Shown here: in pieces, positions 1-64,000 of the stretch
Numbering within the stretch: position 1 is the first letter of the stretch
Layout of the letters: the number at the start of each line of letters is the position of its first letter
Made by a program: the position numbers and the translations under genes
The notes under the pieces: generated by a model
Seen by the model: only the letters and a program-made list of their open reading frames with translations
Databases searched by the model: none
What the model was told of the DNA's origin: nothing
Sequence record: MK310184
From: Phage NC-G
Length of the DNA stretch: 64,000 bases
Reading direction: 5' to 3' (one strand)

Positions 1-815
1 ACAATATCCCGTTGAATACGGATTTGTTTGGAATTACCCAAGGAGATTTAACCCAAGGTGTTACGACATTAGTGACAGCGGGCACTCAGAAGTTGATTCG
101 TAAGTCTGGCATAAGTAAATATCTGATTGGAGCTATGTCATCCAGGGTTGTGCAGAGCTTACTAGGTGAGTTTGAAGTAGGTACATATCTTATGGATTTT
201 TTCAATATGGCTTATCCTACGGCAGGTCTTTTAGTCCATGCCGTTAAAATCCCGGATAATACATTGAATTATGAAATGGATTTGAACCACAACTCGCCTA
301 ATATCAAAATTACCGGAAGAGAATATTCTCCATTAGTATTAAGCTTCCGTATGGATTCTGAAGCCGCTAACTACCGTGCTTTTAATGATTGGGTCAATAG
401 TGTCCAAGACCCTATTACACAATTAAGAGCATTGCCTGAAGATGTTGAAGCTGACATCCAAGTCAACCTTCATTCTCGTAATGGATTGCCACATACGGTG
501 GTAATGCTTAATGGATGTGTTCCTGTTAGTGTTTCATCGCCGGAATTATCCTATGATGGTGATAACCAAATTGCTTCGTTTGATGTTACATTTGCTTATA
601 GAAGTGTGCAGACAGGTGCAGTTGGTAAACAAGCTGCTTATGAATGGCTGGAAGATAAAGTCCTTAAAGGCGTAGCAGGTATAAGTGAGAGTAACTCATT
701 AAGTGCTTCTGTAGCTAAATTAAGCCGACTTTCAGGAGCTTCTAGTGGATTGACTGGATTGGTTAATACATTTGGTGGGCGTGCTATTAATAATGGAATA
801 TCCAGGTTGTTATAA
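1..815 (+). CDS. 54: Baseplate tail-tube initiator (T4 gp54-like), 5' end outside window
   Basis: Frame is open to the window edge (track start at 12 is a TTG). Assigned by synteny: convergent with alt, as in T4. Sequence identity not independently recalled. Confidence 0.55.
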   Translation, partial: NIPLNTDLFGITQGDLTQGVTTLVTAGTQKLIRKSGISKYLIGAMSSRVVQSLLGEFEVGTYLMDFFNMAYPTAGLLVHAVKIPDNTLNYEMDLNHNSPNIKITGREYSPLVLSFRMDSEAANYRAFNDWVNSVQDPITQLRALPEDVEADIQVNLHSRNGLPHTVVMLNGCVPVSVSSPELSYDGDNQIASFDVTFAYRSVQTGAVGKQAAYEWLEDKVLKGVAGISESNSLSASVAKLSRLSGASSGLTGLVNTFGGRAINNGISRLL

Positions 816-822
816 CAAAAAA

Positions 823-842
823 AGGAGAGCTTACGCTCTCCT
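823..842. terminator. Bidirectional hairpin between convergent gene 54 and the alt-distal gene
   Basis: aggagagc-ttac-gctctcct stem-loop with an A-run upstream and T-run downstream. Confidence 0.6.
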
Positions 843-850
843 TTAGGGGT

Positions 851-1141
851 TTATTTACGGAACGAGATAAAACCTGCGGCGGTCATTAATGGCTGCTTTT
901 TAACAAAGACCGTGATAGAAATAGGAGCTTCAGATTCAAGCTGGCCGGTTACTACACCATTAAAGATATTTTCAGTTTGTTCGGGTTGTGAAAAATTTTC
1001 AACCGGGCGTAAGTCGAACTGTTTGTCTTCGCCGAAAACTCGACGTAATTCATTACCTACTGCACTGTCGAACTCTTCAGAAGCAGGGATAACGTTTTCA
1101 ACTACCAGCTCTTGACCATTAAAACGGAATGCAGATTTCAT
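851..1141 (-). CDS. Hypothetical protein (96 aa) downstream of alt
   Basis: ORF with GAGGAG Shine-Dalgarno and its own early promoter immediately upstream. Confidence 0.55.
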   Translation of the reverse strand: MKSAFRFNGQELVVENVIPASEEFDSAVGNELRRVFGEDKQFDLRPVENFSQPEQTENIFNGVVTGQLESEAPISITVFVKKQPLMTAAGFISFRK

Positions 1142-1169
1142 AATGTTCTCCTCATGTTTGTGTAAGGTA

Positions 1170-1199
1170 ATAGTACCACATCCTTGTGGCGTTGTAAAC
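1170..1199 (-). promoter_or_regulatory. Early sigma70-type promoter (GTTTAC -35, TACTAT -10)
   Basis: Minus strand reads GTTTAC, 18 nt, TACTAT; same motif family as about 15 other sites. Confidence 0.5.
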
Positions 1200-3322
1200 T
1201 ACATTTTGAATTTATTTGATAAAGAAGAGATGTCCAAAGATGCAGCAAGGATTTCCATAGCCTCATTACTTTCTGAAACAGATTCTGAAACTAGGAATTC
1301 TTTAAACCCATTCATCAATTTAACTTCACCGGTTTCCATCAGATGGTCGCCATCGTAAACGGATTCGCTGAGTTCTGAAGGAGATGTCACTGTAGCTTCC
1401 ATAAGGTATTTGTGAGATACTCTATCATTCATAGCAAAAGCCGCTACTTTATCAACCTTCAACAATAACCCGCGCGGAAGGATAATTTCCGCTTCTTCGG
1501 CATATTCTGTAAGGTCGCCAGGAGCGATAACTTTAACTGCTTCAGCACCTCGAATAACCATACCAATTTCAGCAATCCTGTCTGCAGGGCCTTCAGGTGC
1601 AATTGGATTACCAAACTCGTCTTCTTCCCATTCTACCTCTTCGTCATCGACTTCACCTACGTCAGATGAACTACCACTGGCTAATTTAAACAACTCATCA
1701 GCGGAGGATAAAGAACCTTCATCACCAACAAAAACTGCTTGGTTGTCGAGGGCCATATAATTTTTACCAAATTCGCCAAAGATATTAGGCTTTAATGAAG
1801 CGGACACAAAGTTCTTAAAGTAAAATGTTTTGTTATCAATATTATGGCGCAGAATTTTGTATGGTAAATCCTGACCACGATACAAAATAGTACCCTTAGG
1901 AAGTTTAATACCCTTGGTAAATGCTGAGTCTAAATCCTTAATCAATTTAATAGCTGTTGTATTGTTTTCGGATTCAGGTTTACCTAAAAGGAATAAGTTC
2001 ATAGGAGCATATTCAGCCGCACAATATTCAATAATGGCATTACTTTCGTCTTTGGTCAAGCCCTTAGGTTTAATGAGCTCGCCTGAATAAGCATATGCAT
2101 CGCTAATAGAATCGTTAATCAGTTTATAAACGGCTTCCATAGCGAAAGCAATTCGGGATGCTTTCTCTGAAGGAGACCCCTGAAAACGGGCACTCAGGTT
2201 ATTAACAATTCTCTTAATAATATCCAGACTATTGGTAGTATTGATTTGAGAAAGGCCACTTAAAAGTCTATCGACTTCCGTATTAAAAAATGCCATATTA
2301 TTAGAGTAAATTTCAAACCCTTGTTTATCTCTATTAGCATAATTTAGTTTAAATTTACTATCAGTCATTAAAGCGTGCGTGAGAGCAATGGTGTATCTAA
2401 AGTTGGCAAGGTCCTCACTCTTAGATTTAAACTGAGAGGCCTGACGCATTTTAGTAATAGCACCTTTTTTAAAGTTCTGACTAATCTGCTCAATACCTTC
2501 GTTCTCAGGGCCTTCGGCCGAGTGAACAGGGACAGAAGCTTCAAACTCGTTATAAACCTGCAATTCTTTAGGTGATAAAGTTTCAGGTTCGGCAGTAGAA
2601 TACTGTGCTGCTGCAGCCATACGACGGGAAATCTTAGTACGAGAAATAACAGCCTTATCGGTACGTTTCTCTTCAACCTGTGCAATAGATGCCGCTACGG
2701 CTTCTACTTTACTTACGGCCTGGCCGGTTTTCTTAGAAACATAAACTTCACCGACTTTAGACTCAACCTTGGTATAAAGGTCTGCATCAATTTCAGGCAT
2801 ACCCTTGATATCTTCGATATTAGAACCACGACGTACTAAAAGGACGTAGGTATGTTTACCACTAAACTGGAACATATCATCGACAACTTTAAACTTACCA
2901 CCGGTACGTGCCATCGCCAAACGAGCTAATACACGCTGAACAGTAGGGCCCTTACCTTTCATTTTCTTGGTAGGGAAACGGAACAAAACCGCATCCATTT
3001 TAAGTTTGTTTACTTGTTCGTATACAGTATCGAAAATAGTATTCAGTGTACCAAGTGGGTCAGAACCAAGCCCGCCTTTGAGTTCGGCTGGAGCACCCTT
3101 GCTAGACAAACTCATTAAAATAACATGAACGTATTTGTCGCCAGGCTTAACCATTTTAATAGCGTCTCCTTGAGACGCATAAGATACCATACGAGCAACC
3201 AGGTTATCATTACCTGGCGCTTGGATAGAGAAAATCTGTGGGATACCTGAGCCTGGCTTAAGATTTGTTACTGGATAGTTTTTAGCTGAATCACTATCAA
3301 AAACTTCGTTTAAATTTTCCAT
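1199..3322 (-). CDS. alt: Alt-like ADP-ribosyltransferase, paralog 1 (707 aa)
   Basis: N-terminus MENLNEVF...LVARMVSYASQGDAIK matches the T4 Alt start; C-terminal half has YRG, FVSAS and EAEIILPRG (R-S-E arrangement). Confidence 0.85.
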   Translation of the reverse strand: MENLNEVFDSDSAKNYPVTNLKPGSGIPQIFSIQAPGNDNLVARMVSYASQGDAIKMVKPGDKYVHVILMSLSSKGAPAELKGGLGSDPLGTLNTIFDTVYEQVNKLKMDAVLFRFPTKKMKGKGPTVQRVLARLAMARTGGKFKVVDDMFQFSGKHTYVLLVRRGSNIEDIKGMPEIDADLYTKVESKVGEVYVSKKTGQAVSKVEAVAASIAQVEEKRTDKAVISRTKISRRMAAAAQYSTAEPETLSPKELQVYNEFEASVPVHSAEGPENEGIEQISQNFKKGAITKMRQASQFKSKSEDLANFRYTIALTHALMTDSKFKLNYANRDKQGFEIYSNNMAFFNTEVDRLLSGLSQINTTNSLDIIKRIVNNLSARFQGSPSEKASRIAFAMEAVYKLINDSISDAYAYSGELIKPKGLTKDESNAIIEYCAAEYAPMNLFLLGKPESENNTTAIKLIKDLDSAFTKGIKLPKGTILYRGQDLPYKILRHNIDNKTFYFKNFVSASLKPNIFGEFGKNYMALDNQAVFVGDEGSLSSADELFKLASGSSSDVGEVDDEEVEWEEDEFGNPIAPEGPADRIAEIGMVIRGAEAVKVIAPGDLTEYAEEAEIILPRGLLLKVDKVAAFAMNDRVSHKYLMEATVTSPSELSESVYDGDHLMETGEVKLMNGFKEFLVSESVSESNEAMEILAASLDISSLSNKFKM

Positions 3323-3325
3323 TAT

Positions 3326-5410
3326 TTACCCTTGGATGAATTTTTCTGGGATGTCATAGAGGTCTATGCATGAAGCCAAAAGAGGCAGTACGTCAAACCG
3401 TGTAGATTTAACAAATGAATCAAAAGATACAGGGCTTTCGGAAGTATCGAAGTCATCTTGGTATACAACCAATTCACCAGTTTCCATTAGTACGTCGCCA
3501 TCATACACTACAGATTCTTGAAGCTCATCTGTCGTCATAACTTCGGCTTGAACGAGTTTTGTATTATTAGATGTTGTTCCGTCATTATTAGAGGCGTCAG
3601 TTATTTTATTAACTTTGACCATCAATCCGCGTGGTAGAATAACTTCAGCTTCGGTTGCTATTCCGAGACTTCCTGGATATACAACATTAACTTTATGGGC
3701 TCCATCAATTGCCCATCCTATTTGAACTTTAACGTAATCAGGGTTTTCTTTATACGCTCTTATTTCATTAGGATTAATGGTTATTCCTTCTTCATTTTTA
3801 TCGACTGTCAATTCATTGCGAACTTCCGGTTCTAAAAGACCTACACCCGCGTGTGTAACACCAAAACGTCCAAAAATGATAGGAGTCAGTGAAGTAGATA
3901 CAAAATTTCTGAAATAGAACACTTTATTTTTAACTAGCGCTTCGTATATAGGAGCAGTCATACTTTGAGCACGATAAACTGTAATGCCTTCTGGTATACG
4001 GTCACCATTTTCAAAAGCGGAATCAAGATTATTAACAGCAGATTCAATAGACCTTTCACTCATCACATCATAGTTCTGAGGATTGTAACGCCCTAAAAGA
4101 AGATTATTGATGTCGGTATATCCTGAGCCACAATATTCTCTAATGCCACGCTTTTGTGATGGGGTGTATTTAGAACCATCGCGAGCAATAGTAATATCGA
4201 CCATAATACCACCACCTACGCCAGCAAAACTATACACGCGTTTTTTAATGAACTTGGTCTTGGCTGCTTTCCACTTGGACTCGGTTAATTCATTCCAGAC
4301 GTCGTCAGGTTGACCTTTACGAGTTTTGTTATGTATAGCCAACCATTCACCTTTGTATTCTTCGAAAACCGTATTAATAACAGAGGCATATTTTTCTAGA
4401 GCTTTAACAGATGTCAAAGGTTCGTTTTTGATGGCTGTAAGAATTTTCTCTTTAATTTTCTCTTGAATTTCACCTATGCCGTGAAGTGGAAACATTTTAT
4501 ATTCGTAATGCAACTCTTCAGCAGTGCCTTCAGCTACTATATTAGCAACTTTATTTTTAGCCGCAGGAGAATTGTTATTGGTGACCATTTCCTGGGCCTC
4601 AGGGATTAACGGAGCTGTTGCAGGTTTATTAAAATCTGCTGCAGTAGCTTCATATTTCTTAAACAGTTCACTTTCATTACGATAAGATTCTAAAGATTGA
4701 CTGGCTGCAATAGCTCGACGAGAAATCTTAGTCTTGGTTACAACCATTTTATCAGTGCGACGTTCTTCGACTTTAGCAATACTGCCGGCAATAGCAGTTT
4801 CTTTAGTAACCTGCATGCCTTCTTTTTTAGAAATATAAACTTCGCCAACATCAGAATCTACCTTAGTATACAAATCAGCATTAATTCCTGGCATACCTTT
4901 GATATCTTCAATATCAGCTTGTTTACGAACTACTAGGATATAAGTATGTTTACCAGTAAATTGGTACATAGCCGGAACTACTTTGAAGCGGCCGCCTGTT
5001 TTTTGAGTTACCAAACGTTGGATGATTCTCTGGACGATAGGTCCTTGCCCTTTCATTTTCTTGGTTGGAAAACGGAACATGATAGCATCCATACGAAGCT
5101 TTTTAACTTGTTCGAATACTACGTCGAAAATGGTATTAATAGCATCAATAGGAGTAGGGCCTAAGCCGCCTTTAAGTTCGGCTGGAGAACCTTTAGCTGA
5201 AAGGCTCATAAGGATAACGTGGGCGTATTTATCACCTAATTTAACCTGTTTAATAGCATCGCCTTCAGAGGCATAAGATACCATACGAGCAACTAATTGG
5301 GATTCGGCGTCGCCAATCTTCCAAATCTGCGGTACTTTAAGTTTTGGGTTTAAGTTTACAGTAGGCAGGGTGCCTTCGGACTCAAACACCTCATTCAATT
5401 GTTCGGTCAT
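3326..5410 (-). CDS. alt: Alt-like ADP-ribosyltransferase, paralog 2 (694 aa)
   Basis: N-terminal half closely parallels paralog 1; C-terminal half divergent but keeps YRA, FVSTS and EAEVILPRG. Stop is 3 nt from the paralog 1 start. Confidence 0.85.
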   Translation of the reverse strand: MTEQLNEVFESEGTLPTVNLNPKLKVPQIWKIGDAESQLVARMVSYASEGDAIKQVKLGDKYAHVILMSLSAKGSPAELKGGLGPTPIDAINTIFDVVFEQVKKLRMDAIMFRFPTKKMKGQGPIVQRIIQRLVTQKTGGRFKVVPAMYQFTGKHTYILVVRKQADIEDIKGMPGINADLYTKVDSDVGEVYISKKEGMQVTKETAIAGSIAKVEERRTDKMVVTKTKISRRAIAASQSLESYRNESELFKKYEATAADFNKPATAPLIPEAQEMVTNNNSPAAKNKVANIVAEGTAEELHYEYKMFPLHGIGEIQEKIKEKILTAIKNEPLTSVKALEKYASVINTVFEEYKGEWLAIHNKTRKGQPDDVWNELTESKWKAAKTKFIKKRVYSFAGVGGGIMVDITIARDGSKYTPSQKRGIREYCGSGYTDINNLLLGRYNPQNYDVMSERSIESAVNNLDSAFENGDRIPEGITVYRAQSMTAPIYEALVKNKVFYFRNFVSTSLTPIIFGRFGVTHAGVGLLEPEVRNELTVDKNEEGITINPNEIRAYKENPDYVKVQIGWAIDGAHKVNVVYPGSLGIATEAEVILPRGLMVKVNKITDASNNDGTTSNNTKLVQAEVMTTDELQESVVYDGDVLMETGELVVYQDDFDTSESPVSFDSFVKSTRFDVLPLLASCIDLYDIPEKFIQG

Positions 5411-5448
5411 AATAATTCCTCTTTAATAACCGTATTTATGCCATAAAA

Positions 5449-5460
5449 GGCCCGAAGGCC
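5449..5460 (-). terminator. C(UUCG)G hairpin after the small ligase-distal ORF
   Basis: Minus strand ggcc-uucg-ggcc followed by TTTTAT. Confidence 0.45.
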
Positions 5461-5631
5461 TTAAAGTGGTAGCAACGTACGATATACTTCGAATGTCGGG
5501 CCTTTTTCATAGCCATCAAACATGTCTTTAAAATCGGCAAAAGCTATTTCATCCTCAAACTCTAGGATGATTTGAGAGGCCGCAGTGGTATTTGTGTTTG
5601 TTACAACAATTGTTTCTAAATAAGCTTTCAT
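5461..5631 (-). CDS. Small hypothetical protein (about 56 aa; the track ORF is longer)
   Basis: Internal Met start lies 1 nt after the ligase stop; the longer track ORF would overlap ligase by 41 nt. Confidence 0.4.
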   Translation of the reverse strand: MKAYLETIVVTNTNTTAASQIILEFEDEIAFADFKDMFDGYEKGPTFEVYRTLLPL

Positions 5632-5632
5632 A

Positions 5633-7156
5633 TTATAGTCCAGTTTGAGACCAATCACCAAATACATCTTCAAATGTATCAGCTTCAGTTTTATCGAAAC
5701 GCCAACCTTTAATAATTGGAAGGAAAATACCTACAGTATCAGTACGTCCTTTAGAATGAACCCAACCATTACATTCACAGTCAGCAATACGTCCAATCAA
5801 CTTACCTTCACGAGCTTGTTTCATAAGAAGTTCACGGTCTAAATCAGGGCGGTCTTCTAATGGAATCAATACCTTTTTACCTGATTTATCTTTCTTATGG
5901 GTAGTATCTTTAAAGCCTGAACCACAGTCGGATGTAATTCGACGACACCGCGATACTAGCTCGACACCACCAAGTTTGTTAGGGTCCTTAGAGTGTTCAT
6001 AGTAACCTACTACTTCTAAAGCGATATCGATTACTTCTTTGAACTTGATAAGATTCTTAGAACGGCGGTTTTCCCAGTAGGAGTCCATGTTCTTAAGGAT
6101 AATACCTTCCAGACCTTGGTCGACATATTTCTTATAAACGACTTTAGCTTCGTCAAGATTATTAACCCATTGGTTTTCGATAGCTTCAACACGCGTTGTA
6201 CCATGCAATACGACATTATGGGCAACCATAAGTTCTAAGGCTGCAAAGCGTACATCATACTTATCGCCTTTAATTTTACCTTCGGAATATACGACATCCA
6301 ATGGGACATAATCCCACGCCTGCAATACCATACCTGCTGCTTCGGTTGGAGTAATAGTTCCTTGAAGAGCCTTGTTAGCCAACCCGTTTGAAGTAGAACG
6401 ATCGGCTACGGTTTGGAATTCCTTGGCTTTACTTAATTCAGGAAGTTCCTCATCAAACATACTAAACAAATCATTAGACGCTTTAGGTTCTACTTTAGGA
6501 GTGTGGTAAACTAATTCACCATCAATCATAACACCATTAGGATGGCGCTGTCGGGCTTCTTCGGTCATGGCCATTAATTCAGCCGCCAAAAGAGTAAGCC
6601 CTTGATATTCATTACCACCACGAGTAAGGAATGTTACGCCATCGTTACGAACTTCAGCAAAACAACGAGCACCGTCAGCTTTTAATTGGGCGAACGCAGG
6701 CCATTTGATATTTTTCTTAATCAAATCTTCATCATAAGAACTAGCTAACATTTGAGGTTGTTCAGGGATTAAACCTTTCCAAACCTTGTTAGCAATAGAA
6801 ATCGATGCACCACATTCAAGGTCACGCATCATTACGCGACGTAATACCTCAGCGTCAGGACCCTTGGCATCAGCAATAATTTGGGCAAGCTCTTCAATAG
6901 CGGCATTACCCGTAATCTTACGGGTGGCTAATGTGAACTCAGCGAAATCAAGAAGGTCTTCAAGTGTAACCATACCAAAGGATTGAGACGTAAATCCAGG
7001 TTCTGGCCACTTTTTAATACCATAGTTCAAACGACGGGTATAAGCCATACGATATACACGTTTCAGAAGCTCGTTATCCTTTTCACGAGCAATAATAGCT
7101 TCTTTAGCTTTAGTAGAACCAATAGAAGCAATTTCGTTTAAAATATCTAAAATCAT
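5633..7156 (-). CDS. 30: ATP-dependent DNA ligase (T4 gp30-like)
   Basis: MILDILNEIASIGSTKAKEAI...KRVYR matches the T4 ligase N-terminus; 507 aa. Confidence 0.93.
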   Translation of the reverse strand: MILDILNEIASIGSTKAKEAIIAREKDNELLKRVYRMAYTRRLNYGIKKWPEPGFTSQSFGMVTLEDLLDFAEFTLATRKITGNAAIEELAQIIADAKGPDAEVLRRVMMRDLECGASISIANKVWKGLIPEQPQMLASSYDEDLIKKNIKWPAFAQLKADGARCFAEVRNDGVTFLTRGGNEYQGLTLLAAELMAMTEEARQRHPNGVMIDGELVYHTPKVEPKASNDLFSMFDEELPELSKAKEFQTVADRSTSNGLANKALQGTITPTEAAGMVLQAWDYVPLDVVYSEGKIKGDKYDVRFAALELMVAHNVVLHGTTRVEAIENQWVNNLDEAKVVYKKYVDQGLEGIILKNMDSYWENRRSKNLIKFKEVIDIALEVVGYYEHSKDPNKLGGVELVSRCRRITSDCGSGFKDTTHKKDKSGKKVLIPLEDRPDLDRELLMKQAREGKLIGRIADCECNGWVHSKGRTDTVGIFLPIIKGWRFDKTEADTFEDVFGDWSQTGL

Positions 7157-7449
7157 TTTACCGTCCTTACAGTTTGTGTACTTCTATTATAAGCTACTTC
7201 ATCTAAAAGCTCATTTAAAGTTTTGTGATACGATATAATACGCTTATCTTTAATATCATATTCAGTAACATACATAAATCCACGCCGAACACATTGGATA
7301 AAGATATCTTCATCTTTGGCTTGGAAATATACAGGATTCAATCGAAGGAATTGTCTAAAGTTTCCATAATCATGGGATTTAGGGATTCCATCAGTAATAG
7401 TATGAACAACAAACATATTAACCTCGTGCAATCCATTCAACGGCTGCAT
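7153..7449 (-). CDS. Hypothetical protein (30.1 position)
   Basis: ORF whose stop overlaps the ligase start; true start may be the internal Met (MFVVH). Confidence 0.5.
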   Translation of the reverse strand: MQPLNGLHEVNMFVVHTITDGIPKSHDYGNFRQFLRLNPVYFQAKDEDIFIQCVRRGFMYVTEYDIKDKRIISYHKTLNELLDEVAYNRSTQTVRTVK

Positions 7450-8056
7450 TATTACGAAGGGATTCGATTGCTGCGATATCGTCCCATGAATTAACCTTTA
7501 CGGCTAAATTAGGTTTAAAGTCGCGTTCACCACGGGCTAACCAATAAACTTGGATATCCATGAGAATATTAGATGCTGCATCACAGTGATGAGCCAAATC
7601 ATCAACATAAAACTTAATGCGTTTGCCGTATGTATTTTTAGCTCTTATGAACAGGTCTTCTTTTGATTCTGAATGACCACACATCAGAATCTCCTTGAAT
7701 GCGCCAGGGAACAAAGCATTCAAATTGAATTGTCTATTCAGCAGGGCATCAATTGAGTCGCCTAGCGCAGTCACGGCTACAAAATCGAAGTCTTTTTTGA
7801 GCTTGTTGATGTGTTTTAATGCGTCCATGTAAGGGGACAGATAACGAATAAAATCCGACTGATTATATTTCTCAATTAAACGTGCGCCTAATTCGTCGTC
7901 ACAATTAAACAGTTCACCTGGAGATAAGAAACGTTCGTCCTGAATCATATTCAAAATATGTTCTAAAGGCAAATTATATTTCTGTGCGAAATAAGGCAAG
8001 CCGGACTGCCAACTTAAACATACTCCATCGATATCTGTTAAGATAACTGGTTTCAT
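7418..8056 (-). CDS. HAD-superfamily hydrolase-like protein
   Basis: N-terminal ILTDIDGV (HAD motif I, DxDGx) and a later YVDD motif. Confidence 0.5.
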   Translation of the reverse strand: MKPVILTDIDGVCLSWQSGLPYFAQKYNLPLEHILNMIQDERFLSPGELFNCDDELGARLIEKYNQSDFIRYLSPYMDALKHINKLKKDFDFVAVTALGDSIDALLNRQFNLNALFPGAFKEILMCGHSESKEDLFIRAKNTYGKRIKFYVDDLAHHCDAASNILMDIQVYWLARGERDFKPNLAVKVNSWDDIAAIESLRNNAAVEWIARG

Positions 8057-8520
8057 AATAAATCTCTCAATTTGTTTAGGATGTCGATAAACTCTTTTTC
8101 AGTTAGTATTGTATCACATTCTTTGAGGTGGCTTGCCATTGAATGCTTTAAAACCTTACCTTTAGTGGCTTGTAAAGCTTCTCGGAATCCTTTGTTCTGG
8201 AGCGCTGCTTCAAAATACGCGCTTTCGTAAAGCTCTTTCCACGCTTCGGAATATCTTGAAAACGGGGTTCCAAGCCAGAACAACGTGCCACGGTCCTGAG
8301 CTCTAGCATAAGCTCGTCCAGCTTTTTGCGCGTCCAACCCAGACATCCTAAATATACGTCTTTGTTGTTCAACATTTTTCACCTTACATCCTTGGAGGAA
8401 TCCTTCGAGTCCACCAAATTGGATACCATCCATAACGAAAGGCCATTTAGCAAAGTTACTTAATGCACATGATGGCCACGGAAAGTTACTTCTAATTTCT
8501 AACTCAGACATCTTTGACAC
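8053..8520 (-). CDS. NADAR (YbiA/DUF1768)-like protein
   Basis: LSNFAKWPFVMDGIQF...EGFLQGCK resembles the conserved SNF...DG...E..FQ..K core of E. coli YbiA-type proteins, as I recall it. Confidence 0.5.
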   Translation of the reverse strand: MSKMSELEIRSNFPWPSCALSNFAKWPFVMDGIQFGGLEGFLQGCKVKNVEQQRRIFRMSGLDAQKAGRAYARAQDRGTLFWLGTPFSRYSEAWKELYESAYFEAALQNKGFREALQATKGKVLKHSMASHLKECDTILTEKEFIDILNKLRDLL

Positions 8521-8719
8521 TTATAATTTCAACATCAGCCCAATAACCATAACCCGGCAGTCGGTCTTCAATGGATAAACCACCGTCATGTTTAGGCATT
8601 TTAATTGTCATGATATAAGGTTCTAAATGGTCCGCCGTATGAGGAGAAACATCAGTCACACGATAAGTCACTTCAACCATTTCCGTACCTAACAATTTCT
8701 GAATCAGTTTCTTAACCAT
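8504..8719 (-). CDS. Hypothetical protein (71 aa)
   Basis: Compactly packed minus-strand ORF. Confidence 0.45.
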   Translation of the reverse strand: MVKKLIQKLLGTEMVEVTYRVTDVSPHTADHLEPYIMTIKMPKHDGGLSIEDRLPGYGYWADVEIISVKDV

Positions 8720-8720
8720 A

Positions 8721-8915
8721 TTATCCTCGCTTCAAACATTTGATTACAGACAATTCAGAACCCATGCGAACGTCTTCGGTGCCATCGACCCATAGGACCG
8801 TGTAGGCTTCTTTAATAGTAGCATTACCCAATTTAAAAGCAGGTAAAACCTTTGAAATCATACCAGGAATACCTACACCTTTTAACTGAACGGTTTGTGA
8901 TAAGAATAGTTGCAT
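8721..8915 (-). CDS. Hypothetical protein (64 aa)
   Basis: Compactly packed minus-strand ORF. Confidence 0.4.
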   Translation of the reverse strand: MQLFLSQTVQLKGVGIPGMISKVLPAFKLGNATIKEAYTVLWVDGTEDVRMGSELSVIKCLKRG

Positions 8916-9202
8916 TAGAACCTCATCTGGAATCCATGTGATTTAACATTACCGCCGTAGATGTCAGAAGTATTGACTTCGCGGGCGACACTTGGGTCGA
9001 TGTTAATATCGCGGTTGAGCTTAGTGATTGCTAGGGTGTCACGACCATTGACTGTACGGAATTCTACTGGACAAACCACATCAGCATAGGCCTTAATGGA
9101 TTCACGAGTAGGCTGTTTGTCAGCAGGAACATCTTTACCTGCCTTAGAGAAAACAACTTCACAGAAATTTTTACGAGTATCGAAATAAGTGGTCATAAAC
9201 AT
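8915..9202 (-). CDS. Hypothetical protein (about 95 aa; start at MFMTTYF)
   Basis: The track's N-terminal extension is the translation of an upstream hairpin; GAGGA Shine-Dalgarno precedes the internal ATG. Confidence 0.5.
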   Translation of the reverse strand: MFMTTYFDTRKNFCEVVFSKAGKDVPADKQPTRESIKAYADVVCPVEFRTVNGRDTLAITKLNRDINIDPSVAREVNTSDIYGGNVKSHGFQMRF

Positions 9203-9218
9203 AATATTTTCCTCAAAG

Positions 9219-9234
9219 GAGGCCGAAGCCTCCA
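9219..9234 (-). terminator. C(UUCG)G hairpin
   Basis: Minus strand ggaggc-uucg-gcctcc between two early genes. Confidence 0.45.
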
Positions 9235-9244
9235 TTTTTTAAGA

Positions 9245-9610
9245 TTAGATATCAAATTCATTCAGAACTACATCAAAGATTGCTTCCAGGTGTTCAGGTT
9301 TAGCACGGTTGCTCAGGATATGACGAATCCAGGTTTTAACCAGAAGCTTACGATTATCACCGTTCCAGCAAGGATGGGTACCTAAATCACGTTGACGGAA
9401 ATCATCGTCTAAAGCGATTTTAAAAGTAGAACCTTCCATAGTGATTGAAACCGTGATACCATTTTCAAAGCGCATATAAACGTAGTTAGGAGTCATGCAC
9501 TGTTCGATTTCGCACACTGTGCCGTTGTTGTGTTTCCACAGGCAAATAACTTCAGAAGAACCAGCGATACCGTTAGAAACATATTTACGTTCGAAGTTGA
9601 TGTAGTTCAT
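9245..9610 (-). CDS. Hypothetical protein (121 aa)
   Basis: ORF with a conserved 5' leader and promoter cassette upstream. Confidence 0.55.
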   Translation of the reverse strand: MNYINFERKYVSNGIAGSSEVICLWKHNNGTVCEIEQCMTPNYVYMRFENGITVSITMEGSTFKIALDDDFRQRDLGTHPCWNGDNRKLLVKTWIRHILSNRAKPEHLEAIFDVVLNEFDI

Positions 9611-9681
9611 TTTATTCTCCAGTTTGTTTTCGTATTATTTGGTACAGGTCTATAATAACACAACCTGTACCAAAGTAAAAC
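9608..9681 (-). promoter_or_regulatory. Early promoter and leader cassette (PeSL-like), copy 1
   Basis: About 40 bp near-identical to 10014-10052, covering start codon, Shine-Dalgarno and leader; inverted repeat ggtacagg...cctgtacc flanks the -10. Confidence 0.5.
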
Positions 9682-9683
9682 AT

Positions 9684-10016
9684 TTATTTCACAACATTCC
9701 AATTTTTCATATCAAGTTTACCAACTTTTTTCATCTGAGCAATCAGACGTTCAGCACGTGTACGGGCATTAACGTAATAGAATTCACCAATTTTGTTTTC
9801 TTCGATACGACCAGTAATTACAGTTTTCAGTTCATAAATCCAACCTGTAAAGAAGTTGTGAAGCTCGATGGTAAATGTGAAATCAGTACCCATACCTTCA
9901 GTTGTTTCAACTTCGATGATATCACCTTCAACTGCAGTCAGGACCCACATGGTTTCTTGATATTCACCGTTGAAACATTTAGCTTTAACAGATGCATTCA
10001 GGTTTACAGTTTTCAT
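9684..10016 (-). CDS. Hypothetical protein (110 aa)
   Basis: ORF with the same leader cassette as the neighbouring gene. Confidence 0.55.
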   Translation of the reverse strand: MKTVNLNASVKAKCFNGEYQETMWVLTAVEGDIIEVETTEGMGTDFTFTIELHNFFTGWIYELKTVITGRIEENKIGEFYYVNARTRAERLIAQMKKVGKLDMKNWNVVK

Positions 10017-10076
10017 TTTATTCTCCAGTTTGTTTTCGTATTATTTGGTACATGTCTATAGTATCATGCCTACCGG
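10014..10076 (-). promoter_or_regulatory. Early promoter and leader cassette (PeSL-like), copy 2
   Basis: Minus strand GTATAC, 17 nt, TACTAT-AGAC; the leader matches copy 1 with one mismatch. Confidence 0.5.
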
Positions 10077-10114
10077 AGATGTATACCCTTTTTTAAAGAT
10101 TTAGAAACAAAAAT

Positions 10115-10132
10115 GGGACTCCGAAGAGTCCC
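10115..10132 (-). terminator. Rho-independent terminator, C(UUCG)G hairpin
   Basis: Minus strand gggactc-uucg-gagtccc followed by ATTTTTGTTT. Confidence 0.7.
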
Positions 10133-10137
10133 ATAAC

Positions 10138-10299
10138 TTATGCAATAACTTTACCGAAGCAAGCAGCATCTGCACGCAATACTGCACGAGCACGAGCTTG
10201 AAGCTTATCAACTACCTGATTGATACGCTTGTTAGACGCACGCTTGTAACCAGCGCGTTTAGAGGTTCCGTCAACTACTTTAACTTCTTTCTTAGCCAT
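10138..10299 (-). CDS. Small basic protein (53 aa), absent from the ORF track
   Basis: Hand translation gives MAKKEVKVVDGTSKRAGYKRASNKRINQVVDKLQARARAVLRADAACFGKVIA; strong terminator directly downstream. Confidence 0.5.
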   Translation of the reverse strand: MAKKEVKVVDGTSKRAGYKRASNKRINQVVDKLQARARAVLRADAACFGKVIA

Positions 10300-10652
10300 T
10301 TTTAAATCTCTTAAATTAGGATGCAGGACTTATTGGCGTTGCCTGCGCAAGCCCTCAAGGGGAACATAGGTTTCGGATATTTAACGACAGGATAACCATA
10401 AACCTCGTCATCATAGCTCTTATCTGTTGCACACCGTTAGCTTAAAGGTTCCGGGTTCGATTTCTCGAGGATAAGATATATACTGATGGATATATAGGCC
10501 TTGAGGCGTACTCCCGATTGGCCATCACCTCGGGGTAGCATGCACTTGCCGCTATAAAATAACATTCAAGAGGTACACCGTAAAACTGTCGGGGTCTTAA
10601 AACTATAATGATTCGCAAATCATTAATCAGACAGTTCGACGGCTCCTCGATT
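10300..10652. other. ORF-free island of about 350 bp between rIII and the small basic protein gene
   Basis: No ORF above about 35 codons on either strand; long-range complement between 10351-10360 and 10499-10508; GGTTCGATT T-loop-like motif that does not fold into a tRNA. Confidence 0.5.
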
Positions 10653-10901
10653 TTACTTCAGGGTAATAATAAAATGACGTACTGCTTTACGAGCTGCTGA
10701 AGCCAAAGGCTTAGCATATTTCAGTTCATCTTTTGCTTCCAGTTCAGCAGCCAGAGTAGCCTGAGCAGGATTCAGATGTTTGAAATAACGCAGGATTTCC
10801 AGTGCTTCGGCTTCAACATCAATAGATGCGCCATAGTTTTCGTGACCGTTGTTCCAAGCGTTGCGTTGCAGTTCAAGAGCGTGATTCAGATGTTTGTTCA
10901 T
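10653..10901 (-). CDS. rIII: rIII lysis-inhibition accessory protein
   Basis: Internal start MNKHLNHALELQRNAWNNGHENYGASIDVEAEALEIL... (82 aa) fits my recollection of T4 rIII; position between 31 and the 30.x genes. Confidence 0.75.
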   Translation of the reverse strand: MNKHLNHALELQRNAWNNGHENYGASIDVEAEALEILRYFKHLNPAQATLAAELEAKDELKYAKPLASAARKAVRHFIITLK

Positions 10902-11047
10902 TTTAAATTCTCGATTCGAGATAAAGATTGGTGGACACGTTCTTCTGAATTTCACTTCCTTTCGGCAAGTCTCTCAGTTGTAGTCCACCGCTTAGAATTG
11001 TTCGGTTAACTTATTATTCCGACACCCAATTCATATTATTATTTATA

Positions 11048-11371
11048 TCACTTATAAAGGCACGGAATAGCTTTATAGTGGCAGGTAACGAATTTCTGTT
11101 TAATTTCTTTAGGCTGTTTAATACCCAATGCAACTAAAGGATGAGGCACGTTAGCAATCTTACCAACAGGAAGTGGAGTCAAATCACCTACTTCACAAAA
11201 ACCTTCAGGGACATCAGGCCCTACAGAATAAATTTCACAAAGTTCAGGGATTTCACCTTGATGAAGTTTGCCAATAACGATACCAGATGCAGTAGTTTCT
11301 TCATCACCAGCTTGTTTTGGTTCGGAAACGAGAATAACATATTCTCCGACCGCTTTAATAGGAAGTTCCAT
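11048..11371 (-). CDS. 31: Co-chaperonin for GroEL (T4 gp31-like)
   Basis: [16 protein letters not shown]...PELC...[16 protein letters not shown]...[15 protein letters not shown] matches T4 gp31. Confidence 0.92.
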
Positions 11372-11429
11372 ATTTAATCCATGTTGTTTTGTTGATAGAT
11401 TAATAATAACACACTATTTTTAAAGCATA

Positions 11430-11726
11430 TTACAGGACAAGCAGAGTTTCAGTCTGAAGGCCGTCAACTGTAATCAGCTTATCGAAACGGAATGAACGCC
11501 ATTGTTGAAGGTCGACATCAAAAACATATAGAGAATTACGTGGGCCTGGTTTACCTGTTTCGGATTTGAAGTCTTCCTTTTTAGGAAGAAGGTCCAGGTC
11601 ACGGGTGCATTTAAGACGACGGATATCACCATTAATCTTTTCAAATACCACTTCGTGGGTGCCTACAGACAGGATGGTTTTTACTTTTTCACAAATACGA
11701 ATGGTTTCTTGTTCAGTTAAAATCAT
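11430..11726 (-). CDS. Hypothetical protein (98 aa)
   Basis: ORF in the 31-to-cd interval. Confidence 0.5.
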   Translation of the reverse strand: MILTEQETIRICEKVKTILSVGTHEVVFEKINGDIRRLKCTRDLDLLPKKEDFKSETGKPGPRNSLYVFDVDLQQWRSFRFDKLITVDGLQTETLLVL

Positions 11727-11728
11727 AA

Positions 11729-11962
11729 TTATTCCAGAATAGTTTTAATAGTGGTTGCATTACGCTCTTTTAGAGCTCTTAATAGGCTATGGCAATTATC
11801 AAGAATAGGCACGGTTTTGTATTTCATTTCGGCGCGAACCCACTCGGATTTATAGTACGATTTCCAACGAGAGAAAAAGTACTTTTTGTATTCTACCGAA
11901 TAGGCTACTAAGCTTTCGCCTTTTGAGTTCAGAGCTGAAAACTTCACTAATCGAAATTTCAT
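11729..11962 (-). CDS. Hypothetical protein (77 aa)
   Basis: ORF; stop overlaps the cd start. Confidence 0.45.
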   Translation of the reverse strand: MKFRLVKFSALNSKGESLVAYSVEYKKYFFSRWKSYYKSEWVRAEMKYKTVPILDNCHSLLRALKERNATTIKTILE

Positions 11963-12507
11963 TATTCACCACAATAGTTTTGAATTGATTCCCAGTTCAG
12001 AGAACGGAGACCAGTACGGTTATACTGGATAACTTCGATGCCTGATTCACGGAGGATATCATCCCATCCTTCAGGATTTCGGTCATAAAGTTCAGCATAA
12101 ACCAGCGTTTTAATTCCGGACTGCGCAATAGACTTAGCACAATCGGCACACGGAGATAGTGTCACATACATCGTAGCACCGTCAATAGAACTTCCTGTAC
12201 GAGCTGCGAACAGGATAGCATTCAGTTCGGCATGGATTTCATTTTTGGATGACCATGCAGCATGAGCCATACGGTGTTCTTTAAGAAGAATCGATTTATG
12301 GGACATTCGTGCCGGGTCATACACAACACGAGTCCAGTCCTGTTCCACTGCATGGTCACAACAGTTAACACCGCCAGACGGTGAACCATTATATCCTGTA
12401 GAGATAATGCGACCATTCTTTTCGATAACCGCACCCACTTTCCATGAACAACATTTTGATTCTTGAGAAATCAGATATGCAATCTGAAGGTATGTGCTTG
12501 CTTTCAT
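11962..12507 (-). CDS. cd: dCMP deaminase
   Basis: Cytidine/deoxycytidylate deaminase zinc motifs HAELNAI and PCADCA; T4 cd position. Confidence 0.9.
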   Translation of the reverse strand: MKASTYLQIAYLISQESKCCSWKVGAVIEKNGRIISTGYNGSPSGGVNCCDHAVEQDWTRVVYDPARMSHKSILLKEHRMAHAAWSSKNEIHAELNAILFAARTGSSIDGATMYVTLSPCADCAKSIAQSGIKTLVYAELYDRNPEGWDDILRESGIEVIQYNRTGLRSLNWESIQNYCGE

Positions 12508-12887
12508 TACATCACCACTAGATAAGCTGTGTTATTGGTTTCGACACGATATAAATCGGTACGAAGTTTAGTGATAGATTTCACACGTGAGGTTAATATA
12601 CCACAACCATCTGGGAAGCGTTTTTGTTTATCGAAAAATACTGCTGCTGGTATCCTATCACCAATTTCAACCGGAAGAAAAGTAGCCAGTACCGCACCAT
12701 ACATAGAAGTATGGATGCTTTGGAATTCTTCGCTCAGCTTAAAAAGGTCTTTGATATACTGAGTGGCCTTTTCAGAGAGACCTCGATGGTCTCCATCTTC
12801 GTCAGATTGTAAGGTGGCATTAACTGCTAGTTTTAAATTAAGCATCAATATATACTCGCTGCGCTTCGACCAGACCATCAGAACCAA
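12507..12887 (-). CDS. Hypothetical protein
   Basis: ORF; true start probably an internal Met, since the track ORF overlaps the upstream gene. Confidence 0.45.
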   Translation of the reverse strand: MVLMVWSKRSEYILMLNLKLAVNATLQSDEDGDHRGLSEKATQYIKDLFKLSEEFQSIHTSMYGAVLATFLPVEIGDRIPAAVFFDKQKRFPDGCGILTSRVKSITKLRTDLYRVETNNTAYLVVM

Positions 12888-13074
12888 GTTTTAACCGGGT
12901 AATCTGGTCGCCATTTTTAGGATTAACGATAACCAATACCGCCCGTGGTGATTCCTGAATTACTCGCAGAGTTGCATCAGGAAAACGTATAGAAACCTTA
13001 TTAATCAGGGCCTGAGCAAATTCTTTAACTTTAACTTGGAACTGCTCTACAGTAATAGGTTGTTCGCTCAGCAT
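12838..13074 (-). CDS. Hypothetical protein (78 aa)
   Basis: ORF. Confidence 0.45.
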   Translation of the reverse strand: MLSEQPITVEQFQVKVKEFAQALINKVSIRFPDATLRVIQESPRAVLVIVNPKNGDQITRLKLGSDGLVEAQRVYIDA

Positions 13075-13739
13075 TAGATGGTCTCCAACTTAAGTTGTTT
13101 GGTAGTGGTAGCTTGGGTAACGTCGCCTTTAACAATATAACACACTTGTTGGAACGAACTGGTCAAAAGCTCTTCGGCCTGACGATCGGCTTGTTCCTTT
13201 GTGTTATGGCGAGAATGAACTTCAATCTTACCATTTTTAACGATAAGCACTTTCCAATCCGCAGTGGCTTTTACTGGTTTAGGTTCGTCATTTTCAGGAA
13301 TACTCACCGAGGCCAGTGGACGTACCACTTCAATAAAGTAATCGAATTCGTGGCCAAAAAAGCCTGTTGAATTAAAAAGAACGGCATTTGCATCATCAGG
13401 ATTACCTGTGATTTTGCTCGGGTCGACAAACATCATCTCGTCATATACACGAATTCGGCTTACACGTTCACGCCCATTATGGTAATCAATTTCAACTTCA
13501 AAAGGGTTCATACCTACATACTTGGCAAAAGCCGTATTGAGGCCGTAAGCGCCGTTATTAGTGAATTTGTTTTTAGTGTATTCACTACCGAACTTATAAA
13601 ACTTACGCTCTTCAAAGAACTTGCTCATTTCGATTTCCTCATTTGTTTCGGTAGGACTACTATACCACAGTCCTACCATGATGTAAACACTTAAATTGCT
13701 TCGACAACTACCGTTTGTTTCTGGAAGTCCATTTTGCAT
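13074..13739 (-). CDS. Hypothetical protein (probably about 184 aa, start MSKFFEERK)
   Basis: ORF; N-terminal extension overlaps the upstream gene. Confidence 0.5.
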   Translation of the reverse strand: MQNGLPETNGSCRSNLSVYIMVGLWYSSPTETNEEIEMSKFFEERKFYKFGSEYTKNKFTNNGAYGLNTAFAKYVGMNPFEVEIDYHNGRERVSRIRVYDEMMFVDPSKITGNPDDANAVLFNSTGFFGHEFDYFIEVVRPLASVSIPENDEPKPVKATADWKVLIVKNGKIEVHSRHNTKEQADRQAEELLTSSFQQVCYIVKGDVTQATTTKQLKLETI

Positions 13740-13969
13740 GAAATAGCCAAAATGTGGTTATCAATTTTAAATGGAACAATTGCAAATGCTGCACCAGGCG
13801 TGAGTTGGACAGTGATTGCATCAACTGCATCCGGGAACATGATTTCCAGAATAGCAGACAAACGTCCGTGCACTTTTAATTCAGTCGACGTGTCGACAGG
13901 TTCGTATAGGTAATCAGATACAATCTGACTAAAAACTACTTTAACAATTTCAGAATAAGTAGGGAACAT
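13691..13969 (-). CDS. Hypothetical protein (92 aa)
   Basis: ORF. Confidence 0.45.
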   Translation of the reverse strand: MFPTYSEIVKVVFSQIVSDYLYEPVDTSTELKVHGRLSAILEIMFPDAVDAITVQLTPGAAFAIVPFKIDNHILAISCKMDFQKQTVVVEAI

Positions 13970-13976
13970 AATTACC

Positions 13977-14297
13977 TCAGTGTACTGTATGGACCTTCAC
14001 GTTAACAATAAACCGGTCAACGACTTCAGTCAGAGGAACGAACTCAACATAGTACTCACCTTTGTAACGTTCATTCAAATCGTTACGGAGAGCTGCCAGT
14101 GAGTTAATGAGGGTAGGAGACATATTAAGTCCTACCAGTTTCTGAAGCTCTTTATAAGCTTCTTCTTCAACTTCATGGTGTTTGTTATACATAATGTTTT
14201 TCCAAGAAGGCAAGGAGTTCTGGCGCGGATTTAAAAATACCACCATCGACCTTGTCTTCATCTTTATAGTCCATAACATCCAGGCCAATACGTCCAT
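13977..14297 (-). CDS. Hypothetical protein
   Basis: ORF; likely internal start. Confidence 0.45.
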   Translation of the reverse strand: MDVLAWMLWTIKMKTRSMVVFLNPRQNSLPSWKNIMYNKHHEVEEEAYKELQKLVGLNMSPTLINSLAALRNDLNERYKGEYYVEFVPLTEVVDRFIVNVKVHTVH

Positions 14298-14381
14298 CAG
14301 TTAAAGGCCATACACCGAAGAAAAAGCATTTACGTTTTTCAATTTCTTCGATTGTACGAAAAATCTTTTCGATATTATTCA

Positions 14382-14382
<1 letters not shown>
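14185..14382 (-). CDS. Hypothetical protein (about 65 aa)
   Basis: Start at MNNIEKIF directly abutting the pseT stop. Confidence 0.4.
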
Positions 14383-15603
<1,221 letters not shown>

Positions 15604-15607
<4 letters not shown>

Positions 15608-16122
15608 ACACCAAGCTCCTTATAAAGTTCTTCACGACAAGTTTTAAGGATTTTACCTGATTCGTAAGCTGCACTTTCAGAAACATCACCAAGTGCAACA
15701 GCAGATTGCATTTGACCATGGCGCTTAGCCGCGTATTCAAAACTTTTTACTAGTTCGCGAATACGTTCTTTTTCATTGTACTCTTCAATGAATTCAGAGT
15801 ATTCCCAAACTGGACGCATCATACGATACCACTGTTGGACGGTAATATAATTACTTCCATCTAAATTAATAATCTGTGAAGGCTCAATAGCACCAGGAGC
15901 ATAAAAAGTTACCTGTCTTACTACATCAATACCGTCCACAATAGCCCAAGCAAAATCGAAAGTGGCCTTCTTTTCAATTGGTGTACTTGCACAGGACCCT
16001 AATTTTAAGAGCTTTTGTAATACAGGAGATTTAATACTTGAAATGTATTCAGGCTTAGCCACAAAACTGTTATCACGTAATGTCATAATAATTTCCTCAA
16101 TTTTTATAATCCGTAGGACCAT
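15604..16122 (-). CDS. Hypothetical protein (172 aa)
   Basis: ORF. Confidence 0.5.
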
Positions 16123-16253
16123 TATACTCTGATCCCAAGAGTTTGTAAACTACTTTCCAAAAATACCATTCATACACAGGCTGAACACGATACCAAAGCA
16201 AAAACATGCAGCACCGAATTTAAAAACACCCCACCCATCGATACAGGCTTCAA

Positions 16254-16544
16254 TCATTTGCACTTCTCCTCTTTTAATCCGGAACGATAATAACATAACA
16301 TAGATTTCTGGTCTTGTACATATCTTTTTACGTCATTCAACCAAATACGATGTTCTTGTGAGTCTTCAAATGGCATACCGACCCACGCCTTACCATCGAT
16401 TACCTTAACCTGCCACTTAACATTGTGTTCGGCAATAGGTTGTGGCCATGAAGGGTGGAGTTGTTGTTTAGGCACTACAGGAACATCCTGGGCACACCCA
16501 ACTAGCAAGCCAATAGATAACATTACTGCAGACAATTTAATCAT
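16254..16544 (-). CDS. Outer-membrane spanin lipoprotein (T4 PseT.2-like)
   Basis: Signal peptide with LLVGC lipobox, C-terminal cysteines, immediately after the i-spanin gene. Confidence 0.65.
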   Translation of the reverse strand: MIKLSAVMLSIGLLVGCAQDVPVVPKQQLHPSWPQPIAEHNVKWQVKVIDGKAWVGMPFEDSQEHRIWLNDVKRYVQDQKSMLCYYRSGLKEEKCK

Positions 16545-16894
16545 TCTGTAATGCTCCTGAAGTCTTGGGTAAAGGAATCGAAGGAGTTGTTGATTTGTTT
16601 TTCGACCAATCCTGGCTTACTTGCCACCACGTGCGCCTTCTTCGAATCTTTACGGAGCTTTTCATTTTCTACCTTAATTTTATCCATTCGGGCATTCATT
16701 TCAGTAGTACGGAATTCAATATCCGAGTATTGAGCACGAAGGTCCTCTACAGCTTCGGCGTTCTGTTTAGCCGCTTCCTGGGTTGTTTTCAGTTCTTCAG
16801 TTAATGTATCAATACGGCTTGATTGATACGAAATAAAACCGTAAGCACCTACTACAATGGCTCCAGCTAAAAGGTAAATACTTAATTTAGACAT
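16541..16894 (-). CDS. Inner-membrane spanin (T4 PseT.3-like)
   Basis: N-terminal transmembrane segment followed by a coiled-coil-like charged region; 117 aa. Confidence 0.65.
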   Translation of the reverse strand: MSKLSIYLLAGAIVVGAYGFISYQSSRIDTLTEELKTTQEAAKQNAEAVEDLRAQYSDIEFRTTEMNARMDKIKVENEKLRKDSKKAHVVASKPGLVEKQINNSFDSFTQDFRSITE

Positions 16895-17382
16895 TTGGTA
16901 ATAATCTCGATGATGTCATCACGTGACAGGGAGTTGATAAGAACCGTTTTAGGGTTTTCACACTGGATTTTATACGTTTCAAACATCACGCACAATTCTT
17001 CAGCGGTATGGTAAGGGCTCGAAATGCCAAGGCGATTAAACTTATCGCTTAATGGGTCGCAAATCAAATAGAAAGTGATTCCTGCGATTTTGACATTAGG
17101 TTGGCTGATATTAATGAATACCTCAGCATCATACTTGGAAAGGTTGTTTTGGAGAAACTCTACCATAGAGTTAACAGCTTCCGGCATGGCTTCACGCTTT
17201 TCTTCTGCATAACGGGTAGAGTATTCTTTTTGCTTAATTTTCTTTTTAGCATTTTTAGCTAAAGTAACACGAAGATCGGTTAGGTACCCTACTGCACGAG
17301 AACCTTTAAAAACTTGGATACCGTCAGTAGAGTCACCAAAAGCTTTAACAACCATTTCGTTGGTAATCATTTGCATATTCAT
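16882..17382 (-). CDS. Hypothetical protein in the alc position (166 aa)
   Basis: Size and position between rnlA and the spanins fit T4 alc; no sequence confirmation. Confidence 0.35.
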   Translation of the reverse strand: MNMQMITNEMVVKAFGDSTDGIQVFKGSRAVGYLTDLRVTLAKNAKKKIKQKEYSTRYAEEKREAMPEAVNSMVEFLQNNLSKYDAEVFINISQPNVKIAGITFYLICDPLSDKFNRLGISSPYHTAEELCVMFETYKIQCENPKTVLINSLSRDDIIEIITKCLN

Positions 17383-17407
17383 TTTGTTTTCTCCTCATTA
17401 GTTGGTA

Positions 17408-17451
17408 AGTCTATACTAACACATCATGAGGAGATGTAAACTACTCTATCA
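17408..17451 (-). promoter_or_regulatory. Early promoter (GTTTAC, 17 nt, TAGTAT-AGAC)
   Basis: Motif-family member overlapping the 3' end of rnlA. Confidence 0.45.
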
Positions 17452-18589
17452 CAATTTCCTTCAAATATTTTTCAGGGATTTGGGCCTTATGATTTTTCAA
17501 GAACACTGAGTTAATCTGGTCCATGACCGTATCATAATTAATACCGTCTACGTACGCCTGCATAAGAATAGAGAACAACCCTGGGAAGTCTTTGAGGATT
17601 AACTGACCGGTAACAGCATAGTCCTTACGGTCACGGCCCTTGAGCTGAGAATATGCTGCTTCTAACAAAGCCAAAGACTGTTCTAAGTAGTCTAAATGAA
17701 TACGTTCAAATGCATTGATTTTCTCAATAGCAAACGAATCCGCACTGAACAAACCTCGGAGGTCATCGGTTCCACCAGCCACTACAACTTCAAACAAACG
17801 CTCATTATTGTTAATGGAATCCTTGGTATGATGCAGTGCGCTATACCAAGCGGTTTTGAGTTTAAAGAACGTGCCATCTTTAAGTACAAAGATAAAGCCT
17901 TCAATACCCTCTTGTTTACGGATATTGTCAACAAAATCGCCTTCAGAGAGTTCGTAGCTTTTAACCAAATGCTTACGCAGAGCGCCATCTTTAAACAGTT
18001 CAGCGTAAGGGATATACTCGCCCGTTTCATTATTACGAACGTTCAGTAAGATAAGGTTTGTTTCTTGGTAAGCCAGCACAATACGGTTAGTAGGCGAAAC
18101 ATACTCGAGGTTGCATGTATAACCTGCTTTAGTAATTTCTTCTAAACGAGCAGCGAAGGCTTCGTTTTCAGGGAGACGAAGGAACCGTAAAGAATCATGC
18201 ACCATCGACGAATGGATAGAGCCTTTAGATTTAACGGAAAGATATTGTCTGTCCATGAAGGTAGAAATCAAGGACCCATCTTCCTTAGCCATTACAAGGT
18301 CAATATTTTCTTTTGATAAATCCAAACCGATAGTCAATGGGTTTTCATCGAGATTAAAGAACTTTTGCATAGGACGAGCAGCGATACGTACAGGACCGTT
18401 CTCGCCCATCTCAAACATAATGCCTCGGCACTCTAGTGCGCCGTCTTCCAACCAATCGCTGTACGATGCATAGTTATAACTAAAGATGCGATAGTTGACT
18501 CCTAGCGCACTCTGGAAGTCTTTAAAGAAGAACTTAGATTTAGTTGAGTTTTTAACCAAAGCCATCAAGTTATCATATAATTCAATCAT
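17441..18589 (-). CDS. rnlA: RNA ligase 1
   Basis: YRIFSYNYASYSDWL...ALECRGIMFE and KEDGSL ligase motif I match T4 Rnl1. Confidence 0.92.
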   Translation of the reverse strand: MIELYDNLMALVKNSTKSKFFFKDFQSALGVNYRIFSYNYASYSDWLEDGALECRGIMFEMGENGPVRIAARPMQKFFNLDENPLTIGLDLSKENIDLVMAKEDGSLISTFMDRQYLSVKSKGSIHSSMVHDSLRFLRLPENEAFAARLEEITKAGYTCNLEYVSPTNRIVLAYQETNLILLNVRNNETGEYIPYAELFKDGALRKHLVKSYELSEGDFVDNIRKQEGIEGFIFVLKDGTFFKLKTAWYSALHHTKDSINNNERLFEVVVAGGTDDLRGLFSADSFAIEKINAFERIHLDYLEQSLALLEAAYSQLKGRDRKDYAVTGQLILKDFPGLFSILMQAYVDGINYDTVMDQINSVFLKNHKAQIPEKYLKEIVIE

Positions 18590-18999
18590 TGCTTTATCCT
18601 ATGTTGGGTATTCCAAGGTGGATTAAATTTCTTTATGAACATTGGCTCTTCAAGAGACATGGTCTCAACTGACATAGTTCCAAGTTCGTTAGTCATCGAC
18701 AGATTAAAGCACTGTCTAGCATAGAACTCTACCTTTTTACCAGCCATTAACGCTTCATGAATCAGAATGGACTTAGTCGAATCCGATGTTTGGTCCTTAC
18801 GATTAATAGCGGTTCGGTAGTAGTTGATGCGTTTACGAAGATTTTTGGTCTTCCCGATGTAGACTAGTATATCATCAACTGCTATAGCATATATGACATT
18901 TTGTTTATTTGGAACCGTGATAGGGGCTATAGTAGCATCTGTTTGGAGCTCCAGTGTAACGTACTTGATAAAGCTAAATTCATCTGCGATTTCTTTCAT
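18586..18999 (-). CDS. denA: Endonuclease II (GIY-YIG type)
   Basis: VIYAIAVDDILVYIGKTKNLRKRINYY motif; start at MKEIADE. The track extension is the translation of a hairpin. Confidence 0.75.
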   Translation of the reverse strand: MKEIADEFSFIKYVTLELQTDATIAPITVPNKQNVIYAIAVDDILVYIGKTKNLRKRINYYRTAINRKDQTSDSTKSILIHEALMAGKKVEFYARQCFNLSMTNELGTMSVETMSLEEPMFIKKFNPPWNTQHRIKQ

Positions 19000-19007
19000 A
19001 GCAATAA

Positions 19008-19021
19008 GGGGCCGAAGCCCC
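19008..19021 (-). terminator. C(UUCG)G hairpin between nrdB and denA
   Basis: Minus strand ggggc-uucg-gcccc. Confidence 0.5.
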
Positions 19022-19026
19022 ATTCC

Positions 19027-20196
19027 TTAAAAATATTTCTTGTATGACGCCATTACTTTTTCATCGACATCATTATCAATTTGTGCTACAAGGTAAGAAC
19101 TGATTTCCACTTCCTGAGGAGCAGCCTGTACAGCATCAGAGTTCAGGTATTCGCGAATCCAAGGATACGGATGGCGAGTAGGGGCATCAGTAATAGGACA
19201 TGGTAAGCCGCATTGCTTCATACGAGAAACTGTCAGGTAATCGACAAAAGCACCCATGTTCTGAGTATTTAATCCAGGGCAAGTACCATCTTTGAACAGG
19301 TGAGCGGCCCACTCTTTTTCTTGACGGTTAACTTCCATGAAAATATCAACTGCTTCTTGTTCGCACTCTTGAGCAATTTTAACCCATTCATCGCCATCAG
19401 TGCCAAGTTGAAGTTGACGAATAATGTACTGAGTACCTTTAAGGTGAAGCTGTTCATCGCGTGCAATGAACTTCATAATTTTAGCATTGCCTTCCATGAT
19501 TTCCATGTTCTTATGGAAGTTAAAGGTACATGCGAAAGATACGTAAAAACGAATAGCTTCTAATGCATTGATTACGTGCAGGCAGAGGTAAAGAGAACGC
19601 ATTAGTTCATATTTGGCGGTTTTAACACCTTCACTGAACTCATGGTATTCTTCTAAAGCATTTTGGTATTTACGTGTTTTCTCAATAACATCATCATAAT
19701 AACGACCAATAGATTCGGCACGTTTCATGATAGCTTCATCTAACAGAATTTCATCAAATACCTTAGATGGGTCTGTATAGAGGTTACGCATGATATGGGT
19801 ATACGAACGAGAGTGAATGGTTTCACTAAAGGTCCATGTGGCCACCCATGTATCAAGGCTAGGGTCTGAAATCAATGCTTGGAGTGCAGCAGAAGGGGCA
19901 CGTCCCTGGATACTATCCAGAAGTGATTGATACTTCAGGTTATTGGTAAAAATATTTTGCTGGAATTGTGGAAGCTTATTAAACTGGGCAGCATCCATCA
20001 TCAAGTTAACTTCCTCTGGACGCCAGAAAAAACTCAACTGCTTTTCACAAAGCTCTTCGAATACTTTATGACGTTGGATATCGTAACGAGCAATACCCAA
20101 TCCTGAACCAAAGAACATCGGTTCGACTAAAACATCAACTGGGGTAGTATTAAAAACTGTAGACATGTTATTCTCATTTGTTAGTGACTCATCCAT
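19027..20196 (-). CDS. nrdB: Ribonucleotide reductase small subunit
   Basis: 389 aa single ORF with R2-type motifs; no intron interruption. Confidence 0.92.
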   Translation of the reverse strand: MDESLTNENNMSTVFNTTPVDVLVEPMFFGSGLGIARYDIQRHKVFEELCEKQLSFFWRPEEVNLMMDAAQFNKLPQFQQNIFTNNLKYQSLLDSIQGRAPSAALQALISDPSLDTWVATWTFSETIHSRSYTHIMRNLYTDPSKVFDEILLDEAIMKRAESIGRYYDDVIEKTRKYQNALEEYHEFSEGVKTAKYELMRSLYLCLHVINALEAIRFYVSFACTFNFHKNMEIMEGNAKIMKFIARDEQLHLKGTQYIIRQLQLGTDGDEWVKIAQECEQEAVDIFMEVNRQEKEWAAHLFKDGTCPGLNTQNMGAFVDYLTVSRMKQCGLPCPITDAPTRHPYPWIREYLNSDAVQAAPQEVEISSYLVAQIDNDVDEKVMASYKKYF

Positions 20197-20219
20197 GAGT
20201 CAATTATAATCAGATTTTA

Positions 20220-22475
20220 TTAAAGCTTACAAGCTGCGCAATCATCGGCTTTAGGAGTTTCGATTTCATAATCGTCGGTACCGGAGCCATCACGGGTGTT
20301 ATGATAGTAAAGGTTCTTACCACCAAAGTACCAGAAATATAACAGGTCATCAAGCATTACTGACATAGGAACTTTTCCTTTCTCATAATTCTGAGGGTCG
20401 TAATACGTATTTGCTGATGCTGATTGGCAAACCCATTTCAACATAATTGCTACTTGGGTAAGATAAGGTTTATTACCTTTCTTAGCGAGGCTCCAAGCGT
20501 AATCATACAACCCTTGGTTATGTTCTACATTAGGAACTACCTGACGGAAGTTACCTTCTTTAGATTCTTTAATACTTACTGGCCCACGCGGAGGTTCGAT
20601 ACCGTTGGTAGAGTTGGAAACTTGGCTGCTTGACTCGCATGGCATAAGTGCTGATAATGTGCTATTACGGATGCCATATTTAGCCATGTCTTCCCGCAAC
20701 GACGTCCAGTCACAAACATAGTTAGGGGCTGCGATTTGGTCAATCTTTTTATTGTACCAGTCGATAGGAAGCTCGCCTCGAGACCATTTAGTGTCTGAAT
20801 AATACTCGCAAGGTCCTTTTTCTTCGGCCAATTTGATTGATGCTCGGATAAGTCCATATTGTAATCTCTCAAACAGTTCATGAGTTAAATCGTTAGCGTC
20901 TTCATAAGAAGCAAAGTTGCTTGCCAACCAAGCGGCGTAGTTTGTAACACCGACACCCAGGTTACGGCGCTTCTTAGCCTTCAGAGCTTCAGGAACAGGA
21001 TAGCTTTGATAATCTAATAGATTATCCAATGCACGTACTTGTACTTCAGCCAGCTCATTGATTTTGTCTTGGTCCTGCCAATCAAAGTTATCTAACACGA
21101 ATGCAGACAACGTGCACAACCCGATTTCAGCGTCCGGACTATTCACATCAGTAGTCGGGATAGCAATTTCACAACACAAGTTGCTCTGGCGAATAGGGGC
21201 CTTTTCACGAATAAATGGTGTGAAGTTGTTAGTGTTATCAACGAACTGAGGATAAATTCGTGCAGTGCCTGAACGTTCGGTCATGAACAATTCGAAGAGG
21301 TCACGTGCTTTAATACGTTTCTTACGAATACTAGGGTCTTTTTCAGCTGCTTCATACAATTCACGGAAACGGTCTTGGTCTTCAAAATAAGAATAATAAA
21401 GCTCACCACCCATTTCATGAGGACTAAACAGGGTAATATAATCATTCTTACCGAAACGTTCCATCATCAGGTCGTTCAACTGGATTCCGTAGTCCATATG
21501 ACGAATACGGTTCTCATCGACACCTTTGTTGTTTTTCAGAACGAGCAGATTTTCAACTTCCAAATGCCAAATAGGATAATAAGCAGTAGCAGCGCCGCCA
21601 CGGATTCCACCTTGTGAACATGATTTAACAGCAGTCTGGAAATGTTTCCAGAATGGAATAACACCGGTGTGTTTGACTTCGCCCATGCCAATACGAGAAC
21701 CTTCGGCACGAATCATACCAACGTTAATACCAATACCTGCACGTTTAGAAATGTATTCAATTATTGAGTTCGCAGTTTTGTTAATAGATTTCAGCGAGTC
21801 GCCTGCTTCAATAACCACACAAGAACTAAATTGGCGGGTTGGTGTACGTGCTCCGGCCATAATAGGAGTAGGCAACGAAACCTGACGAGTACTTACAGCA
21901 TCATAAAAACGAATAATATGTGCTAAACGGTTACCTGGCTCGTCTTGGTGTAGGGCCATACCAATACACATGATAGCAAACTGAGGAGTTTCGTAGATTT
22001 TACCGGTTGTTTTATCTTTAACCAAATATTTCTCTTTCAACTGCATCGCACCAGCATAGGTCAATTCGAAATCACGCTCATGCTTGATATGAGATTCTAA
22101 GAAAGTAATTTCTTCCGCAGAATATCGAGACAGCAATTCAGGGTCATATTTACCTTCATTAACACAATAGGAAATATGGTCGATAAAACTACGTGGTTCG
22201 AACTGCCCATAAACTTCTTTACGCAGTGCAAACATCAATTCTTTTGCAGCTACATACTGGTAATCAGGTTCTTCAACCGAAATAAGGTTGGCTGCTACCT
22301 TAACAGTCAGATTCTGGATATCTTTGGTAGTCATACCATCACGAAGATGGGGTTTAATTTCTTCGTATAATTCGTATGGATCGATTTGGGTTCCTTTACA
22401 ACCCCAAGTCAGAACTTTAATAATTTTTTGTGCGTCAAAATCTTGGGATACACCACTACTTTTTTGTACTTGCAT
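20220..22475 (-). CDS. nrdA: Ribonucleotide reductase large subunit
   Basis: 751 aa; ATP-cone N-terminus and C-terminal CxxC tail. Confidence 0.93.
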   Translation of the reverse strand: MQVQKSSGVSQDFDAQKIIKVLTWGCKGTQIDPYELYEEIKPHLRDGMTTKDIQNLTVKVAANLISVEEPDYQYVAAKELMFALRKEVYGQFEPRSFIDHISYCVNEGKYDPELLSRYSAEEITFLESHIKHERDFELTYAGAMQLKEKYLVKDKTTGKIYETPQFAIMCIGMALHQDEPGNRLAHIIRFYDAVSTRQVSLPTPIMAGARTPTRQFSSCVVIEAGDSLKSINKTANSIIEYISKRAGIGINVGMIRAEGSRIGMGEVKHTGVIPFWKHFQTAVKSCSQGGIRGGAATAYYPIWHLEVENLLVLKNNKGVDENRIRHMDYGIQLNDLMMERFGKNDYITLFSPHEMGGELYYSYFEDQDRFRELYEAAEKDPSIRKKRIKARDLFELFMTERSGTARIYPQFVDNTNNFTPFIREKAPIRQSNLCCEIAIPTTDVNSPDAEIGLCTLSAFVLDNFDWQDQDKINELAEVQVRALDNLLDYQSYPVPEALKAKKRRNLGVGVTNYAAWLASNFASYEDANDLTHELFERLQYGLIRASIKLAEEKGPCEYYSDTKWSRGELPIDWYNKKIDQIAAPNYVCDWTSLREDMAKYGIRNSTLSALMPCESSSQVSNSTNGIEPPRGPVSIKESKEGNFRQVVPNVEHNQGLYDYAWSLAKKGNKPYLTQVAIMLKWVCQSASANTYYDPQNYEKGKVPMSVMLDDLLYFWYFGGKNLYYHNTRDGSGTDDYEIETPKADDCAACKL

Positions 22476-22505
22476 AATTTCCTCAATATGTTAGGTTCTA
22501 CAATT

Positions 22506-22531
22506 ATTCTATCATAGAACCTGTTAAGCAT
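22506..22531 (-). promoter_or_regulatory. Candidate MotA-dependent middle promoter for nrdA
   Basis: Minus strand aTGCTTAA (MotA-box-like), 12 nt, TAGAAT. Confidence 0.4.
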
Positions 22532-22603
22532 GGACTGATATTTATAGAATGAAATTCAGTCCGACCATAATAACCAAAAACAGAGTACAGATTATTTGAA
22601 TTT

Positions 22604-24526
<1,923 letters not shown>

Positions 24527-24693
24527 ACAAAGTTTCTTCAGCTTTTTCCAGAGCTTCAGGGTTGTTACCTTGGATTGTGAAGTACCATTTGCCTTTAACT
24601 TCAGAATCGTTGATTGATTCGCGTTGTAATTTCATTTTATTCTCCTCAAGTTGATAAGGCTATAGTATCACTACCATAGCCTGTCGTAAACAA

Positions 24694-24921
24694 TTATTTT
24701 TGAATTAAGCCCATATAAAATTCAGCATCTTCAGCATGCATACCATCACAATACTCGTCAGCCATAAAACGAGTCAGGTCTTCAAGAGGACCTTGGATTT
24801 CAATTTGGATACTAAAGAATTGAGTATCTTTGATGTAAGCCATACTCAAAGAAGGATAACGATTACGGATAACTTCGTAAGTGTATTCAAAATCAACGAT
24901 ATCAATATTAACCTTAGCCAT
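24694..24921 (-). CDS. Hypothetical protein (75 aa)
   Basis: ORF preceded by an early promoter cassette. Confidence 0.5.
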
Positions 24922-24981
24922 TTTATTTTCCTCATGTAGTTGATAGGTCTATAGTATCTCAACCATAGACCATTGTAAACA

Positions 24982-25254
24982 TTATTTTTGAATTTTATCG
25001 AGCCATTTACCAAGTTTAATCATTTCTTTAGTAGCTTTTTCCATACTTCTGAACTTGACCAATAGAGGATAAGTATCTACACCCATAACTAAAGTGGTTA
25101 CAAGACTATGCTCGCCTACAAGCCATAATGAATATGTTTGGATATCAAGTCCGTAATTTCGGTCTTTATGGACACGTACACCCATCACTTCAAACTGTTT
25201 ACTGGCTTTTTCTACTGCATCCAGGAAATCATCTTTAGTCATATTAAATTCCAA
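24982..25254 (-). CDS. Hypothetical protein (90 aa)
   Basis: ORF. Confidence 0.5.
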   Translation of the reverse strand: MEFNMTKDDFLDAVEKASKQFEVMGVRVHKDRNYGLDIQTYSLWLVGEHSLVTTLVMGVDTYPLLVKFRSMEKATKEMIKLGKWLDKIQK

Positions 25255-25714
25255 AAGTAGCTTTAATCAAGGCAATGACTTCAGCAGCATTTTTGTGATT
25301 AACCTGCACATGAATGGTTTGTGTATCAACTACAGGAGCATTCTCATCCACTTCTAAGAAATATTGGAATTCGCCTTCAGCGAGTTCAAAGTAATCATCG
25401 CCGTTATCCAGACTATCAAGGATGGTGCCATCTTTCATTTCAACTTTTTCAACAAAATAATCGCCTTCAACAAAGCTCATATCCAGAACTTTAAAGGTGT
25501 CACCACACTCTGCCATCCGCTTAACCATAAGTGCATTATCATCTGGACAGTCTGCAATAAAATGTTTTTTAGCAGCAGGGTCTAATACGTAAATTTTACC
25601 AGTTTCCATTTTTATTTCCTCATGTTTTGATAGGTCTATAGTATCATGTTTAAAGGGGTTGTAAACCATTAAATGCCAAAAAGGGAAGACCGAAGTCTTC
25701 CCATTATAAATCAA
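25244..25714 (-). CDS. Hypothetical protein (likely about 121 aa, start METGKIY)
   Basis: ORF; Shine-Dalgarno before the internal Met; promoter cassette upstream. Confidence 0.5.
   Translation of the reverse strand: MIYNGKTSVFPFWHLMVYNPFKHDTIDLSKHEEIKMETGKIYVLDPAAKKHFIADCPDDNALMVKRMAECGDTFKVLDMSFVEGDYFVEKVEMKDGTILDSLDNGDDYFELAEGEFQYFLEVDENAPVVDTQTIHVQVNHKNAAEVIALIKATFGI
25682..25701 (-). terminator. Rho-independent terminator after gene 32
   Basis: Minus strand gggaagac-uucg-gtcttccc followed by a T-run. Confidence 0.65.
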
Positions 25715-25718
25715 TAAC

Positions 25719-26630
25719 TTATAGACCAGCTAACAGGTCGTCCAGACCATCGTCATCAGAAGGACTTACTGACGGCTCAGGAGTAGTGGAACGGGCCGGT
25801 GTAGACGGTTTGGAGTCATATGCATCAAGGTCTGCACTGAATGCGTCCAGGTCATCACCAATCTTATCAGCGGCTGCAGAAGCTTTAGCGGCAGCACCAC
25901 CAAGAGCAGCTGTACCAACAACTTTCTTAAACTTAGCTTCGTTAGTTTCGAATGATTTGAAATCGAGCAGTTTAGAAAGGTCGTGCATTTCTTCCATCAA
26001 TTTGGCTTGGTAAGCTTCATCATTGATGTTAGGAATTTCAGACTGACCCATGAATTTGGAATCGTCGTAGTTTTTGAAGTCGCCAACTTTCTTAGATTTT
26101 AGTACGAAGTTCGCACCATCAAACGGACATGTTACGTCAACCGGCACTTCACCAATATCGGTATCAACTTCAACCATCTGGTTGATTTTATCCATAATTT
26201 TCTGACCGAAACGGAATTTAAACACTTTACCTTCGTTAGCAGGCACTGCACTATCCTTAATAACAAGGATGTTAGCCCAGAAGGAAGTTTTACGTTTCAT
26301 CAGTTTGTATTCGGCGTTATTAGTATTAAAGGTATCGTTCTGGTTCATGTATTTACATACAGGACAAGAATCGAAATCACCATGAGTAGACGTGCAGTTT
26401 TCAATATACCATTGACCATTTTTCTTAAAGCCGTGGTTAACGAGCTTAATGAATGGAGATGGATTTTCTTCGTTTTTCGAAGGTAGGAAACGAATTACCG
26501 CAGTACCAACACCATTGTCGTCTTTCAATTTCCATTCAGCTTTATCATCGGAAGAGAAAGAAGAGCCACCTTTCATTGCAGACAGTTGAGCAGCCAGTTG
26601 GGAAGGATCGCGACGTTTAAACATAGACAT
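25719..26630 (-). CDS. 32: Single-stranded DNA-binding protein
   Basis: [20 protein letters not shown]...[10 protein letters not shown]...[10 protein letters not shown] matches T4 gp32. Confidence 0.93.
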
Positions 26631-26697
26631 ATTATTTACCTTAGCAGATTTAGCAGTTGTATTTTATTAACAGTTTTTAACAGATTGAGTTAGTATA

Positions 26698-27327
26698 TTA
26701 ACACAGGTGATTTGAAGCAAAATTATTAAACTTAATATCAAGGTATGGGTTCCATCCTGATTTAAATTTATTTATCATGGTTATACCTACCATGTGAGGG
26801 CATTCTAAACCGGTTTCCTTGGCCATTAGCTTAGGACCTAATCTAGGATTTTCGTGCGGGCCTATATACCAATCATAAAATGATTTAGCATTTTTCCACA
26901 CTAAATGAGAACCCTTAGCAATAGCATTAGGATGTTCCCAAGGCTCTTTACCTTTAAGATGGGAGCTTTCTTTCATTTTACGTTTATGGCTTTCTGATTT
27001 AGATTTACCTTTTAAACAGGATTTAAAAGTTCCTTTAGCCATCGCCTTATTAAAGAATAAGGGCGATTTAACAACATCGTAGTGGTTATGGTAAAACTCT
27101 TCTTCATCTAAAGGCTCTTCACAAACATGAAGAACTTTGACTTTAGGACGTTCAGATAAGGCGGAAATAAATCTAGGTTGTTTGCATGACGACCAGTATT
27201 CTTTTCCGTGTGAATCAATTATAACACCATTTTTAATTAAGCAATTATGCTTAGAGCCAATATAAAAATATGGTGGAGTTTTATCTTTAATTCTCTGGCT
27301 AAACTCTAGCCAATATACTATATTCAA
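26698..27327 (-). CDS. Seg-like GIY-YIG homing-endonuclease-like protein, possibly degenerate
   Basis: N-terminal IVY...YFYIGS resembles GIY-YIG; basic C-terminus; sits in the T4 segG position between 32 and 59. Confidence 0.4.
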   Translation of the reverse strand: MNIVYWLEFSQRIKDKTPPYFYIGSKHNCLIKNGVIIDSHGKEYWSSCKQPRFISALSERPKVKVLHVCEEPLDEEEFYHNHYDVVKSPLFFNKAMAKGTFKSCLKGKSKSESHKRKMKESSHLKGKEPWEHPNAIAKGSHLVWKNAKSFYDWYIGPHENPRLGPKLMAKETGLECPHMVGITMINKFKSGWNPYLDIKFNNFASNHLC

Positions 27328-27977
27328 AATTTACAACCCTTAATTGTTTCAATGAACAATTTACGAGCCTCAATAGAATCTACTATAAGAATTTTTTTGT
27401 AAGCGTTTAATTTAGTCGAATACTTAGACCACACTAAATCATTAGTCTTTTCATCGTGCTTATCAATTATATCCATAAATGAATCAAGCAAAATAAACGT
27501 TTCGAATGAAATCACATTCGATTGAAGGAGCTTAAAAATATAGCTCGAGTTAACTTTTTTATTATAATCAAAAATTTCAGAAAGCGCTTTAACTTCAACT
27601 TTCTTACTGAAATAATAGATGTTTTTGATATCGTCCTCAAAAACTTGTTTTATTCTTTTAAGTCTACCAATGTATTCTCGGTAAAAGACTAAGGCGTCAG
27701 CATCACTGATGTCGCCAATCCATGCGTCTTGGTTAGCCACCAAGTTACTCATGAAGATAAGAGCAAGCTCTTTCAAAGTGTATTTATCACTCAATTTCTC
27801 GAAGAAATATTTGTCACGACGTTTTTGGTAAGCCGTATCAGAGATTCGCATGACCCAGTTATATTTTATAACGTCGTATTTGGCATTGAAGTGATGTTTG
27901 AGCATTAAGTATAGTGAATATACGCTCTTACCATTCACCATACGGTTATTGTTTGGTGGCATGCGAATCTTAATCAT
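27324..27977 (-). CDS. 59: Helicase loader
   Basis: 217 aa; KSVYSLYLMLK...YDVIKYNW...NLVANQDAWIGDISDADALVFYREYIGRLK matches T4 gp59. Confidence 0.93.
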   Translation of the reverse strand: MIKIRMPPNNNRMVNGKSVYSLYLMLKHHFNAKYDVIKYNWVMRISDTAYQKRRDKYFFEKLSDKYTLKELALIFMSNLVANQDAWIGDISDADALVFYREYIGRLKRIKQVFEDDIKNIYYFSKKVEVKALSEIFDYNKKVNSSYIFKLLQSNVISFETFILLDSFMDIIDKHDEKTNDLVWSKYSTKLNAYKKILIVDSIEARKLFIETIKGCKF

Positions 27978-28276
27978 AACAAGAAATCCAGGGTATTAGT
28001 TTTTTGCGTTCGTGCCATTGAAGGACGAAGCAAGTTATCATCAATGGCTTCGTTCATAATTTTATCAATAATTCCTGCAGGCAAATAACGAGCAAAGTTA
28101 CCTTCAGGGATGCTGTTCTCTTCCAACCATGCGGTAGCCGCTTCGAGGTAACTACAACCTTCAGCCTCAACAAAGGCCTCAATATCAAGGCCATTCTGTT
28201 GTTTGTTTACCAATACATGGACAGGTTCGGAAGCGGTATTAACCGCTCCATCAAAATCATTCAAAGATTGTGTCAT
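27974..28276 (-). CDS. 33: Late transcription co-activator (gp33-like)
   Basis: Acidic 100 aa protein between 59 and dsbA; assigned by synteny. Confidence 0.6.
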   Translation of the reverse strand: MTQSLNDFDGAVNTASEPVHVLVNKQQNGLDIEAFVEAEGCSYLEAATAWLEENSIPEGNFARYLPAGIIDKIMNEAIDDNLLRPSMARTQKTNTLDFLL

Positions 28277-28535
28277 ACAGTTCTACCACTTCAGTTTTTT
28301 CGTCTTCGAAACGTTCACGAGTGCCTTTATGGTACAGGGAGAACAGCTGGTTAAACATTTTACCGTCTACACCAAGTTCAGTCTTAGCACGGTCTTTGAT
28401 ATCTTTAATTTCGTCGCCATAAGCTTCCATTTTTAATTTAGTATCAGAAGCGGTTTTAATCAACTGGGCCAATGTGTTGCCGTGTTCTTCTTGATTGAAT
28501 TCAACTTTCACTTTTTCTTTAGCCATTATATTCAC
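28257..28535 (-). CDS. dsbA: dsDNA-binding protein DsbA
   Basis: 92 aa; T4 dsbA position. Confidence 0.7.
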   Translation of the reverse strand: MNIMAKEKVKVEFNQEEHGNTLAQLIKTASDTKLKMEAYGDEIKDIKDRAKTELGVDGKMFNQLFSLYHKGTRERFEDEKTEVVELYDTIFE

Positions 28536-28536
28536 C

Positions 28537-29484
28537 TTAATAAAAATCAGCTACTGTAGCAGTTAGTTTAGACAAACCGGATTTAACGAAATAAGGATAA
28601 ACTTTAGATTTCGAAGGTTTGTTATACGTATTATATCTTTCGGTAATTAAAGCAACAATATCATCTGGAATAAAGTCCATATCAATTAAGATTTGGTTTT
28701 CACAGAAACGTTCATATTGTTCTTCAGTAAGAAGTGCTTTAATTATATCATGGTCGTAATAATTAAGAGCAATTGCTTCAAGTTCTTTAGCACGAGTACT
28801 TGGAGTACGTTCGCCTTCAACCATAGTCAACCAATAATCACCACGAACTTTAATACTTGCAACGTTATCCTTTCGGTCACCTTTAACAACTTTAGTTACG
28901 CAATCAAGCAAAGCATCACCAGATTTTGTTTTGACGAATTTTTTCTGCATTGGAGACCATTGTTTTACCCCAGGGAATTTATGAAGCTGGGTAAAGTCAC
29001 CATCGGAAGAACCAATCATAACCGGATGGCCTTTAGCCGTAAGGATACGAGTCAATACAGCAATATGGTCATCGGCCTCGATTGTATCGATATTCATAAC
29101 AATATAAGGCATATTATGTTCAAGCTCATCAACAATAATATGCATTGCCGTAAATAAGCCTTCCCAGTCAAACGGTGATTCATCACGAGCCTTAGCACGG
29201 TTTTTCTTATAATAAGAGGAATAACGACGGCGCCAATAACCTGATTTAGAGTTATCAACACAAATAATTAATTGGTTGTAACCTTGTTTACGGAAGTCTT
29301 TAATGTTTTTCTTAATTGAATTCAACACGAGGTGACGAAGCATTGCTGTAGTTACTTTAGGAAATCCTGCATTTTCACCAAATTCTTGGAAGGCCGCAGC
29401 CATAATGATTTGGCTGAAATCTAGGAGTAAAAACCCATCTTTTTGTTGGTCTTCTTCAGGAAGTAAAAAATCTAAATCGTTCAT
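28537..29484 (-). CDS. rnh: RNase H (5'-3' exonuclease / flap endonuclease)
   Basis: LLLDFSQI..., CVDNSKSGYWRR...YKKNR, EADDHIAVL, SSDGDFTQLHK match T4 RNase H. Confidence 0.92.
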   Translation of the reverse strand: MNDLDFLLPEEDQQKDGFLLLDFSQIIMAAAFQEFGENAGFPKVTTAMLRHLVLNSIKKNIKDFRKQGYNQLIICVDNSKSGYWRRRYSSYYKKNRAKARDESPFDWEGLFTAMHIIVDELEHNMPYIVMNIDTIEADDHIAVLTRILTAKGHPVMIGSSDGDFTQLHKFPGVKQWSPMQKKFVKTKSGDALLDCVTKVVKGDRKDNVASIKVRGDYWLTMVEGERTPSTRAKELEAIALNYYDHDIIKALLTEEQYERFCENQILIDMDFIPDDIVALITERYNTYNKPSKSKVYPYFVKSGLSKLTATVADFY

Positions 29485-29551
29485 ATGAACCTCTGTTCAA
29501 GTAGTTGAGATGTCCATTATATCACGGCCTTAGGATAAGTAAACACTTTGC

Positions 29552-29559
29552 TATAAATA
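29552..29559 (+). promoter_or_regulatory. Late promoter (TATAAATA) for gene 34
   Basis: Exact TATAAATA about 33 nt upstream of the gene 34 start. Confidence 0.7.
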
Positions 29560-29591
29560 GTTCTATACCCTGAAAACGAAAAGGAAATAAA

Positions 29592-32500
29592 ATGGCTGAT
29601 ATTTTAAAACCTGCATTCCGTGCTACATCCGGACTCGATGCTGCGGGCGAGAAAGTTATCAATGTTGCCAAAGCCGATTACAATGTACTAGATGATGGCG
29701 TCAACGTTGAATTCTTTATAGATGAGAACACCATCCAGGCGTACGACGAGACGCGCGGATATAAGAAAGGGTTTGCAGTAATCCATGACCAACGTATTTG
29801 GGTTGCTCAACGTGATATCGCTGCACCGGCCGGAACTTTTGTACCTGGTTATTGGACCGCTACCCGTACCGACCCTAAGTGGATTACAGTAGCCTCTCCT
29901 ACTCGCCAGTTGGCTTCCGGTGAATATATTGCGGTGGACTCAGCTGCTAGCTTTACTACATTTACTCTTCCTCCGAACCCTACTGATGGCGATACCATTG
30001 TAATCAAGGACATCGGTGGCCGTGTAGGTTATAATGAAATCAAGGTTCAATCTAGTTCTGCACCCGGTGGTGGTAACCAGAAAATTGTTCGATTTGGTAA
30101 TCAGTTCTCTGAAACTCTGATAACCAAACCTTTTTCTTATAACATGCTTATCTTTGCCAACCGCCTTTGGCATTTCTGGGAAGCAGGTAACGAAGAACGT
30201 GGTATTCGCGTAGAGCCTAATACTGCACAGTTCCAAGCTCAAGCAGGTGATAACGTTTTACGTCGTTATACTTCAGGTGCAGTAATTAAGTTTACTCTTC
30301 CTAAGTATGCGAACCAAGGTGACATGGTTAAAACCGTAGATATCGATGGTCTTGGAAGTAAGTTCCACTTAATCGTTGAAACCTTTGATGCATCGTCTTC
30401 ATTAGGTAAGCCTGGTCAGCATAGCATGGAATTCCGTACCTCCGGTGATGGGTTCTTTGTTTATAACTCCGTTGAAAAAATGTGGTATGTTTGGGACGGC
30501 GACCGTCAAACTCGTCTGCGTGTTATTCGTGATGACGTAGAACTATTGGCTAACGAAAGCATTATTGTTTTTGGTCCTAATAACACAACTCCACAAACTA
30601 TTAATATCACTTTACCTACTAGCGTAGCACAAGGCGATACTATTAAAATCGCATTGAACTATCTTCGTAAAGCACAGACAGTAAATATTAAGGCTGCTGT
30701 AGGTGATAAAATTGCTTCTTCGGTTCAATTGCTCCAGTTCCCTAAACGTTCTGAATATCCACCAGATACTGAATGGGTGTTGAATGATGTATTGACCTTT
30801 AATGGTAATATAAGTTATACCCCGGTTATTGAACTGAGTTATATCGAAGACACCATTACAGGCGGTAAATATTGGGTTGTTGCTCAGAACGTTCCTACGG
30901 TAGAACGTGTGGATTCTAAGGATGATTTAACTCGTGCTCGTCTCGGTGTTATTGCCCTTGCGTCTCAGACCCAGGCAAACGTCGACCATGAAAATAATCC
31001 TGAAAAAGAACTTGCAATTACTCCGCAGACTTTAGCCAATCGTGTTGCCACTGAAACTCGTCGTGGTATTGCTCGTATTGCTACGACTGCTCAGGTGAAC
31101 CAAGATACAACTTTCGCTTTCCAGGATGATTTGATTATTTCTCCTAAGAAATTAAACGAACGCACTGCAACCGAAACTCGTCGTGGTGTAGCTGAAATTG
31201 CTACGCAACAGGAAACTGATGCTGGTGTTGACGATACCACCATTATTACTCCTAAGAAGCTACAGACGCGCCAGGGCACTGAAAGTCTTTCAGGTATTGT
31301 AAAATATACCTCTACGGTAGACACCACTCCTGCGACTGCTAGAGACACTGTAGGTACTAACGTTTATAATAAGAACGTAAATAACCTTGTTATTTCTCCT
31401 AAAGCTTTAGACCAATATAAAGCTACTCAAGCCCAACAAGGTACGGTATATCTTTCTACCCAGTCAGAAGTTAATACCGGACAATCCGCTAGTGGATTCG
31501 CTAACAGTGCTGTTTCTCCAGAAACATTGCATGCTCGTGTGGCTCTTGATACTCGTACAGGGTTAATTGAAATTGCTACGCAACAGGAAACTGATACTGG
31601 AACCGATTATACTCGTGCTGTAACGCCTAAGACGTTAAATGATAGGAAGGCTACAGAGACTTTAACTGGTATTGCTCGTATTGGTACTCAAGTAGAATTT
31701 GATGCAGGTGTATTAGATAATGTTATTTCAACTCCGTTGAAAATTAAAACAAGATTTGATGATACTGCTAGAACTTCTGTCTCAGCAGCCAGTGGTTTGA
31801 TTGAATCAGGAACCTTATGGAACCATTATACACTAGATATTAGAGAAGCAAATGAGACCCAACGTGGCACCGCTCGTCTGGCGACCCAGACCGAAGTCAA
31901 TGTTGGTACTGATGACAAAACCATCATCACTCCTTTGAAATTACACTCTAAAAAATCTACTGAAAGTTCTGAAGGTATTATTCGTGTTGCAACGAATACC
32001 GAAACCACTGCAGGAACTTCTAAAGTTTTGGCTGTAAGCCCTTCTGGTTTAAAATATGTAGTACAGACCGAAACCACTTGGGAAGCTACTGCGCTTCGTC
32101 GTGGATTTGTTAAATTGACCGAAGGCGCTTTGACTTACTCAGGAAATAAAGTTACCGGTTCCGGTGTTAAATTTAACTCGGGTACAGGCCTTTATGAGAA
32201 TGACGATACTGTTCTGAATGCAGCCAACTATCCTAAAACAGGTTATGCGGTTTCATCTTACGAGATGAATAAAACTTTACAGAACTTTTTACCTATAAAT
32301 GCTACGGCGGTGAACTCCGAGAAATTGGATGGCCTGGATTCACTTCAGTTCATTCGTAGAGACGTCGACCAAACGGTTAATGGTTCTTTAACCCTGACCA
32401 AACAATTGAACCTGGCGGCCCCTCTGGTGTCTTCTAGTACTGCTACATTTACGGATGTTACAGCTACTAATTCTACCTTTGGTACAGTGAACGTTGTTAA

Positions 32501-33560
32501 CGGAACTAATAAATGGAAAATAACATCTCCATCTACCGGAACTACGTTAACTATCGGTGATACTACTAACGTATTAACCATGAACACTGCTACAGGTAAT
32601 GTTGCTGCACTTAACAACCTTAGCGCGGGTAATGATGTTCAAGCCAAAAATAACTTTGTGTTAAATGGAAGAACTATCGCAACCACCACCGGTGAAGCTT
32701 CTGGTGCTACATTGTCTTTAGGCGATAACTCACAGAATTTAGTGCTCAAAACTCTTGATGCTGGTAATATCATAGCAAATGGTGGCGGTGCATTTAAAGT
32801 TCTTACTGAGAAAAACGCAGTAGAAATTGTAGACAGAAACTTTGTTAACCAAGCCGGTGATACAATGTCCGGTGTACTCCGTGTGAATGCTCCGGTTCGT
32901 GTATTTGGTACTAAGCCTACTCTTGCTTCTCAGGTTCCTACTGCGGAAACAGTCGGCTTCTGGTCTGTTGATATCAATGACGAGGCCACTTATAGTAAGT
33001 TCCCTGGTTACTGGACTATGAAGACCAAACGTCAGGTTAATATCGATACGGTCCAAACTAAACCTGCTGGTGTTTCTGATGAGGTATGGAATGCTTCTGG
33101 TTGGTTAACGGAAACCGGTGCATTTAGTTCTCCAGCTATTCGTTATCGTAACGAAGACGGTAGTTTTGGTGATGAAGTTCTTGGTACGTCTGGCCAGAAA
33201 TTACGTGGCGCTTGGTTTGATTATTCTGTTCGTGATAAGGAAGTTAAATACCCGGGTACATTAACTCAGTTTGGTAATACGTTAGATTCATGTTATCAGG
33301 ATTGGGTGTGCTATCCTACAGGACTGAATGGCGGTACTATCCGTTACACCCGTACCTGGCAGAAGAATAAAAACGCATGGACTACGTTCTCAATGGTCTA
33401 TACGGCAGATAACCCTCCTTCTGCAGAAGATGTTGGTGCATTGCCTGCTGATAACGCTACAATGGGTAACATTACAATCCTTGATTGGTTGCGTATTGGT
33501 AACGTTCGCATTATTCCTGACCCGGTCACTAAATCCGTTAAGTTTGAGTGGATTGAATAA
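29592..33560 (+). CDS. 34: Long tail fibre proximal subunit
   Basis: 1322 aa; the N-terminus (MADILKPAFRATSGLDAAGEKVINVA...) parallels the T4 gp34 N-terminus. Confidence 0.9.
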   Translation: MADILKPAFRATSGLDAAGEKVINVAKADYNVLDDGVNVEFFIDENTIQAYDETRGYKKGFAVIHDQRIWVAQRDIAAPAGTFVPGYWTATRTDPKWITVASPTRQLASGEYIAVDSAASFTTFTLPPNPTDGDTIVIKDIGGRVGYNEIKVQSSSAPGGGNQKIVRFGNQFSETLITKPFSYNMLIFANRLWHFWEAGNEERGIRVEPNTAQFQAQAGDNVLRRYTSGAVIKFTLPKYANQGDMVKTVDIDGLGSKFHLIVETFDASSSLGKPGQHSMEFRTSGDGFFVYNSVEKMWYVWDGDRQTRLRVIRDDVELLANESIIVFGPNNTTPQTINITLPTSVAQGDTIKIALNYLRKAQTVNIKAAVGDKIASSVQLLQFPKRSEYPPDTEWVLNDVLTFNGNISYTPVIELSYIEDTITGGKYWVVAQNVPTVERVDSKDDLTRARLGVIALASQTQANVDHENNPEKELAITPQTLANRVATETRRGIARIATTAQVNQDTTFAFQDDLIISPKKLNERTATETRRGVAEIATQQETDAGVDDTTIITPKKLQTRQGTESLSGIVKYTSTVDTTPATARDTVGTNVYNKNVNNLVISPKALDQYKATQAQQGTVYLSTQSEVNTGQSASGFANSAVSPETLHARVALDTRTGLIEIATQQETDTGTDYTRAVTPKTLNDRKATETLTGIARIGTQVEFDAGVLDNVISTPLKIKTRFDDTARTSVSAASGLIESGTLWNHYTLDIREANETQRGTARLATQTEVNVGTDDKTIITPLKLHSKKSTESSEGIIRVATNTETTAGTSKVLAVSPSGLKYVVQTETTWEATALRRGFVKLTEGALTYSGNKVTGSGVKFNSGTGLYENDDTVLNAANYPKTGYAVSSYEMNKTLQNFLPINATAVNSEKLDGLDSLQFIRRDVDQTVNGSLTLTKQLNLAAPLVSSSTATFTDVTATNSTFGTVNVVNGTNKWKITSPSTGTTLTIGDTTNVLTMNTATGNVAALNNLSAGNDVQAKNNFVLNGRTIATTTGEASGATLSLGDNSQNLVLKTLDAGNIIANGGGAFKVLTEKNAVEIVDRNFVNQAGDTMSGVLRVNAPVRVFGTKPTLASQVPTAETVGFWSVDINDEATYSKFPGYWTMKTKRQVNIDTVQTKPAGVSDEVWNASGWLTETGAFSSPAIRYRNEDGSFGDEVLGTSGQKLRGAWFDYSVRDKEVKYPGTLTQFGNTLDSCYQDWVCYPTGLNGGTIRYTRTWQKNKNAWTTFSMVYTADNPPSAEDVGALPADNATMGNITILDWLRIGNVRIIPDPVTKSVKFEWIE

Positions 33561-33568
33561 GAGGTATT

Positions 33569-34690
33569 ATGGAAAGATTTATGGCAGAATTTGGACAAGG
33601 ATATGTCCAGGTTCCTACATTATCTGAAAACAATGCTGTAAGGTATAAACTTAGTATAGCTGGTAGTTGTACTAAGTCTACTAAAAAGGCGTATGTTAAA
33701 TTTCAAGATGGGGACTTCGGTCCCCAGAATTTTCAAAATGGACTAAACCTTATAGAAATTGATGTTAGTGCCGAACCTAAAGTGGTGGCTAACAAAACTT
33801 ATAGCTTTACAAAAGATTTTGATGTTATCTCTGAAGCTTTTATTACTTACATAAGTTCAATACCAGCCAATAGAATAGTTTGTTTAGTATCTTCCGGTAG
33901 ATTAAATGCTTCACAGAAACTTATTGATTGGTTCCGTGCAGCTGGAAGTACCGCATTTCCATCTAAATGGCTAATAGACCGCTTCGAGCCGTCTTATTCG
34001 GCCTTTTATGTGTCTGGTAGAAATACTATAGTGATGGAACATGTCCTTTATAATGATGGGGTGTTTGTTGAAGATGTTTCTACACCGTTAGAAGTCGTTT
34101 TTGACGATATCAGTGATGTAGGCGGGACCGGGTATCCTATAAGAATAGTGGAAGATGAAAACACTTATCTAAGTAATGGTGGGGAGGAAATAAAACGTTT
34201 CCCTACTGAATCTCCTACTACTCCTTGCGCTGATTATAATATGAAGCCTGGAGAATTCTTTTACCTTAAATTCCAAATGATGTGTGACCAGGAATTAAAA
34301 GATTTAGGGACTTCTCAAATGTCTGTTAGATTTTTTGATTCTAATAATGCTTTAACCGGTACGGTAAATATGGAAGTCCCATCTAATGTCCCTGCCGGGT
34401 CTTGGATGACTTTTGAGCGGGTAATTGAAGTTCCTGCTAATACTGAAACATTTACATTGTATGCAAGAAAAACAGTGGCCGATGGAGTTGGCGGTGTACG
34501 TAATGTGATGTTTGGGGAAGTATCAGAGCCAGAATCACAGCCTAAATCGGCTGAATTTGGTGTAAATGGTATTCGTATGAATTTCGGTACCGAAACTAAG
34601 AATATGGGTACTACCATAGCCCAGTTATACGATAAAACAGGTACTAAACCGGGACAGGTTTGGGTGTCTGAATTTAGAGAAAAATATTAA
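33569..34690 (+). CDS. 35: Long tail fibre hinge connector
   Basis: 373 aa immediately after 34; synteny and size. Confidence 0.8.
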   Translation: MERFMAEFGQGYVQVPTLSENNAVRYKLSIAGSCTKSTKKAYVKFQDGDFGPQNFQNGLNLIEIDVSAEPKVVANKTYSFTKDFDVISEAFITYISSIPANRIVCLVSSGRLNASQKLIDWFRAAGSTAFPSKWLIDRFEPSYSAFYVSGRNTIVMEHVLYNDGVFVEDVSTPLEVVFDDISDVGGTGYPIRIVEDENTYLSNGGEEIKRFPTESPTTPCADYNMKPGEFFYLKFQMMCDQELKDLGTSQMSVRFFDSNNALTGTVNMEVPSNVPAGSWMTFERVIEVPANTETFTLYARKTVADGVGGVRNVMFGEVSEPESQPKSAEFGVNGIRMNFGTETKNMGTTIAQLYDKTGTKPGQVWVSEFREKY

Positions 34691-34706
34691 GGAACCTTCG
34701 GGTTCC
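34691..34706 (+). terminator. Terminator hairpin C(UUCG)G after gene 35
   Basis: ggaacc-uucg-ggttcc followed by TTTTTCGTTTT. Confidence 0.65.
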
Positions 34707-34765
34707 TTTTTCGTTTTCTACAGCCATAAATATATAAAAGGCTATAACTCCCAAAGGAAACTCAA

Positions 34766-35413
34766 ATGGCAGATTTAAAATTAGGTTCTACAGCAGGAGG
34801 TTCGGTATTATGGCACCAAGGTAATTTCCCCTTAACGCCCGTATCAAATGACCTTCTTTACAAAACATATAAAGTTTACACCGAGTATAATAAACCTCAA
34901 GCAGTTGATAACGATTTCGTTTCAAAAGCTAACGGTGGTAATTATCAGAACAACGTGTATTTTGAAAAAGGTTTGACCTTTAATGATACTAATGGATATG
35001 GTATTAAATTAGGAGCAAGAACAGGTGGAGCCCCGTTCACAGCTTCTTTCCGTATTAAAGGTGCTTTTGGATATGAAACGGAAGACGGTACTCCGTTTGT
35101 GATATTTGACCCAAGTACAGTAGTGGGTGCTAAACGTCTTACCGTAATGGGTGATTCATTATTCCGCCAAGTATATGATGAATCGGGCCGCGTATTCAGC
35201 CCTGGCAACACCCCTACTAAGGCCCAAGTTGGATTGTCATTAGTAGATAACGCAAAACAGGTCCAAATAAATAATACTAATATGCAAACCATGACTGGAG
35301 TACTTGCTGCTCCTAACTTCATTTCATTAAATCCGGCCTCTGACGCAGGACATGTTCCGCGTTTCGACCAGATTGTTATTAAAGATTCTATCCAAGATTT
35401 TGGTTATTATTAA
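34766..35413 (+). CDS. 36: Long tail fibre proximal connector of the distal half
   Basis: 215 aa; synteny and size. Confidence 0.8.
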   Translation: MADLKLGSTAGGSVLWHQGNFPLTPVSNDLLYKTYKVYTEYNKPQAVDNDFVSKANGGNYQNNVYFEKGLTFNDTNGYGIKLGARTGGAPFTASFRIKGAFGYETEDGTPFVIFDPSTVVGAKRLTVMGDSLFRQVYDESGRVFSPGNTPTKAQVGLSLVDNAKQVQINNTNMQTMTGVLAAPNFISLNPASDAGHVPRFDQIVIKDSIQDFGYY

Positions 35414-35421
35414 GAGGCATT

Positions 35422-38400
35422 ATGGCTACTTTAAAACAGATACAATTTAAAAGAAGTAAAGTAGCTGGTGTACGTCCTACGCCAGCGCAGTTGGCTGAAG
35501 GCGAGCTGGCTATTAACTTAAAAGACCGTTTGTTATTTACCAAAGATGACACTGGAGCGATTATCGACCTTGGCTTTGCTAAAGGTGGTAATATTGACGG
35601 TAACGTTATCCATAAAGGAAATTACACCCAGACAGGCGATTACGCCCTAAATGGTACCTTTACCCAAACCGGCGATTTTAATTTAACCGGTATTGCTCGT
35701 GTAACTCGTGATATTATTGCCGCAGGTCAGATATTGACCCACGGTGGCGAACTTATTTCTAAGAGTGCCTCAACTTCTCACCTTCGTTTCTTTGATGGCA
35801 ATGACCGTGAACGTGGTATTATCTTTTCTCCTAATAATGCAGGAGCAACCAACCAAGTAGTTAATATTCGAGTACAAGATTATTCTACTGCAAGCGAAAG
35901 CACTTATGCATTTTCAGGCAGTGGTTTGTTCACTTCACCTGAAGTATCAGCATGGAAATCTATTTCATCTCCACAAATTCTGACCGATAAAGTTATTACA
36001 AACGGGAAGAAGGCAGGCGATTATGATATCTATTCAATGGCTGATAATAGCCCATTGTCTGAAAGCGAAACAGCTATTAACCACCTTCGTGTTATGCGAA
36101 ATGCCGTAGGTGCTGGTGTATTCCATGAAGTTAAAGATAATGACGGGTTAACCTGGTATGCTGGAGATGGATTGGACGCTTATCTTTGGTCATTTACATG
36201 GTCAGGTGGATTGAAAGCGGGTCATTCCATGTCTGTTGGTCTTCCAGGTGGCCCTAAAGGATATTCTGAATTAGGAACAGCTTCAATTGCTCTTGGTGAT
36301 AATAATACCGGATTTAAATGGCATCAGGATGGATATTTCCATACAGTAAACAACGGCACAAGAACTTTCATCTACGGGCCGGAAGAAACACAAAGCCTTA
36401 GAAAAATGGTTATGGGCTATTCTCCGGATGGGGTTCTTATGACAACGCCGCCGGCAGAAAATTATGCCTTAGCTACTGTTGTCACTTATCATGATAATAA
36501 CGCGTATGGTGATGGTCAAACTCTTTTAGGTTATTATCAAGGTGGTAATTATCACCATTATTTCCGTGGTAAGGGTACTACAAACATTAACACCGCCGGT
36601 GGTTTGTTGGTTACTCCTGGTAATATTGATGTCGTTGGTGGTTCAGTTAATATTGATGGCCGTAATAACAACTCGGTTTTGCTTTTTAAAGGTTATACTG
36701 CTGGCCAGAGCTCTGTTGATAATATGTCTATTGCTGTATGGGGTAACACCTTTAACACGGTAGACGGCTTTCGTAAAAACGTGATGGAAATATCTGATGG
36801 TATTAGCTGGATGCATTATATTCAGCGTAATAAAGATAATACCATTGAGGCCGTATTAAATGGTCAACAAACTATTAACGAAAATCTTGTTGTCAAAAAA
36901 GATATTTTAGTTGATAAGGCGGTCCACACCGCCGGCGAAATTACTACAAGTGCCGTTAATGGGCTCCGCATCTGGAACGCAGATTATGGAGCCATTTTTA
37001 GACGTTCAGAAGAAAGTCTTCATATTATTCCAACTGCTTATGGCGAAGGCAAAAATGGCGATATCGGTCCACTTCGCCCGTTTAGTATGGCTTTAGATAC
37101 TGGTAAAGTTACTATTCCAGATTTACAATCAAAATACAATACGATCACTGCGAACGGCTATATTAAATTTGTTGGCCATGGTGCAGGCGCTGGTGGTTAT
37201 GATATTCAATATGCTCAAGCAGCTCCTGTTTTCCAGGAAATTGATGATGATGCTGTAAGCAAATATTATCCTATTGTTAAGCAAAAATTCTTACAAGGAA
37301 AAGCTGTTTGGTCTTTAGGTACTGAAATTAATTCTGGGACTTTTGTTTTGCACCATCTTAAAGAAGACGGGACCCAGGGTCATACCTCAAGATTTAATGC
37401 CGATGGTACAGTTAATTTCCCTGATAACGTGCAGGTTGGCGGTGGTGAAGCTACTATTGCTCGTAATGGTAACATCTTCTCTGATATTTGGAAAGTATTT
37501 ACCTCTGCCGGTGATATAACTAACATTCACGATGCTATTGCCTCTCGTGTTGCTAAAGAAGGCGATACAATGACAGGTAAGCTGACTATTGCCGCTGCGG
37601 ATGATGCTTTATTGATTAAAGCCCCGAATGCCAATAATAGTTCTCATATCCGTTCAGAAGTCGCCGGTTCTAATAGCTGGTTTGTTGGTAAAGGCGGTGA
37701 AAGTGATACGGTATCTTTTTATAACTACAAAACAACAACCGGTCTAGATTTGAGTGATAATGGAGTAATTTCATTTAGTCCTAAATCATTTAATTTAGCT
37801 CAAATGAGTGAAAACCGCCTGTGGATTAATGGAACAAGATGGGTTGCCACAAATCCAGGCGCTATTAGCGGACAATTCGCACTTGAGGCTCCTTTATTTG
37901 TAGAACACGGCTACCTGAATGGTAACGTTTATTACCCGATTGTTAAAGGCCGAAGTTCTTCTGCAGGGTTTGGATACACGTCCTCCGTAGAGCTAGGTAC
38001 TTTACGCAGTGGTAATGCGGACTGGGCCACTGGTTGTATAATTGTTCGTTCAGCTGAAAATACACCAGAACAAGGACATCCTGCAGCGGTTTATCAATTT
38101 AAGGCCAACGGCCAGTTTAGTTCCCCGGGAAGAATTGTTTCAGGATGGACAGGTATGGGTGTAGGTGTTGAACCCGCCTGGACTACGCCGTGTATTGCTA
38201 TTGGCGACAATGACACTGGATTGCTCTGGGAAAGCGATGGCGTCTACAACATGTATGCTAACGGGCAAGGTGTATTCAGTATTCGAGCCGGACTTGCTCA
38301 GACATTCGGTGGTGTTAACTTACACTGTAATGCAGGTATGTATGTTCGTGATAACATTGATGTTAACGACGTTTATATTCGTTCTGATATTCGTTGTAAG

Positions 38401-38700
38401 TCGGAAATTAAGCTTATCGAGAATGCCCAAGAGAAATCTAAACTCTTAGGCGGTTATACTTATCTGCTTAAAAACTCTGTCACAGATGAAGTTAAACCGT
38501 CTGCCGGTTTAATTGCCCAGGAAGTTCAAGAAGTATTGCCTGAACTTGTGACCGAAGATAAAGAGACTGGCTTACTTCGTTTAAACTATAACGGTATTAT
38601 CGGTTTAAATACTGCTACTATCAACGAGCATACTGACGAAATCAAGGAATTGAAATCTGAAATTGCTGAGTTGAAAGCATTAATTAAATCATTATTATAA
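35422..38700 (+). CDS. 37: Long tail fibre distal subunit with C-terminal intramolecular-chaperone-like domain
   Basis: 1092 aa; C-terminal [11 protein letters not shown] (Ser-Lys dyad) and a coiled-coil tail typical of self-cleaving chaperone domains. Confidence 0.88.
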
Positions 38701-38703
38701 GAA

Positions 38704-38719
38704 AGGGCCTTCGGGCCCT
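38704..38719 (+). promoter_or_regulatory. C(UUCG)G hairpin between 37 and 38
   Basis: agggcc-uucg-ggccct directly before the GGAGG Shine-Dalgarno of gene 38; no T-run. Confidence 0.45.
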
Positions 38720-38729
38720 GGAGGTTTTT

Positions 38730-39509
38730 ATGGCAGTAGTAGGAATTCCTGGTTGGATTGGAACTTCAGCGGTTGCTGAAACAGGCCAGCGTTGGATGTC
38801 AGCGGCCTCTAGAGAATTACGTCTAGGGAACCCATCTTGGATGTCCCAATTTGCTGGTCGCTCAAGAGAAATTATTCACACACTTGGCGCCGACCATAAC
38901 TTTAATGGGCAATGGTTTAGAGACCGTTGTTTTGAAGCCGGCGGTGCTCCTATAGTGTTTAATATCACAGGCAACTTAGTATCATATACTAAAGATGTTC
39001 CGTTGTTCTTTATGTACGGTGATACCCCTAACGAATATGTTACTTTGAATATTCATGGTGGTGTTCATATGTGGGGCCGAGGTGGCAACGGTACAGTAAA
39101 TGGAAGCCCAGGCACTAATGGTGGTGACGTAATCCAAAATGATATTGGTGGACGACTTCGCATTTGGAATTATGGCGTGATAGCCTCCGGTGGTGGTGGT
39201 GGCGGTGCCGCATCATTACAGAATAGTTGGCCTGCAAATGCTACAGCAGGTGGCGGCGGCGGCAGGCCATTTGGTCTCGGCGGTGGTGGTGTTAATTGGC
39301 CAGGCGGCAATGCTAGTTATGATGGTCCAGGTGGCGGTGGTAATGCAAGCCAATTTGGCGGCGGCAATGGCGGTGATGCTGGAGGCGCTGGCGGCGATGG
39401 ATGGGGTAATCACTTATCCAGGTCGGGTGGTGGTGCTCCTGGTAGAGCAGTATTCGGTTCCTCTCCATCATGGGGCGCTACAGGCACCATCTACGGCTCT
39501 TGGTTATAA
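38730..39509 (+). CDS. 38: T2-type receptor-recognising adhesin gp38
   Basis: Conserved N-terminus ([15 protein letters not shown]...[31 protein letters not shown]) and C-terminal polyglycine motifs separated by variable segments. Confidence 0.85.
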
Positions 39510-39525
39510 TACGAAAGTATTAAAT

Positions 39526-39533
39526 TATAAATA
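39526..39533 (+). promoter_or_regulatory. Late promoter (TATAAATA) for holin t
   Basis: Exact TATAAATA about 19 nt upstream of the t start. Confidence 0.6.
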
Positions 39534-39551
39534 TCTTTAAAGGAGAAAAGT

Positions 39552-40205
39552 ATGGAACCAAAAGTAGGATTTTCATTATCAGACCTACTTTTTGGACTTC
39601 TTGATAGAATTTTTAAAGATACTTCTTCCGGGAAAGTTGTTTTTTCCCGGGTCCTAGTCGTAATATTATTGTTCTTTATGGCATTAGTTTGGTATAAAGG
39701 CGAGCATATTCTAAACTTTTATAAAGAGACAACTTATGCCTCTTATACTGAAATGATTAGACAAGACCAGGACAATAGATTTAAAATTGCGGCTATCGAG
39801 CAGCTCCGAATAGTGCATTCTTCTTCAGGCGCAGACTTCACAGCAATATATTCTTTTAGACCAACCAACATGAATTATTTTGTGGACATGGTTGCTTATG
39901 AGGGTAAATTACCGGAAACGGTAGACGCAAAAAATACGGGAGGATTTCCGATTGACAAAACGTCAGTAGAGTATATGGCGGGAGTTAACGGAAACTATTT
40001 TGAATCAAGTACAGAAACTGTGTTCCTTCCTACAAAGAAGAAAACCCAATTCACGTATATGTTTTCATGCCCGTTTTTTAATTTGGATAACATCTATGCC
40101 GGCTCGATATCATTATACTGGTATGACATCAAACCGGATTTAGGATTTCCTAGACTTTCGTCTATGTGTGGTCAGGCTGGGAGGACATTAGGTCGAACTC
40201 GTTAA
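39552..40205 (+). CDS. t: Holin T
   Basis: 217 aa; LLFGLLDRIFKD...VILLFFMALVWY...YEGKLP matches T4 holin. Confidence 0.9.
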   Translation: MEPKVGFSLSDLLFGLLDRIFKDTSSGKVVFSRVLVVILLFFMALVWYKGEHILNFYKETTYASYTEMIRQDQDNRFKIAAIEQLRIVHSSSGADFTAIYSFRPTNMNYFVDMVAYEGKLPETVDAKNTGGFPIDKTSVEYMAGVNGNYFESSTETVFLPTKKKTQFTYMFSCPFFNLDNIYAGSISLYWYDIKPDLGFPRLSSMCGQAGRTLGRTR

Positions 40206-40477
40206 AAATTGGAGGTATACATCATTAAGTAACGGTGTATATCTTCATACCCTTCATTAAATTGCTCAATAAGAGTATCACGTTCATCTTCAGTTAAAGA
40301 CTTAAAGAGTTTATTAAAAGATAGACCGTTAAGTTCCTTTCCATGTTCATTACGAATACCCAACTCATTCAAAAAGGCAATAAACTCATCACGACGTTGC
40401 ATGATGTCTTCACAATCCGTTTTAATCAAAATAGAAACAATGGTAGCAATTTCGGAAACGATTTCAATTTTAGTCAT
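40202..40477 (-). CDS. asiA: Anti-sigma70 factor AsiA
   Basis: 91 aa; IVSILIK...FIAFLNE...DTLIEQFNEGYE..YRYL.MYT matches T4 AsiA. Confidence 0.9.
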   Translation of the reverse strand: MTKIEIVSEIATIVSILIKTDCEDIMQRRDEFIAFLNELGIRNEHGKELNGLSFNKLFKSLTEDERDTLIEQFNEGYEDIHRYLMMYTSNF

Positions 40478-40789
40478 TTTAATTTACTCAAGTATTCAAT
40501 AGGACATTCATTTATTCAGTAATAATATTGTAACACTATTCTTCTGGGTTGTACACCTGATTTTTCATCCGTACAACATATTCCTGATACATTTCTTCGA
40601 TAGGTTCCTGGAACTTAAAATCAGCTCCTAGGAATTCCTCAAAGCACGCCTGCTCACGCGTACGCATACCTGTTACGGTGTTCTCTAAGTTATGACTCAT
40701 ACCCTTTACCCTTATGTTTCTGCTTACGCTTAGACTCTTTAAAATTTTTCTTCTTATCTTTATGGACGGAAGCCTTATTGAAATCGTGC

Positions 40790-41074
40790 TTAGCTACCAG
40801 ATTGTTCATCACGTAATTTCCTTAATTGATATTCAAGAGAACTGATAATTTCTTTATTAGTTGCAATATACATATCACGTAGGAACGGCTTCAACCCTTC
40901 CATATTCCCATGGATTGTCTTGGAACTAATATTCTTTATATATTCATGGTCTAATGCATCCCAAGCAGGTTGGTTGACATAAGTTCCCCAATTATCTTCC
41001 ACCATAACATTCAGACGTTTAATATGGTTGATATGGGCTTCGATTGCATCAATCTGGAGTTGTTTAAGATTCAT
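40790..41074 (-). CDS. Hypothetical protein (94 aa; arn position)
   Basis: ORF between asiA and motA; a function call is not supportable. Confidence 0.45.
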   Translation of the reverse strand: MNLKQLQIDAIEAHINHIKRLNVMVEDNWGTYVNQPAWDALDHEYIKNISSKTIHGNMEGLKPFLRDMYIATNKEIISSLEYQLRKLRDEQSGS

Positions 41075-41562
41075 TAGTAAAGGTCCTCAGAGTAAAGTTC
41101 TTTTTCACTACCACCACGTTCAATACGAACTTGGTTAGCATATGTTGCAATAATCATTGCTTCTTCGCGAGTCCAATAGTTTGAATATTGGTCAATAAAT
41201 CCTTGGTCATCGCCACAAACATGGTCTGACACAAGTTTATCACTTACCTGGTCAAGCACTTCTGCCATATCTTTAGAATAATGTCGAGCGCCAGGAATAA
41301 CCAAAGTCCCACCGTCTTTTAACTTAAAGCGGTTGGCTGCACATACAATCCTACGCTGATATTTTTCATTGTTGTTCCAATAAGCAATCTGCCAACAGAT
41401 TTCAGGAACCTCTTCCAAAACATCCTCTTCCGAATATTCAGCGTAATCGCCGTAGGCCTGTAATTTAGCTGCTAAGCTTTCAGGCGTCTCGCGAGAAAGG
41501 GCTTTATCCAACAGGGCCATACGGTCTTTAAAGGATAATTCTTTACCTTTTAATGGATTCAT
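41074..41562 (-). CDS. Hypothetical protein (162 aa)
   Basis: ORF; CAAN...DGG...PGARH segment is of unclear affinity. Confidence 0.5.
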
Positions 41563-41906
41563 TTGAAAATCACCTTACGGCCATTATCTTTAGCAAATTC
41601 TTGAATTTTGGTGGCGGTATCAATTAAATCACCTTTATAATAGGATGATAATTTAATATCAACTGTTTGGGCCACGCCATGCGAAGTTATGTTTACTTTT
41701 TCTATAAAAATAATCTCAAGAAACCGCAATAACTGCATACCGAATTCAAGATGAACATTGTCAATCTGGAGATTGAGTTGATAAATTTTCTTAATACCAT
41801 TTACCAAAGCTACACGTTCGTCCCAATCATTACGCTGTTCTTCAATCAATTTAAGGGAATGACCTTCGCCGTCCCAGTTAAGTTCCATCGGAATCATTTG
41901 AACCAC
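41559..41906 (-). CDS. Hypothetical protein (115 aa)
   Basis: ORF. Confidence 0.5.
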
Positions 41907-42223
41907 CCTTTAACACGTTGCCATAAAGTTTTCTGTTGAGCTTTATTAACACCAATTGAACGAATAACTGGTTGTGATTCCTGGTATTCTTTGTAGTCGG
42001 CTTTATAGACTTCATAAGCAGCTGGAACAAAGGTGCTGATGGCAGCCATAAAGTTCTTACGAATTCCCATAGAAGCTTCAGAACCACCACGGATGATTAA
42101 GTATTTACCCGCTTTAATCTTAACAATAGTTCCAAGATAAGCGCCATGGTACCAAATATCCCAACCTTCTTGAGTAGGTTCTGCACAACGACGAAGTTCA
42201 TTAACAATATTCAGCTTGTTCAT
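41894..42223 (-). CDS. Hypothetical protein (109 aa)
   Basis: ORF. Confidence 0.5.
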   Translation of the reverse strand: MNKLNIVNELRRCAEPTQEGWDIWYHGAYLGTIVKIKAGKYLIIRGGSEASMGIRKNFMAAISTFVPAAYEVYKADYKEYQESQPVIRSIGVNKAQQKTLWQRVKGWFK

Positions 42224-42241
42224 AATAATTTCCTCAGTCAG

Positions 42242-42874
42242 TTAAATTGCATTAGTTACGGTTTTGATAACTTCAGATGATACGTTTTGGAAGTCAATAT
42301 AAGTATTCTTACCACCAGTCTTAATCTTAACATCAAGATTCAAGGAAGTAAACACTTGTTTTTCTTTATCAGTCATATTATAACCGAAGATACGCATCAT
42401 TCCGTCACGACGGACTTCGATTTGGCGAATACCGTTGGTACGTTTAGCGAATCGAACTTCAAGATTGCTACGGTTTTCAGCAATTTCACGAATCTCGATA
42501 CGGTCTTCTAACAAAGATTTAACTTCATCAGCCAATACCACCATTTCAGGAGTAACACCACGTGAACTGCGAGTTTTACGTTTTTCCAACATCTCTGGAG
42601 CATTTTCAGAAGCGAACAGGTCGGCAGCTTTTTGAACTAGGTCCATTGCTTCACCCGTAGCCACCAGTCCATCACCGGATTTTTCGATGAATCCTTTCTT
42701 AATCAATACACCGATGTTAGAATTAACTACCGCAGCACTAAATTGCTCACTCAGGGCTTCACGGACTTCGCCTGAAGTGATGAAGTTATGCTTGATGATA
42801 TGTACTAAGATAGAAGCCGTTTTTTCATTCAGGACGTCTTCAGAAGCTTTGATGATATAAGTAATTTTAGACAT
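42242..42874 (-). CDS. motA: Middle-transcription activator MotA
   Basis: 210 aa; MSKITYIIKAS.DVLNEKTA...NSNIGVLIKKG..EKSGDGL matches T4 MotA. Confidence 0.9.
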   Translation of the reverse strand: MSKITYIIKASEDVLNEKTASILVHIIKHNFITSGEVREALSEQFSAAVVNSNIGVLIKKGFIEKSGDGLVATGEAMDLVQKAADLFASENAPEMLEKRKTRSSRGVTPEMVVLADEVKSLLEDRIEIREIAENRSNLEVRFAKRTNGIRQIEVRRDGMMRIFGYNMTDKEKQVFTSLNLDVKIKTGGKNTYIDFQNVSSEVIKTVTNAI

Positions 42875-42907
42875 TTTAATCTCCGATAACCATTTATTTG
42901 ATAGGTC

Positions 42908-42937
42908 TATAGTATCATGTTTAAAGCAGAAGTAAAC
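42908..42937 (-). promoter_or_regulatory. Early promoter for motA
   Basis: Minus strand GTTTAC, 18 nt, TACTAT-AGACCTATCAA. Confidence 0.5.
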
Positions 42938-42960
42938 ACCTTTTTTGCACTAAACCAAAA

Positions 42961-42980
42961 AAGGAACCCGAAGGTTCCTT
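42961..42980 (-). terminator. C(UUCG)G terminator hairpin
   Basis: Minus strand ggaacc-uucg-ggttcc followed by a T-run. Confidence 0.6.
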
Positions 42981-42981
42981 A

Positions 42982-43083
42982 CTTTTTAAAGTGTGCCGCT
43001 ATTAAACCAATAGCTAAGCCTGTTGCCAGGCCTAGGATAACAGCAAAGATACAGAGTAACAAGAACTCGACTCCAAGGCTCAT
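42982..43083 (-). CDS. Small membrane peptide (33 aa), absent from the ORF track
   Basis: Hand translation gives MSLGVEFLLLCIFAVILGLATGLAIGLIAAHFKK; ATGA overlap with the gene 52 stop. Confidence 0.35.
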
Positions 43084-44459
43084 AGAGCCTCCAAATCTTT
43101 AACATACTCAGTTACAACATCAGTGGTTTTCCAGTATTGATGCTCTTCTTTCTTGGCCTTGGCTTCCAAAGCCAGTTTCTTAGCTTCATCGGACGTGATA
43201 TGGAAAATGTTCATTGCTACGAGTTTATCGGCATATTCACCATAGACTTTATTGCTGGCCAATTCTTCGGTTAAAACCTTACGGGTCTTACCTTGGATAA
43301 CCACTACACCATCAATAACATCTTTAATGAATGTAGCTTTGGCCAATGCCAGTTTGAAAGCTTCTTCGGTTTCGATGATTTTACCATCAATACGTTTTTG
43401 TACAAAGGTCTTACGGACCTCAACGAAATCACGAATCAGTTCAACTACATCTTCGTAAACCTTAAGTTTACCTTTTTCATTAATGACGGTCAGGTTTTGC
43501 GAACGACGTTCGATTAACCCAAAGTCCTTCATGATTTTTTCGTGCTTCTTATTTTCTTCAGTAGGCAATTCGTATTCTTTACGAATCTTAACCTTGAAGC
43601 CGAAACCATTCTCGTCACAGTCGTCATCATACGTGATATACCCTTTGTCTTCTAAAGGGTCCAGAACCTTAGCTACATACGTTTCACGGTCATATTTGTA
43701 CGGGATTTCTGTGATATGCATTTGGGTTCGAGATGTGAATTTATACGTTCCACGAATCTCATAACTACCCGGTTCAATCTCAACCACATCACCACGGAAT
43801 TCCGGATAAGCCACCTTAGGCTTGGTTACGCGTTTTTCTTGAAGAACCTGCAATACAGCTTTCTTAACAGAATCAAAACTATGAGGAAGAATATTAGTTG
43901 CATAACCAGTTGCAATACCGGAAATACCATTAAGAAGAACAGTAGGAATAATAGGCAGATAAAAAGCTGGTGGCTTATGTTCAACATCCGCATGAACCGG
44001 AGCATATTCTGTATCCTTATAAACCTTTGCGAAATTAGTTCCAATACGTGCAAAAATATAACGAGAGGCTGCAGCCTTTTGAACCAAACGAGAACCAAAG
44101 TTACCTTGCCCATCCAACAGTGGGAAGTTGTTGTTCCATGTGTTAGCCATCAAAGCACCTGCTTCCTGAGCAGAGCCTTCACCATGGTGATATCCAAGGT
44201 CGGCTACACCGCCTGCAATAGAAGCTAGTTTGTGGAATTTTTCTTTATTACCACGAGCCATATCAAGACAACGAGCAACTACAAAACGTTGTACAGGTTT
44301 AAAACCGTCAATCATATTTGGAATGGCGCGGTTTTCGACAGTATACATTGCGTAAGCCAGCGCTTCGTTGTCGATAATGCTTTTTAAGTCACGACGAGTA
44401 AAAGCGTCATCGTAAACATCTAAGGATTGTTTAAAAAGGGTATCAATTACATCAGCCAT
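43080..44459 (-). CDS. 52: DNA topoisomerase II medium subunit (GyrA-like)
   Basis: 459 aa; FKPVQRFVVARCLDMA and catalytic Tyr region. Confidence 0.9.
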   Translation of the reverse strand: MADVIDTLFKQSLDVYDDAFTRRDLKSIIDNEALAYAMYTVENRAIPNMIDGFKPVQRFVVARCLDMARGNKEKFHKLASIAGGVADLGYHHGEGSAQEAGALMANTWNNNFPLLDGQGNFGSRLVQKAAASRYIFARIGTNFAKVYKDTEYAPVHADVEHKPPAFYLPIIPTVLLNGISGIATGYATNILPHSFDSVKKAVLQVLQEKRVTKPKVAYPEFRGDVVEIEPGSYEIRGTYKFTSRTQMHITEIPYKYDRETYVAKVLDPLEDKGYITYDDDCDENGFGFKVKIRKEYELPTEENKKHEKIMKDFGLIERRSQNLTVINEKGKLKVYEDVVELIRDFVEVRKTFVQKRIDGKIIETEEAFKLALAKATFIKDVIDGVVVIQGKTRKVLTEELASNKVYGEYADKLVAMNIFHITSDEAKKLALEAKAKKEEHQYWKTTDVVTEYVKDLEAL

Positions 44460-44596
44460 AATTTTACCATACTAGTGAATGAATAACCATAATAACATCG
44501 GAAATAAAAAGCACAACTTGGATAAGACCGAATATTACTCCATAATACAGTGCTACAAATAAAGCAGCAAGGGCTACAGAGTAGCCCAAGATTTTC

Positions 44597-44758
44597 TTAA
44601 TCATTTTTAATCATCTTAAGTAAGCCGACAGAAGTAGAAAGCACCCAGCCAATAAACAGAAAACTTAAGAATACCGGACCAGGGGTCCACACACCTAAAA
44701 AGAAGCAAACTGAACAGACTATAGCCATAATAAGTTCAATAAAAACTAGGATAATCAT
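44597..44758 (-). CDS. Small membrane protein (53 aa; ac-like position)
   Basis: Start at MIILVFIELIM; the longer track ORF runs through an upstream hairpin. Confidence 0.45.
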   Translation of the reverse strand: MIILVFIELIMAIVCSVCFFLGVWTPGPVFLSFLFIGWVLSTSVGLLKMIKND

Positions 44759-44768
44759 ATTTTCCTCA

Positions 44769-44876
44769 TTAGCGTCCGAAGACGCCTTTAGTTTTAAGAT
44801 TGATACGATAGAACTGCATCGCATGTTCATTATGGAAATTACTCCGTAATACAGTAGCCCAAGATTTCTTAATCAT
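44769..44876 (-). CDS. stp: Stp-like peptide, copy A (35 aa, N-terminally extended)
   Basis: Hand translation gives [35 protein letters not shown]; the core resembles T4 Stp as I recall it. Confidence 0.55.
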
Positions 44877-45022
44877 TTTTTGGTAAAGGCCTGTAGAATC
44901 AGAACAAATGCCAATATGAATTGTGGAATGGCCTGAGAAATGACCGAAGTTTCACCTGTTGTAATAGTCCAAATACCTAGATAAGTCCAAATACCCGCAG
45001 CAAAACCTTGTAAAATATTCAT
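44873..45022 (-). CDS. Small membrane protein (49 aa)
   Basis: [49 protein letters not shown]; ATGA overlap with the stp-A start. Confidence 0.4.
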
Positions 45023-45029
45023 ATTTTCC

Positions 45030-45110
45030 TCAAGGGCGTCCGAAGACGCCAGTTAATTTCAGATTATGACGGTGCCATTGCATCACATGTTCATTATAGA
45101 AATTACTCAT
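45030..45110 (-). CDS. stp: Stp-like peptide, copy B (26 aa)
   Basis: Hand translation gives [26 protein letters not shown]; same length as T4 Stp. Confidence 0.6.
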
Positions 45111-45276
45111 AGATACCACACATTTTGCATAAACGTTCAAAACAAATATAACCACCACATAAACACATCATGACGGCAACTTTATCATTAAAGGGCATAC
45201 CGAAAGCCATAAAGGCTCCGGTAACTACTAATGAAGCTAAAACAAATAGATAACCCATTACAAAGAACGTTCTCAT
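45103..45276 (-). CDS. Small membrane protein (57 aa)
   Basis: [57 protein letters not shown]; start 1 nt after the ndd-like stop. Confidence 0.4.
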
Positions 45277-45277
45277 A

Positions 45278-45727
45278 TTAATAACTCTGTAGAACGAATT
45301 TAAAGTTATCAGCCAACATGCGGTTCATTTCTTCCAGGGTCTGAAGGTCGGAACTATGGTTGCGAGTGAAAGCCATTGCAATTTGACCCTTACCAAAACC
45401 TGTAGTCAGTGGTTTCATTTTAGAAGCAGGTACATAAAGAACTTCATACACTACACCGTTCACAGCCATAGTGCGAGCTGATTGAGAACGTTTCTTACGG
45501 ATGTTAGCCACAATACCATCAAGACCTTGAGCTGAACGTTGGTTGCCGACATAAAAGCGAGCGGCTACGACACGAGAATCTGCTTCACCTTTAACAAAGA
45601 AGTAGAAGCCTGGCTGGGCAGCGATTTCTTTAGAAGGCTTACCATTTTGGTATTCGCCATTCTTAACATAAGCAACAGTAGTAGCACCAGCAGACAGAAC
45701 GTCACGGCGAGTCATATAAGTATTCAT
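45278..45727 (-). CDS. ndd: Ndd-like protein (nucleoid disruption), assigned by synteny
   Basis: 149 aa immediately upstream of stp, as in T4; sequence identity not independently recalled. Confidence 0.5.
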
Positions 45728-45804
45728 ATCAATTTCCTCAGTAGATTAATGTTTTGTTATCCAGTCAACGAGAACCATTATAACATGATTCTCGAGGTTG
45801 TAAA

Positions 45805-46149
45805 CTATTTTTGTAGCTGTTCTAAAATAAATCCGCTCGTATAAAAAGAAGCATTATAAACCTTGTTCAGCGGGTTCAAAGCACGTCCGTAAGTATCACG
45901 TAATTCTTTGATAACGTTTTCATAACTCACGTAGTAAGCACTATGATAACCTGGGTCCATACTCATACGAAATTTAATGAACCGATAAAAGCCTGTTTCC
46001 GGGTCTTGAACGAAAACGAAATCAGCACTCGTCATAATCTTTGAATGTACGCCGGGAATCATACTTTGATTGAATGCCACCGATGCATCCTGAAGGCTGA
46101 GTTGTTTAAAGAACATTACCTTAGCATTACCAAAAAATACTTTAGACAT
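45805..46149 (-). CDS. Hypothetical protein (114 aa)
   Basis: ORF. Confidence 0.5.
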   Translation of the reverse strand: MSKVFFGNAKVMFFKQLSLQDASVAFNQSMIPGVHSKIMTSADFVFVQDPETGFYRFIKFRMSMDPGYHSAYYVSYENVIKELRDTYGRALNPLNKVYNASFYTSGFILEQLQK

Positions 46150-46163
46150 AATAATTTCCTCAA

Positions 46164-46430
46164 TTATTCAGAGTCGACTTCTTCTGATAATTCCATCAGT
46201 TCATCAACCGTGAAACACTCGGTATTATTTTCAATAGCAAAACGCTTTTGATAAAAAGGATAATCCAAACAGTTTTCAGTACGAATGGGTCGCTCGCTAT
46301 TATCCATTAAAGGAGAAATACGAATCAATTGTTGACCATTACCTAAGACAAATTTTTCACCAACTGCGATATCTTTAAAAAGTTTCATAATATTTTCCTC
46401 AGAAGTTAAAGAATACACGTACATGGTCAA
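46164..46430 (-). CDS. Hypothetical protein (88 aa)
   Basis: ORF with Shine-Dalgarno. Confidence 0.5.
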   Translation of the reverse strand: MTMYVYSLTSEENIMKLFKDIAVGEKFVLGNGQQLIRISPLMDNSERPIRTENCLDYPFYQKRFAIENNTECFTVDELMELSEEVDSE

Positions 46431-46535
46431 TCATAAAAACTATTGGGAAAATGCTCAATACAACCAATAGCACAAACATGTTCCAAATTGCTTTAAGTAA
46501 GTTTTTCATAATCATCTCCATTAGTTGATAGGTCT

Positions 46536-46564
46536 ATAGTATCATGTCTAATGGAGATGTAAAC
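46536..46564 (-). promoter_or_regulatory. Early promoter (canonical member of the motif family)
   Basis: Minus strand GTTTAC, 17 nt, TACTAT-AGACCTATCAAC. Confidence 0.5.
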
Positions 46565-46654
46565 TGATTTATGCCAATTTCCACAACAATAAACTAAAAC
46601 ATATACAAATAATTGGGATACAAGTCAACCAAATAAGGCACCAGGTTTTGCTAC

Positions 46655-46930
46655 TCATAATACTATCTCTTTTATTTCCATAAACCCATCATTCAGTGCA
46701 TGGCGGAGTTCATAATGGATATCTATACCATCGACATTATCTAATTTACCGTCGATAAGTTTTTGTAAATCTTTTTTTGACGCTATCAAAGGACGAAGAA
46801 ATCTACAATTAGAAAGGGATAATTCCGTAATAACATCTTCACCTGATGCATCGTACATTGCGGCAACAACTTTACCCGTAACTTTGTGTTTAGCGTAATA
46901 TAATTTGATATCCATTTTGTTTCCTCTCAT
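46655..46930 (-). CDS. Hypothetical protein (91 aa)
   Basis: ORF. Confidence 0.5.
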   Translation of the reverse strand: MRGNKMDIKLYYAKHKVTGKVVAAMYDASGEDVITELSLSNCRFLRPLIASKKDLQKLIDGKLDNVDGIDIHYELRHALNDGFMEIKEIVL

Positions 46931-46989
46931 GTAGTTGATAGGAAGATAGTAACACCATCCGTGGCGTATGTAAACACTTATTTTAAAAA

Positions 46990-47610
46990 TTATAAGGCGA
47001 GATACCAGCCGTTGTAATTACTCTTACGGACTAGCTTTTTGATGGATTCTCTGTCACCAGAGAACTTAGGAGTGAACAGGACGTCGCCTGCCTCATTTAC
47101 TGAAGTGTCGAATATAATTATACAGTCTGCAACTTTATGATTCAAGAGCGGTCCCAGGTTAATCCCTTTTCCATAAGGGAAGTCACCCGAGTATCCTGTA
47201 GTGCAGGAAATCCACTTAGAATCGGATTGGTGGGTCTTGACCTCTACACGTAGCCCACAGTACATAGGATGGGCTAAAACATCCCAGGCGTAGGTATAAG
47301 GGTCGTCATGGTCTTCCAGACCACTGTTGACATATCCTTTCAACCAATCAGCAACCATGTACTCTGCATACGTCGCAATAACACACCGAGTCAATACTTC
47401 TTTCTTATCTTGGGATGGGTCCTGGCTTAAGGAATACAATACGGTATCCTTAATCTTGACCTTCATTTCACCTGTTAAATCAGATGTCTTCAGGGTAAAT
47501 GTCGGCATCTTCGACAGTCGAACTAGTCCCGGATTTGACGGATTCATAATCACCACCAATATACAATTCTTCGACGTGAACATTACCAAAATAGATACGA
47601 GAGTTTTCAC
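46990..47610 (-). CDS. Hypothetical protein (possible denB position); start uncertain
   Basis: Track ORF overlaps the upstream gene by 130 nt; internal Met starts give 159 to 185 aa. Confidence 0.4.
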   Translation of the reverse strand: MKTLVSILVMFTSKNCILVVIMNPSNPGLVRLSKMPTFTLKTSDLTGEMKVKIKDTVLYSLSQDPSQDKKEVLTRCVIATYAEYMVADWLKGYVNSGLEDHDDPYTYAWDVLAHPMYCGLRVEVKTHQSDSKWISCTTGYSGDFPYGKGINLGPLLNHKVADCIIIFDTSVNEAGDVLFTPKFSGDRESIKKLVRKSNYNGWYLAL

Positions 47611-47806
47611 TCAATTTACTGTGGTCTAATTTTTTAAGGTTTTCAACTGAATCGAAAATCACATCTGTTGCAAAAAGATGGCCTGTAGCTTTATCAGATT
47701 TGATTACATCTACACAATAAACCTTATCGGCCACATGATTACCCTGGAGATAACTATCTTTGATATCTTCGTCGCCGACGTTCATGAAATTAATCATTTT
47801 ACTCAC
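47480..47806 (-). CDS. Hypothetical protein (108 aa)
   Basis: ORF. Confidence 0.45.
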   Translation of the reverse strand: MSKMINFMNVGDEDIKDSYLQGNHVADKVYCVDVIKSDKATGHLFATDVIFDSVENLKKLDHSKLSENSRIYFGNVHVEELYIGGDYESVKSGTSSTVEDADIYPEDI

Positions 47807-47996
47807 CGAAATAAGAAATACGAACCTCTAAACAATGAGCATATGCACCCATCGCATCCAGTTGTGCAATAAGTAACCCTTGTTGACGGATATCAAGAGT
47901 TTCAAAAACACCACCTTTAATAAACTCTTCGAGAGCATTAATTTTCAGGACCAGTTGGTCATATTCTTCAATTACACATGCTTGGAAACCTAACAT
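47799..47996 (-). CDS. Hypothetical protein (65 aa)
   Basis: ORF with GAGGA Shine-Dalgarno after a hairpin. Confidence 0.45.
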   Translation of the reverse strand: MLGFQACVIEEYDQLVLKINALEEFIKGGVFETLDIRQQGLLIAQLDAMGAYAHCLEVRISYFGE

Positions 47997-48008
47997 AATT
48001 CCTCATTA

Positions 48009-48024
48009 GGAGGCCGAAGCCTCC
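48009..48024 (-). terminator. C(UUCG)G hairpin after rIIB
   Basis: Minus strand ggaggc-uucg-gcctcc. Confidence 0.5.
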
Positions 48025-48034
48025 GTTTATTGAT

Positions 48035-49069
48035 TTAGTATTTGTATTCGTTTGCGAACTGTTCAGTGACGTCTTCCAGAACTTCATAATAACATACACG
48101 CATTTTAGCATCACCGTAATCGACCGGGATACTAACAACATCACGTGGGTTAACTTTGCATGAAACTACTTTACAGTTAGAGTTACCAAAATGACCAATA
48201 TAGCTACGAGAGCAAACGTGCAGACCACTTGAACAAGTTACTTCGTCGTCATCATTTACACGCGAACGAGGCATTTTAACTGGCTTACCTGGCGAGTTAT
48301 CAAACGTACCGGTACGGCAGTCGGTGTAATCAGAGTTAACAACTTTCCATGCGATAAAGTGGCCGTCTTCAGTGATTTTGATATCGTTCGCGACCAGGAA
48401 GTCGAACAGACGCTGTACAGCTTTTTCGCTTGGGTTTTCTAACAGGTTTTCAAGGAACGGCAGGTAGAATTCAAAATCTTCGCCATTTTCCATTGAGGTG
48501 ATAATACGGTCAATCAACCCTGAACGCAATTCGATACCTTGATAAACCAGACGTCCACCTTCAATACGAACGTTACCTTTAACGAAAGCCTTAACAGCTT
48601 CTTTAATGGAAATCAGTTTAATCGCATCATCAAAACGGGATTCTTTAAGGGCCTGTACGATGGCATCAAAATGTTTGTTCTTATTAGTAGTGTTCCATAC
48701 TGTGCGACCTTCAGTGATGGATACGAATTTAGAACTCGCGTTCCAAATAATTTCCGGACGAGAACCACCAATAGTAATATCAACCGGAACAACTCGCGGC
48801 TCATTAGGAACTGTTACTTTAATATTTCCGGTAATAGTCACTTCTGTTGGGGCATTAAGAGGTACAGCAGGCGCTTTTTTAAGAGACTCTGCCATAGAAT
48901 TAGCCACTTGAGAACGTTTAGCTTCTTCAGAATTTTTCAGGACTTTACGGACAGTATCAACAGAAACACTATGCCAATCGGCTAGTTCCTGCTGAGTATA
49001 ATTACCTGTGGCATAAAGGTCAACGATGTCGGCTTGTTCGGATTTGGACAAACATTTAATATTGTACAT
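48035..49069 (-). CDS. rIIB: rIIB protein
   Basis: MYNIKCLSKSEQADIVDLYATGNYTQQELADW matches the T4 rIIB N-terminus; conserved C-terminal region. Confidence 0.92.
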   Translation of the reverse strand: MYNIKCLSKSEQADIVDLYATGNYTQQELADWHSVSVDTVRKVLKNSEEAKRSQVANSMAESLKKAPAVPLNAPTEVTITGNIKVTVPNEPRVVPVDITIGGSRPEIIWNASSKFVSITEGRTVWNTTNKNKHFDAIVQALKESRFDDAIKLISIKEAVKAFVKGNVRIEGGRLVYQGIELRSGLIDRIITSMENGEDFEFYLPFLENLLENPSEKAVQRLFDFLVANDIKITEDGHFIAWKVVNSDYTDCRTGTFDNSPGKPVKMPRSRVNDDDEVTCSSGLHVCSRSYIGHFGNSNCKVVSCKVNPRDVVSIPVDYGDAKMRVCYYEVLEDVTEQFANEYKY

Positions 49070-49083
49070 AATATTTCCTTAGA

Positions 49084-51294
49084 TTAAGCCGCTTCCACGG
49101 CTTTCATGAATTTAACAATTTGAGCTACAGAAGCCTCGGTAATGGATGTTCCACGACGATACATGTAGTCCGAAACTAAATGGTAATCAGATTCAAACTG
49201 TACAGTCATTTTATCATTGTTGCTTGAAGCATTATTGGTTAACGTATTAAACGTGGTATTACAGATTTTCTTGATAACGGAAAGCTTGTCATCAGTGATA
49301 TAACCATGGAAATTCATGTAACGGAATATATCATAGAAATTACTCAGACGAGTATATGCTTCAGTTACCGGCTTGTCACTGAAATACTTGGTCATGAAAT
49401 TAAGCTGAGGGAACTTAGCAATGATTTCAAGGTAATACCGAGCTCGAGTATTGCTACCAAGGTAGTCATCAATATCTACCGCATCCAGTGCTTCGGTATA
49501 AGCTTCTAATGTAGCTTCCATCAAGCATTCGCACTGGCCTAACTTTTTAATCTTTTTGGCAATCTGAGGACGGATGATATGGAATTCGGTAATACCTAAC
49601 AAATTAGCCATACGAGTCATTGTAGTGGTGTTGATGTCAAAGATACCATAAGCTTCGTCCATCCCCATGATATCAGAACGACTGCCAAACAGAACATAAC
49701 CTGTAATTTCTTCTGCTTCTGCGGCGGTCAAATACATTGTCTCTGTTTGCCAACGACCATCTTTAATGAACCAACGATAAGCACTTGGTGTTTTAGGACG
49801 AGGTTCTGATGAACGAACAGTGACCGGAATCCATGGCTTAACAATTTTATTCAGTTCAGAGACTTTATAAAAATGAATTGTATCACCTTTAAAAAGTTCT
49901 TTAACCTTTTCAAGCTGCTGCATTTGCAACATTGAATTCGGGTCGACAAAAATAAGGTCAGTTCCGTATTTAGGAATATTGTTCTCTTTAACAATTTTCT
50001 TAGCCGAAGCACTGTTGTCCATTGCCAGAGCCCAAAGTCCTCGAACCAGAGGTACGCGACCCTTTTCATCGTCATAAACAACATGGATTTCTTTCTTATT
50101 AATGCCTAATAAACCACTAAGTCCTGCTACCGAAGAAGTATTACTACTCGGCTTAATTCGTTTCAAACGTGGGTCCATACAAACTTCGTAAACCACACCT
50201 AAATTAATAAGGTCGTTTTGAAGGGTATAACGCTGGTATAATTTCTCGTATGACAATTTTTCTGTAGTAAACAGGCTAGTTCCACCTTTTTTGGTAAGAT
50301 AGTCACGAGCACTGTAACCAAGGTTAGAAAGGTCGCGATAAACATGGCGTGGATTATCGGATTCCACCCATTCTTGGGTATCGTTTTTAAAGACCACTGC
50401 ATCTAGTGCTTCAATACGAGTTGCAATATTTTCCATTGTGCGTTTATCAAGAGACAGCACTTCACGAGACGGAGCAATATCCAGCGAACCCATAGGGAAC
50501 TTAATATAAACTACATCATGGCGAGTACGCATCCATGTGCCTTTAATATAGGCAGAATCCAATGGATAGACAATACCACCATAAACTGCATAAAGTCCTG
50601 AACGTTCGAAGCTGCCATAATTTGTAGTGGTTACAGGATGGTAATCGTCAAATTCAGGGAAATAATCAACTTCAACACCGTCTACATCACCAAGACCAAT
50701 GAAAGGCCGCATGATATAACGAACTTCAGTTTCAAACTTACGGAAATCTTCTTCATCGACAGGAACCGTGATTTCGATACCTGTTTTGTCACCGGGTTGC
50801 ATCGGTTCAACGAATGTAGGTTTAATCTGCGGGCCATCGCCATCCATATAAGCTACATAACCACGAACTTCACCGTTATGCCATGAGGTGATATTAAACG
50901 TTTCGGTATAACTGAACGGAGATTTTGAACCAAGGCCAAAGCCACCGATGAAATCGTTAGAAGCGGTTTTGGATGATGCGAAATAAGAGTTATACAAACC
51001 TGTTTCGTTTTCATCACCACGAATTTGGAAATCGCTCATACCCGGCCCGAAGTCACGGCATACAAAACGAGGGTCCAGTTTACCAGGAACCTGTACTTTC
51101 CAACGTTCTTTATTACCATTCAGAATATGGGCATCAATCATATTGGTAATTAGTTCACGTACTACAGCACGTACTTTATTACTATAAAGGTCTGATGACA
51201 GAATTTTAAAGACCTTAGGCGAGGCCTGGATAGTAAAGCCTGTGGACTTGGCACCATTACCAATGATTTGTTCTTTTTCGGTTTCAATAATCAT
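49084..51294 (-). CDS. rIIA: rIIA protein
   Basis: 736 aa; N-terminal ATPase-like region; adjacent to rIIB. Confidence 0.9.
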   Translation of the reverse strand: MIIETEKEQIIGNGAKSTGFTIQASPKVFKILSSDLYSNKVRAVVRELITNMIDAHILNGNKERWKVQVPGKLDPRFVCRDFGPGMSDFQIRGDENETGLYNSYFASSKTASNDFIGGFGLGSKSPFSYTETFNITSWHNGEVRGYVAYMDGDGPQIKPTFVEPMQPGDKTGIEITVPVDEEDFRKFETEVRYIMRPFIGLGDVDGVEVDYFPEFDDYHPVTTTNYGSFERSGLYAVYGGIVYPLDSAYIKGTWMRTRHDVVYIKFPMGSLDIAPSREVLSLDKRTMENIATRIEALDAVVFKNDTQEWVESDNPRHVYRDLSNLGYSARDYLTKKGGTSLFTTEKLSYEKLYQRYTLQNDLINLGVVYEVCMDPRLKRIKPSSNTSSVAGLSGLLGINKKEIHVVYDDEKGRVPLVRGLWALAMDNSASAKKIVKENNIPKYGTDLIFVDPNSMLQMQQLEKVKELFKGDTIHFYKVSELNKIVKPWIPVTVRSSEPRPKTPSAYRWFIKDGRWQTETMYLTAAEAEEITGYVLFGSRSDIMGMDEAYGIFDINTTTMTRMANLLGITEFHIIRPQIAKKIKKLGQCECLMEATLEAYTEALDAVDIDDYLGSNTRARYYLEIIAKFPQLNFMTKYFSDKPVTEAYTRLSNFYDIFRYMNFHGYITDDKLSVIKKICNTTFNTLTNNASSNNDKMTVQFESDYHLVSDYMYRRGTSITEASVAQIVKFMKAVEAA

Positions 51295-51301
51295 ATTTTT
51301 C

Positions 51302-51505
51302 TCAATTCAGGTTACGTTTAAAAATATCTGCTACTTCAAGGAGCTCGTCCTTAGTAGCGATGTCGTTGAGTATTTTATATCTGATTTCTTTAAAGCGTTC
51401 TTTAAAATCCTCAGCCGCATTGATATCAAAAAAACGTTGGATTAACCGGAATTCTTTATGAACAGCTTTATCAAACAAATCAATATTGACTTTAAAGTTT
51501 GTCAT
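51302..51505 (-). CDS. Hypothetical protein (67 aa)
   Basis: ORF. Confidence 0.5.
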   Translation of the reverse strand: MTNFKVNIDLFDKAVHKEFRLIQRFFDINAAEDFKERFKEIRYKILNDIATKDELLEVADIFKRNLN

Positions 51506-51815
51506 TTTTAACTACCTCATGTTGAACATATTCTCTGGTAGAACCTAGTTCAGCCAGAATTCTTCTCATAGAACCCATTGTACTTTTGTGCTCTCTGTGG
51601 CGATACAATATCTCTAAAACCTTTTCCTGGACAACAGGAGAGAGCGCCTGGTTATCTTTAATCTTTAAGGCAATAGATTTTACAGCCTTTAAGTATTCTA
51701 ACCCCTTACCGCTTGTAATCACTACTCCTTCATCTTTACAGTTACGAATAGCCGTTTCCATAAAGGATAAAGCCAAGTTGTCAGTGTTCACTATACTATT
51801 ATCTTGCATAATCAT
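51492..51815 (-). CDS. Hypothetical protein (107 aa)
   Basis: ORF with an early promoter motif upstream. Confidence 0.5.
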   Translation of the reverse strand: MIMQDNSIVNTDNLALSFMETAIRNCKDEGVVITSGKGLEYLKAVKSIALKIKDNQALSPVVQEKVLEILYRHREHKSTMGSMRRILAELGSTREYVQHEVVKNDKL

Positions 51816-51870
51816 ATTCTCACCTCTTAGAGAATCGTATCACACTTTTAACCTGTTGTAAACCCCCGAA

Positions 51871-51888
51871 AAGGGCCTTGCGGCCCTT
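51871..51888 (-). terminator. Hairpin terminator
   Basis: aagggcc-ttgc-ggccctt stem-loop, immediately followed on the minus strand by an early-promoter -35 GTTTAC. Confidence 0.5.
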
Positions 51889-51890
51889 GA

Positions 51891-52052
51891 TTAGTTGCTT
51901 GAATCGACTCTATAAACTTGACCACGGGTTTGGTAAACTTCGCCGTCCCATGTTTCAACTGTGATAGTAACGTACTCTGCAAAAAGAGGACGTGTATCTG
52001 TCCAGAGATAACCATATTCACCTGTGACGAGCGTAACCCAGTACTTTCTCAT
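51891..52052 (-). CDS. Small hypothetical protein (53 aa), absent from the ORF track
   Basis: Hand translation gives MRKYWVTLVTGEYGYLWTDTRPLFAEYVTITVETWDGEVYQTRGQVYRVDSSN; AGGAG Shine-Dalgarno upstream. Confidence 0.4.
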   Translation of the reverse strand: MRKYWVTLVTGEYGYLWTDTRPLFAEYVTITVETWDGEVYQTRGQVYRVDSSN

Positions 52053-52067
52053 AAAGTCTCCTTTTAT

Positions 52068-52085
52068 ACGGTACTCATGTACCGT
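52068..52085 (-). terminator. Hairpin after gene 39
   Basis: acggtac-tcat-gtaccgt perfect inverted repeat. Confidence 0.45.
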
Positions 52086-52094
52086 ACGTATTTA

Positions 52095-53912
52095 TTACGA
52101 CATCCAAGCCTTACGGAGTTGAGGGTCGTTTCCAAGGAGCATTTCGAACTGTTCTTTCCAATCTTCAGGCAATTGAACCACATCAAATTTAGGGTCTTGA
52201 ATCATTCGACGGTATTCGGCCTTCTCAAGAGAACCGAGCCCTTTAATATAACGAATAGAATGTTTAGGTAGAGAGTCCTTAGCTTTGGTATAACTAGGAA
52301 CGTCATAAAACCATTCTTGTTCTTTACCAATCTGAGCAATAATTACAGGAGTCTTACAGAAACGAATTCGTCCTTGTTCGAATAATTCAGGCCATTGGCT
52401 AAAGAAGGCTAATAACGAAGGATAAATCGAACCAGTACCATCCACATCGGCGTCAGTCATGATAGCAATATTACGATAGTTGGTTTTATCTGCAGGTTCA
52501 CCAATAACCAGTCCAGTGATTGCACAGATATCAAACAATTCTTTGTTCTTCATGATATCGGCAGCAGTCATACCCCAGGTATTCATAACCTTTCCGCGTA
52601 ACGGATAACCGCCTTGGAGGTCTTTATTACGAACTTCAATGAAAGGACCCATTGCAGAATCACCTTCCGTAAGGAACAAAGTCGTATCAGCATCTTTGCC
52701 ATACATATTGGCTTTAATATGCTTATGGACCTTGGCTTTCAAAGCTTTCTTAGCAGCTTTTGTTTCGGCGGCTTTTTCAGCAGCGAGTTTACGTGCTAAA
52801 GCTGCTTCGACAATAGGCATAATCAACCCATCAACTTTAAGAATAGCCGTTGCAATTTTCTTAGCATCAATTTGGATATGGTTACGAATCTCACCAAACG
52901 GAGAGGTTAATCGCTCTTTAGTCTGTGAATCAAAACGCATATTGCTCATATCACGAATGAACATTACCATCGTAAGGCATTCTTTAACACGAGCCTTAGT
53001 TACTTCGATTCCTTTATATTTCTTTTTAATACCGGGTAGAAGGTGCTCACAGATATCATCGAACACACATTCAACGTGGTGGCCGCCATTCTTAGTATGG
53101 ATATTGTTTACATACGTCAGTTGACGGAACCCGTCAGGAGAAGGAGTAAATGCCATCGAAACATTATCAGTTTCCTGGATTACAAAGTCTTCACCAAATT
53201 GCTTAGCATACTTTTTAAAGTTGCCATCTACTTTTTTACCATTAAAAGTAAATTGGATATCTGGATAAATTACAGCCAGTGTTTGAAGACGGTCTAGTGT
53301 AATATCCAGATAAATTTGAGACAGACTATTTTCTTCGAAATGGTTAAAGTCTGGGGTGAATATAACCGAAGTACCCTTACCTTTAGATTTCTTAGTAGAC
53401 CAACCTTTGTTTTCCATTCCATTGGAACAGTTAACAGTAATCTCATTCTCGCCATCAGAGGTGATGCCTGTGAACAAAACAGAGAAGATATTAGTTAAAC
53501 TACTACCAACACCGTTCATACCACCTGTCTTACGCTCAGCGTCATCTCCAAAGTTACCACCGGCCTTTGGAATAGTCCATGCAGCTACAGGACCTGGAAT
53601 CTGTTCACCGTTTTGGTCAGTAACCATTGCTTGAGGAATACCACGCCCATTATCAGAAACCGAAACCTGGTTATTCTTAATTTGAACATCAATTTTATTT
53701 GCGAATTTAAAATTGGTACGAATAGCTTCATCGACAGAGTTATCAATGATTTCGTCAATTAATTTAACCAGTCCAGGAACATAGTTCACCTGGGTAAAAT
53801 TACCAAACAGGAATCGACCGTGAGCTTCATTAGCACTGGAGCCAATATACATCCCACTACGTTTTTTGATATGTTCAATGTCGGACAGTACTTTAATTTC
53901 ATTCTTAATCAT
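52095..53912 (-). CDS. 39: DNA topoisomerase II large subunit (GyrB-like), single unsplit ORF
   Basis: 605 aa containing the ATPase domain and a C-terminal Toprim region (TEGDSA, TDADVDG) in one frame. Confidence 0.9.
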   Translation of the reverse strand: MIKNEIKVLSDIEHIKKRSGMYIGSSANEAHGRFLFGNFTQVNYVPGLVKLIDEIIDNSVDEAIRTNFKFANKIDVQIKNNQVSVSDNGRGIPQAMVTDQNGEQIPGPVAAWTIPKAGGNFGDDAERKTGGMNGVGSSLTNIFSVLFTGITSDGENEITVNCSNGMENKGWSTKKSKGKGTSVIFTPDFNHFEENSLSQIYLDITLDRLQTLAVIYPDIQFTFNGKKVDGNFKKYAKQFGEDFVIQETDNVSMAFTPSPDGFRQLTYVNNIHTKNGGHHVECVFDDICEHLLPGIKKKYKGIEVTKARVKECLTMVMFIRDMSNMRFDSQTKERLTSPFGEIRNHIQIDAKKIATAILKVDGLIMPIVEAALARKLAAEKAAETKAAKKALKAKVHKHIKANMYGKDADTTLFLTEGDSAMGPFIEVRNKDLQGGYPLRGKVMNTWGMTAADIMKNKELFDICAITGLVIGEPADKTNYRNIAIMTDADVDGTGSIYPSLLAFFSQWPELFEQGRIRFCKTPVIIAQIGKEQEWFYDVPSYTKAKDSLPKHSIRYIKGLGSLEKAEYRRMIQDPKFDVVQLPEDWKEQFEMLLGNDPQLRKAWMS

Positions 53913-53936
53913 GTTATTTCCTCATGTAGTAGGAGA

Positions 53937-53964
53937 ATATTATCCCATTTCACTTAAAGCATAA
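53937..53964 (-). promoter_or_regulatory. Candidate MotA-dependent middle promoter for gene 39
   Basis: Minus strand ttaTGCTTTA, 12 nt, TAATAT, directly after a hairpin. Confidence 0.5.
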
Positions 53965-53966
53965 AA

Positions 53967-53978
53967 GGGCCGAAGCCC
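53967..53978 (-). terminator. C(UUCG)G hairpin
   Basis: Minus strand gggc-uucg-gccc followed by TTTTAT. Confidence 0.5.
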
Positions 53979-54239
53979 TTAATCAAATCGAATAGTAGAC
54001 TTTTTAAAGAATAATCCAGAACAAACCGTTCCTTCAACCCTTTTACCTGTCGGCCCTACAGCAATAAAGCCTGTACGTTGGAAATCATCTTCAGAACAAC
54101 CGAATAGGTTATATCCTGTGATTTGGATTTGTTCGTAGCCATTTGCATCTAATACACGGGTAGCATTATCGGCATCAGTACAACCAACCAACGAAACTGC
54201 TAGTACAAGAGCTGCAATAGAACGATTAACATATTTCAT
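53979..54239 (-). CDS. Small lipoprotein (86 aa)
   Basis: Signal peptide ending in the lipobox LVGC. Confidence 0.55.
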   Translation of the reverse strand: MKYVNRSIAALVLAVSLVGCTDADNATRVLDANGYEQIQITGYNLFGCSEDDFQRTGFIAVGPTGKRVEGTVCSGLFFKKSTIRFD

Positions 54240-54245
54240 AATTTC

Positions 54246-54422
54246 TCACTTAGTTAGTAGGTCGTAAAACCCGCCGTTAACATGTTTAGGAGCCGAGACT
54301 AACCGAACAGCCAGCCGATGGCAATCAGGGCAAATATCATTATCTCTTTCAGAGATTTTCTTGATTTTTTCGTATTCTTTTGCACAGTCTTCAGATTGGC
54401 ATTTGTAATCATAAAGTGGCAT
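54246..54422 (-). CDS. FmdB-type zinc-ribbon protein (58 aa), absent from the ORF track
   Basis: Hand translation gives MPLYDYKCQSEDCAKEYEKIKKISERDNDICPDCHRLAVRLVSAPKHVNGGFYDLLTK; CxxC...CPxC with the MP.Y.Y.C start typical of that family. Confidence 0.55.
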   Translation of the reverse strand: MPLYDYKCQSEDCAKEYEKIKKISERDNDICPDCHRLAVRLVSAPKHVNGGFYDLLTK

Positions 54423-54428
54423 CTTCTA

Positions 54429-54800
54429 TTATTCCTTAAAGTGAGCTTTCAGCATCTGGTAAACTGTCCAGGCTTCAGAATTATTAGAGATAGTGATTTT
54501 AGTCAAAGGGAAATCACTCGGTTCCGATGGGCCCACGTCTTCGCATTCATCTTCAGTATCGTCATCTTTTTCTTCTTCAAAGAAACGACGCTCATCTTTC
54601 TTTATGAATAGGCTCGTAAATTCACCAGTTGATAATTCCATTTTATACACATCACCATCTTCAATTCTGACTGGTCTAAATCCCTCGCCATTGATTATAG
54701 TATTGGCTATATTATCATTATCTGTACATAGCAAACGGAATTTGCTTTCAGCATCATTATCTTTAAAATAATACCACTTATCAGTTTCAAATTTGGTCAT
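54429..54800 (-). CDS. Hypothetical protein (about 123 aa, start MTKFETDKWYY)
   Basis: ORF; the track start overlaps the upstream gene. Confidence 0.45.
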   Translation of the reverse strand: MTKFETDKWYYFKDNDAESKFRLLCTDNDNIANTIINGEGFRPVRIEDGDVYKMELSTGEFTSLFIKKDERRFFEEEKDDDTEDECEDVGPSEPSDFPLTKITISNNSEAWTVYQMLKAHFKE

Positions 54801-55011
54801 TATAAGTTTCCTTCCAGAAGTCGGTGCCTTCAGCAGTGATTTCACGGAACACTGCATAGATAGGATTTTTATCACCTTGATTTTTGTATACATAAACCGA
54901 CGATAAATGAGAAAATGTATCAGAATGTTCCTTTTGAACCACGATTAAATCAGGGTTGAACAGAACGTCTTCAAATTCTTCACGGGTCGAGTTCACGGTA
55001 ACTTTAGCCAT
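54787..55011 (-). CDS. Hypothetical protein (74 aa)
   Basis: ORF preceded by a promoter cassette. Confidence 0.5.
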   Translation of the reverse strand: MAKVTVNSTREEFEDVLFNPDLIVVQKEHSDTFSHLSSVYVYKNQGDKNPIYAVFREITAEGTDFWKETYNDQI

Positions 55012-55084
55012 TTTATTTTCCTCTCATTTGTTGATAGGGTAATCTTATCACTACCCTATATTGTTGTACACTACTTTTTAAACT

Positions 55085-55588
55085 TTATGCACGATGAATA
55101 TTGGCATACTCGACGATAAAGCTTTCAGGAACCACCTTAAAGGTTCCAAGGAACACGATGTTATAGAGCTTAACGCCTTCTTCAACCCACTGGTCAGTGA
55201 TGTACCCAGACATGCTAGTGGTTTCGTAAGTACCAAACTCTCCATCAATATATTCAAACGGTTTATGTGAAACGAAAAAGACGCCTTGACCTAATTTCCA
55301 TTTGAAATCAACACCAACATGAGACTGATCGATGGTTTCAACTTCTTCAACTACAGGAGCGACACATCCAGTAAATTCAGTTGATTCCAGGAATTTAGAA
55401 CGCACGTAGCCGAATTGTGTTTCCGTCTGGCCATTTTTAGGAATAATACGTACTTTTACTTCAGCGTTTTCAGGTCTGACACCTTCTTTAAGTTGAATAC
55501 TAACAACTTCAACTAAACGGCCTGCAGCTTTTGAACGAGATTGTTTGGATACGCGAACGATACCACCGATATCGGAAATAGTAATCAT
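55085..55588 (-). CDS. Hypothetical protein (167 aa; motB position) sharing a C-terminal module with its neighbour
   Basis: C-terminal ITDQWVEEGVKLYNIVFLGTFKVVPESFIV is paralogous to the end of the 248 aa neighbour. Confidence 0.5.
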   Translation of the reverse strand: MITISDIGGIVRVSKQSRSKAAGRLVEVVSIQLKEGVRPENAEVKVRIIPKNGQTETQFGYVRSKFLESTEFTGCVAPVVEEVETIDQSHVGVDFKWKLGQGVFFVSHKPFEYIDGEFGTYETTSMSGYITDQWVEEGVKLYNIVFLGTFKVVPESFIVEYANIHRA

Positions 55589-55661
55589 AATTTTTCTCTC
55601 TTGGTTAAAGGTTTATTCTCCATGAGAGCCATTATAACATGGCTCTCGATAAAGTAAACTA

Positions 55662-56408
55662 TTAGTTCAAAACATTCACAACTGCACTACGAGGTACTAC
55701 ACTAAAATCACCTGCATGGACTACGTTCAGGAGCTCGACACCATCTTCAATCCATTGGTCTGTTACCCACCCACAGATAGGATTATCAAAAGGACGACGG
55801 ACGCTTACTGGCTTACACAACAAATCGGACGGGTCTTGTTCTTCAACTTCTTGGAACAGGATTAACTCTGCTTCATAAACCAGGTTTTTCTCTACTTTGT
55901 TATTATCTAACCGGCGGCCGTGGATGACGTAAGATTTGGCAAACCAGTCACTTTTGGTAAATTCTTCAACAATAAATTCGCCTTCGCCAAAAACATCAGT
56001 CAGAGTTTTATGGCCGGAAATCAAGGCCTTAGTTTTAATTTCAGGTTCAACCAGTTTGTAGGTTTTGCCGATTTCAATAGTGGTAGTCATAGTAGGTTCC
56101 TTAATTTCCAGTGGTTTAACAGGGCATACATAAGTGCTTACAACATCAAAATCGATAAGCTGCTTTGGAGCTAAACGAATAAAGGCAGCCATTTCTCGTT
56201 GCGACAATCGAATAGTATGGATCCCGGGTCCGCCGCATTCTTGAACTGTTACAGATTTAATATTATCAAGCTCATCAGGTCCAATAGAAAGAATACGAAA
56301 TTCATTGCCTTTAGTCATCTTTTTAAGGATATCATAAGCTTGGTTGTAGAGCTTAAGTTCAGCGTACGGGGTAACGATGTATTTGGCATTCAGATCAAAA
56401 GTATTCAT
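55662..56408 (-). CDS. Hypothetical protein (248 aa) with the same C-terminal module
   Basis: C-terminal VTDQWIEDGVELLNVVHAGDFSVVPRSAVV. Confidence 0.5.
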   Translation of the reverse strand: MNTFDLNAKYIVTPYAELKLYNQAYDILKKMTKGNEFRILSIGPDELDNIKSVTVQECGGPGIHTIRLSQREMAAFIRLAPKQLIDFDVVSTYVCPVKPLEIKEPTMTTTIEIGKTYKLVEPEIKTKALISGHKTLTDVFGEGEFIVEEFTKSDWFAKSYVIHGRRLDNNKVEKNLVYEAELILFQEVEEQDPSDLLCKPVSVRRPFDNPICGWVTDQWIEDGVELLNVVHAGDFSVVPRSAVVNVLN

Positions 56409-56914
56409 AATTGTCTCATTTCAATAAAATCTACGAGTTCAGCATGGGATTTGCGGAACATTACTTGGTGGTCACCAATGACAACCTCATCTTCAGGTAT
56501 TTCGTAAACAGCAAGATAGAATCCTTTAGAAGATAATTCTTCTCGCTCTTCATGACTGAACCAGCGCATCATATCATACTCACTGGCAAAAGCAAAATGA
56601 TAGAGGTGAACAAACCAACTAGGTATATAGTTATCTACACCATTATAATCAGGGCGACCCCACTTAGTATTAATTGCTCTATTAGAATTCGCAACCAACA
56701 ATTTATCTTGGGATGGTACCGGGATATTTTTAGTATTGCTATGATGGTGTCTAAAATCAGGTTTATTATAACCCGCTTCTAATAACCATCCTTCACTCCA
56801 CTCGTCGAATAATCCGCTATATGGTGTTAACTGACGACTCGCCTGTCTGGTGATTGCGATAGCGTTTCTGTCATCTAAAACACTGAATGATGATTCAACT
56901 CTATAAATTTTCAT
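56405..56914 (-). CDS. Hypothetical protein (169 aa)
   Basis: ORF preceded by a promoter cassette. Confidence 0.5.
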   Translation of the reverse strand: MKIYRVESSFSVLDDRNAIAITRQASRQLTPYSGLFDEWSEGWLLEAGYNKPDFRHHHSNTKNIPVPSQDKLLVANSNRAINTKWGRPDYNGVDNYIPSWFVHLYHFAFASEYDMMRWFSHEEREELSSKGFYLAVYEIPEDEVVIGDHQVMFRKSHAELVDFIEMRQL

Positions 56915-56973
56915 TTTGTTCTCCTCATGTTGATAGGGCTATAGTATCATGTCATGAGGAGAAGTAAACACTT

Positions 56974-57648
56974 TTATCGATTTTTTACACTCAAAGGGTC
57001 TGGATTCTCAGGGACATCTTCCAGGCTTAAAGCGTATCGTTGGGCGTATTTAAGCATCAAGATATCCTTAGCACAGTCATGAATAGAGTCATGAGCTACA
57101 AAGCCACTCAATGTTCCATTAGGCAGCGGACACATGCTTAACCCACGAGTCAACGAGTACGCTTCAATAGCAGTACGGATATCGCGTTGGTTCCAGAATT
57201 TAACAGGTTCTAACTTAGAGGTATCGATTTCATTCTCAGGAACACCTTCAGAACGGTATGCATCACGGATTAGGTCGACCAAGATTGGAAAATCAAAGGA
57301 CATTCCACGACACCACATCTGGGATTTCCATTGGTCTACTTCGTTTTTGCGACAGTATTCTAAGAAGTTACCAAGCCCAATAGAAGTAGACACATCAATT
57401 TCAGACGGGGCCAGGTTTTTACGTGCTTCAGGCCCTTGTTCTTTCCACCATTGGAGAGTGCTTTTAGAGAACAGACGTTTATCACGTTGAGAAGCCAAAT
57501 CGAATTTAATACGAAGGCCTCGTTGAGTAAGCTCTTCAAACGATTCTACTACCTCTGGATTAGGGTCATAAGCAATTACGGCGAGGTCAATAACCGCCGC
57601 ATTTTGGGTAGCGGCAAAGGTTTCGAAGTCAATAATTATATCTTTCAT
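56974..57648 (-). CDS. dexA: Exonuclease A (DEDDh 3'-5' exonuclease)
   Basis: N-terminal IIDFETF (DxE exonuclease motif I); 224 aa; T4 dexA position. Confidence 0.8.
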   Translation of the reverse strand: MKDIIIDFETFAATQNAAVIDLAVIAYDPNPEVVESFEELTQRGLRIKFDLASQRDKRLFSKSTLQWWKEQGPEARKNLAPSEIDVSTSIGLGNFLEYCRKNEVDQWKSQMWCRGMSFDFPILVDLIRDAYRSEGVPENEIDTSKLEPVKFWNQRDIRTAIEAYSLTRGLSMCPLPNGTLSGFVAHDSIHDCAKDILMLKYAQRYALSLEDVPENPDPLSVKNR

Positions 57649-57935
57649 TTAACGTACCTCATAAGGTCTCGGATTTGGCCAATAGTGTAGTCTTCAATAT
57701 AAACTGAAGAGATATTGTCGTCCATCAGATTTTGCACTGCAATAAAATCACTTTCAATCTCTTTAAGTGAATGCAAGACCTTATGAGCCTTGCCACGAAT
57801 ATTTGTATCGTCTTGGTTGACCTTAATAATATATTCTGTTTCAAATTTCAACTTATAAAACTGGTCTTTAGTTACTTTAATCATATTTTCCTCAAACGTA
57901 GTAGGCGTCAGTACGAGCACGAGTAATACTAACAT
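57645..57935 (-). CDS. Hypothetical protein (96 aa)
   Basis: ORF. Confidence 0.45.
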   Translation of the reverse strand: MLVLLVLVLTPTTFEENMIKVTKDQFYKLKFETEYIIKVNQDDTNIRGKAHKVLHSLKEIESDFIAVQNLMDDNISSVYIEDYTIGQIRDLMRYVK

Positions 57936-59223
57936 AAGCCAGCTGTGAAGCTAAATTCACATCAGCCATATGCATGCATGGAGTATAGATAAAACTGTTC
58001 TGGACTGTAAGTCCTTGGGATTTATGAACAGTGCTCACAGGAAGAGCTCGAACCTTAGTAAACATTCGCTTGGCTTTCCAGAAATCAGCCCACTTAGGTT
58101 TCTTACCGGTTCCACGCATAGCCTTATACTCAGTAGCAACCTTAGCCAAGAAATAATGGAACTTCTCAACTGAAGCCTCATCGATAACCTTTAAATGCTC
58201 TACATAGTACTCGTCGTCTTCATCAACAGATTCTACTTGTAGGTCCCAGTAGTTAATCATTTGTCGAGTGCCTACATCCTTAGCAGACAAGAACAATGAG
58301 GTGTGGTTCACATCTAGAATACGAACCATTTGACCGTTATTAAAAATGGTTTCAGAGAATTTCTTACCATCGTATTCAAGTTCCTTCATAAAAGGCTCTT
58401 GCATCACTAGGATTTCACCCTTAATATAAGGCGCATCGGTTTCATAAAGCTTTTTACGAATAATGCTATTCAGCTTTTCAACCGATTTATTTGTATAAGC
58501 AAACATCCTATTCTCAAACAAGTCATCCGCGTCTTTTACAATGGAAAAATAATTCATCATAAAATCTTTTAAAGCAGTTTGAGATTTAAAACCGTGGACA
58601 CCATGTCCTTCGAATACACAATCTCTAAACCAACCACCATTACGGATTTCAGTAGCAACCTCAATGATAGGAGCATTACTACGCATCACTTCAGTCAGAT
58701 GTAGCTGTTTAATTTTAGGATGAGTAAAGAACGGAGATAACTGCGGACTTCCATCACTTCCGGGTTCTACCGGTTGTAGCTGAGCTCTGTCGCCAATCCC
58801 TAATACAGTGCACCATGGTGGCACGGAGGATTCAATAATCTTAAACAGCTTACCGTCAATCATCGAGCCTTCATCAACAACTAACACATTGCATTTGCTC
58901 AAGTCAGGAGCTTCGCGTTGTTCGAAGATATCCTGGTCTTCATATGTAGTAGGGTTAATTTTTAGAATTCTATGGATTGTTGATGCTTCTTGACCTGCGA
59001 GTTTCGACAACACCTTTTTGGCCGCATGAGTAGGTGCAGTCAAAATAACTCCGAGTTCACCGTTCTTGACTAAGTGGTCAAGGATAAATTTAGTAAGGGT
59101 TGTTTTACCTGTACCGGCTGGGCCGTTCAATGTAATCCATTCACCCTTACGTCGTTTAATAGCTTCAATGATTTCTTTAAAGGCCGTCCTCTGGCCGATG
59201 TTCAAGTCTTCAAATGTAATCAT
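57892..59223 (-). CDS. dda: Dda DNA helicase (SF1B)
   Basis: NGPAGTGKTTLTKFI, ILTAPTHAAKK and VDEGSMID match T4 Dda. Confidence 0.92.
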   Translation of the reverse strand: MITFEDLNIGQRTAFKEIIEAIKRRKGEWITLNGPAGTGKTTLTKFILDHLVKNGELGVILTAPTHAAKKVLSKLAGQEASTIHRILKINPTTYEDQDIFEQREAPDLSKCNVLVVDEGSMIDGKLFKIIESSVPPWCTVLGIGDRAQLQPVEPGSDGSPQLSPFFTHPKIKQLHLTEVMRSNAPIIEVATEIRNGGWFRDCVFEGHGVHGFKSQTALKDFMMNYFSIVKDADDLFENRMFAYTNKSVEKLNSIIRKKLYETDAPYIKGEILVMQEPFMKELEYDGKKFSETIFNNGQMVRILDVNHTSLFLSAKDVGTRQMINYWDLQVESVDEDDEYYVEHLKVIDEASVEKFHYFLAKVATEYKAMRGTGKKPKWADFWKAKRMFTKVRALPVSTVHKSQGLTVQNSFIYTPCMHMADVNLASQLAYVSITRARTDAYYV

Positions 59224-59519
59224 GCCAATTTTACTCGCTTAACATATAAAGTGTCTAAAACTAATTTAAGTTCTCGGGCTCGTTCTTCGGTAGGATATAC
59301 TGTTTTAGTTTCCCACTTATCAAACCACCATTTTCTAGGTGTGCACACCGTTTCAAGGCGTCCAAGCCGAAGATATCTTTTTGTTGTCATTTCATAAACG
59401 GATAGAGCTGTGTCGGCTCCAATCTTTGTCGAATACAAAGTCACTTCACCGGCCTCTTCTAATGGAATTTCATACCCGTCTTTGTCCTTGTGAACTAATA
59501 CGTATGCATAGTACATCAC
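59220..59519 (-). CDS. Hypothetical protein (99 aa; dda.1 position)
   Basis: ORF. Confidence 0.5.
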   Translation of the reverse strand: MMYYAYVLVHKDKDGYEIPLEEAGEVTLYSTKIGADTALSVYEMTTKRYLRLGRLETVCTPRKWWFDKWETKTVYPTEERARELKLVLDTLYVKRVKLA

Positions 59520-59520
59520 G

Positions 59521-60285
59521 TTAACCTCTAATCAATGAAAAAATTGAAGCATTCAGCGGAAGACCTTTTTTCAACTTCATTTTGTCAATAAAAGAAAGGT
59601 GTTCTAAACGCTCCAGACCTTGAATAATTTTATCATACATATCGTAACGCGTTTCTGCTTCAGACAATTTAAACTTAACCCGCCAATCAGGCCCACCAAT
59701 TAAAGATTTAAGACCCTTTTCCATAGTACCGATTGAAGCATTAGAGCCATGGATACGGGCTTTAATCGCGATGACAGAAGGGGTCTTATCGGTAGCTCCT
59801 GATTTAATAAGGTCCTTAAGACGTTTTTCACGCTTTTTAAGGCCTCTTTGGGTATCTTTAATATTTTTAACTATTTTACGAATTTTATAATAATTATCGG
59901 GGGTTACTTTAAAACTATTAGGCATTTTAGAACTACCTGAAATACGAACTGCTAAACGAGTCTGGGCACGTTTCAGTTCATCAAGGGACAAATCGGCACG
60001 TAAGCTGTTATACTTAACTTTAACTGGGATTACATTACCCTCAATATAGCCGATATCGTTGTTAAAACGTTCAAATGAAATCTTGTCATTAACTGAATTT
60101 TCATCAAAGTACTCGCCTGAATAAGCACACACTTTTTGTTCGAGAAGTCTACGAACATACTTACTAGACAGATTGAAGTCCTTACCGCGTTTATAAGCAG
60201 AAGCTTTGGTGTGTTTGCGGCGGTTGTAAACCTTTAACTCAAATTCATCGTTAGTTTTAATAGTAGGCATGATATTTTTTCTCAT
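59521..60285 (-). CDS. Hypothetical basic protein (254 aa; srd position) with an HNH-like segment
   Basis: Segment CAYSGEYFD...SFERFNNDIGYIEGNVIPV resembles ER.D...GY..GNV signatures of some HNH-type nucleases. Confidence 0.4.
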   Translation of the reverse strand: MRKNIMPTIKTNDEFELKVYNRRKHTKASAYKRGKDFNLSSKYVRRLLEQKVCAYSGEYFDENSVNDKISFERFNNDIGYIEGNVIPVKVKYNSLRADLSLDELKRAQTRLAVRISGSSKMPNSFKVTPDNYYKIRKIVKNIKDTQRGLKKREKRLKDLIKSGATDKTPSVIAIKARIHGSNASIGTMEKGLKSLIGGPDWRVKFKLSEAETRYDMYDKIIQGLERLEHLSFIDKMKLKKGLPLNASIFSLIRG

Positions 60286-60311
60286 CTTACGGACGATTAG
60301 TTGATAGGTCT

Positions 60312-60340
60312 ATAGTATCATGTTGCTTAATAAAGTAAAC
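60312..60340 (-). promoter_or_regulatory. Early promoter
   Basis: Minus strand GTTTAC, 17 nt, TACTAT-AGACCTATCAA. Confidence 0.5.
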
Positions 60341-60344
60341 ACTT

Positions 60345-60372
60345 TTTTGCTTTAAATTTTCGACGGTATAAT
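60345..60372 (+). promoter_or_regulatory. Middle-promoter-like element on the plus strand, antisense to the mod gene
   Basis: tttTGCTTTA, 12 nt, TATAAT on the plus strand with no plus-strand gene downstream. Confidence 0.3.
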
Positions 60373-60409
60373 GAATCAAGGACTTTGCCTTTCAATTAAA
60401 CCGGGTGGT

Positions 60410-61024
60410 TCAGTAAGAAAGAACGGAAAGATTCCAAATGGTGTAATTATTCCATTTAGGATTTCTCTCAATAGAGTCTACGCGCAGCGTAGTTCCCGCA
60501 GGGAACATCATCTCATCTTCATCATTGATTAATTGTAAGTTTGCTACACGGGTAGATTCAGGAAATGCGCCTGGGAACTCTTCAGGGGGCGCAGCACATA
60601 ACATTTTAAAGATTTCTTCCTGATAATTGTACACAAATGGCGCATCATTAATACAAAAGATATTAAATGTGCCGTAGAAGTTATAAGATGCGAAATTCCT
60701 TGCCACGTTGAAGTCTTTAGAGAAGCTCATCACACGGTCGAATTCAATTACTGCACCTACACACATTGTGGACTCTAGATACTTCATAGTCTTTTTAGAT
60801 ATGCCGCGATAGAGCTTATCAGGCACTACAGAAGTCATATTCTTACGAATGATTTTGTTCAAAGTTTCTTGGATAGAATCCGGTTTATTTTCCATACACT
60901 GCCAGAGCGTGCTCTGTTCTAAATCAGAATACACCTCATCAATTTCTATCTGAGTATTCTCACGGAAATCATCGCATTTGGCATTGTTGATAAATTCTGC
61001 TAATTTATGGCTTGGGTATAACAT
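60410..61024 (-). CDS. ModA/ModB-family ADP-ribosyltransferase (204 aa)
   Basis: LYRGIS...MSFSKDF...MMFPAGT pattern (Arg, S-x-S, acidic) at T4 modA/modB position. Confidence 0.7.
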   Translation of the reverse strand: MLYPSHKLAEFINNAKCDDFRENTQIEIDEVYSDLEQSTLWQCMENKPDSIQETLNKIIRKNMTSVVPDKLYRGISKKTMKYLESTMCVGAVIEFDRVMSFSKDFNVARNFASYNFYGTFNIFCINDAPFVYNYQEEIFKMLCAAPPEEFPGAFPESTRVANLQLINDEDEMMFPAGTTLRVDSIERNPKWNNYTIWNLSVLSY

Positions 61025-61078
61025 ATTATTCTCCTCAGTTGATAGAAAGATAGTACCACACGCTTCCTTGCCTGTAAA

Positions 61079-61648
61079 CTAAAAATCCAACATTTTTAAA
61101 TGAATTGTTTTATACTCGATTTCGTACGGGTCCCTTTTGACGGTTTCGATTGCAACAATCTCAAATCGCGATAGACTAGAGACCATGAACTCACATTCGG
61201 TTTCAACCATATCATAGAGGTCAATACGGGTTTCATCTATTTCAAGCTCATCCACATTCCCTGCAAGAACAAGGTCGATAGCATGGTTGTAGTAGTCAAA
61301 AATGAAGGGTGCATTCCTGAGACTTAAAATGGTTTTTGTTCCATATTCCCAAGCCCCTGCGAACTGTCGAGCCTGGGAGTATTGAGTACTAAAAGAAGTA
61401 ACTCGACCAGGAGACCATTGACACCCTACTGAAAGGAGCTCTAATTGCTCAAGTTCTCTGGTGGTAATCCCACGATACAACTCTACCGGAACCGCTGAAG
61501 TAACATGCTTGCGAACCAGTTTGTCGAGGTCGTAATGGAAGTTAGGGTCTTTTTTGGCGTCCAGGCATTTTTCTAAAAGATTCTGTTCATGTTTTGAAAA
61601 TTTGGAATTGATTCGGTCTTGATAAAGACATTTTTGTTCGATGTTCAT
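61079..61648 (-). CDS. ModA/ModB-family ADP-ribosyltransferase (189 aa)
   Basis: LYRGIT...TSFSTQY...E motifs; paralog of the neighbouring gene. Confidence 0.7.
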   Translation of the reverse strand: MNIEQKCLYQDRINSKFSKHEQNLLEKCLDAKKDPNFHYDLDKLVRKHVTSAVPVELYRGITTRELEQLELLSVGCQWSPGRVTSFSTQYSQARQFAGAWEYGTKTILSLRNAPFIFDYYNHAIDLVLAGNVDELEIDETRIDLYDMVETECEFMVSSLSRFEIVAIETVKRDPYEIEYKTIHLKMLDF

Positions 61649-61700
61649 ATGACCTCCAGTGATTTAGAGGTCATTATAACATGAAGGGAGGAGGTGTAAA

Positions 61701-61946
61701 CTACTTAAACACACCAAGTGGGACGCCAAACACTGCAATGTCAGCAGCCATGCCTAATGAGGATTGGGTATATAAAGTATAGGAGCTTTTTGATTCATAA
61801 GAGCTTTTTGTTTCTGGCTTCTCGACTTCAATCTTAGGAGCTTTCGCCTGAATATTTTTTTGCTCGATTTCCCTACGAGCCTGTTTACGGTCGATATCCA
61901 ATGCCGATGTAGGTATATTAGTTAGCCAATTCATTATTTTACCCAA
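61701..61946 (-). CDS. Hypothetical protein (81 aa)
   Basis: ORF. Confidence 0.45.
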   Translation of the reverse strand: MGKIMNWLTNIPTSALDIDRKQARREIEQKNIQAKAPKIEVEKPETKSSYESKSSYTLYTQSSLGMAADIAVFGVPLGVFK

Positions 61947-62128
61947 GGGGCCCAGGGTGGAGGGTCTTGATAGTAAGAAGCAAGGTCGCTCAGGACCTCT
62001 TTAGGCAACTTAAAGCCGTGCTTCTGTATAATCATATCAAGTTCATTAACAAGGTCAATAGGCGGCTCCCGAGTTGTTTCAGGCTCAGGGTCCGGGTCCG
62101 GGATGACAAACATATCAAATAAATCCAT
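61934..62128 (-). CDS. Hypothetical protein (64 aa)
   Basis: ORF. Confidence 0.4.
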   Translation of the reverse strand: MDLFDMFVIPDPDPEPETTREPPIDLVNELDMIIQKHGFKLPKEVLSDLASYYQDPPPWAPWVK

Positions 62129-62619
62129 TAGTAACCACCGATAGGACCATAACCATACATACGAGCTCGTAGCTTAGCATCACGAATAGCTTCTTCAGTC
62201 GGGGTAAAGCGCAAACCTATATCAAAGTGTTTCCAAATCTGACATTCTACTTCCGTAAGGTCTTCGATGGTAGAAATCAGATATGTGCGACCTTTAAGTC
62301 GTTCAGTGGCCATTTTATCTCTATCTTTATAGAAAATATCCGCAGTACCTTCTGCATATGGGTCCGCCGGATAACGATAGCCTTTTATATGCAAGGCTTG
62401 AGCCACACTAAAAGGGCACCCATCAGCAACATCAACATTTTGATTATGACGTACTTTCATCATAACATTTTCAGGAAGCTTGATATCTTTTAAGCGCGTT
62501 TCTAACTGGGTGATAGAATTCATACCGTTGTCAACAAAGATAAGACACGCCGTAGCATCATAAGGCCGTGTTTGGCCTGATGAATCACGCACATGGAATT
62601 CGAGTTCATAGACTTTCAT
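62128..62619 (-). CDS. Hypothetical protein (163 aa; mrh region)
   Basis: ORF. Confidence 0.5.
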
Positions 62620-62769
62620 TATGTTTTCCTCTTTTTAGTTTACCTACTAAAGGACCATCCGGAATTTTATTTTCCTGGATGTATTTCTCGTTTTCTTCCA
62701 TCATTTTACTACCAATTTTAAGAAGCAAATCCAGTGCCTCTTTAGCATGTTTTTCAGCCTCTTCAGTAG

Positions 62770-62970
62770 TCATGATTTATCCCCATAGATGTCACACATA
62801 ATCCTAAGGGCTTCGCGTTCTAATTTCTTTTCGCGTTCTTCACGGATACCTTTAAGAATCCATTCTTCGGAGTCGCGTTTCATTTCTGCATTGGCTTGGT
62901 CTAACCAACCATCATCAAGATAATCGCCAGGGCGGTCTAGCCAATCTTTAAGCCATGATAATGGTTTCAT
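62770..62970 (-). CDS. Hypothetical protein (66 aa)
   Basis: ORF. Confidence 0.45.
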
Positions 62971-63287
62971 TAATCACACGAGCTAGACGATGAGTCACAG
63001 CTTCCCGAGTCAGAATAAGACGAATCACCGGTCCATGAGCTAGCAACAACCGCTGTGGTCACAATGGTAGAAGCATCTAAATTACTTCTGCTACGTTGCT
63101 CATCTAAACGCGATTGTGCCAGGCGTTTATTTACCTGTTCTATGCGTTGTTGAGCTTCAGGCGTTACTATAACTTCTTCCATCATGCCATCGCCCATGTA
63201 GGTGTATTCCTTTTTAGGAGGTGCTTCAATAGGAACCATTCCTTGGCCTGGGGTAGAAGCAAACAACTCTTTAAGCCACTTAAACAT
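62970..63287 (-). CDS. Hypothetical protein (105 aa) with Ser-rich C-terminus
   Basis: ORF. Confidence 0.45.
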   Translation of the reverse strand: MFKWLKELFASTPGQGMVPIEAPPKKEYTYMGDGMMEEVIVTPEAQQRIEQVNKRLAQSRLDEQRSRSNLDASTIVTTAVVASSWTGDSSYSDSGSCDSSSSSCD

Positions 63288-63502
63288 TATAAGAACCCTC
63301 GTACAAATGAGACTTTAGGAAGTGGTTCGTCTTCGAAATCACTACGGATTTCAGCATTAAACTCAACAGAACCGTCTGCGTGCATCATGAAAGAATGCAC
63401 AACAACTTCAGCATACCATAGTTGAAGATCGTATTTCTGTATAACCTGACGAGCAATAACTTCATCTAAGGTTTGATTAGGTTTAATCCAACGATTTAAC
63501 AT
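63287..63502 (-). CDS. Hypothetical protein (71 aa; srh position)
   Basis: ORF adjacent to soc; early promoter upstream. Confidence 0.45.
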   Translation of the reverse strand: MLNRWIKPNQTLDEVIARQVIQKYDLQLWYAEVVVHSFMMHADGSVEFNAEIRSDFEDEPLPKVSFVRGFL

Positions 63503-63605
63503 AGTGTTCTCCTCTTGTTTTGATAGGACTACTATAACACTGTTTTACAAGGATGTAAACTGTAGAAACGAAAAAAGGAATCCCGAAGGATTCCTTATAA
63601 TTAAC

Positions 63606-63857
63606 TTATGCTTCGGGTCCTGGAGGAACCGGTGCAGGTTCTGGGGTAAACATAGCTTCATTTGCTGTTGCCCAATCATCTGCGGTGTCAACCACAGTAT
63701 CATAGGCTGGTTCTTCAGACGGGAAAGTCTGATAGTGCGCACCTGAGATTCGATGAGCATTAGAATAAACTTCAAATGCAACAGAAACCTCGGTACCTTC
63801 TACTGTACCACCTTCTACTTCATGGTCGAACGTTTTGATATTTACATATCCACCCAT
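63606..63857 (-). CDS. soc: Small outer capsid protein Soc
   Basis: GYVNIKTF...EVSVAFEVYSNAHRISGAHYQTFPSEEPAY matches T4 Soc. Confidence 0.9.
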   Translation of the reverse strand: MGGYVNIKTFDHEVEGGTVEGTEVSVAFEVYSNAHRISGAHYQTFPSEEPAYDTVVDTADDWATANEAMFTPEPAPVPPGPEA

Positions 63858-63877
63858 AATTTACTCCTTTAGTTAAT

Positions 63878-63885
63878 TACAGGTG
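63878..63885 (-). promoter_or_regulatory. Late promoter (TATAAATA) for soc
   Basis: Minus-strand TATAAATA upstream of the AAGGAG Shine-Dalgarno of soc. Confidence 0.65.
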
Positions 63886-63895
63886 TATTTATATC

Positions 63896-64000
63896 TTAAT
63901 ATCCATTATCCTGGCGTTCAAAATTATGTTTGTTCTTCAGGTAGTACAATTTAAAGATTTCTTCAGCAGTAAGACCAAGACCTTGGAACATATTCAGAAC
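63896..64000 (-). CDS. 3' end of an upstream gene (T4 gene 56 dCTPase position), 5' end outside window
   Basis: Open frame to the window edge ending ...FQGLGLTAEEIFKLYYLKNKHNFERQDNGY; identity inferred from synteny only. Confidence 0.35.
   Translation of the reverse strand, partial: VLNMFQGLGLTAEEIFKLYYLKNKHNFERQDNGY

Follow-up and report, generated by a model that had tools for sequence, protein, structure and literature searches.

The tandem genes altA and altB of this Dhakavirus phage probably form a standard Alt-locus pair, in which, judging from the sequence, both products would be made late, packaged, processed, injected and active as ADP-ribosyltransferase (ART) enzymes, with targets in the host that probably differ. 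The tandem pair as such is already known and is ordinary for the family, being annotated as alta/altb in phages JS10 and IME08.

Layout and expression signals of the alt locus

The window, that is, the whole 64-kb stretch of DNA that was analysed, is Dhakavirus sequence with 97% identity to JS10, and it contains no tRNA genes or Rfam matches. As the initial annotation had it, and in agreement with the ORF list, two full-length Alt-like genes (694 and 707 aa) lie head to tail, 3 nt apart (Table 1). The upstream gene, altA, and altB share one reading frame across the junction GGG TAA ATA ATG. The junction (...CAAGGGTAAATAATGGAA) is conserved, its counterpart in T4 and RB3 being ...CAAGGATAAATCATGGAA, and the locus is flanked by gene 30/alt.1 and alt.-3/gene 54 in the same order as in T4. 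Gene content and order are identical in JS10 and IME08, the spacer in JS10 also being 3 nt long, and JS10 shows essentially no difference from the locus described here (altb, P0001, is 99% identical to AltB and the 7.2-kb locus 96.8% identical).

Table 1. Features of the alt locus (positions in the window) and predicted parts of the two proteins (amino acid positions); a slash marks a predicted cut
Feature	Position	Strand	Remarks
alt.1 homolog	5461..5631	(-)	upstream neighbour; ends the gene 30 (DNA ligase) unit
Hairpin GGCCTTCGGGCC with UUCG loop and T-run	5445..5460	(-)	directly after the alt.1 stop; terminator-like, upstream of the alt unit
Late-promoter-like box CATAAATA	5433..5440	(-)	1 mismatch to the T4 late consensus TATAAATA
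Shine-Dalgarno AAGAGGA for altA	5417..5423	(-)	sequence reading
altA	3326..5410	(-)	ORF list; 694 aa; T4 Alt ortholog
altA/altB spacer ATA, 3 nt	3323..3325	(-)	between altA stop and altB start
altB	1199..3322	(-)	ORF list; 707 aa; second Alt paralog
Recombination breakpoint in altB N-module	3020..3024	(-)	gene nt 299-303; sliding identity and maximum chi-square
Acidic low-confidence insert of altB	1577..1720	(-)	~aa 535-582; specific to Dhakavirus AltB
alt.-3 homolog	851..1141	(-)	96 aa; closes the putative unit altA-altB-alt.-3
Terminator-like hairpin with T-run	821..844	(-)	ends the alt unit; faces convergent gene 54
Parts of altA			predicted pro-peptide 1-7 (LNE/V); N-domain 8-238; helical middle 239-415; ART domain 416-632; predicted C-terminal pro-peptide 633-694, cut after ELQE632
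Parts of altB			predicted pro-peptide 1-6 (LNE/V); N-domain 7-240; helical middle 241-420; ART domain 421-653; predicted C-terminal pro-peptide 654-707, cut after ELSE653

The hairpin upstream of altA keeps its position in T4, RB3, JS10, AnYang, WG01, PEi26, JK45, Moon and Ursula, and a conserved terminator upstream of alt was noted earlier (Nolan 2006, PMC1524935). T4, RB3, Moon and Ursula carry TATAAATA where Dhakavirus, PEi26 and JK45 carry CATAAATA, and hairpin and box together are positional homologs of the late-promoter layout of T4, whose alt is a late gene (PMC9697503). The exact TATAAATA box does not occur in the alt locus and is not enriched across the window (5 found, 6.9 expected); short A/T-rich motifs of this kind are common. 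Because sigma70-like sites were not enriched either (13 found, 13.1 expected), we make no claim of early transcription. The 3-nt gap between the genes holds no promoter-like site, AAGGG within the 3' end of altA is a possible Shine-Dalgarno sequence for altB, and the alt.-3 Shine-Dalgarno sequence GAGGAG follows altB with no terminator in between. The altA-altB(-alt.-3) transcript would thus be made late, from the single promoter-like site CATAAATA.

Domain architecture and catalytic residues

Comparison of AltA with AltB by BLASTP showed similarity far beyond chance, distributed unevenly along the proteins. The first ~240 residues, described in the initial annotation as highly similar, are 65% identical (aa 3-238 vs 2-240, E 2e-104), the middle regions (aa ~240-415) gave no alignment, and the C-terminal halves are 33% identical (aa 416-691 vs 423-705, E 1e-36; 33-36% for the ART domains). 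Both proteins matched PF03496 ADPrib_exo_Tox (8e-36 for AltA and 6e-18 for AltB) and, over their full length, PHROG 802 'Alt-like' (1e-262 and 7e-251). Despite the divergence of the C-terminal halves, the three motifs reported for them were located in each protein: YRA 479-481, FVSTS 503-507 and EAEVILPRG 587-595 in AltA (R480, S505-T-S507, E587-A-E589), and YRG 481-483, FVSAS 505-509 and EAEIILPRG 610-618 in AltB (R482, S507-A-S509, E610-A-E612). Both ART domains are of the R-S-E (C3/VIP2) type, and neither copy has an inactivating substitution of the catalytic Glu or Arg. In a 73-protein alignment, S507, E610 and E612 of AltB show no variation, R482 is kept in at least 90% of the proteins, and R/SxS/ExE is retained in all 21 Alt proteins from 11 loci.

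An AF2 model of AltB (pLDDT 80, pTM 0.73) has an ART part that matches the folds of Vis, C3, Certhrax, VIP2 and CDTa. With full-length AltA, a search of PDB sequences gave only weak iota-toxin matches (E ~2e-3), and with full-length AltB it gave no match; a solved Alt structure thus did not turn up. Between Ser-x-Ser and Glu-x-Glu, AltB has 100 residues, 24 of them Asp/Glu, where other Alt proteins have 58-92 aa, and pLDDT falls below 50 at residues 552-564 and 573-577. Strong purifying selection acts on both genes: in comparisons with four to five Dhakavirus orthologs, dN/dS was 0.03-0.07 for each of altA and altB, and the AltB ART domain by itself gave 0.00-0.03. By these measures both genes look functional.

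The N-terminal module was annotated as PF26846 'Tevenvirinae_ADPRT', together with PF03496, on 120/120 AltB homologs among the matches listed. A search with the altA and altB N-domains found 72 clusters among 1.84 billion representatives, with the module always N-terminal; a few metagenomic proteins join it to non-ART C-terminal regions, and one such protein (P0172) sits on a contig that, at 4.7 kb, is too short to show its gene neighbourhood. Searches with single sequences and a 12-sequence profile gave no match to the module in a local Pfam copy, NCBIfam or PDB sequences at E <= 10. The fold may be weakly GNAT-like. Membership of GNAT by sequence or by an acetyl-CoA-binding signature was considered and rejected, there being no Pfam or PDB-sequence match even at this threshold; two Gly-rich strand-to-helix loops (ELKGGLG and KKMKGKG) are only suggestive.

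The second copy in related phages and its relic in T4

Sequence comparison places the second Alt copy as old and common. The full-length AltB type is present in about 465 of ~1,220 Alt-carrying phage records, and in T2, T6, RB3 and Moon the altB slot is occupied by an AltB-type gene of full length. The initial annotation had stated that T4 carries one alt and had thereby implied that the pair is unusual. However, both genes are full length in T2, T6 and RB3 and had been named in JS10 and IME08, and in T4 itself alt is followed by alt.-1/alt.-2, a relic of the second copy that lies in the altB slot, 3 nt past alt, at the same junction. The relic encodes the first ~125 residues of an Alt N-domain and is broken, ~1.69 kb being missing relative to RB3 gene 2 (RB3 gene nt 367-2056); this alignment identifies alt.-1/alt.-2 as the remnant of an AltB-type gene after a deletion of roughly 1.7 kb.

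T4 Alt (gpAlt), a packaged NAD:arginine mono-ADP-ribosyltransferase, is 47% identical to AltA over its full length (63% in the ART domain, ~46% in the N-domain) and shares with it the neighbours, the hairpin-plus-promoter layout, R/STS/ExE and both gp21 motif positions. The ART domain of T4 Alt is an outlier, since those of RB3, T2 and T6 Alt are 95% identical to that of Dhakavirus AltA. RB3 'alt.-2' and the unnamed 685-aa genes of T2 and T6 are AltB orthologs (48% over the full length, 54% in the ART domain, 44% in the middle) with the same tandem layout and motifs. They differ in having a Tequatrovirus-type N-domain (46% identical to that of AltB and 66% to that of RB3's own Alt) and in a shorter linker (77 aa vs 100 aa in AltB), from which the long acidic insert is absent.

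The loss of most of the gene in T4, along with Ser-Ala-Ser in AltB where AltA has Ser-Thr-Ser and the long disordered acidic insert, might suggest that AltB is a decaying duplicate, as in T4, and now serves as an internal head protein that is catalytically dead or structural. We regard this as highly improbable, given the retained R482, S507, E610 and E612, the low dN/dS of the ART domain, and the full-length gene in T2, T6, RB3, Moon and the several hundred records counted above.

Modularity and recombination

A new observation of this analysis is a split in grouping, by lineage for the N-domains and by paralog type for the ART domains: the N-domain tree tracks the phage lineage (86-100% support), and in the ART tree the AltB-type domains of AltB, RB3, Moon and Ursula form one clade with 96% bootstrap support. 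N-domains within a genome resemble each other (65% identity for altA/altB, 66% in RB3, 60% in Moon and 57% in Aeromonas phage avDM9). A recent Dhakavirus-specific tandem duplication, with a conserved N-half and a catalytic half that diverged fast, would account for N-domains of altA and altB that are closer to each other than the altA N-domain is to that of T4 Alt. Nevertheless, we consider it very unlikely, because the ART and middle domains of AltB are orthologous to those of gene 2 of RB3, T2 and T6, the inter-gene junction is common to T4 and RB3, RB3, Moon and avDM9 show this within-genome pattern as well, and a dS of 1.9 between the altA and altB N-domains shows that these are not recent copies. 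Recent gene conversion between the two N-domains was likewise rejected, on the same dS and because no tract exceeds 76% DNA identity. The course implied by the initial annotation, in which a gene was duplicated and the catalytic half then diverged, is therefore too simple; the AltB ART domain belongs to an old cross-genus clade and the N-domains group by lineage, which together point to an N-module that has been homogenised and to ART cassettes that have been exchanged.

In RB3 Alt, nt 1-740 and the part beyond nt 1880 resemble T4 (93-98%), and nt 1255-1900 are 84-96% identical to Dhakavirus altA, with a dS of 0.39 in that segment vs >2 in the N-domain. These identities indicate, as a second new result, that ART cassettes have been transferred from one genus to another. 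A single N-allele is paired with at least 5 ART types. The third new result is a breakpoint in altB at nt ~300 (maximum chi-square 72.9, 162 informative sites, permutation p <= 1e-4), which links two-copy and three-copy arrays: the part of altB before the breakpoint shares 92-94% identity with copy 2 of the three-copy AnYang array, and the part after it ~93% with copy 3. WG01 AltB also has the type of 5' end seen in the altB described here. The event was either a deletion from three copies to two or the reciprocal gain from two to three.

The shared ~240-residue N-module and the conserved C-terminal pro-peptide would flank a swappable cassette of middle and ART domains. We tentatively raise the possibility that the Alt locus works as an array of modular effectors. 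In it, the lineage-specific carrier N-module and the pro-peptide would act both as signals for head incorporation and processing and as arms of homology through which T-even-type phages in the same cell could swap, add or delete warheads made of middle and ART domains, and AltB, AnYang copy 2 and WG01 copy 1 may be injected against different host proteins, possibly defence systems, much as Alt targets MazF. The MuF-fused or 'polyvalent' phage head effectors (Iyer et al. 2017; 2022) likewise combine a head-associated carrier with variable effector domains, although the Alt N-module (PF26846) is not MuF.

Predicted packaging, processing and function

T4 Alt is present at ~40 copies per head (PMC5694885; PMC9026906) and is cleaved at ITE-6 and LTE-619 (PMC5694885). 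Both AltA and AltB have LNE at residues 4-7, aligned with ITE-6, and ELQE/S (AltA) or ELSE/S (AltB) followed by YDGDxLMETGE, aligned with LTE-619; each protein thus has a gp21-type [LI]-x-E motif close to residue 6 and another ~55-63 residues before its C-terminal end. Since L-x-E is short and [LI]xE occurs at 13 sites in AltA and 7 in AltB, cleavage sites were predicted solely by alignment with the T4 sites. From purifying selection, the cleavage motifs and the shared late-promoter-like site, we infer that both proteins are packaged, processed and injected. AltA and AltB would enter the prohead core, where a gp21-type prohead protease would trim both at the N-terminal L-N-E and the C-terminal L-x-E/S, and the trimmed proteins would stay in the head and then enter the host with the DNA. 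In the host, both would be mono-ADP-ribosyltransferases specific for arginine (Glu-x-Glu).

ModA and ModB of T4 are small, early-expressed proteins. They belong to the same R-S-E ART clade as Alt, and all are host-takeover enzymes, but in contrast to Alt they are neither packaged nor injected (PMC5512222). AltB could by analogy be active without being injected, having a late role in the producing cell, or being held inactive there by its pro-peptides, and the two pro-peptides of T4 Alt are indeed without known role (PMC5694885). This is unlikely, as the features of the processed and packaged T4 Alt, namely its N-module, its two aligned protease motifs and its C-terminal pro-peptide, are all present in AltB, and ModA and ModB differ from Alt on precisely this point.

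Among the targets of T4 Alt are RNA polymerase alpha (Arg265) and MazF. By orthology with T4 Alt, modification of RNA polymerase alpha at Arg265 by AltA is plausible. The unrelated middle domain of AltB and its differing active-site loops make it a reasonable inference that its substrate range differs from that of AltA, and AltB would most likely modify other host proteins. AltB could instead be a redundant dosage duplicate that acts on the targets of AltA and merely adds to the enzyme delivered, since the two are alike in architecture, catalytic motifs and transcription unit. This seems quite unlikely with ART domains as diverged as these and middle domains that cannot be aligned. Moreover, in Tequatrovirus, Dhakavirus and Moonvirus alike, the two types have stayed apart as orthologous clades, the pattern expected of distinct functions rather than of dosage copies, and alt- mutants were reported to package more DNA (PMC3012670), from which Alt is taken to fill head volume, so that a redundant copy would be costly. 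T4 does without AltB, which must therefore be dispensable in the laboratory. Our literature search found no virion proteomics or biochemistry for any AltB-type protein and no reported function for altb of JS10 or IME08.

Implications

T4 is the model for phage ADP-ribosylation. Our comparison suggests that, for the Alt locus, it is the degenerate case, and that T2, T6 and hundreds of relatives have a second conserved Alt enzyme, which they at least encode and may inject. Knowing the substrates of AltB could bring to light another step of host takeover or anti-defence, right at the start of infection. Cassette exchange would also explain the inconsistent annotation of Alt, with 1 to 3 'Alt' genes per genome, and suggests that the set of capsid-delivered enzymes varies among otherwise near-identical therapeutic phages.

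The Alt gene pair and its prior annotation

The initial annotation described two full-length, head-to-tail Alt-like ORFs separated by 3 nt, and the ORF listing agrees with this exactly, with both genes in one frame across the gap (GGG TAA ATA ATG). The similar N-terminal and diverged C-terminal halves that it reported were also evident by BLASTP: AltA residues 3–238 and AltB residues 2–240 are 65% identical (E 2e-104), compared with 33% (E 1e-36) for AltA 416–691 and AltB 423–705, and the motifs it quoted are present in both proteins. Residues ∼240–415 of the two proteins did not align by BLASTP. Both proteins match PF03496 (ADP-ribosyltransferase exoenzyme) and, from end to end, PHROG 802 ("Alt-like RNA polymerase ADP-ribosyltransferase"). 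Hypothetical read-through of the altA stop codon would yield a 1402-aa AltA-AltB fusion. No tRNA genes or Rfam family matches were found across the whole 64-kb window (1–64000).

Over its first 7.2 kb, the window shares 97.2% identity with Escherichia phage Esco_phi_B-01 and 96.8% with JS10; both phages belong to Dhakavirus, that is, to the T4-like coliphages of the JS98 group. JS10 and IME08 already have names for both genes, alta for the upstream one and altb for the downstream one, and the pair is placed between gene 30 (DNA ligase)/alt.1 and alt.-3/gene 54, like alt of T4; AltB of the window is 99% identical to JS10 AltB (P0001). Because JS10 and IME08 annotate both genes in this way, databases have listed the pair as alta/altb for years (JS10 record EU863409). 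The pair is neither unusual nor new: it is annotated in JS98-group phages and is normal in T2, T6, and many T4 relatives.

Features of the Alt locus in the window and of the AltB protein
Feature	Position	Strand	Description	Source
Late-promoter-like box CATAAATA	5433-5440	minus	Upstream of altA	
altA	3326..5410	minus	694 aa, upstream member of pair	ORF listing
altA stop/altB start	3323-3328	minus	Junction	
altB	1199..3322	minus	707 aa, downstream member of pair	ORF listing
Glycine-rich loops	2948-3084	minus	AltB aa 80-125	
Acidic insert	1577-1720	minus	AltB aa ~535-582, disordered	
alt.-3 homolog	851-1141	minus	96 aa	
Terminator-like hairpin	844..821		After alt.-3	
AltB N-domain	aa 1-230		Alpha/beta	AlphaFold2 model
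AltB middle	aa 250-417		Helical	AlphaFold2 model
AltB ART domain	aa 420-650			AlphaFold2 model
AltB C-terminal tail			Low confidence	AlphaFold2 model

A second Alt copy is old and common

In the initial annotation, T4 was said to have one alt, which would suggest that the pair is unusual. This was not supported: T2, T6, and RB3 have both genes, and T4 keeps a relic. The T4 RefSeq record states that alt.-1 and alt.-2 [quoted passage not shown] and Nolan et al. (2006) gave the same reading and described Aeromonas phage 44RR as having alt duplicated at full length (PMC1524935). The relic begins 3 nt past alt, and the T4 junction CAAGGATAAATCATGGAA is homologous to the window junction CAAGGGTAAATAATGGAA; the altA-altB junction is kept in T4 and RB3, with equal 3-nt spacing in T2 and T6. 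In RB3, T2, and T6, alt (697 aa) is followed after 3 nt by a 685-aa gene, the product of which shares 48% full-length identity with AltB of the window, and comparison with RB3 revealed that T4 is without ∼1.69 kb of this second gene. In T6 (L014, 4298–8452) and T2 (L015, 5737–9891), the full-length 685-aa second gene, which shares 99% identity with RB3 "alt.-2," is labeled only "hypothetical protein."

When the AltB-specific two-thirds of the protein (aa 241–707) was used as a tblastn query, 1,221 phage records matched, and for 465 of these at least 80% of the query was covered, indicating a full-length AltB-type gene; the N-domain alone matched 1,823 places in 1,201 records. Two tandem copies are also present in Moonvirus (Moon), Citrobacter phage Ursula, and Aeromonas Biquartavirus, and arrays of three, arranged in at least two ways (694-681-707 aa in AnYang and 631-693-707 aa in WG01), occur in some Dhakaviruses. 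The first WG01 copy (L007, 5591–7486; 631 aa), upstream of altA, represents a third type of Alt gene: by its ART domain it groups with Moon/Ursula gene 1, and it has an ITE motif and lacks the C-terminal YDGDxLMETGE tail. Overall, a second Alt copy is old and common, and T4, with its deletion relic, is the exception.

The two halves of Alt proteins have separate histories

Domain-by-domain comparison of 21 Alt proteins revealed that the N-terminal half and the catalytic half have separate histories. The N-domain tree follows phage lineage (bootstrap support of 100% for Tequatrovirus plus Moon-type as one group, 86% for the Dhakavirus paralogs, and 100% for the Aeromonas pair), whereas the ART tree follows type: an AltB type (window, and gene 2 of RB3, Moon, and Ursula; 96%), a third type (gene 1 of Moon, Ursula, and WG01; 100%), and an AltA type (AltA of the window, Alt of RB3 and T4, JK45, and PEi26). 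The junction and the AltB middle and ART domains of Tequatrovirus are orthologous to those of Dhakavirus, which places the duplication before the two genera split. Paralogous N-domains within a genome are nevertheless 57–66% identical (window, 65%; RB3, 66%; Moon, 60%; avDM9, 57%), and orthologous N-domains between genera only ∼46%; this likeness requires homogenization of the N-module, cassette exchange, or both. Recent homogenization in this genome was rejected, with a dS of 1.9 between the N-domains of the window.

In a set of 73 database proteins, N-domains that share at least 85% identity with that of AltB carry ART domains that are 100, 66, 41–42, or 34–35% identical to that of AltB, one ART domain paired with an AltB-like N-domain being 60% identical to that of AltA; AltA-type N-domains are paired with three ART subtypes. 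Exchange is also visible in DNA. RB3 alt is 93–98% identical to T4 alt at nt 1–740 and beyond nt 1880 but only 45–74% identical between them, and compared with altA of the window, it is 62–71% identical at nt 715–1200 and 84–96% at nt 1255–1900. In the latter comparison, dS is 0.39 in the ART segment, as among Dhakaviruses, and >2 in the N-domain. The borders of the swapped block are the end of the N-module and the C-terminal cleavage site. Phage dhaeg altA has a different block, at nt 1165–1820. In altB of the window, the first ∼300 nt are 92–94% identical to AnYang copy 2 and the remainder ∼93% identical to AnYang copy 3, with a breakpoint at nt 299–303 (maximum chi-square test: 72.9, 162 informative sites, p ≤ 1e-4); unequal crossover at this point in the N-module connects two-copy and three-copy arrays.

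RB3, T2, and T6 have Alt proteins that are 98–99% identical to one another. Between T4 Alt (L003, 4455–6503) and RB3 Alt (L012, 1642–3735), the N-domain is 99% and the C-terminal tail 94% identical, and the RB3 ART domain is 95% identical to that of Dhakavirus AltA and only 66% to that of T4 Alt, making T4's own catalytic domain the outlier among T-evens.

The N-module

No sequence relatives of the N-module were found outside its own family. A profile from the two window copies matched no more than 72 clusters in a set of 1.84 billion representatives, the N-module being N-terminal in every case. Four of the N-module matches (1142, 541, 485, and 347 aa) have no detectable ART domain. The longest, on a metagenomic contig (L016, 552–3980; ERZ27297857 k141_536389), has PF26846 at residues 14–211, so the N-module occurs on other C-terminal regions. 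AltB and the aligned AltA residues have conserved glycine-rich strand-to-helix loops (ELKGGLG and KKMKGKG), reminiscent of phosphate-binding loops; L81, L85, G86, P89, R115, and G123 are invariant in a 12-sequence alignment and K120 in a 73-sequence alignment. The N-module as a carrier module, possibly GNAT-like, is a lead rather than a finding.

Both copies appear catalytically competent

We looked for inactivating substitutions of the catalytic Glu or Arg and found none in either copy, the Arg, Ser-x-Ser, and Glu-x-Glu motifs being retained, as they are in all 21 Alt proteins from 11 loci. The 73-protein alignment shows no variation at S507, E610, or E612 (numbered as in AltB) and conservation of at least 90% at R482. 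In C3/VIP2-type ARTs, Glu-x-Glu, not Gln-x-Glu, predicts arginine specificity. For AltB of the window, Nei-Gojobori dN/dS is 0.03–0.07 overall and 0.00–0.03 in the ART domain (orthologs compared: JS10, AnYang, IME341, WG01, and dhaeg); for AltA (JS10, AnYang, IME341, and WG01), it is 0.04–0.07 overall. The AlphaFold2 model of AltB (pLDDT 80, pTM 0.73) has four parts, of which the ART part matches Vis, C3bot, Certhrax, VIP2, and CDTa in Foldseek. Because the catalytic residues are kept, dN/dS is low, and the model has the ART fold, AltB is under constraint, looks catalytically competent, and is not a decaying copy. The stretch between its Ser-x-Ser and Glu-x-Glu motifs contains a disordered insert that is strongly acidic (e.g. 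DVGEVDDEEVEWEEDEFGNP) and, among the loci examined, peculiar to Dhakavirus AltB.

Expression, packaging, and processing

T4 alt is a late gene (PMC9697503), and its product is present at ∼40 copies per head (PMC9026906) and is cut by the prohead protease gp21 at ITE-6 and LTE-619, taking off 63 C-terminal residues (PMC5694885). AltA and AltB both have L-N-E at residues 4–7, and aligned with the T4 C-terminal site are ELQE|S in AltA (E632) and ELSE|S in AltB (E653), with the conserved YDGDxLMETGE tail next in each protein. After the alt.1 stop, upstream of altA, come a GGCCTTCGGGCC hairpin with a T-run and then CATAAATA, which occupies the exact position of the late-promoter box TATAAATA in T4, RB3, Moon, and Ursula; the C variant is common to Dhakavirus, PEi26, and JK45. 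The 3-nt altA-altB gap holds no promoter-like element, and sigma70-like sites are not enriched. The alt.-3 homolog directly follows altB, apparently co-transcribed with it, and precedes the terminator-like hairpin. Mutants with C-terminal extensions of T4 Alt.-3 block CmdA degradation and so escape CmdTAC defense (PMC11618068).

The most economical reading is that altA, altB, and alt.-3 share a single late transcript and that both Alt proteins are built into the head and processed like T4 Alt; packaging is what we infer by analogy with T4. That the phage delivers two active ARTs from its capsid, probably with different targets, is a reasonable and now better supported reading of the sequence. 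The present analysis adds that the Alt locus is modular and recombining.

Follow-up and report, generated by a model that had tools for sequence, protein, structure and literature searches.

Gene 30.3 of phage T4 was renamed adfN, for 'anti-DarT factor NADAR', by Johannesman et al. (bioRxiv 2024, PMC11257639; Nat Commun 2025, PMC11825919). They reported that purified T4 AdfN strips ADP-ribose from DarT1-modified DNA and that the deletion of adfN makes T4 and T2 approximately 10^4-fold sensitive to DarTG1 (PMC11257639, PMC11825919); the knockout phenotype was described as a sensitivity that is specific to DarTG1 (PMC11257639). The E36A and K43A variants of T4 AdfN were inactive, and E36A abolished counter-defence (PMC11257639). 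RB69 carries a natural allele that was reported to be inactive because a frameshift deletes its last 15 residues (PMC11257639), and ectopic T4 AdfN alone restored the plaquing of RB69 on DarTG1 (PMC11257639, PMC11825919). In the in vitro assays of an independent study, T4 gp30.3 hydrolysed G-ADPr and left T-ADPr intact (PMC11125620). The phage NADAR family is characterized by a histidine in place of the glutamate or aspartate of other NADARs (PMC11125620, PMC11543638, PMC12945103). According to Iyer et al. (2022), NADAR genes are expressed early alongside ADP-ribosyltransferases in T4-like phages (PMC9503650).

The published work also indicates what AdfN does not achieve by itself. The T4 enzyme did not rescue uninfected cells from DarT1, and it rescued phages outside Tevenvirinae in part (PMC11125620, PMC11825919); therefore, something beyond AdfN itself is needed. 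T4 without its DNA modifications was still resistant to DarTG1, and T-even phages were stated to 'likely encode another factor', which was suggested to act in stabilisation or localisation rather than as an enzyme (PMC11825919). The anti-DarT1 role of T4 gp30.3 is already published (2024-2025) and is not new.

The window analysed in the present study is a stretch of 64,000 nucleotides. Over positions 7000-9700, it shares 98.9% identity with Escherichia phage JS98 (Dhakavirus, Straboviridae), and hundreds of T4-like phages are matched as well; the source is a JS98-like (Dhakavirus) T4-type phage infecting E. coli. In the annotations of JS98 and T4, the two genes of interest are named 30.3 and 30.2 and belong to a cluster of early genes on the minus strand, 30.9...30.4-30.3-30.2-30.1-30 (DNA ligase). 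The region in the window is the early-gene block ...30.4-30.3-30.2-30.1-30 (DNA ligase), with the whole block on the minus strand.

Both open reading frames named in the initial annotation, one of 155 aa at 8053-8520 and one of 212 aa at 7418-8056, are present in the ORF table, on the minus strand. The frame of the first runs open up to a GTG at 8520. However, gene 30.3 probably starts at the ATG at 8511 (152 aa, MSELEIR...) rather than at this GTG, since T4 gp30.3 and JS98 begin at the corresponding ATG. We place adfN (gene 30.3), which is predicted to encode a phage NADAR of 152 aa, at 8053..8511 (minus strand) on the basis of the PF08010 match, identity to T4, the AF2 model, Foldseek, and the 459-nt annotation in JS98. 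From the sequence reading, the stop codon of 30.4 (8504-8506, minus strand) overlaps the start region of adfN. At its other end, the adfN stop and the 30.2 start share an ATGA at 8053..8056 (minus strand; sequence reading and ORF table), and this overlap suggests that the two genes are translationally coupled. Gene 30.2 begins with an ATG, occupies 7418..8056 (minus strand), and encodes a putative HAD-superfamily phosphatase of 212 aa that has a C1 helical cap and is NT5C-like. It is followed by gene 30.1 (7153-7416, minus strand; Pfam DUF3045), which lies between 30.2 and DNA ligase, and by the ligase itself (gene 30; 5633..7156, minus strand; JS98 and T4 annotation), which lies downstream in the same direction of transcription. 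No Rfam families were found at 5000-12000 and no tRNAs in the window; the promoter scan, in which shuffled sequence gave more promoter-like sites, was uninformative. ORF 30.3', an internal alternative frame that is annotated in T4, is open here at 8148-8375. We did not take it as a gene because its amino-acid identity is lower (57% versus 84% in the main frame) and the frame is not open in diverged homologues.

gp30.3 matched Pfam PF08010 (Phage_30_3) with a score of 219 bits (cut-off 36; E = 2e-65), covering profile positions 2-138 of 138, and aligned with T4 gp30.3/AdfN at 85% identity over 152/152 residues without gaps. Its motifs follow in the order SNF (18-20), DG (28-29), and E36-G-F-L-Q40-G-C-K43. 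The initial annotation had read an SNF...DG...E..FQ..K core; the SNF, DG, E, and K are all present, but the protein reads E..LQ..K, and E..FQ..K is the YbiA form. The catalytic glutamate E36 (codon GAA, 8404..8406, minus strand) and the catalytic phosphate-binding lysine K43 (codon AAG, 8383..8385, minus strand) were located by codon reading and correspond to the residues for which T4 mutant data were reported (PMC11257639). Both were invariant in an alignment of 38 homologues with identities down to 35%, as was H123 (codon CAT, 8143..8145, minus strand), the histidine that defines the phage (gp30.3) family. In the AF2 model, H123 lies just past the last strand (120-122); its equivalence to E125 of PnNADAR is derived from the literature (PMC11543638). 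The C-terminal helix, at approximately residues 138-152 (8053..8100, minus strand), appears intact from a helix at 138-151 in the AF2 model and from the full-length gapless alignment with T4.

The AF2 model of gp30.3 (pLDDT 92.9) contains short strand pairs and core helices, and shows the NADAR (YbiA) fold, in which two small beta-hairpins lie on either side of a helical core. The top three Foldseek matches were YbiA (2b3w), Phytophthora PnNADAR (8bau), and the Geobacter lovleyi NADAR (8bat), which are the three solved NADAR structures. YbiA was the best of them (E = 5.6e-05, TM 0.67), and all remaining matches had a probability of <=0.06. YbiA was also the sole significant sequence match of the gp30.3 family profile in the PDB, with EGFLQ..K aligned to EHYFQAQK, and Pfam NADAR (PF08719) was matched by 8 of the 37 homologues. 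Together with the PF08010 match, these results bear out the description of the protein as NADAR-like. A weak match of gp30.3 to TIGR02464 was also noted.

We conclude, with a probability of approximately 0.85, that gp30.3 is the orthologue of T4 AdfN and a DNA guanine ADP-ribosylglycohydrolase, and that its neighbour gp30.2 is a putative Mg2+-dependent HAD phosphatase. The enzymology and the phenotype were demonstrated with the T4 protein; for the copy in the window, we infer them from the 85% gapless identity, E36/K43/H123, the NADAR fold of the model, and a C-terminus that is not truncated. gp30.3 would be a minimal single-domain NADAR enzyme that, during infection, hydrolyses the N-glycosidic ADP-ribose-guanine bond placed on phage DNA by host DarT1. 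This action would allow phage replication to proceed in E. coli carrying DarTG1, and for this reason gp30.3 may be regarded as an 'orphan antitoxin' that acts in counter-defence.

The initial annotation had proposed such a role in counter-defence against the ADP-ribosylation of guanine by DarT-type toxins, a role reported for the T4 orthologue AdfN (PMC11257639, PMC11825919, PMC11125620). Its main reading was right because gp30.3 matches T4 AdfN in sequence, catalytic residues, C-terminal helix, and NADAR fold, and a reading of the sequence alone had recovered a real counter-defence gene. Since counter-defence by the T4 orthologue of gp30.3 has been established by experiment, this central finding is already known. 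The present study adds an intact JS98/Dhakavirus allele of adfN, a fuller description of gp30.2, and a testable link to the further factor of AdfN. None of the residues of known importance is lost from this intact allele; therefore, Dhakavirus phages would be expected to resist DarTG1.

The 212-aa protein encoded by gene 30.2 carries the DIDGV that had been read as HAD motif I at residues 8-12 (D8-I-D10-G-V; 8021..8035, minus strand), which provides two Asp residues, the predicted nucleophile and the predicted general acid/base. D8 and D10, K132 of motif III (7661-7663, minus strand), and the putative Mg2+ ligands D152-D153 of motif IV (7598..7603, minus strand) were located by codon reading and were invariant in 40 homologues with identities down to 38%, and T96 of motif II (in VTAL) was at least 90% conserved in the same alignment. 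D8 and D10 were also invariant in 53 distant relatives. The AF2 model of gp30.2 (pLDDT 94.9) has a Rossmannoid HAD core with helices inserted after motif I (residues 16-86). These cap helices span 16-26, 32-40, 46-50, 54-65, and 77-86, and lie between a strand at 4-7 and a strand at 91-97. The top 50 Foldseek matches were all structures of the HAD superfamily, and the best were C1-capped members of subfamily I. The structure prediction proposed in the initial annotation consequently matched both of the folds that were named, NADAR and HAD (Foldseek on AF2 models), and the HAD-like character of the second protein was confirmed by its fold and by motifs I-IV, which are invariant or nearly so. 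These resemblances, the PF08010 match of gp30.3 (E = 2e-65) and the fold matches of both proteins, are much stronger than chance would give. We filed gp30.2 in the HAD superfamily because the HAD features that were examined were found, and we are confident, from its sequence and model, in describing it as a predicted HAD-superfamily phosphatase with four intact motifs and a C1 helical cap.

The family to which gp30.2 belongs is less sharply defined by its own sequence. Against Pfam NT5C (PF06941), gp30.2 scored 12.9 bits (E = 0.1), which is below the threshold of 24.8. Its match to the mouse deoxyribonucleotidase 2jao was weak (E = 0.15-0.19), and weak matches to NT5C were obtained with 3 of its 40 close homologues. 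An exhaustive profile search with the gp30.2 family returned 1,212 clusters at E <=0.001 and, among representatives, reached relatives that match NT5C; a second, word-indexed profile search returned the same close phage family only. The 53 distant relatives are unambiguously homologous to gp30.2 (hhalign probability 100%, E = 7e-50), and their Pfam matches were to NT5C (27/53; best E 4e-10, some above the threshold), Hydrolase (14), and HAD_2 (12). Fusion proteins with a gp30.2-like domain (P0314, P0359, P0307, and P0261) had no informative partner domains in Pfam. By sequence, NT5C is the closest characterised family to gp30.2; membership is not claimed because the curated threshold was not reached.

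Since these nearest characterised relatives are 5'(3')-deoxyribonucleotidases, a (deoxy)nucleotidase-type activity is our most likely guess for gp30.2, although we hold it tentatively and at somewhat short of even odds. Within the nucleotide metabolism of the phage, gp30.2 may remove the phosphate of a (deoxy)nucleoside monophosphate or of a small phospho-metabolite that resembles one. The C1 helical cap encloses small substrates and is the architecture typical of HADs that act on small molecules. Gene 30.2 is almost always annotated as 'hypothetical' across phage records, and literature searches on gp30.2, and on 30.1/30.2/30.3 with T4, found nothing on the function of gp30.2. The protein may now be described as an NT5C-like HAD phosphatase with intact catalytic motifs that is invariably encoded beside DNA ligase. 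This description offers a concrete hypothesis both for the function of gp30.2 itself and for the further need of AdfN in T-even infections.

DNA ligase was found directly downstream of 30.2 in 64/64 T4-like loci in IMG/VR. gp30.2 might be viewed as a partner of the adjacent ligase that removes 3'-phosphates from DNA ends or heals nucleic-acid ends in some other way. However, we regard this as unlikely. The AF2 model of gp30.2 carries a C1 helical cap at residues 16-86, and Pnkp-type 3'-phosphatases are capless, which counts against such an enzyme. Furthermore, pseT is already present in JS98-like phages, and no ligase adjoins the marine relatives of 30.2. Distant 30.2 relatives on environmental myophage contigs (approximately 29% identity) had unrelated auxiliary genes as neighbours, and neither a ligase nor a NADAR was found near them. 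A small phosphorylated substrate for gp30.2 remains our preferred guess.

Regarding gp30.3, its main substrate might be sought among soluble molecules derived from ADP-ribose, such as immune signals or RNA-repair by-products, with the de-ADP-ribosylation of DNA as a secondary activity. This was proposed for phage NADARs on comparative grounds (Iyer et al. 2022, PMC9503650); E. coli YbiA was reported to act on small riboflavin intermediates (PMC11125620, PMC11543638), and the weak TIGR02464 match points in the same direction. However, the genetic and biochemical work on T4 AdfN has pointed to guanine-ADPr in DNA and to DarTG1 (PMC11257639, PMC11125620, PMC11825919), and the accessible text of the literature on the gp30.3 family reports no soluble substrate. 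We consider a mainly soluble substrate to be quite unlikely, and retain ADP-ribosylated guanine in DNA as the probable substrate of gp30.3.

Gene 30.2 is an obvious candidate for the further factor of AdfN because its translation appears to be coupled to that of adfN both in T4 and in the window. gp30.2 would then be required for the full activity of AdfN in T-even phages, where it might clear an intermediate or a released product derived from ADP-ribose, or might act on ADP-ribosylated guanine nucleotides; if this is true, 30.3-30.2 is a two-enzyme anti-DarT1 module. The further factor postulated for T-even phages in the published work (PMC11825919) is in its favour, as are the ATGA overlap that couples the two genes in the window and their adjoining positions in T4. 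A genome-wide tblastn search returned 1,437 phage records for 30.2 and 1,510 for 30.3, and the two genes are spread over the genera in nearly the same way; these similar counts and distributions also favour a pair. However, such co-occurrence is expected anyway for two genes that are near-core in Straboviridae. A 30.3 homologue lay <=5 kb upstream of 30.2, and so near it, in just 34/64 T4-like loci (IMG/VR), and some NADARs are far off, as in Yersinia phage TG1, in which the NADAR is far from 30.2 in the genome. In addition, AdfN was reported to be active alone in vitro (PMC11257639, PMC11125620), and the factor proposed in the paper is a stabilising or localising one, not an enzyme (PMC11825919). 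We consider it decidedly unlikely that gp30.2 is this factor.

The flanks of <=5 kb could be read to mean that approximately half of the T4-like phages with 30.2 are without a NADAR. This reading was ruled out by the genome-wide tblastn search, in which the NADAR was often located elsewhere. From the record counts, the genus distributions, and these NADARs at other sites, 30.2 and 30.3 are both near-core in Straboviridae with variable adjacency; the neighbour that stays with 30.2 is the ligase. The gene-neighbourhood data neither prove nor exclude cooperation between 30.3 and 30.2.

The window encodes four ADP-ribosyltransferases, as had been stated in the initial annotation. Two are Alt paralogues that match Pfam ADPrib_exo_Tox (1199-3322 and 3326-5410, both on the minus strand), and two are Mod-type genes that match phrog_832 'RNA polymerase ADP-ribosylase' (60410-61024 and 61079-61648, both on the minus strand), which are flanked by srd and mrh, the same arrangement as that of T4. 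The targets of Alt and Mod ADP-ribosylation are arginines in proteins, and this counts against gp30.3 as an enzyme that reverses their action. It is scarcely plausible that gp30.3, instead of countering a host toxin, takes off the ADP-ribose that Alt, ModA, or ModB attach, whether to protect the phage itself or to control timing: the two Alt and two Mod genes in the same window and the early expression of NADAR genes together with ADP-ribosyltransferases in T4-like phages (PMC9503650) would fit, but the documented reversal by NADARs is on nucleic-acid bases, and that by the T4 enzyme on guanine-ADPr only (PMC11125620, PMC12945103), the reported phenotype of the adfN deletion is a specific sensitivity to DarTG1 (PMC11257639), and the accessible text of the literature on gp30.3 and NADARs reports no activity on proteins. 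The alternative role that had been offered, self-protection or regulation against the phage's own Alt and Mod enzymes, consequently gained no support, the T4 enzyme being documented in the available sources only as a guanine-ADPr N-glycosidase.

A comparison with the named systems places both proteins of this locus. Relative to NT5C (human/mouse cdN and mdN, and S. epidermidis 3bwv), gp30.2 falls below the Pfam threshold and, unlike NT5C, it carries the family-specific invariant motifs WQSGLPYF, YNxSDFIRYL, and NRxFNLNALFP. T4 gp30.2 is 75% identical to it over the first ~191-194 residues and has the same position and the same overlap with 30.3. However, T4 gp30.2 consists of 278 aa, whereas the protein in the window ends at 212 aa and is without the C-terminal tail of ~85 aa, which is variably present in other phages.

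Among NADARs, YbiA (2b3w) shares the SNF...E..[FL]Q..K core with gp30.3. Unlike gp30.3, it has a Glu in the last strand; it has been linked to the hydrolysis of riboflavin intermediates and to swarming, and was reported to give no protection against DarT1 in vivo (PMC11125620). DarG1, the NADAR antitoxin that accompanies DarT1 (for example, Geobacter lovleyi 8bat and E. coli C7), was reported to be the NADAR clade closest to AdfN (PMC11257639), and shares with the phage NADAR the fold and the hydrolysis of guanine-ADPr, an activity that is predicted for the copy in the window. In contrast to gp30.3, DarG1 has an N-terminal extension, an adjoining DarT1 gene, and a last strand that carries a catalytic Asp; gp30.3 has none of these, and has H123 and the neighbours 30.4 and 30.2. 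The T4 enzyme was reported to be unable to replace DarG1 in uninfected cells (PMC11125620). The inactive RB69 allele is without the C-terminal helix, whereas gp30.3 in the window has it. T4 AdfN differs from gp30.3 by 23 substitutions, mostly in the loop 54-66 and the segment 126-133, and comes from a Tequatrovirus, whereas the phage of the window is a Dhakavirus. The two proteins are nevertheless alike in their length of 152 aa, their gapless identity of 85%, E36/K43/H123, the NADAR fold (predicted for the copy in the window), and the site of their genes, which have 30.4 and 30.2 as neighbours and DNA ligase further downstream.

Many database entries for gp30.3, the NADAR protein encoded by adfN (gene 30.3), are split or truncated to 89–126 aa; phages UGJNEcP4, SV76, and NR1 provide examples. 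Such entries include the homologues P0124–P0126, P0132–P0134, and P0141 as well as positions 4636–5001 of the homologous phage locus L010. Taken with the known frameshift in RB69, the inactive adfN allele of which lost its last 15 residues (PMC11257639), these short or split forms suggest that adfN has been repeatedly inactivated in nature or, alternatively, that sequencing or annotation errors occurred at a homopolymer run. Both gp30.3 and the adjacent HAD phosphatase gp30.2 are encoded with 100% identity to the window in an unannotated GenBank record, PQ561418.1 (“phage Ec2-ASingh”, 63,988 bp).

A 75-codon ORF lies in the +1 frame inside adfN (8148–8375, minus strand) and is the counterpart of T4 gene 30.3', which is annotated in T4 as “internal translation in a different reading frame”. 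The 30.3' frame of the window shares 57% identity with that of T4; over the same bases, the main adfN frame shares 84%. An open 30.3' frame was not retained in diverged adfN homologues; therefore, the ORF in the window appears to be a by-product of the adfN reading frame.

The gp30.2 proteins occur in short (approximately 200–220 aa) and long (approximately 270–340 aa) forms. The long forms, including that of T4, carry a low-complexity tail that terminates in a conserved GIGTGIEYLNRQPTA-like motif (T4 locus L002, 5475–5740). In contrast to T4 gp30.2, the JS98-type protein of the window, the C-terminus of which is encoded at 7418–7480 (minus strand), lacks this tail. A distant gp30.2-like HAD gene is present at 4989–5615 in an environmental myophage contig (L077), and the ORF directly downstream (5759–6622), when read by eye, resembles a GMP reductase or IMP dehydrogenase. 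This neighbor weakly hints at a nucleotide-metabolism context for the gp30.2-like gene.

A strong terminator-like hairpin (10134–10113, minus strand) is located just downstream of 30.9. The gap of approximately 350 bp between 30.9 and rIII (10300–10650) contains no convincing ORF, and no Rfam family or tRNA was identified in this region.

Two Alt ADP-ribosyltransferase paralogues stand in tandem on the minus strand, one of 707 aa (JS98 altb; 1199–3322) and one of 694 aa (JS98 alta; 3326–5410). The match of the first copy to the ADP-ribosyltransferase Pfam model (E = 6e-18) was far weaker than that of the second (E = 8e-36), which suggests that one of the paralogues has diverged. T4 possesses a single alt gene with alt.-1 and alt.-2, the remnants of an old partial duplication, whereas both Alt proteins are full-length in the window.

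Follow-up and report, generated by a model that had tools for sequence, protein, structure and literature searches.

The window analysed here is a 64-kb stretch of DNA from Phage NC-G, and the locus of interest within it carries two adjacent genes, 30.7 and 30.8, each of which is preceded by an early promoter and a leader. By nucleotide identity (98.6-99.3% to phages of the JS98 group) and by gene content, which includes 30.7, 30.8, motA, asiA and ndd, the window is that of a JS98-like T4-type coliphage of the genus Dhakavirus. The features of the locus are listed below.

9245..9610, minus strand: gene 30.7 (121 aa, PF06919), with SD GGAG at 9617-9620
9606..9660, minus strand: repeat copy 1 (reference), comprising the -10, start region, leader, SD and ATGAA of gene 30.7
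9638..9674, minus strand: inverted repeat around the -10 of P30.7, 12 bp, TTTGGTACAGGT (9663-9674) and ACCTGTACCAAA (9638-9649); z = -3.5
9652..9680, minus strand: early promoter P30.7, with -35 TTTTAC (9675-9680), 17-nt spacer, TGn and -10 TATTAT (9652-9657)
9684..10016, minus strand: gene 30.8, allele A (110 aa, PF06019), between the two cassettes
10012..10066, minus strand: repeat copy 2, the same parts for gene 30.8, 95% identical to copy 1
10022..10079, minus strand: long-range pairing at P30.8, spacer TCTCCGGT (10072-10079) with SD region ACTGGAGA (10022-10029), 8 bp with one G-U
10058..10086, minus strand: early promoter P30.8, with -35 GTATAC (10081-10086), 17-nt spacer and -10 TACTAT (10058-10063)
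10113..10134, minus strand: intrinsic terminator after gene 30.9, ATGGGACTC-TTCG-GAGTCCCAT followed by TTTTTG, 27 nt upstream of the P30.8 -35

An earlier note on this DNA had described an almost identical stretch of about 47 bp at the starts of two unrelated genes, 9245-9610 and 9684-10016. The direct repeat runs for 55 nt, from the -10 to ATGAA, and its longest exact run is 41 nt (9606-9646 = 10012-10052). No alignment was obtained by BLASTP between the 30.7 and 30.8 proteins, and Pfam assigned them to different families, so the description held. The copies lie 406 bp apart, which is the predicted size of a putative 30.8 circle.

P30.7 has an orthologue in T4, and the core of its stem, GGTACAGG/CCTGTACC, is kept in T4 and in Mosigvirus and Dhakavirus relatives. 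The P30.8 segment contains, in addition to its own long-range pairing, an 'orphan' right arm (ACATGTACCAAA, 10044-10055) whose left partner is absent. In phage dhaeg the P30.8 spacer-SD pairing is perfect (ACCGGAGA), and T4 P30.8 has a different pairing, TCCTTTGT with ACAAAGGA. The element at 10113-10134 has the G+C-rich stem and following T-run of a Rho-independent terminator.

Early promoter sites across the window

The earlier note had reported at least 15 minus-strand sites of the form GT(T/A)TAC, 17-18 nt, TACTAT. A looser scan combined with a position-weight matrix over the whole window gave 23 distinct sites, all on the minus strand. Every copy previously listed (near 1170, 17408, 24660, 24950, 25638, 42908, 46536, 46946, 55030, 56940, 60312, 61050 and 63520) was recovered, and eight sites were added, with the first base of the -35 at 13688, 16150, 29544, 40556, 45805, 51863, 55659 and 61701. 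The matrix scan had been proposed as a check; the two-block matrix (16.7 + 21.0 bits) scored each of the 23 sites at 15 bits or more, against a best plus-strand score of 6.3 bits. The strict pattern GTTTAC-N17/18-TAHWRT had 17 exact matches on the minus strand and none on the plus strand of the window, whereas shuffled sequences had 0.50 on average and never more than 4. Similarly, TAYTATAGMCYTATCAA with up to three mismatches was matched 11 times, where 1.6 were expected, and on the minus strand only.

A generic sigma-70 consensus scan did not discriminate in this A/T-rich genome (32 matches versus 53 expected, and 67 versus 58 expected); therefore, the T4-specific pattern alone was informative. 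A narrow pattern drawn from the 30.7/30.8 repeat, TAYWATAGACMTGTACC, was rejected as a family motif, as it matched just those two copies and one further site by chance. Rfam gave zero matches across the window.

The sites share a layout of A-rich tract, GTTTAC, 17-18 nt, TGn-TAyTAT and AGACCTATCAAC. The 20 nt 5' of the promoters are 73% A+T and 40% A (window, 60% and 31%), and an SD and ATG lie 18-49 nt downstream of the -10 at all 23 sites. Thus the GTTTAC-like -35, the spacer of 17 +/- 1 nt, the TGn before a TAnnnT -10, the A-rich UP-like tract 5' of the -35 and the position 5' of early genes in the same orientation, which together characterize T4-type early promoters, were all found. Genes downstream include motA, asiA, ndd, alt.-3, 30.7, 30.8 and rnh. 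The published T4 early promoter has GTTTAC at -36 to -31, an A-tract at -40 to -44 and C at -3 to -1 (PMC1524935), in the architecture UP/-35/TGn/-10 (PMC2988021), and the consensus of the 23 sites equals it. In T4, the mRNAs of 30.7, which has a RegB cleavage site within its SD, and of motA are early transcripts (PMC9409239). The record of phage Lutter has promoters annotated at the orthologous sites, including the orthologue of P30.7, and -35/-10 signals are annotated 5' of 30.7 in that of TuIa, from which 30.8 is absent. The remaining cassettes are as follows.

1139..1199, minus strand: cassette 5' of alt.-3 (P1199), 4-bp hairpin within the spacer, CCAC/GTGG; GCAC/GTGC in two relatives (L018/L019), a compensatory change
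13626..13688, minus strand: cassette (P13688), 9-bp stem across the -10, GGTAGGACT/AGTCCTACC; three compensatory variants among relatives
16084..16150, minus strand: cassette (P16150), stem across the -10, GGATC/GGTCC, one U-G pair; GGGAGC/GCTCCC or GGGGTC/GACCCC in relatives (compensatory)
17380..17441, minus strand: cassette, spacer TCTCCTCAT pairs with SD region ATGAGGAGA; z = -3.7
24633..24691, minus strand: cassette, -10 within the right arm of stem AGGCTATGGTA/TACTATAGCCT; z = -3.3
24919..24980, minus strand: cassette, inverted repeat at 24946-24971, GGTCTATGGT / ACTATAGACC, one G-T pair; z = -3.0
25607..25666, minus strand: cassette, stem not significant; hairpin and T-run just upstream
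29482..29544, minus strand: cassette 5' of rnh, stem not significant
40475..40556, minus strand: cassette 5' of asiA, -35 GTGTAC
42872..42937, minus strand: cassette 5' of motA (PmotA), preceded by a terminator at 42961-42980
45725..45805, minus strand: cassette 5' of ndd, stem across the -10, GAGAATCAT/ATGGTTCTC, one U-G pair
46507..46564, minus strand: cassette (P46564), spacer ATCTCCATTAG pairs with SD region CTAATGGAGAT; z = -6.1; compensatory variant in L027-L029
46913..46975, minus strand: cassette 5' of ndd.1 (P46975), 5-bp hairpin within the spacer; z = -2.0
51813..51863, minus strand: cassette, preceded by hairpin GGGCC-GCAA-GGCCC and then TTTT
55009..55071, minus strand: cassette (P55071), stem across the -10, ATAGGGTA/TACCCTAT; z = -3.2; GGTAGGAGC/GTTCCTACC in L030/L031 (compensatory)
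55586..55659, minus strand: cassette, 9-bp stem across the -10, GAGAGCCAT/ATGGCTCTC; z = -5.3
56912..56969, minus strand: cassette, spacer TTCTCCTCATG pairs with SD region CATGAGGAGAA, 11 bp; z = -6.6
60268..60340, minus strand: cassette, stem not significant
61022..61079, minus strand: cassette, stem not significant
61646..61701, minus strand: cassette (P61701), hairpin from the -10/start region to the SD, ATGACCTCT...GGAGGTCAT; z = -3.5
63500..63560, minus strand: cassette, preceded by hairpin and T-run

Hairpins at the promoters and rearrangements in relatives

Inverted repeats, often spanning the -10, had been noted from the sequence, with the one at 24945-24975 as the example. This repeat is present, and pairing of this kind exceeds chance. 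Folding z-scores were below -2 relative to dinucleotide shuffles at 13 of 23 promoters (mean z, -2.2). A convincing stem was seen at about 13-15 of the 23 and was lacking at the other 8-10; therefore, the hairpin is not obligatory. Complementarity of at least 7 bp between a promoter's own spacer and own leader occurred at 9 of 23 sites, compared to 6.3% of mismatched promoter pairs. Pairing within promoters was greater than pairing between promoters both near the -10, where none of 20,000 permutations reached the observed mean, and at the SD (p = 0.001).

When pairing registers were scanned across 125 unique promoters, a single register had at least 8 of 9 positions paired in 20 promoters, and most others had this in 0-1. 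The fixed register may mean no more than that this is the smallest loop compatible with the conserved TGn and -10 bases. Covariation over 100 distinct promoter cores was 0.226 versus 0.163 when shuffled (reached in 0 of 500) and 0.09-0.17 in slid controls, all of these controls leaving some effect of relatedness. Compensatory changes were explicit at P13688, P16150, P1199, P46564 and P55071. The sense strand folded 1.4 kcal/mol better than the antisense strand, a modest excess (p = 0.025).

Two classes of stem were distinguished. Class A stems, at about 8 sites, surround the -10 and keep the fixed register. At the roughly 5 sites of class B, P30.8 among them, (A/T)TCTCC opens the spacer, which pairs with the SD of the same gene. 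As judged from its predicted fold, the P61701 hairpin would also sequester the SD in read-through RNA.

The gene content flanking the cassettes was compared among relatives, as the earlier note had suggested, and the 30.8 locus has been rearranged more than once. In dhaeg, IME341, CLB_P2 and IME08, allele A of 30.8 is replaced by allele B, of 369 nt; the two alleles sit within otherwise identical flanks, with crossovers at the leader/SD and at the -35/left arm of P30.7. Gene 30.8 is missing in Mosigvirus AV109 and JM10 and in TuIa, with junctions at GGAGAATAAAATGAA or at the -10. Both the replacement and the precise loss thus have their junctions inside the two cassettes, and there are two independent 30.8-less configurations, with junctions at different points of the repeat. 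Phage C6 has an extra ORF at this locus, ORF219, which was inserted via the terminator side rather than the promoter.

Further changes of ORF in association with a cassette were found at P16150, PmotA, P61701, P1199 and P46975. The P16150 cassette precedes three different ORFs across relatives, the PmotA cassette precedes at least four different leaders or ORFs, and the 233 bp immediately 5' of the P61701 -35 are absent in five relatives.

Rearrangement endpoints were counted in about 6 relatives with 35 events. vB_EcoM_005 (L008/L023/L039) was left out of the count, as pieces of about 100 bp are missing from it at many places, probably through an assembly artefact, and a chained BLAST 'event' from 25666 to 42897 in L022 was excluded as a spurious promoter-to-promoter match. 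In this sample, 7 of 70 endpoints fell within cassettes, which make up 3.8% of bases (p = 0.016), and both cassette junctions and promoter-less junctions were enriched for endpoints over intragenic sequence. Per junction, the frequency was 0.39 for cassettes versus 0.57 for promoter-less junctions. Therefore, cassettes are not demonstrably preferred recombination sites, and counted per junction this sample does not support the idea that they are preferential breakpoints. Recombination at the cassettes is real at the 30.8 locus and is no stronger than at other gene junctions; their role in shuffling looks opportunistic rather than special. The proposal that these are promoter-early stem-loop (PeSL) cassettes mediating modular shuffling is accordingly borne out by their anatomy and by the 30.8 swap and loss junctions, but not as a preference across the window.

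Interpretation of the cassettes

What was observed directly comprises the statistics of the motif, where the sites lie and on which strand, the complementarity of the arms and their covariation, and the junctions in relatives; we infer where transcription starts, how the hairpins act in RNA and in which direction the recombination events ran. We consider it likely that the elements are sigma-70-dependent early promoters fused to a leader, SD and start codon, many with promoter-specific hairpins, and that recombination occurs via the repeats. Host RNA polymerase would read four elements, namely the A-rich UP-like tract, the T4-specific -35 GTTTAC, TGn and TAyTAT, and would start at the A of CCTATCAAC, about 7 nt past the -10. 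The 5' arm of the hairpin lies in the spacer, upstream of this predicted start, so the hairpin would form solely in read-through RNA from an upstream promoter and not in the promoter's own transcript. A class A stem may mark or insulate the boundary of a transcription unit, either through attenuation of read-through or through a more stable 3' end on the upstream mRNA. With class B pairing, read-through RNA would be translationally silent, and translation would proceed from promoter-proximal transcripts only. As near-identical short repeats at gene boundaries, the cassettes could be exploited by the efficient recombination of the phage. In the JS98 lineage, the 30.7 leader appears to have been copied onto 30.8, whose copy has, of the two arms of the P30.7 hairpin, just the right one.

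Several observations bear on other readings. Rho-independent termination, which would end upstream transcripts at the next promoter, was the function first assigned to PeSL stem-loops, and one RB49/phi1 stem-loop matched rrnB T1 in its reduction of downstream lacZ expression (Arbiol et al., PMC2839356); in Phage NC-G, separate elements with a hairpin and T-run do stand upstream of five promoters. None of the eight -10-spanning class A stems, however, is followed by a T-run, and a terminator scan of the window called none of them, so the terminator role claimed for PeSL stem-loops has no canonical support here and these stems were rejected as intrinsic terminators. The stems are also short (5-12 bp) and often A/T-rich, and the pairing of class B stems with the SD points to control of translation, not transcription; termination as the function of the stem-loops is unlikely. 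Still less probable is that the inverted repeats act as DNA, whether they modulate promoter opening as cruciforms or hairpins of single-stranded DNA at the -10, serve as targets of structure-specific proteins (for example, in early promoter shut-off) or are recombination hot spots. The dyad does have a fixed register relative to the -10, the mechanism of early promoter shut-off has been described as incompletely understood (PMC3014915), and Arbiol et al. speculate on a protein that targets the stem (PMC2839356). Yet the smallest loop around the conserved bases gives the same register, and class B loops, at about 30 nt, are implausible as cruciforms. Where the stems have mismatches, the sense strand shows G-T (A-C on the other), and it is the sense strand that folds better. 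The arms vary by promoter and thus offer no common sequence-specific site, and a sequence-specific repressor acting on the palindromes was rejected on the same grounds.

Another reading, to which we give some credence without favouring it, is that these are promoters and nothing more. Their similarity would reflect convergence or purifying selection on RNA polymerase contacts and the 55-nt identity one local gene conversion; the cassettes would have no special shuffling role, and endpoints would be found there because these are gene boundaries, intragenic breakpoints having been selected out. The per-junction frequencies, with both junction classes above intragenic sequence, and the entry of ORF219 in C6 via the terminator side agree with this. 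It accounts less well for several junctions that were placed within 15-20 bp and lie in repeated parts of the cassettes (-35/left arm, -10, SD-ATG), for the differing junctions in the repeat of the two 30.8-less configurations, for single cassettes that precede 3-4 different ORFs, and for promoter similarity sufficient to give BLAST matches between unlinked loci, as in L022.

Beyond the account of fused promoter and leader cassettes, we tentatively suggest that selection may have built spacer-leader complementarity into T4-type early promoters in general, as a promoter-coupled insulator in which upstream RNA folds around the -10 or onto the SD and is silent or processed for the downstream gene, so that only proximal transcripts are translated. 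If so, translation of many early genes would be tied to the few minutes in which early promoters fire, in a mirror of the late-gene cases e, soc, 49 and I-TevI, and the insulator could contribute to the abrupt and poorly explained drop in early protein synthesis. Sequestration of the SD, if true, would give a simple, testable rule that restricts early genes to their own promoter.

Comparison with known systems

The present analysis provides a map of 23 early promoters with coordinates, complete for a 64-kb stretch of a JS98-like, therapeutic-type coliphage; no catalogue of JS98-lineage early promoters was found in the literature searched. It also provides, in 30.8, a clean natural case in which a gene between two promoter cassettes has been replaced or lost. 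The class of element has already been described, and as far as sequence can tell the sites match the published PeSL anatomy (PMC2839356, PMC4122927). An early promoter has a stable stem-loop in or beside it at all but about 8 promoters, the cassettes are intergenic and end, on the 3' side, in the SD and start codon of the next ORF, and at 30.8 the copies flank an ORF that is replaced or deleted among relatives, with the junctions in the cassettes. Two cautions for the PeSL idea follow from our data. The stems here look like RNA-level insulators, given the missing T-run, the sense-strand bias and the SD pairing, and, as measured here, recombination does not favour the cassettes over ordinary gene boundaries.

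The PeSLs of RB49/phi1 (Arbiol et al. 2010, PMC2839356) likewise combine an A/T-rich tract with a strong early promoter of the sigma-70 type, a stem-loop that lies between the -35 and -10 or over the -10 (G-T allowed), and an SD and start codon, and their copies flank small ORFs that differ among close relatives, with recombination between copies deleting the ORF. The RB49/phi1 promoter is near-perfect TTGACA/TATAAT and its stems are mostly a G-tract with a C-tract; Phage NC-G instead has GTTTAC as its -35, stems that are specific to each promoter and an additional conserved start region, AGACCTATCAAC. For RB49/phi1, experiments demonstrated terminator activity and mini-circles, while the cassettes described here are known from sequence, and their junctions have no enrichment of endpoints over other junctions. 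The PeSLs of T4 and PST (Comeau, Arbiol and Krisch 2014, PMC4122927) are from the same subfamily and share the consensus TTTACW-N17-TAYWAT and the exchange of ORFs, such as ndd.4/.5. That paper draws its stem-loops immediately 5' of the promoter; in Phage NC-G the majority of stems overlap the -10 or involve the SD in pairing, and just five promoters are preceded by a hairpin with a T-run.

T4 early promoters (PMC2988021; PMC1524935) resemble those of Phage NC-G in the succession of UP-like A-tract, -35 GTTTAC, TGn and -10, in additional conserved positions near the start and in their place at the orthologous genes 30.7, 30.8, motA, asiA, ndd and alt.-3; T4 P30.7 even has the same GGTACAGG/CCTGTACC stem. 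The JS98 lineage differs in details of its own, namely its start region, AGACCTATCAAC, and a preference for TACTAT. Class B cassettes would be analogous to the SD-sequestering hairpins of T4 e, soc, 49 and I-TevI (PMC3014915), in which long read-through RNA hides the SD and a promoter inside the helix gives a shorter, translatable mRNA. In those genes the internal promoter is late (gp55) and expression is delayed, whereas in class B it is an early sigma-70 promoter, and the predicted effect would be to limit translation to the immediate-early period.

Early promoter cassettes of the minus strand

The earlier note described a repeated promoter motif on the minus strand. The strict pattern GTTTAC-N17/18-TAHWRT has 17 matches in the window, all on that strand, compared to 0.50 (maximum 4) in dinucleotide-preserving shuffles. 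The -10 and start-region motif TAYTATAGMCYTATCAA, with up to three mismatches, matched 11 times against 1.6 expected. A looser scan and the position-weight matrix that the note had suggested (two blocks, 37.7 bits in all) recovered 23 distinct sites in the window, each scoring at least 15 bits; the remaining high scores are one-base shifts of these sites, and the best plus-strand score was 6.3 bits. Every position named in the note is among them. A generic TTGACA/TATAAT scan was uninformative in this genome. At each site, an ATG preceded by a GGAG/GAGG-type Shine-Dalgarno sequence (SD) lies 18-49 nt after the -10, and A+T makes up 73% of the 20 nt before the -35, versus 60% window-wide. The sites, named by the first base of the -35, include these:

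13688, 16150, 29544, 40556, 45805, 51863, 55659, 61701, minus strand: the eight sites beyond those in the earlier note
9680, 13688, 16150, 24691, 24980, 45805, 55071, 55659, minus strand: the eight class A stems (spacer with bases at or just after the -10)
56969, 46564, 17441, and 10086 with one G-U pair, minus strand: class B stems (spacer start with the SD region)
1199, 46975, minus strand: short hairpin within the spacer

Judged by sequence, the 23 sites have the anatomy of published T4 early promoters, which carry GTTTAC at -36 to -31, an A-tract at -40 to -44 and C residues at -3 to -1 (PMC1524935), and which have been described as 'uber' UP/-35/TGn/-10 promoters with additional conserved positions (PMC2988021). 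The genes downstream are classic early genes (motA, asiA, ndd, alt.-3, rnh, 30.7, 30.8). Orthologues of P30.7 and P30.8, the promoters at 9680 and 10086, are present in T4 itself, where the 30.7 mRNA serves in experiments as an early transcript cleaved by RegB within its GGAG SD (PMC9409239). Promoters are annotated at the same positions in the Lutter record, and -35/-10 signals upstream of 30.7 in that of TuIa.

Gene 31 is preceded by a site resembling a MotA-box middle promoter (~11392-11430, minus strand; atatGCTTtaaaaatagtgtgtTATTATtaatCTATCAAC); this candidate has the start-region motif of the early promoters, CTATCAAC.

Inverted repeats and their possible function

Each cassette was folded from -35 to ATG and compared with dinucleotide shuffles. 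The mean z-score was -2.2, and the inverted repeats that the note described as frequent at these promoters hold for part of the set: 13 of 23 cassettes fell below -2, and about eight have no convincing stem. Spacer and own leader pair over at least 7 bp in 9/23 promoters, compared to 6.3% of mismatched promoter pairs, and the mean pairing was reached by 0/20,000 permutations. Complementarity is thus a property of each promoter, not of the consensus.

Splitting the leader into two zones separated two classes. In class A, the spacer pairs with bases just after, or including, the -10 (0/20,000 permutations reached the observed value). In class B, the spacer start, typically (A/T)TCTCC, pairs with the SD region (permutation p = 0.001); at 61701, also class B, the -10/start region takes the place of the spacer. 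Four promoters lacking a stem (63560, 51863, 42937, 25666) have a hairpin and T-run upstream, and P30.8 has both this arrangement and its class B stem. The anti-SD tetramer CTCC occupies nt 3-6 after the -35 hexamer in 5/23 spacers (61701, 56969, 46564, 17441, 10086); four of these begin (A/T)TCTCC and that of 61701 begins ACCTCC. The motif recurs in promoters of relatives.

Loci fetched from related phages were compared for evidence of selection on the stems. Orthologues of P13688 carry GGTAGGACT/AGTCCTACC, GGTAGAGTT/AGCTCTACC or GGTGGAGTT/AACTCTACC, with three pairs changed on both sides and the rest G-U. The P16150 family has GGGAGC/GCTCCC, GGGGTC/GACCCC or GGGAGC/GTTCCC (GGATC/GGTCC in the window itself), the P1199 spacer hairpin CCAC/GTGG or GCAC/GTGC, and compensated variants also occur at P46564 and P55071. 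At P30.8, spacer-SD pairing is kept with wholly different sequences, TCCTTTGT/ACAAAGGA in T4 and TCTCCGGT/AC(T/C)GGAGA in the JS98 group. When pairing registers were scanned over 125 unique predicted promoters, one register had 20 promoters with at least 8/9 positions paired, compared to 0-1 in most others and 7 in a second. Among 100 distinct promoter cores, with sequence kinship only partly controlled, covariation of the named structure was 0.226 versus 0.163 when shuffled (reached by 0/500) and 0.09-0.17 in slid controls, and 128 cells were changed on both sides versus 73.5. The fixed class A register may, for its part, merely be the smallest loop that the conserved TGn/-10 bases permit. 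Where stem pairs are imperfect, the mismatch on the sense strand is G-T, and RNA of that strand is the more stable when folded, by 1.4 kcal/mol over antisense RNA (Wilcoxon p = 0.025); this points to a structure formed in RNA, in the direction of transcription.

With transcription starting, as we infer, at the A of CCTATCAAC, the promoter's own transcript would never include the 5' arm, and hairpins would form only in RNA reading through from upstream. In class B, read-through RNA would hide the SD in a helix, and promoter-proximal RNA would leave it free. T4 genes e, soc, 49 and I-TevI are known to work by this logic (PMC3014915); here the difference would be that the promoter inside the helix is an early one. 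Class A stems would, on our reading, act as boundaries or insulators that either weaken read-through or shield the upstream mRNA at its 3' end. One RB49/phi1 stem-loop was shown to act as a terminator (PMC2839356), but that role is not simply transferable to class A, as no T-run follows any of these stems and none was terminator-like by scan.

Exchange and loss at cassettes

Over bases 9000-11000, identity is 99.3% to Escherichia phage Esco_phi_B-01 and 98.6% to phage JS98 (Dhakavirus, Tevenvirinae). Two genes here, flanked by gene 30.6 and by the intrinsic terminator after gene 30.9, were said to be unrelated and to share a near-identical stretch:

9245-9610, minus strand: gene 30.7 (by the JS98 record; Pfam PF06919)
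9684-10016, minus strand: gene 30.8 (by the JS98 record; Pfam PF06019)

Both statements proved correct. The products belong to different Pfam families and gave no BLASTP alignment with each other, and 9606-9660 repeats 10012-10066 over 55 nt at 95% identity, with a longest exact run of 41 nt (TGTACCAAATAATACGAAAACAAACTGGAGAATAAAATGAA). The likeness is strongest in the JS98 lineage and still more complete in IME341. As the P30.7 hairpin's right arm (ACATGTACCAAA) recurs in the 30.8 copy and its left arm does not, the 30.8 leader appears to have been copied from 30.7.

The interval between the stop of 30.9 and the start of 30.7 was aligned for the window, JS98, Bp7, dhaeg, Lutter, T4 and 14 IMG/VR loci. 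Two 30.8 alleles (A, 333 nt; B, 369 nt) segregate within Dhakavirus between flanks at least 96% identical. In dhaeg and IME341, the upstream crossover lies within the leader/SD (in dhaeg, the C that lies 13 nt ahead of the ATG is donor-type) and the downstream one in the -35/left arm of P30.7, leaving a donor-type -35 GTTTAC with a JS98-type spacer (GGTTGTGT). A synthetic query with 30.8 deleted between the repeats aligned without a break to eight phages; of these, AV109 and JM10 were inspected and are Mosigvirus, and TuIa, an old isolate, shares this 30.8-less arrangement. The coding sequence of 30.7 follows a P30.8-type promoter and leader in AV109 and TuIa, with the junction at GGAGAATAAAATGAA; the JM10 junction is further upstream, at the -10. 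In phage C6 (locus L043, 465-821), the 30.9 terminator and P30.8 are separated by an additional proline-rich ORF of 118 aa that has an SD and a terminator of its own. Between rIII and 30.9 lie ~350 nt of non-coding sequence (10300-10652) that had no match in Rfam; 137 bp of it (10415-10553) are present in the window and JS98, compared to ~44 bp in most other relatives.

Gene content around the cassettes was compared as the earlier note had proposed, and different ORFs do follow the same cassette: three after P16150 and at least four different leaders/ORFs after PmotA (42937, upstream of motA). A 233-bp segment directly upstream of P61701 (61701-61933), which five Dhakavirus relatives lack, breaks off precisely at the -35 hexamer, and replacements end in P1199, P42937 and P46975. 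Chained BLAST alignments of the window with about six Dhakavirus relatives gave 35 distinct indel or replacement events with 70 endpoints. Cassettes, 3.8% of bases, held 7/70 (binomial p = 0.016), and promoter-less gene junctions, 9.6% of bases, held 38/70 (p = 1e-20). For these 35 events and about six relatives, the rate per junction was 0.39 at cassettes versus 0.57 elsewhere; in this sample, cassettes are therefore used but not preferred. The proposal of modular shuffling through cassettes is supported at 30.8, where the junctions of exchange and loss lie inside them. Read most simply, T4-type recombination can use any short conserved patch at a gene boundary, with selection keeping only products that respect junctions.

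Other differences from relatives were seen. A ~345-bp segment (12509-12853), absent from JS98 and from a second relative (L009), has both endpoints at promoter-less gene junctions. Relatives differ inside the tandem alt (ADP-ribosyltransferase) paralogues at 2917-3199 and 5011-5293, 73% identical over 283 nt. The vB_EcoM_005 record (MK295203; loci L008, L023, L039) lacks ~100-bp pieces at many scattered positions versus all relatives, which probably reflects faulty assembly, not biology.

Relation to known stem-loop cassettes

UUCG hairpins (TTCG tetraloop, G+C-rich) may represent another type of recurring intergenic module. They lie directly upstream of an SD and start codon, as GGAGGC-TTCG-GCCTCC does before 30.6, at these places:

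9204-9237, 44757-44790, 45021-45054, 47995-48028, minus strand: UUCG hairpins

The early cassettes had been likened to published promoter-early stem-loops (PeSLs), and the comparison supports this with caveats. No catalogue of JS98-group early promoters was found in the literature searched, and in PMC2839356 JS98 comes up solely in connection with PeSL-like sequences near g43. What goes slightly beyond the published accounts found is the SD-pairing class, the compensatory changes, the sense-strand bias and the negative result on breakpoint preference. As the window cassettes have every sequence-level component of PeSLs, a promoter consensus identical to that of T4/PST (PMC4122927), and stem positions matching the RB49/phi1 subclasses 'between -35 and -10 or overlapping the -10' (PMC2839356), they belong to this known kind.

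What the first reader, a model, noticed from the sequence alone, without database searches (positions are those of the whole stretch)
10115..10652. 350-bp ORF-free island next to an unannotated small basic protein gene
In an otherwise gene-dense early region, 10300-10652 has no ORF above about 35 codons on either strand. It contains long-range complementary segments (10351-10360 with 10499-10508) and a T-loop-like GGTTCGATT motif that does not fold into a tRNA. Immediately downstream on the minus strand is a 53-aa highly basic protein gene (10138-10299) followed by a strong terminator. The island could encode a structured non-coding RNA, a degraded gene, or an unusually long regulated leader.
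Basis: seen in the sequence. Interest (0 to 1): 0.55.

Follow-up and report, generated by a model that had tools for sequence, protein, structure and literature searches.

The report
New folded RNA in T4-like phages
The gap between phage genes rIII and 30.9 holds a previously undescribed 145-base RNA that folds into an elaborate, strongly conserved shape found in about 40% of T4-type phages; its function is still unknown.

Summary
The window is a JS98-like T4-type phage. The "island" is the rIII-30.9 spacer, read on the minus strand. The "unannotated" basic protein is the known gp30.9, followed by a real terminator.

The spacer is a mosaic of small RNA structures. Its centrepiece, "core B" (10412-10556), is a closed four-way-junction RNA of about 145 nt. 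It has eight helices, a GNRA hairpin and a 5-bp kissing-loop pseudoknot. On an alignment not fitted to the structure, 25 of 43 pairs show compensatory changes, against 12.9±1.8 in shuffles; 94.7% of cells are paired.

Core B is 93-95% identical between genera whose flanking genes are 64-75% identical. It occurs in 407 phage records, always at this locus. T4 lacks it. The closest relatives carry a 45-nt hairpin there instead.

It matches no Rfam family, tRNA, T4 rnaC/rnaD or E. coli sequence, and has no conserved ORF.

The T-loop motif is antisense and variable. The long-range pairing does not covary.

Most likely it is an autonomous accessory RNA that binds a conserved partner. A cis-regulatory role for 30.9 is the main rival.

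The parts
10412..10556 (-). Core B: a self-contained structured RNA domain of about 145 nt. It is a four-way junction closed by helix P1.
   Evidence: The covariance model scores 174.5 bits at 10415-10553. RNAalifold recovers the same architecture independently.
10551..10556 (-). P1 5' strand (UAUAGC). It pairs with 10412-10417 (GCUAUG).
   Evidence: The flank sequences differ in every lineage but stay complementary. The innermost variable pair is AU 11, GC 11, UA 1, GU 1.
10497..10550 (-). P0-H4 arm. P0 is GGC (10548-10550) paired with GCC (10497-10499). H4 is 10530-10539 paired with 10506-10517, with bulged A and C. The H4 loop carries UGAUG (10523-10527).
   Evidence: Five or six H4 pairs show changes on both sides. 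The extension pairs G-C and C-G become A-U in the Cronus and Karamvirus lineages. P0 shows C-G to U-A in fHe-Yen9-01 and U-G in L094.
10477..10496 (-). H3 hairpin (UAUAUA / UAUAUA). Its loop, CAUCA at 10484-10488, forms a 5-bp kissing pseudoknot with the H4 loop at 10523-10527.
   Evidence: Three H3 pairs covary. The pseudoknot pairs read CG 16 / UA 9 and GC 19 / AU 4 / UA 2, with 100% of cells paired. The pseudoknot was not part of the covariance model.
10418..10476 (-). H1 arm. H1 is 10470-10476 paired with 10418-10424 and encloses a three-way junction. That junction holds H2 (10457-10468, GAAA tetraloop) and H5 (10452-10456 paired with 10431-10436, with a variable loop of about 15 nt).
   Evidence: H1, H2 and H5 all covary. 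The H2 loop is mostly GNRA (GAAA, GUAA, GCAA), with UAAA/UAAU in a few lineages. The plus-strand GGTTCGATT at 10454-10462 is the antisense of this arm.
10563..10651 (-). Module A: an extended hairpin of about 89 nt just after the rIII stop codon. T4 has it too.
   Evidence: Alignment with T4. Compensatory changes in L034, L041 and L042.
10365..10415 (-). Module C: a probable H-type pseudoknot, present in every rIII-30.9 spacer examined. Its 5' end overlaps the 3' strand of P1.
   Evidence: The loop and its downstream partner covary between lineages. Support is moderate: own-partner duplexes average 5.96 bp against 4.84 bp when partners are swapped.
10348..10365 (-). Hairpin D (GUUCCCCUUGAGGGCUUG). 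It is universal, but its position in the spacer differs between lineages.
   Evidence: The stem is kept while the loop varies.
10300..10347 (-). Proximal 30.9 leader: a hairpin GCAGG...CCUGC (10323-10346) and the Shine-Dalgarno region AAGAGA (10307-10312).
   Evidence: Read directly from the sequence and from the fold prediction.
10138..10299 (-). Gene 30.9: a 53-aa basic protein of unknown function.
   Evidence: Annotated as 30.9 in JS98 and T4. Matches phrog_1427 at E = 6.5e-26. 135 homologues were found. AlphaFold2 gives one helix (residues 28-48) and a disordered basic N-terminus, mean pLDDT 69.7.
10113..10134 (-). Intrinsic terminator that ends the rIII-30.9 transcription unit.
   Evidence: A 9-bp stem with 5 G-C pairs, a UUCG loop and a T-run.
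10653..10901 (-). Gene rIII (82 aa, ATG start): lysis-inhibition accessory protein.
   Evidence: Matches phrog_1457 at E = 5.6e-43. Annotated as rIII in related phages.

Best explanation
Shown:
- The rIII-30.9 spacer is transcribed on the gene strand and consists of several independently folding RNA modules.
- The largest, core B (10412-10556), is a new RNA family of about 145 nt. Helix P1 brings its two ends together.
- From P1 springs a perfect four-way junction with three arms: P0-H4, H3 and H1.
- The hairpin loops of the neighbouring H4 and H3 arms are locked by a 5-bp kissing interaction.
- The H1 arm opens into a three-way junction carrying a GNRA-capped hairpin (H2) and a large-loop hairpin (H5).
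- About half of the unpaired bases are invariant, notably the stretches CGGCAAG.GCAUG, ACCCGGA and GCUAACGGUG.GCAACAGAU.

Inferred:
- Core B behaves as an optional, self-contained accessory RNA gene rather than as part of a fixed leader.
- It is made as part of the early/middle rIII-30.9 transcript. It has no promoter of its own, and the unit ends at the terminator after 30.9.
- It is probably released at its AU-rich single-stranded flanks by host RNase E, and accumulates as a stable folded RNA.
- It then acts through its shape, by binding one conserved partner in the infected enterobacterial cell: a host or phage protein, or another RNA.
- The partner and the resulting benefit to the phage are unknown. 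Counter-defence or host takeover is plausible.
For: The structure is real.
- On a MAFFT alignment not fitted to the structure, 94.7% of cells pair, against 27-43% when partners are slid.
- 25 of 43 pairs change on both sides, against 12.9±1.8 in shuffles (0 of 500 reach it).
- On the model-fitted alignment, 99.6% of cells pair and 19 of 36 pairs change on both sides.
- RNAalifold recovers the same helices and adds compensated extensions.

It is RNA on the gene strand.
- There are 17 G-U cells against 2 A-C cells in the core helices.
- The H2 loop is GNRA only when read on this strand.

Selection is strong.
- Core B is 93-95% identical between the window and KP179, Merlin and Kosakonia phage 305. 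rIII and 30.9 are 64-75% identical, and rIII third codon positions 47-57%.

It is autonomous and optional.
- P1 closes the domain.
- Its neighbours differ by lineage: A-B-C-D here, C-X-B-D in Jiaodavirus and D-B-C in Karamvirus.
- At the same site T4 has nothing, and IME281/Bp7 (97% identical overall) have a 45-nt hairpin.
- It is present in 407 of about 998 phage records that carry this spacer, one copy each, always in this orientation.

It has no promoter or terminator of its own.

It is not coding.

Precedent: T4 rnaC and rnaD are stable RNAs of unknown function, annotated beside the tRNA-Arg gene. Their processing from a polycistronic transcript rests on my own knowledge.
Against: - No expression data were available, so neither a discrete 145-nt species nor its processing has been shown.
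- The element never leaves the 30.9 leader, which also fits a cis role.
- Thermodynamic stability is unremarkable: z = -1.16 for core B alone and -1.89 for the whole spacer.
- Sequence diversity is limited to about ten lineages of one phage subfamily. P0 and the covarying H5 pair each rest on a single divergent sequence.
- No partner could be inferred.
- High identity across genera could partly reflect recent horizontal exchange rather than selection alone. For example, core B is 100% identical between JS98 and several Tequatrovirus phages.
Confidence: 0.45

Rival explanations
1. Core B is a cis-acting sensor in the 30.9 leader. It would be a riboswitch-type aptamer or a protein-binding operator, possibly for gp30.9 itself. 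Its ligand-dependent folding of P1 would change translation or read-through of 30.9.
For: - It is always in the 30.9 leader, on the sense strand, with no promoter of its own.
- The architecture is typical of aptamers: a P1-closed multi-helix junction, neighbouring arms tied by kissing loops, and invariant unpaired bases.
- In this window the 3' strand of P1 overlaps the conserved 5' end of pseudoknot C.
- gp30.9 is a small basic protein with a disordered arginine/lysine-rich N-terminus.
Against: - There is no conserved expression platform. What follows P1 differs by lineage (C, D or another hairpin). Core B lies about 110-210 nt from the start codon, with stable hairpins in between. The order of B and C is inverted in Jiaodavirus and Muldoonvirus.
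- Close relatives keep 30.9 and the rest of the leader without core B.
- No Rfam riboswitch class matches, even at E <= 10.
- gp30.9 relatives in other phages have short, simple leaders.
Confidence: 0.3
2. Core B, like its neighbouring modules, is a passive RNA-stability or processing element. It would act as a compact barrier to 3' exonucleases or to RNase E scanning, setting the half-lives of the rIII and 30.9 messages.
For: - The whole spacer is a string of stable structures (A, B, C, D) separated by AU-rich linkers.
- The modules are interchangeable between lineages.
Against: A barrier needs stable helices, not roughly 30 invariant unpaired bases, a covarying kissing loop and 93-95% identity across genera. 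Simple hairpins (module F, or none) do the job at the same site in relatives.
Confidence: 0.12
3. Core B is a new self-cleaving ribozyme that cuts the rIII-30.9 transcript.
For: - The size, the pseudoknotted compact fold, the invariant junction and loop bases, and the intercistronic phage location all resemble small ribozyme classes.
Against: - It matches no known ribozyme family.
- Nothing in the sequence identifies a cleavage site, and the idea cannot be tested with the tools used here.
Confidence: 0.06
4. The region is a decayed or overlooked protein-coding gene, or a DNA-level element such as a replication origin or recombination site.
For: - 42- and 58-codon ORFs exist on the minus strand.
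- Some GenBank records annotate hypothetical proteins there.
Against: - Nearly every lineage has stops in all six frames, the indels are not multiples of three, and substitutions come in compensating pairs.
- The strand-specific excess of G-U over A-C (17 to 2) and the GNRA loops argue for RNA rather than DNA.
- None of the related phages examined shows an intact protein gene at this position.
Confidence: 0.02

Closest known systems
T4 small stable RNAs rnaC (species 1, 139 nt) and rnaD (species 2, 119 nt)
   Same: Both are phage-encoded, non-coding, structured RNAs of about 120-140 nt, of unknown function and without a promoter of their own annotated. Core B is almost exactly the size of rnaC. 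Their excision from a longer transcript rests on my own knowledge.
   Different: There is no sequence or structural similarity: the best covariance-model score in the T4 tRNA region is 3.6 bits, E = 1.4. The locus differs (tRNA cluster versus the rIII-30.9 spacer), and T4 itself lacks core B.
Purine and lysine riboswitch aptamers (P1-closed junction with kissing loops between neighbouring arms)
   Same: General architecture: a variable closing helix P1, a multi-helix junction, two adjacent hairpin arms held parallel by Watson-Crick loop-loop pairing, invariant unpaired bases, and a position in a 5' leader. This comparison rests on established knowledge of those structures.
   Different: No Rfam riboswitch model matches. 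No conserved expression platform was found. The four-way junction itself has no unpaired bases; the invariant bases lie in an internal loop and in a distal three-way junction.
Mobile regulatory cassettes of T4-type phages (promoter-early stem-loops, PeSL; Arbiol et al. 2010, recalled from memory)
   Same: Small non-coding modules that are shuffled between T4-type genomes and mark plastic sites. The rIII-30.9 spacer likewise shows alternative cassettes at one site.
   Different: PeSLs are an early promoter plus a simple stem-loop. No promoter-like site lies in this spacer. Core B is a 145-nt multi-helix fold under strong sequence constraint.
tRNA and tmRNA tRNA-like domains
   Same: A four-way junction with a closing 'acceptor-like' helix and a loop-loop tertiary contact.
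   Different: ARAGORN finds nothing. The apparent T-loop is on the antisense strand and is variable. The kissing arms are adjacent rather than opposite. There is no CCA end, and no tRNA or tmRNA Rfam match.

Membership tests
tRNA / tmRNA | A cloverleaf with a T-arm (GTTCRANYC in a 7-nt loop on a 5-bp stem) that ARAGORN or the Rfam tRNA/tmRNA models can detect. | tested here: not met
   ARAGORN finds 0 genes in the window and Rfam gives no match. GGTTCGATT lies on the antisense strand of the RNA and is not conserved.
Any curated Rfam family (riboswitches, ribozymes, sRNAs, leaders) | A covariance-model score at or above the gathering threshold, or at least E <= 10. | tested here: not met
   No match in the 64-kb window at gathering threshold. 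No match in 1.2 kb or 153 nt at E <= 10. No match in 11 related loci.
T4 rnaC / rnaD stable RNAs | Homology to the T4 species 1 and species 2 RNA genes. | tested here: not met
   The core B covariance model run without filters on the T4 tRNA/rnaC/rnaD region gives at best 3.6 bits. Comparing the sequences by eye shows no similarity.
Riboswitch (generic) | A conserved aptamer closed by a P1 helix. | tested here: met
   P1 and a junction with covariation.
Riboswitch (generic) | An adjacent expression platform (terminator or Shine-Dalgarno sequestering helix) that competes with P1 and is conserved alongside the aptamer. | tested here: not met
   The downstream neighbour differs by lineage, no terminator-like site lies within the spacer, and 110-210 nt of other hairpins precede the start codon.
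Riboswitch (generic) | Specific ligand binding that changes gene expression. | not testable with these tools
   Needs in-line probing or reporter assays.
Self-cleaving ribozyme | Site-specific self-scission. | not testable with these tools
   No known ribozyme model matches. An in vitro assay is required.
Protein-coding gene or pseudogene | A conserved reading frame, codon-patterned substitution, or an intact homologue in relatives. | tested here: not met
   Stops in all six frames in nearly every lineage, and indels of +1, -1, -3 and +9. Paired substitutions. None of the relatives examined has an intact gene here.
gp30.9 protein family (phrog_1427), for the 53-aa gene | Sequence homology and a conserved position downstream of rIII. 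| tested here: met
   phrog_1427 at E = 6.5e-26. 66-72% identity to T4 and KP179 gp30.9, with the invariant SKRAGYKR motif. Synteny holds in 9 annotated phages.
Intrinsic terminator (after 30.9) | A G+C-rich hairpin followed by a T-run. | tested here: met
   ATGGGACTCTTCGGAGTCCCAT followed by TTTTGTTTCT at 10134-10113.
PeSL-type mobile regulatory cassette | An early sigma-70 promoter followed by a stem-loop. | tested here: not met
   No promoter-like site lies between 10300 and 10652 on either strand.

The most novel reading that the evidence does not exclude
Core B is a new functional class of phage RNA: a trans-acting decoy or inhibitor that binds a conserved enterobacterial protein or defence component, or else a new aptamer or ribozyme class. 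It would be carried as an optional 'RNA accessory gene' that T4-type phages exchange like their small early protein genes.
Probability: 0.3. Interest if true: 0.85.

Novelty: new variant of a known kind. Interest (0 to 1): 0.68.

Why it matters
T4-type phages are among the best-studied viruses, yet their known non-coding RNAs are limited to tRNAs, rnaC/rnaD and introns. Core B is a 145-nt RNA with a four-way junction and a covarying kissing loop. It is more conserved than the proteins around it and is present in hundreds of therapeutic and model phages of E. coli, Klebsiella, Enterobacter, Serratia, Yersinia and Erwinia. Yet it is absent from Rfam, and I found no paper describing it.

That makes it a well-defined new RNA family whose function can be tested directly. 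Natural alleles with the RNA, without it, and with a simple hairpin in its place exist in near-isogenic phages.

If it acts in trans, it would extend the idea of phage accessory (anti-host) genes to structured RNAs. If it acts in cis, it would be a new sensor class. It also corrects database annotations that place hypothetical proteins over the RNA.

Tried and rejected
- tRNA or tmRNA: ARAGORN finds nothing, and the T-loop motif is antisense and variable.
- Known RNA families: no Rfam match at gathering threshold or at E <= 10, for the window, the 1.2-kb region, the 153-nt core or 11 related loci.
- Homology to T4 rnaC/rnaD, suggested by the identical 139-nt length: rejected.
- Mimicry of a host RNA: blastn of the core against 5,426 E. 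coli genomes gives no match at E <= 10.
- A bacterial or unrelated-phage origin: pattern scans of metagenome, genome and viral collections returned only near-identical T4-type copies or chance hits that the covariance model rejects.
- Helices I proposed by hand and then dropped: ACC/GGU, 5'-UGCAUGCU with GGUGUGCA (the Cronus U-to-A change is instead compensated within H5), GAGG/CCUC, GGCC/GGCC, and an 11-nt GAAA receptor. None has covariation support, or each conflicts with helices that do.
- A promoter for the RNA: none found.
- A coding reading: rejected.
- gp30.9 as a recognisable RNA-binding fold: the PDB profile search finds nothing, and AlphaFold2 gives a single helix. A fold search was therefore not run.
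- Literature: searches on rIII/30.9, T4-type ncRNA, gp30.9 and the literal sequence found no description. A large 2023 catalogue of candidate viral structured RNAs (PMC10690425) could not be checked, because its supplement is not held.

Full report
**What the region is**

The 1.8 kb around the finding is 97-98.6% identical to JS98-like T4-type phages (Dhakavirus). All genes here run on the minus strand:
- gp31 (11048-11371)
- rIII (10653-10901; 82 aa from the ATG; phrog_1457)
- a 353-nt spacer (10300-10652)
- a 53-aa basic protein (10138-10299)
- an intrinsic terminator (10113-10134)
- gp30.8 (9684-10016; Pfam Phage_30_8)

The small protein is not unannotated. It is gp30.9, named in JS98 and T4, belonging to phrog_1427 and with 135 homologues. 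AlphaFold2 predicts a single helix (residues 28-48) after a disordered basic N-terminus that carries the invariant SKRAGYKR motif.

**Checking the observation**

- The spacer has no conserved ORF, but it is not free of ORFs longer than 35 codons. There are 42- and 58-codon ORFs on the minus strand.
- GGTTCGATT is at 10454-10462, and no tRNA is found.
- The complementary segments exist over 8 bp.
- No Rfam family matches at any threshold.

**The spacer is conserved and modular**

About 998 phage records match the spacer. Every T4-type phage examined has a non-coding spacer between rIII and 30.9, between 120 and 416 nt long. Read as RNA on the gene strand, it is built from interchangeable modules:
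- A: an extended hairpin, shared with T4.
- B: the 139-nt core.
- C: present in every spacer examined.
- D: a short GC hairpin, nearly universal, whose position in the spacer varies.
- Lineage-specific hairpins.

The order differs by lineage. It is A-B-C-D here, C-X-B-D-E in Klebsiella Jiaodavirus, and D-B-C in Karamvirus. Between modules A and C, T4 has nothing. The window's closest relatives IME281 and Bp7 have a 45-nt hairpin there, and JS98 and this window have core B.

**Core B is under unusual constraint**

It occurs in 407 phage records, one copy each, always between rIII and 30.9 and always on the gene strand. The records span Dhaka-, Tequatro- (some members), Jiaoda-, Karam-, Moon-, Kanagawa-, Roskilde-, Kagamiyama- and Muldoonvirus.

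It is 93-95% identical between the window and KP179, Merlin and Kosakonia phage 305. Over the same comparisons the rIII and 30.9 coding sequences are 64-75% identical and rIII third codon positions 47-57%. The most divergent members are EcS1 (121 bits) and Yersinia phage fHe-Yen9-01 (99.8 bits).

Wider pattern scans of viral, metagenome and bacterial-genome collections found only near-identical copies or chance matches. There is no similarity to E. coli genomes or to T4 rnaC/rnaD.

**The fold**

Covariation seen by hand was tested formally in three ways.

1. On a covariance-model alignment of 26 distinct sequences, 99.6% of cells pair. 19 of 36 pairs change on both sides, against 6.5±1.8 in shuffles (0 of 500) and 1-4 when partners are slid.
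2. On a MAFFT alignment with 10-nt flanks, not fitted to any structure, 94.7% of cells pair, against 27-43% when slid. 25 of 43 pairs change on both sides, against 12.9±1.8 in shuffles (0 of 500).
3. RNAalifold independently recovers the architecture. It adds compensated extensions of H4 (C-G to A-U) and H5 (A-U to U-A in Cronus).

The resulting model, in window coordinates on the minus strand:

| Helix | Coordinates | Notes |
|---|---|---|
| P1 | 10551-10556 with 10412-10417 | Sequence differs in every lineage but stays complementary |
| P0 | 10548-10550 with 10497-10499 | |
| H4 | 10530-10539 with 10506-10517 | |
| H3 | 10491-10496 with 10477-10482 | |
| Kissing pseudoknot | 10523-10527 (H4 loop) with 10484-10488 (H3 loop) | 5 bp; CG 16 / UA 9 and GC 19 / AU 4 / UA 2; never unpaired |
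| H1 | 10470-10476 with 10418-10424 | |
| H2 | 10457-10468 | Loop mostly GNRA: GAAA, GUAA or GCAA |
| H5 | 10452-10456 with 10431-10436 | |

P1, P0-H4, H3 and H1 meet in a four-way junction with no unpaired bases, so the two ends of the RNA lie together.

Seventeen G-U cells against two A-C cells, and the GNRA loops, place the RNA on the gene strand. Nearly every lineage has stops in all six frames of the core, and frame-breaking indels exclude coding. Single-sequence folding energy is unremarkable (z = -1.16), so the evidence for the fold is evolutionary, not thermodynamic.

The T-loop-like motif is the antisense of H2's 3' strand plus the start of H5, and it varies between lineages. The 10351/10499 complementarity joins core B's internal loop to hairpin D. 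Both segments are near-palindromes of the form CCUYRAGG. The pairing drops to 4-6 bp in most other lineage combinations compared, with no compensation, whereas D's own stem is kept.

**How it probably works**

The following is shown:
- There is no promoter-like or terminator-like site inside the spacer.
- The transcription unit ends after 30.9.
- So core B is made as part of the rIII-30.9 transcript.

The rest is inferred.
- Core B is closed by its own helix and flanked by AU-rich single-stranded linkers.
- It is moved relative to its neighbours and is optional among near-identical phages.
- Yet it is nearly invariant even in unpaired positions.
- I therefore consider it most likely (about 0.45) an autonomous accessory RNA that is released and acts through its folded shape on a conserved partner in enterobacterial cells.

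The rivals are:
- A cis-acting aptamer or operator for 30.9 (about 0.3). The constant locus and the aptamer-like architecture favour it. The lack of any conserved expression platform, and the loss of core B in relatives that keep 30.9, count against it.
- A passive stability element (about 0.12).
- A new self-cleaving ribozyme (about 0.06).
- A degraded gene or a DNA-level element (about 0.02).

None of these can be settled without expression data or experiments.

**Novelty**

No Rfam family, no similar sequence outside this phage group and no paper found in the searchable library describe core B. I could not check whether it is among the unnamed candidates in large automated catalogues. I rate it as a new RNA family of a known general kind (structured phage RNA), with unknown function.

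Noticed in passing
window 10365-10415 (minus strand); the same module in L001 (T4), L002, L004-L008 and L029-L075: Module C is present in every rIII-30.9 spacer examined, including T4. It looks like an H-type pseudoknot: a hairpin whose loop pairs with a stretch about 15 nt downstream. The two partners covary between lineages, for example UUGUUGGUU/AACCAACGG, UUGGUAGU/ACUACUAA, UUGUGAG/CUCACAA and GAUGG/CCAUC. It may be the truly universal regulatory element of the 30.9 leader.
   Followed up: partly
window 10563-10651 (minus strand): Module A is an extended hairpin of about 89 nt directly after the rIII stop codon, shared with T4. It shows compensatory changes in several lineages and a truncated 45-nt version in L055.
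   Followed up: partly
L030-L032, L034, L036, L038, L041, L043 (spacer between modules A and C): A hairpin cassette of about 45 nt (CUAUCACGCGUCAGAAAAAGGUUAUCUGUCUAAGUCGUGG) sits exactly where core B sits in the window, including in the 97%-identical phages IME281 and Bp7. T4 has neither. So there are three alleles at one site.
   Followed up: partly
window 10348-10365 (minus strand); directly after the rIII stop codon in L005, L006, L048, L050 and L074: Hairpin D (GUNCCC-loop-GGGCUUG) is in nearly every spacer but changes position. Its stem is conserved and its loop varies. It is not followed by a U-run, so it is not a typical terminator.
   Followed up: partly
L101-L106 (metagenomic phage contigs): Distant gp30.9 relatives share the invariant SKRAGYKR motif. 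They occur outside T4-type genomes as single-gene units with their own sigma-70-like promoter and terminator, and without core B. The protein family is therefore wider than, and independent of, the RNA.
   Followed up: partly
window 10653-10955 (minus strand): The mechanical ORF for rIII starts at a GTG and gives 100 aa. Alignment with T4 and eight other phages shows that the real start is the ATG at 10901, giving 82 aa.
   Followed up: yes
GenBank and UniRef records matched: Several phage records annotate 'hypothetical protein' ORFs across core B. Some gp30.9 homologues, or the region itself, carry the name '1,4-alpha-glucan branching enzyme, GH-13'. These look like annotation errors.
   Followed up: no
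L003, L004, L019, L067 (Moonvirus, Roskildevirus and Kanagawavirus-type spacers): In these lineages the 5' strand of P1 begins only 3-8 nt after the rIII stop codon. A ribosome terminating on rIII would therefore unfold P1. That is a possible link between rIII translation and core B folding, but it is not general.
   Followed up: no
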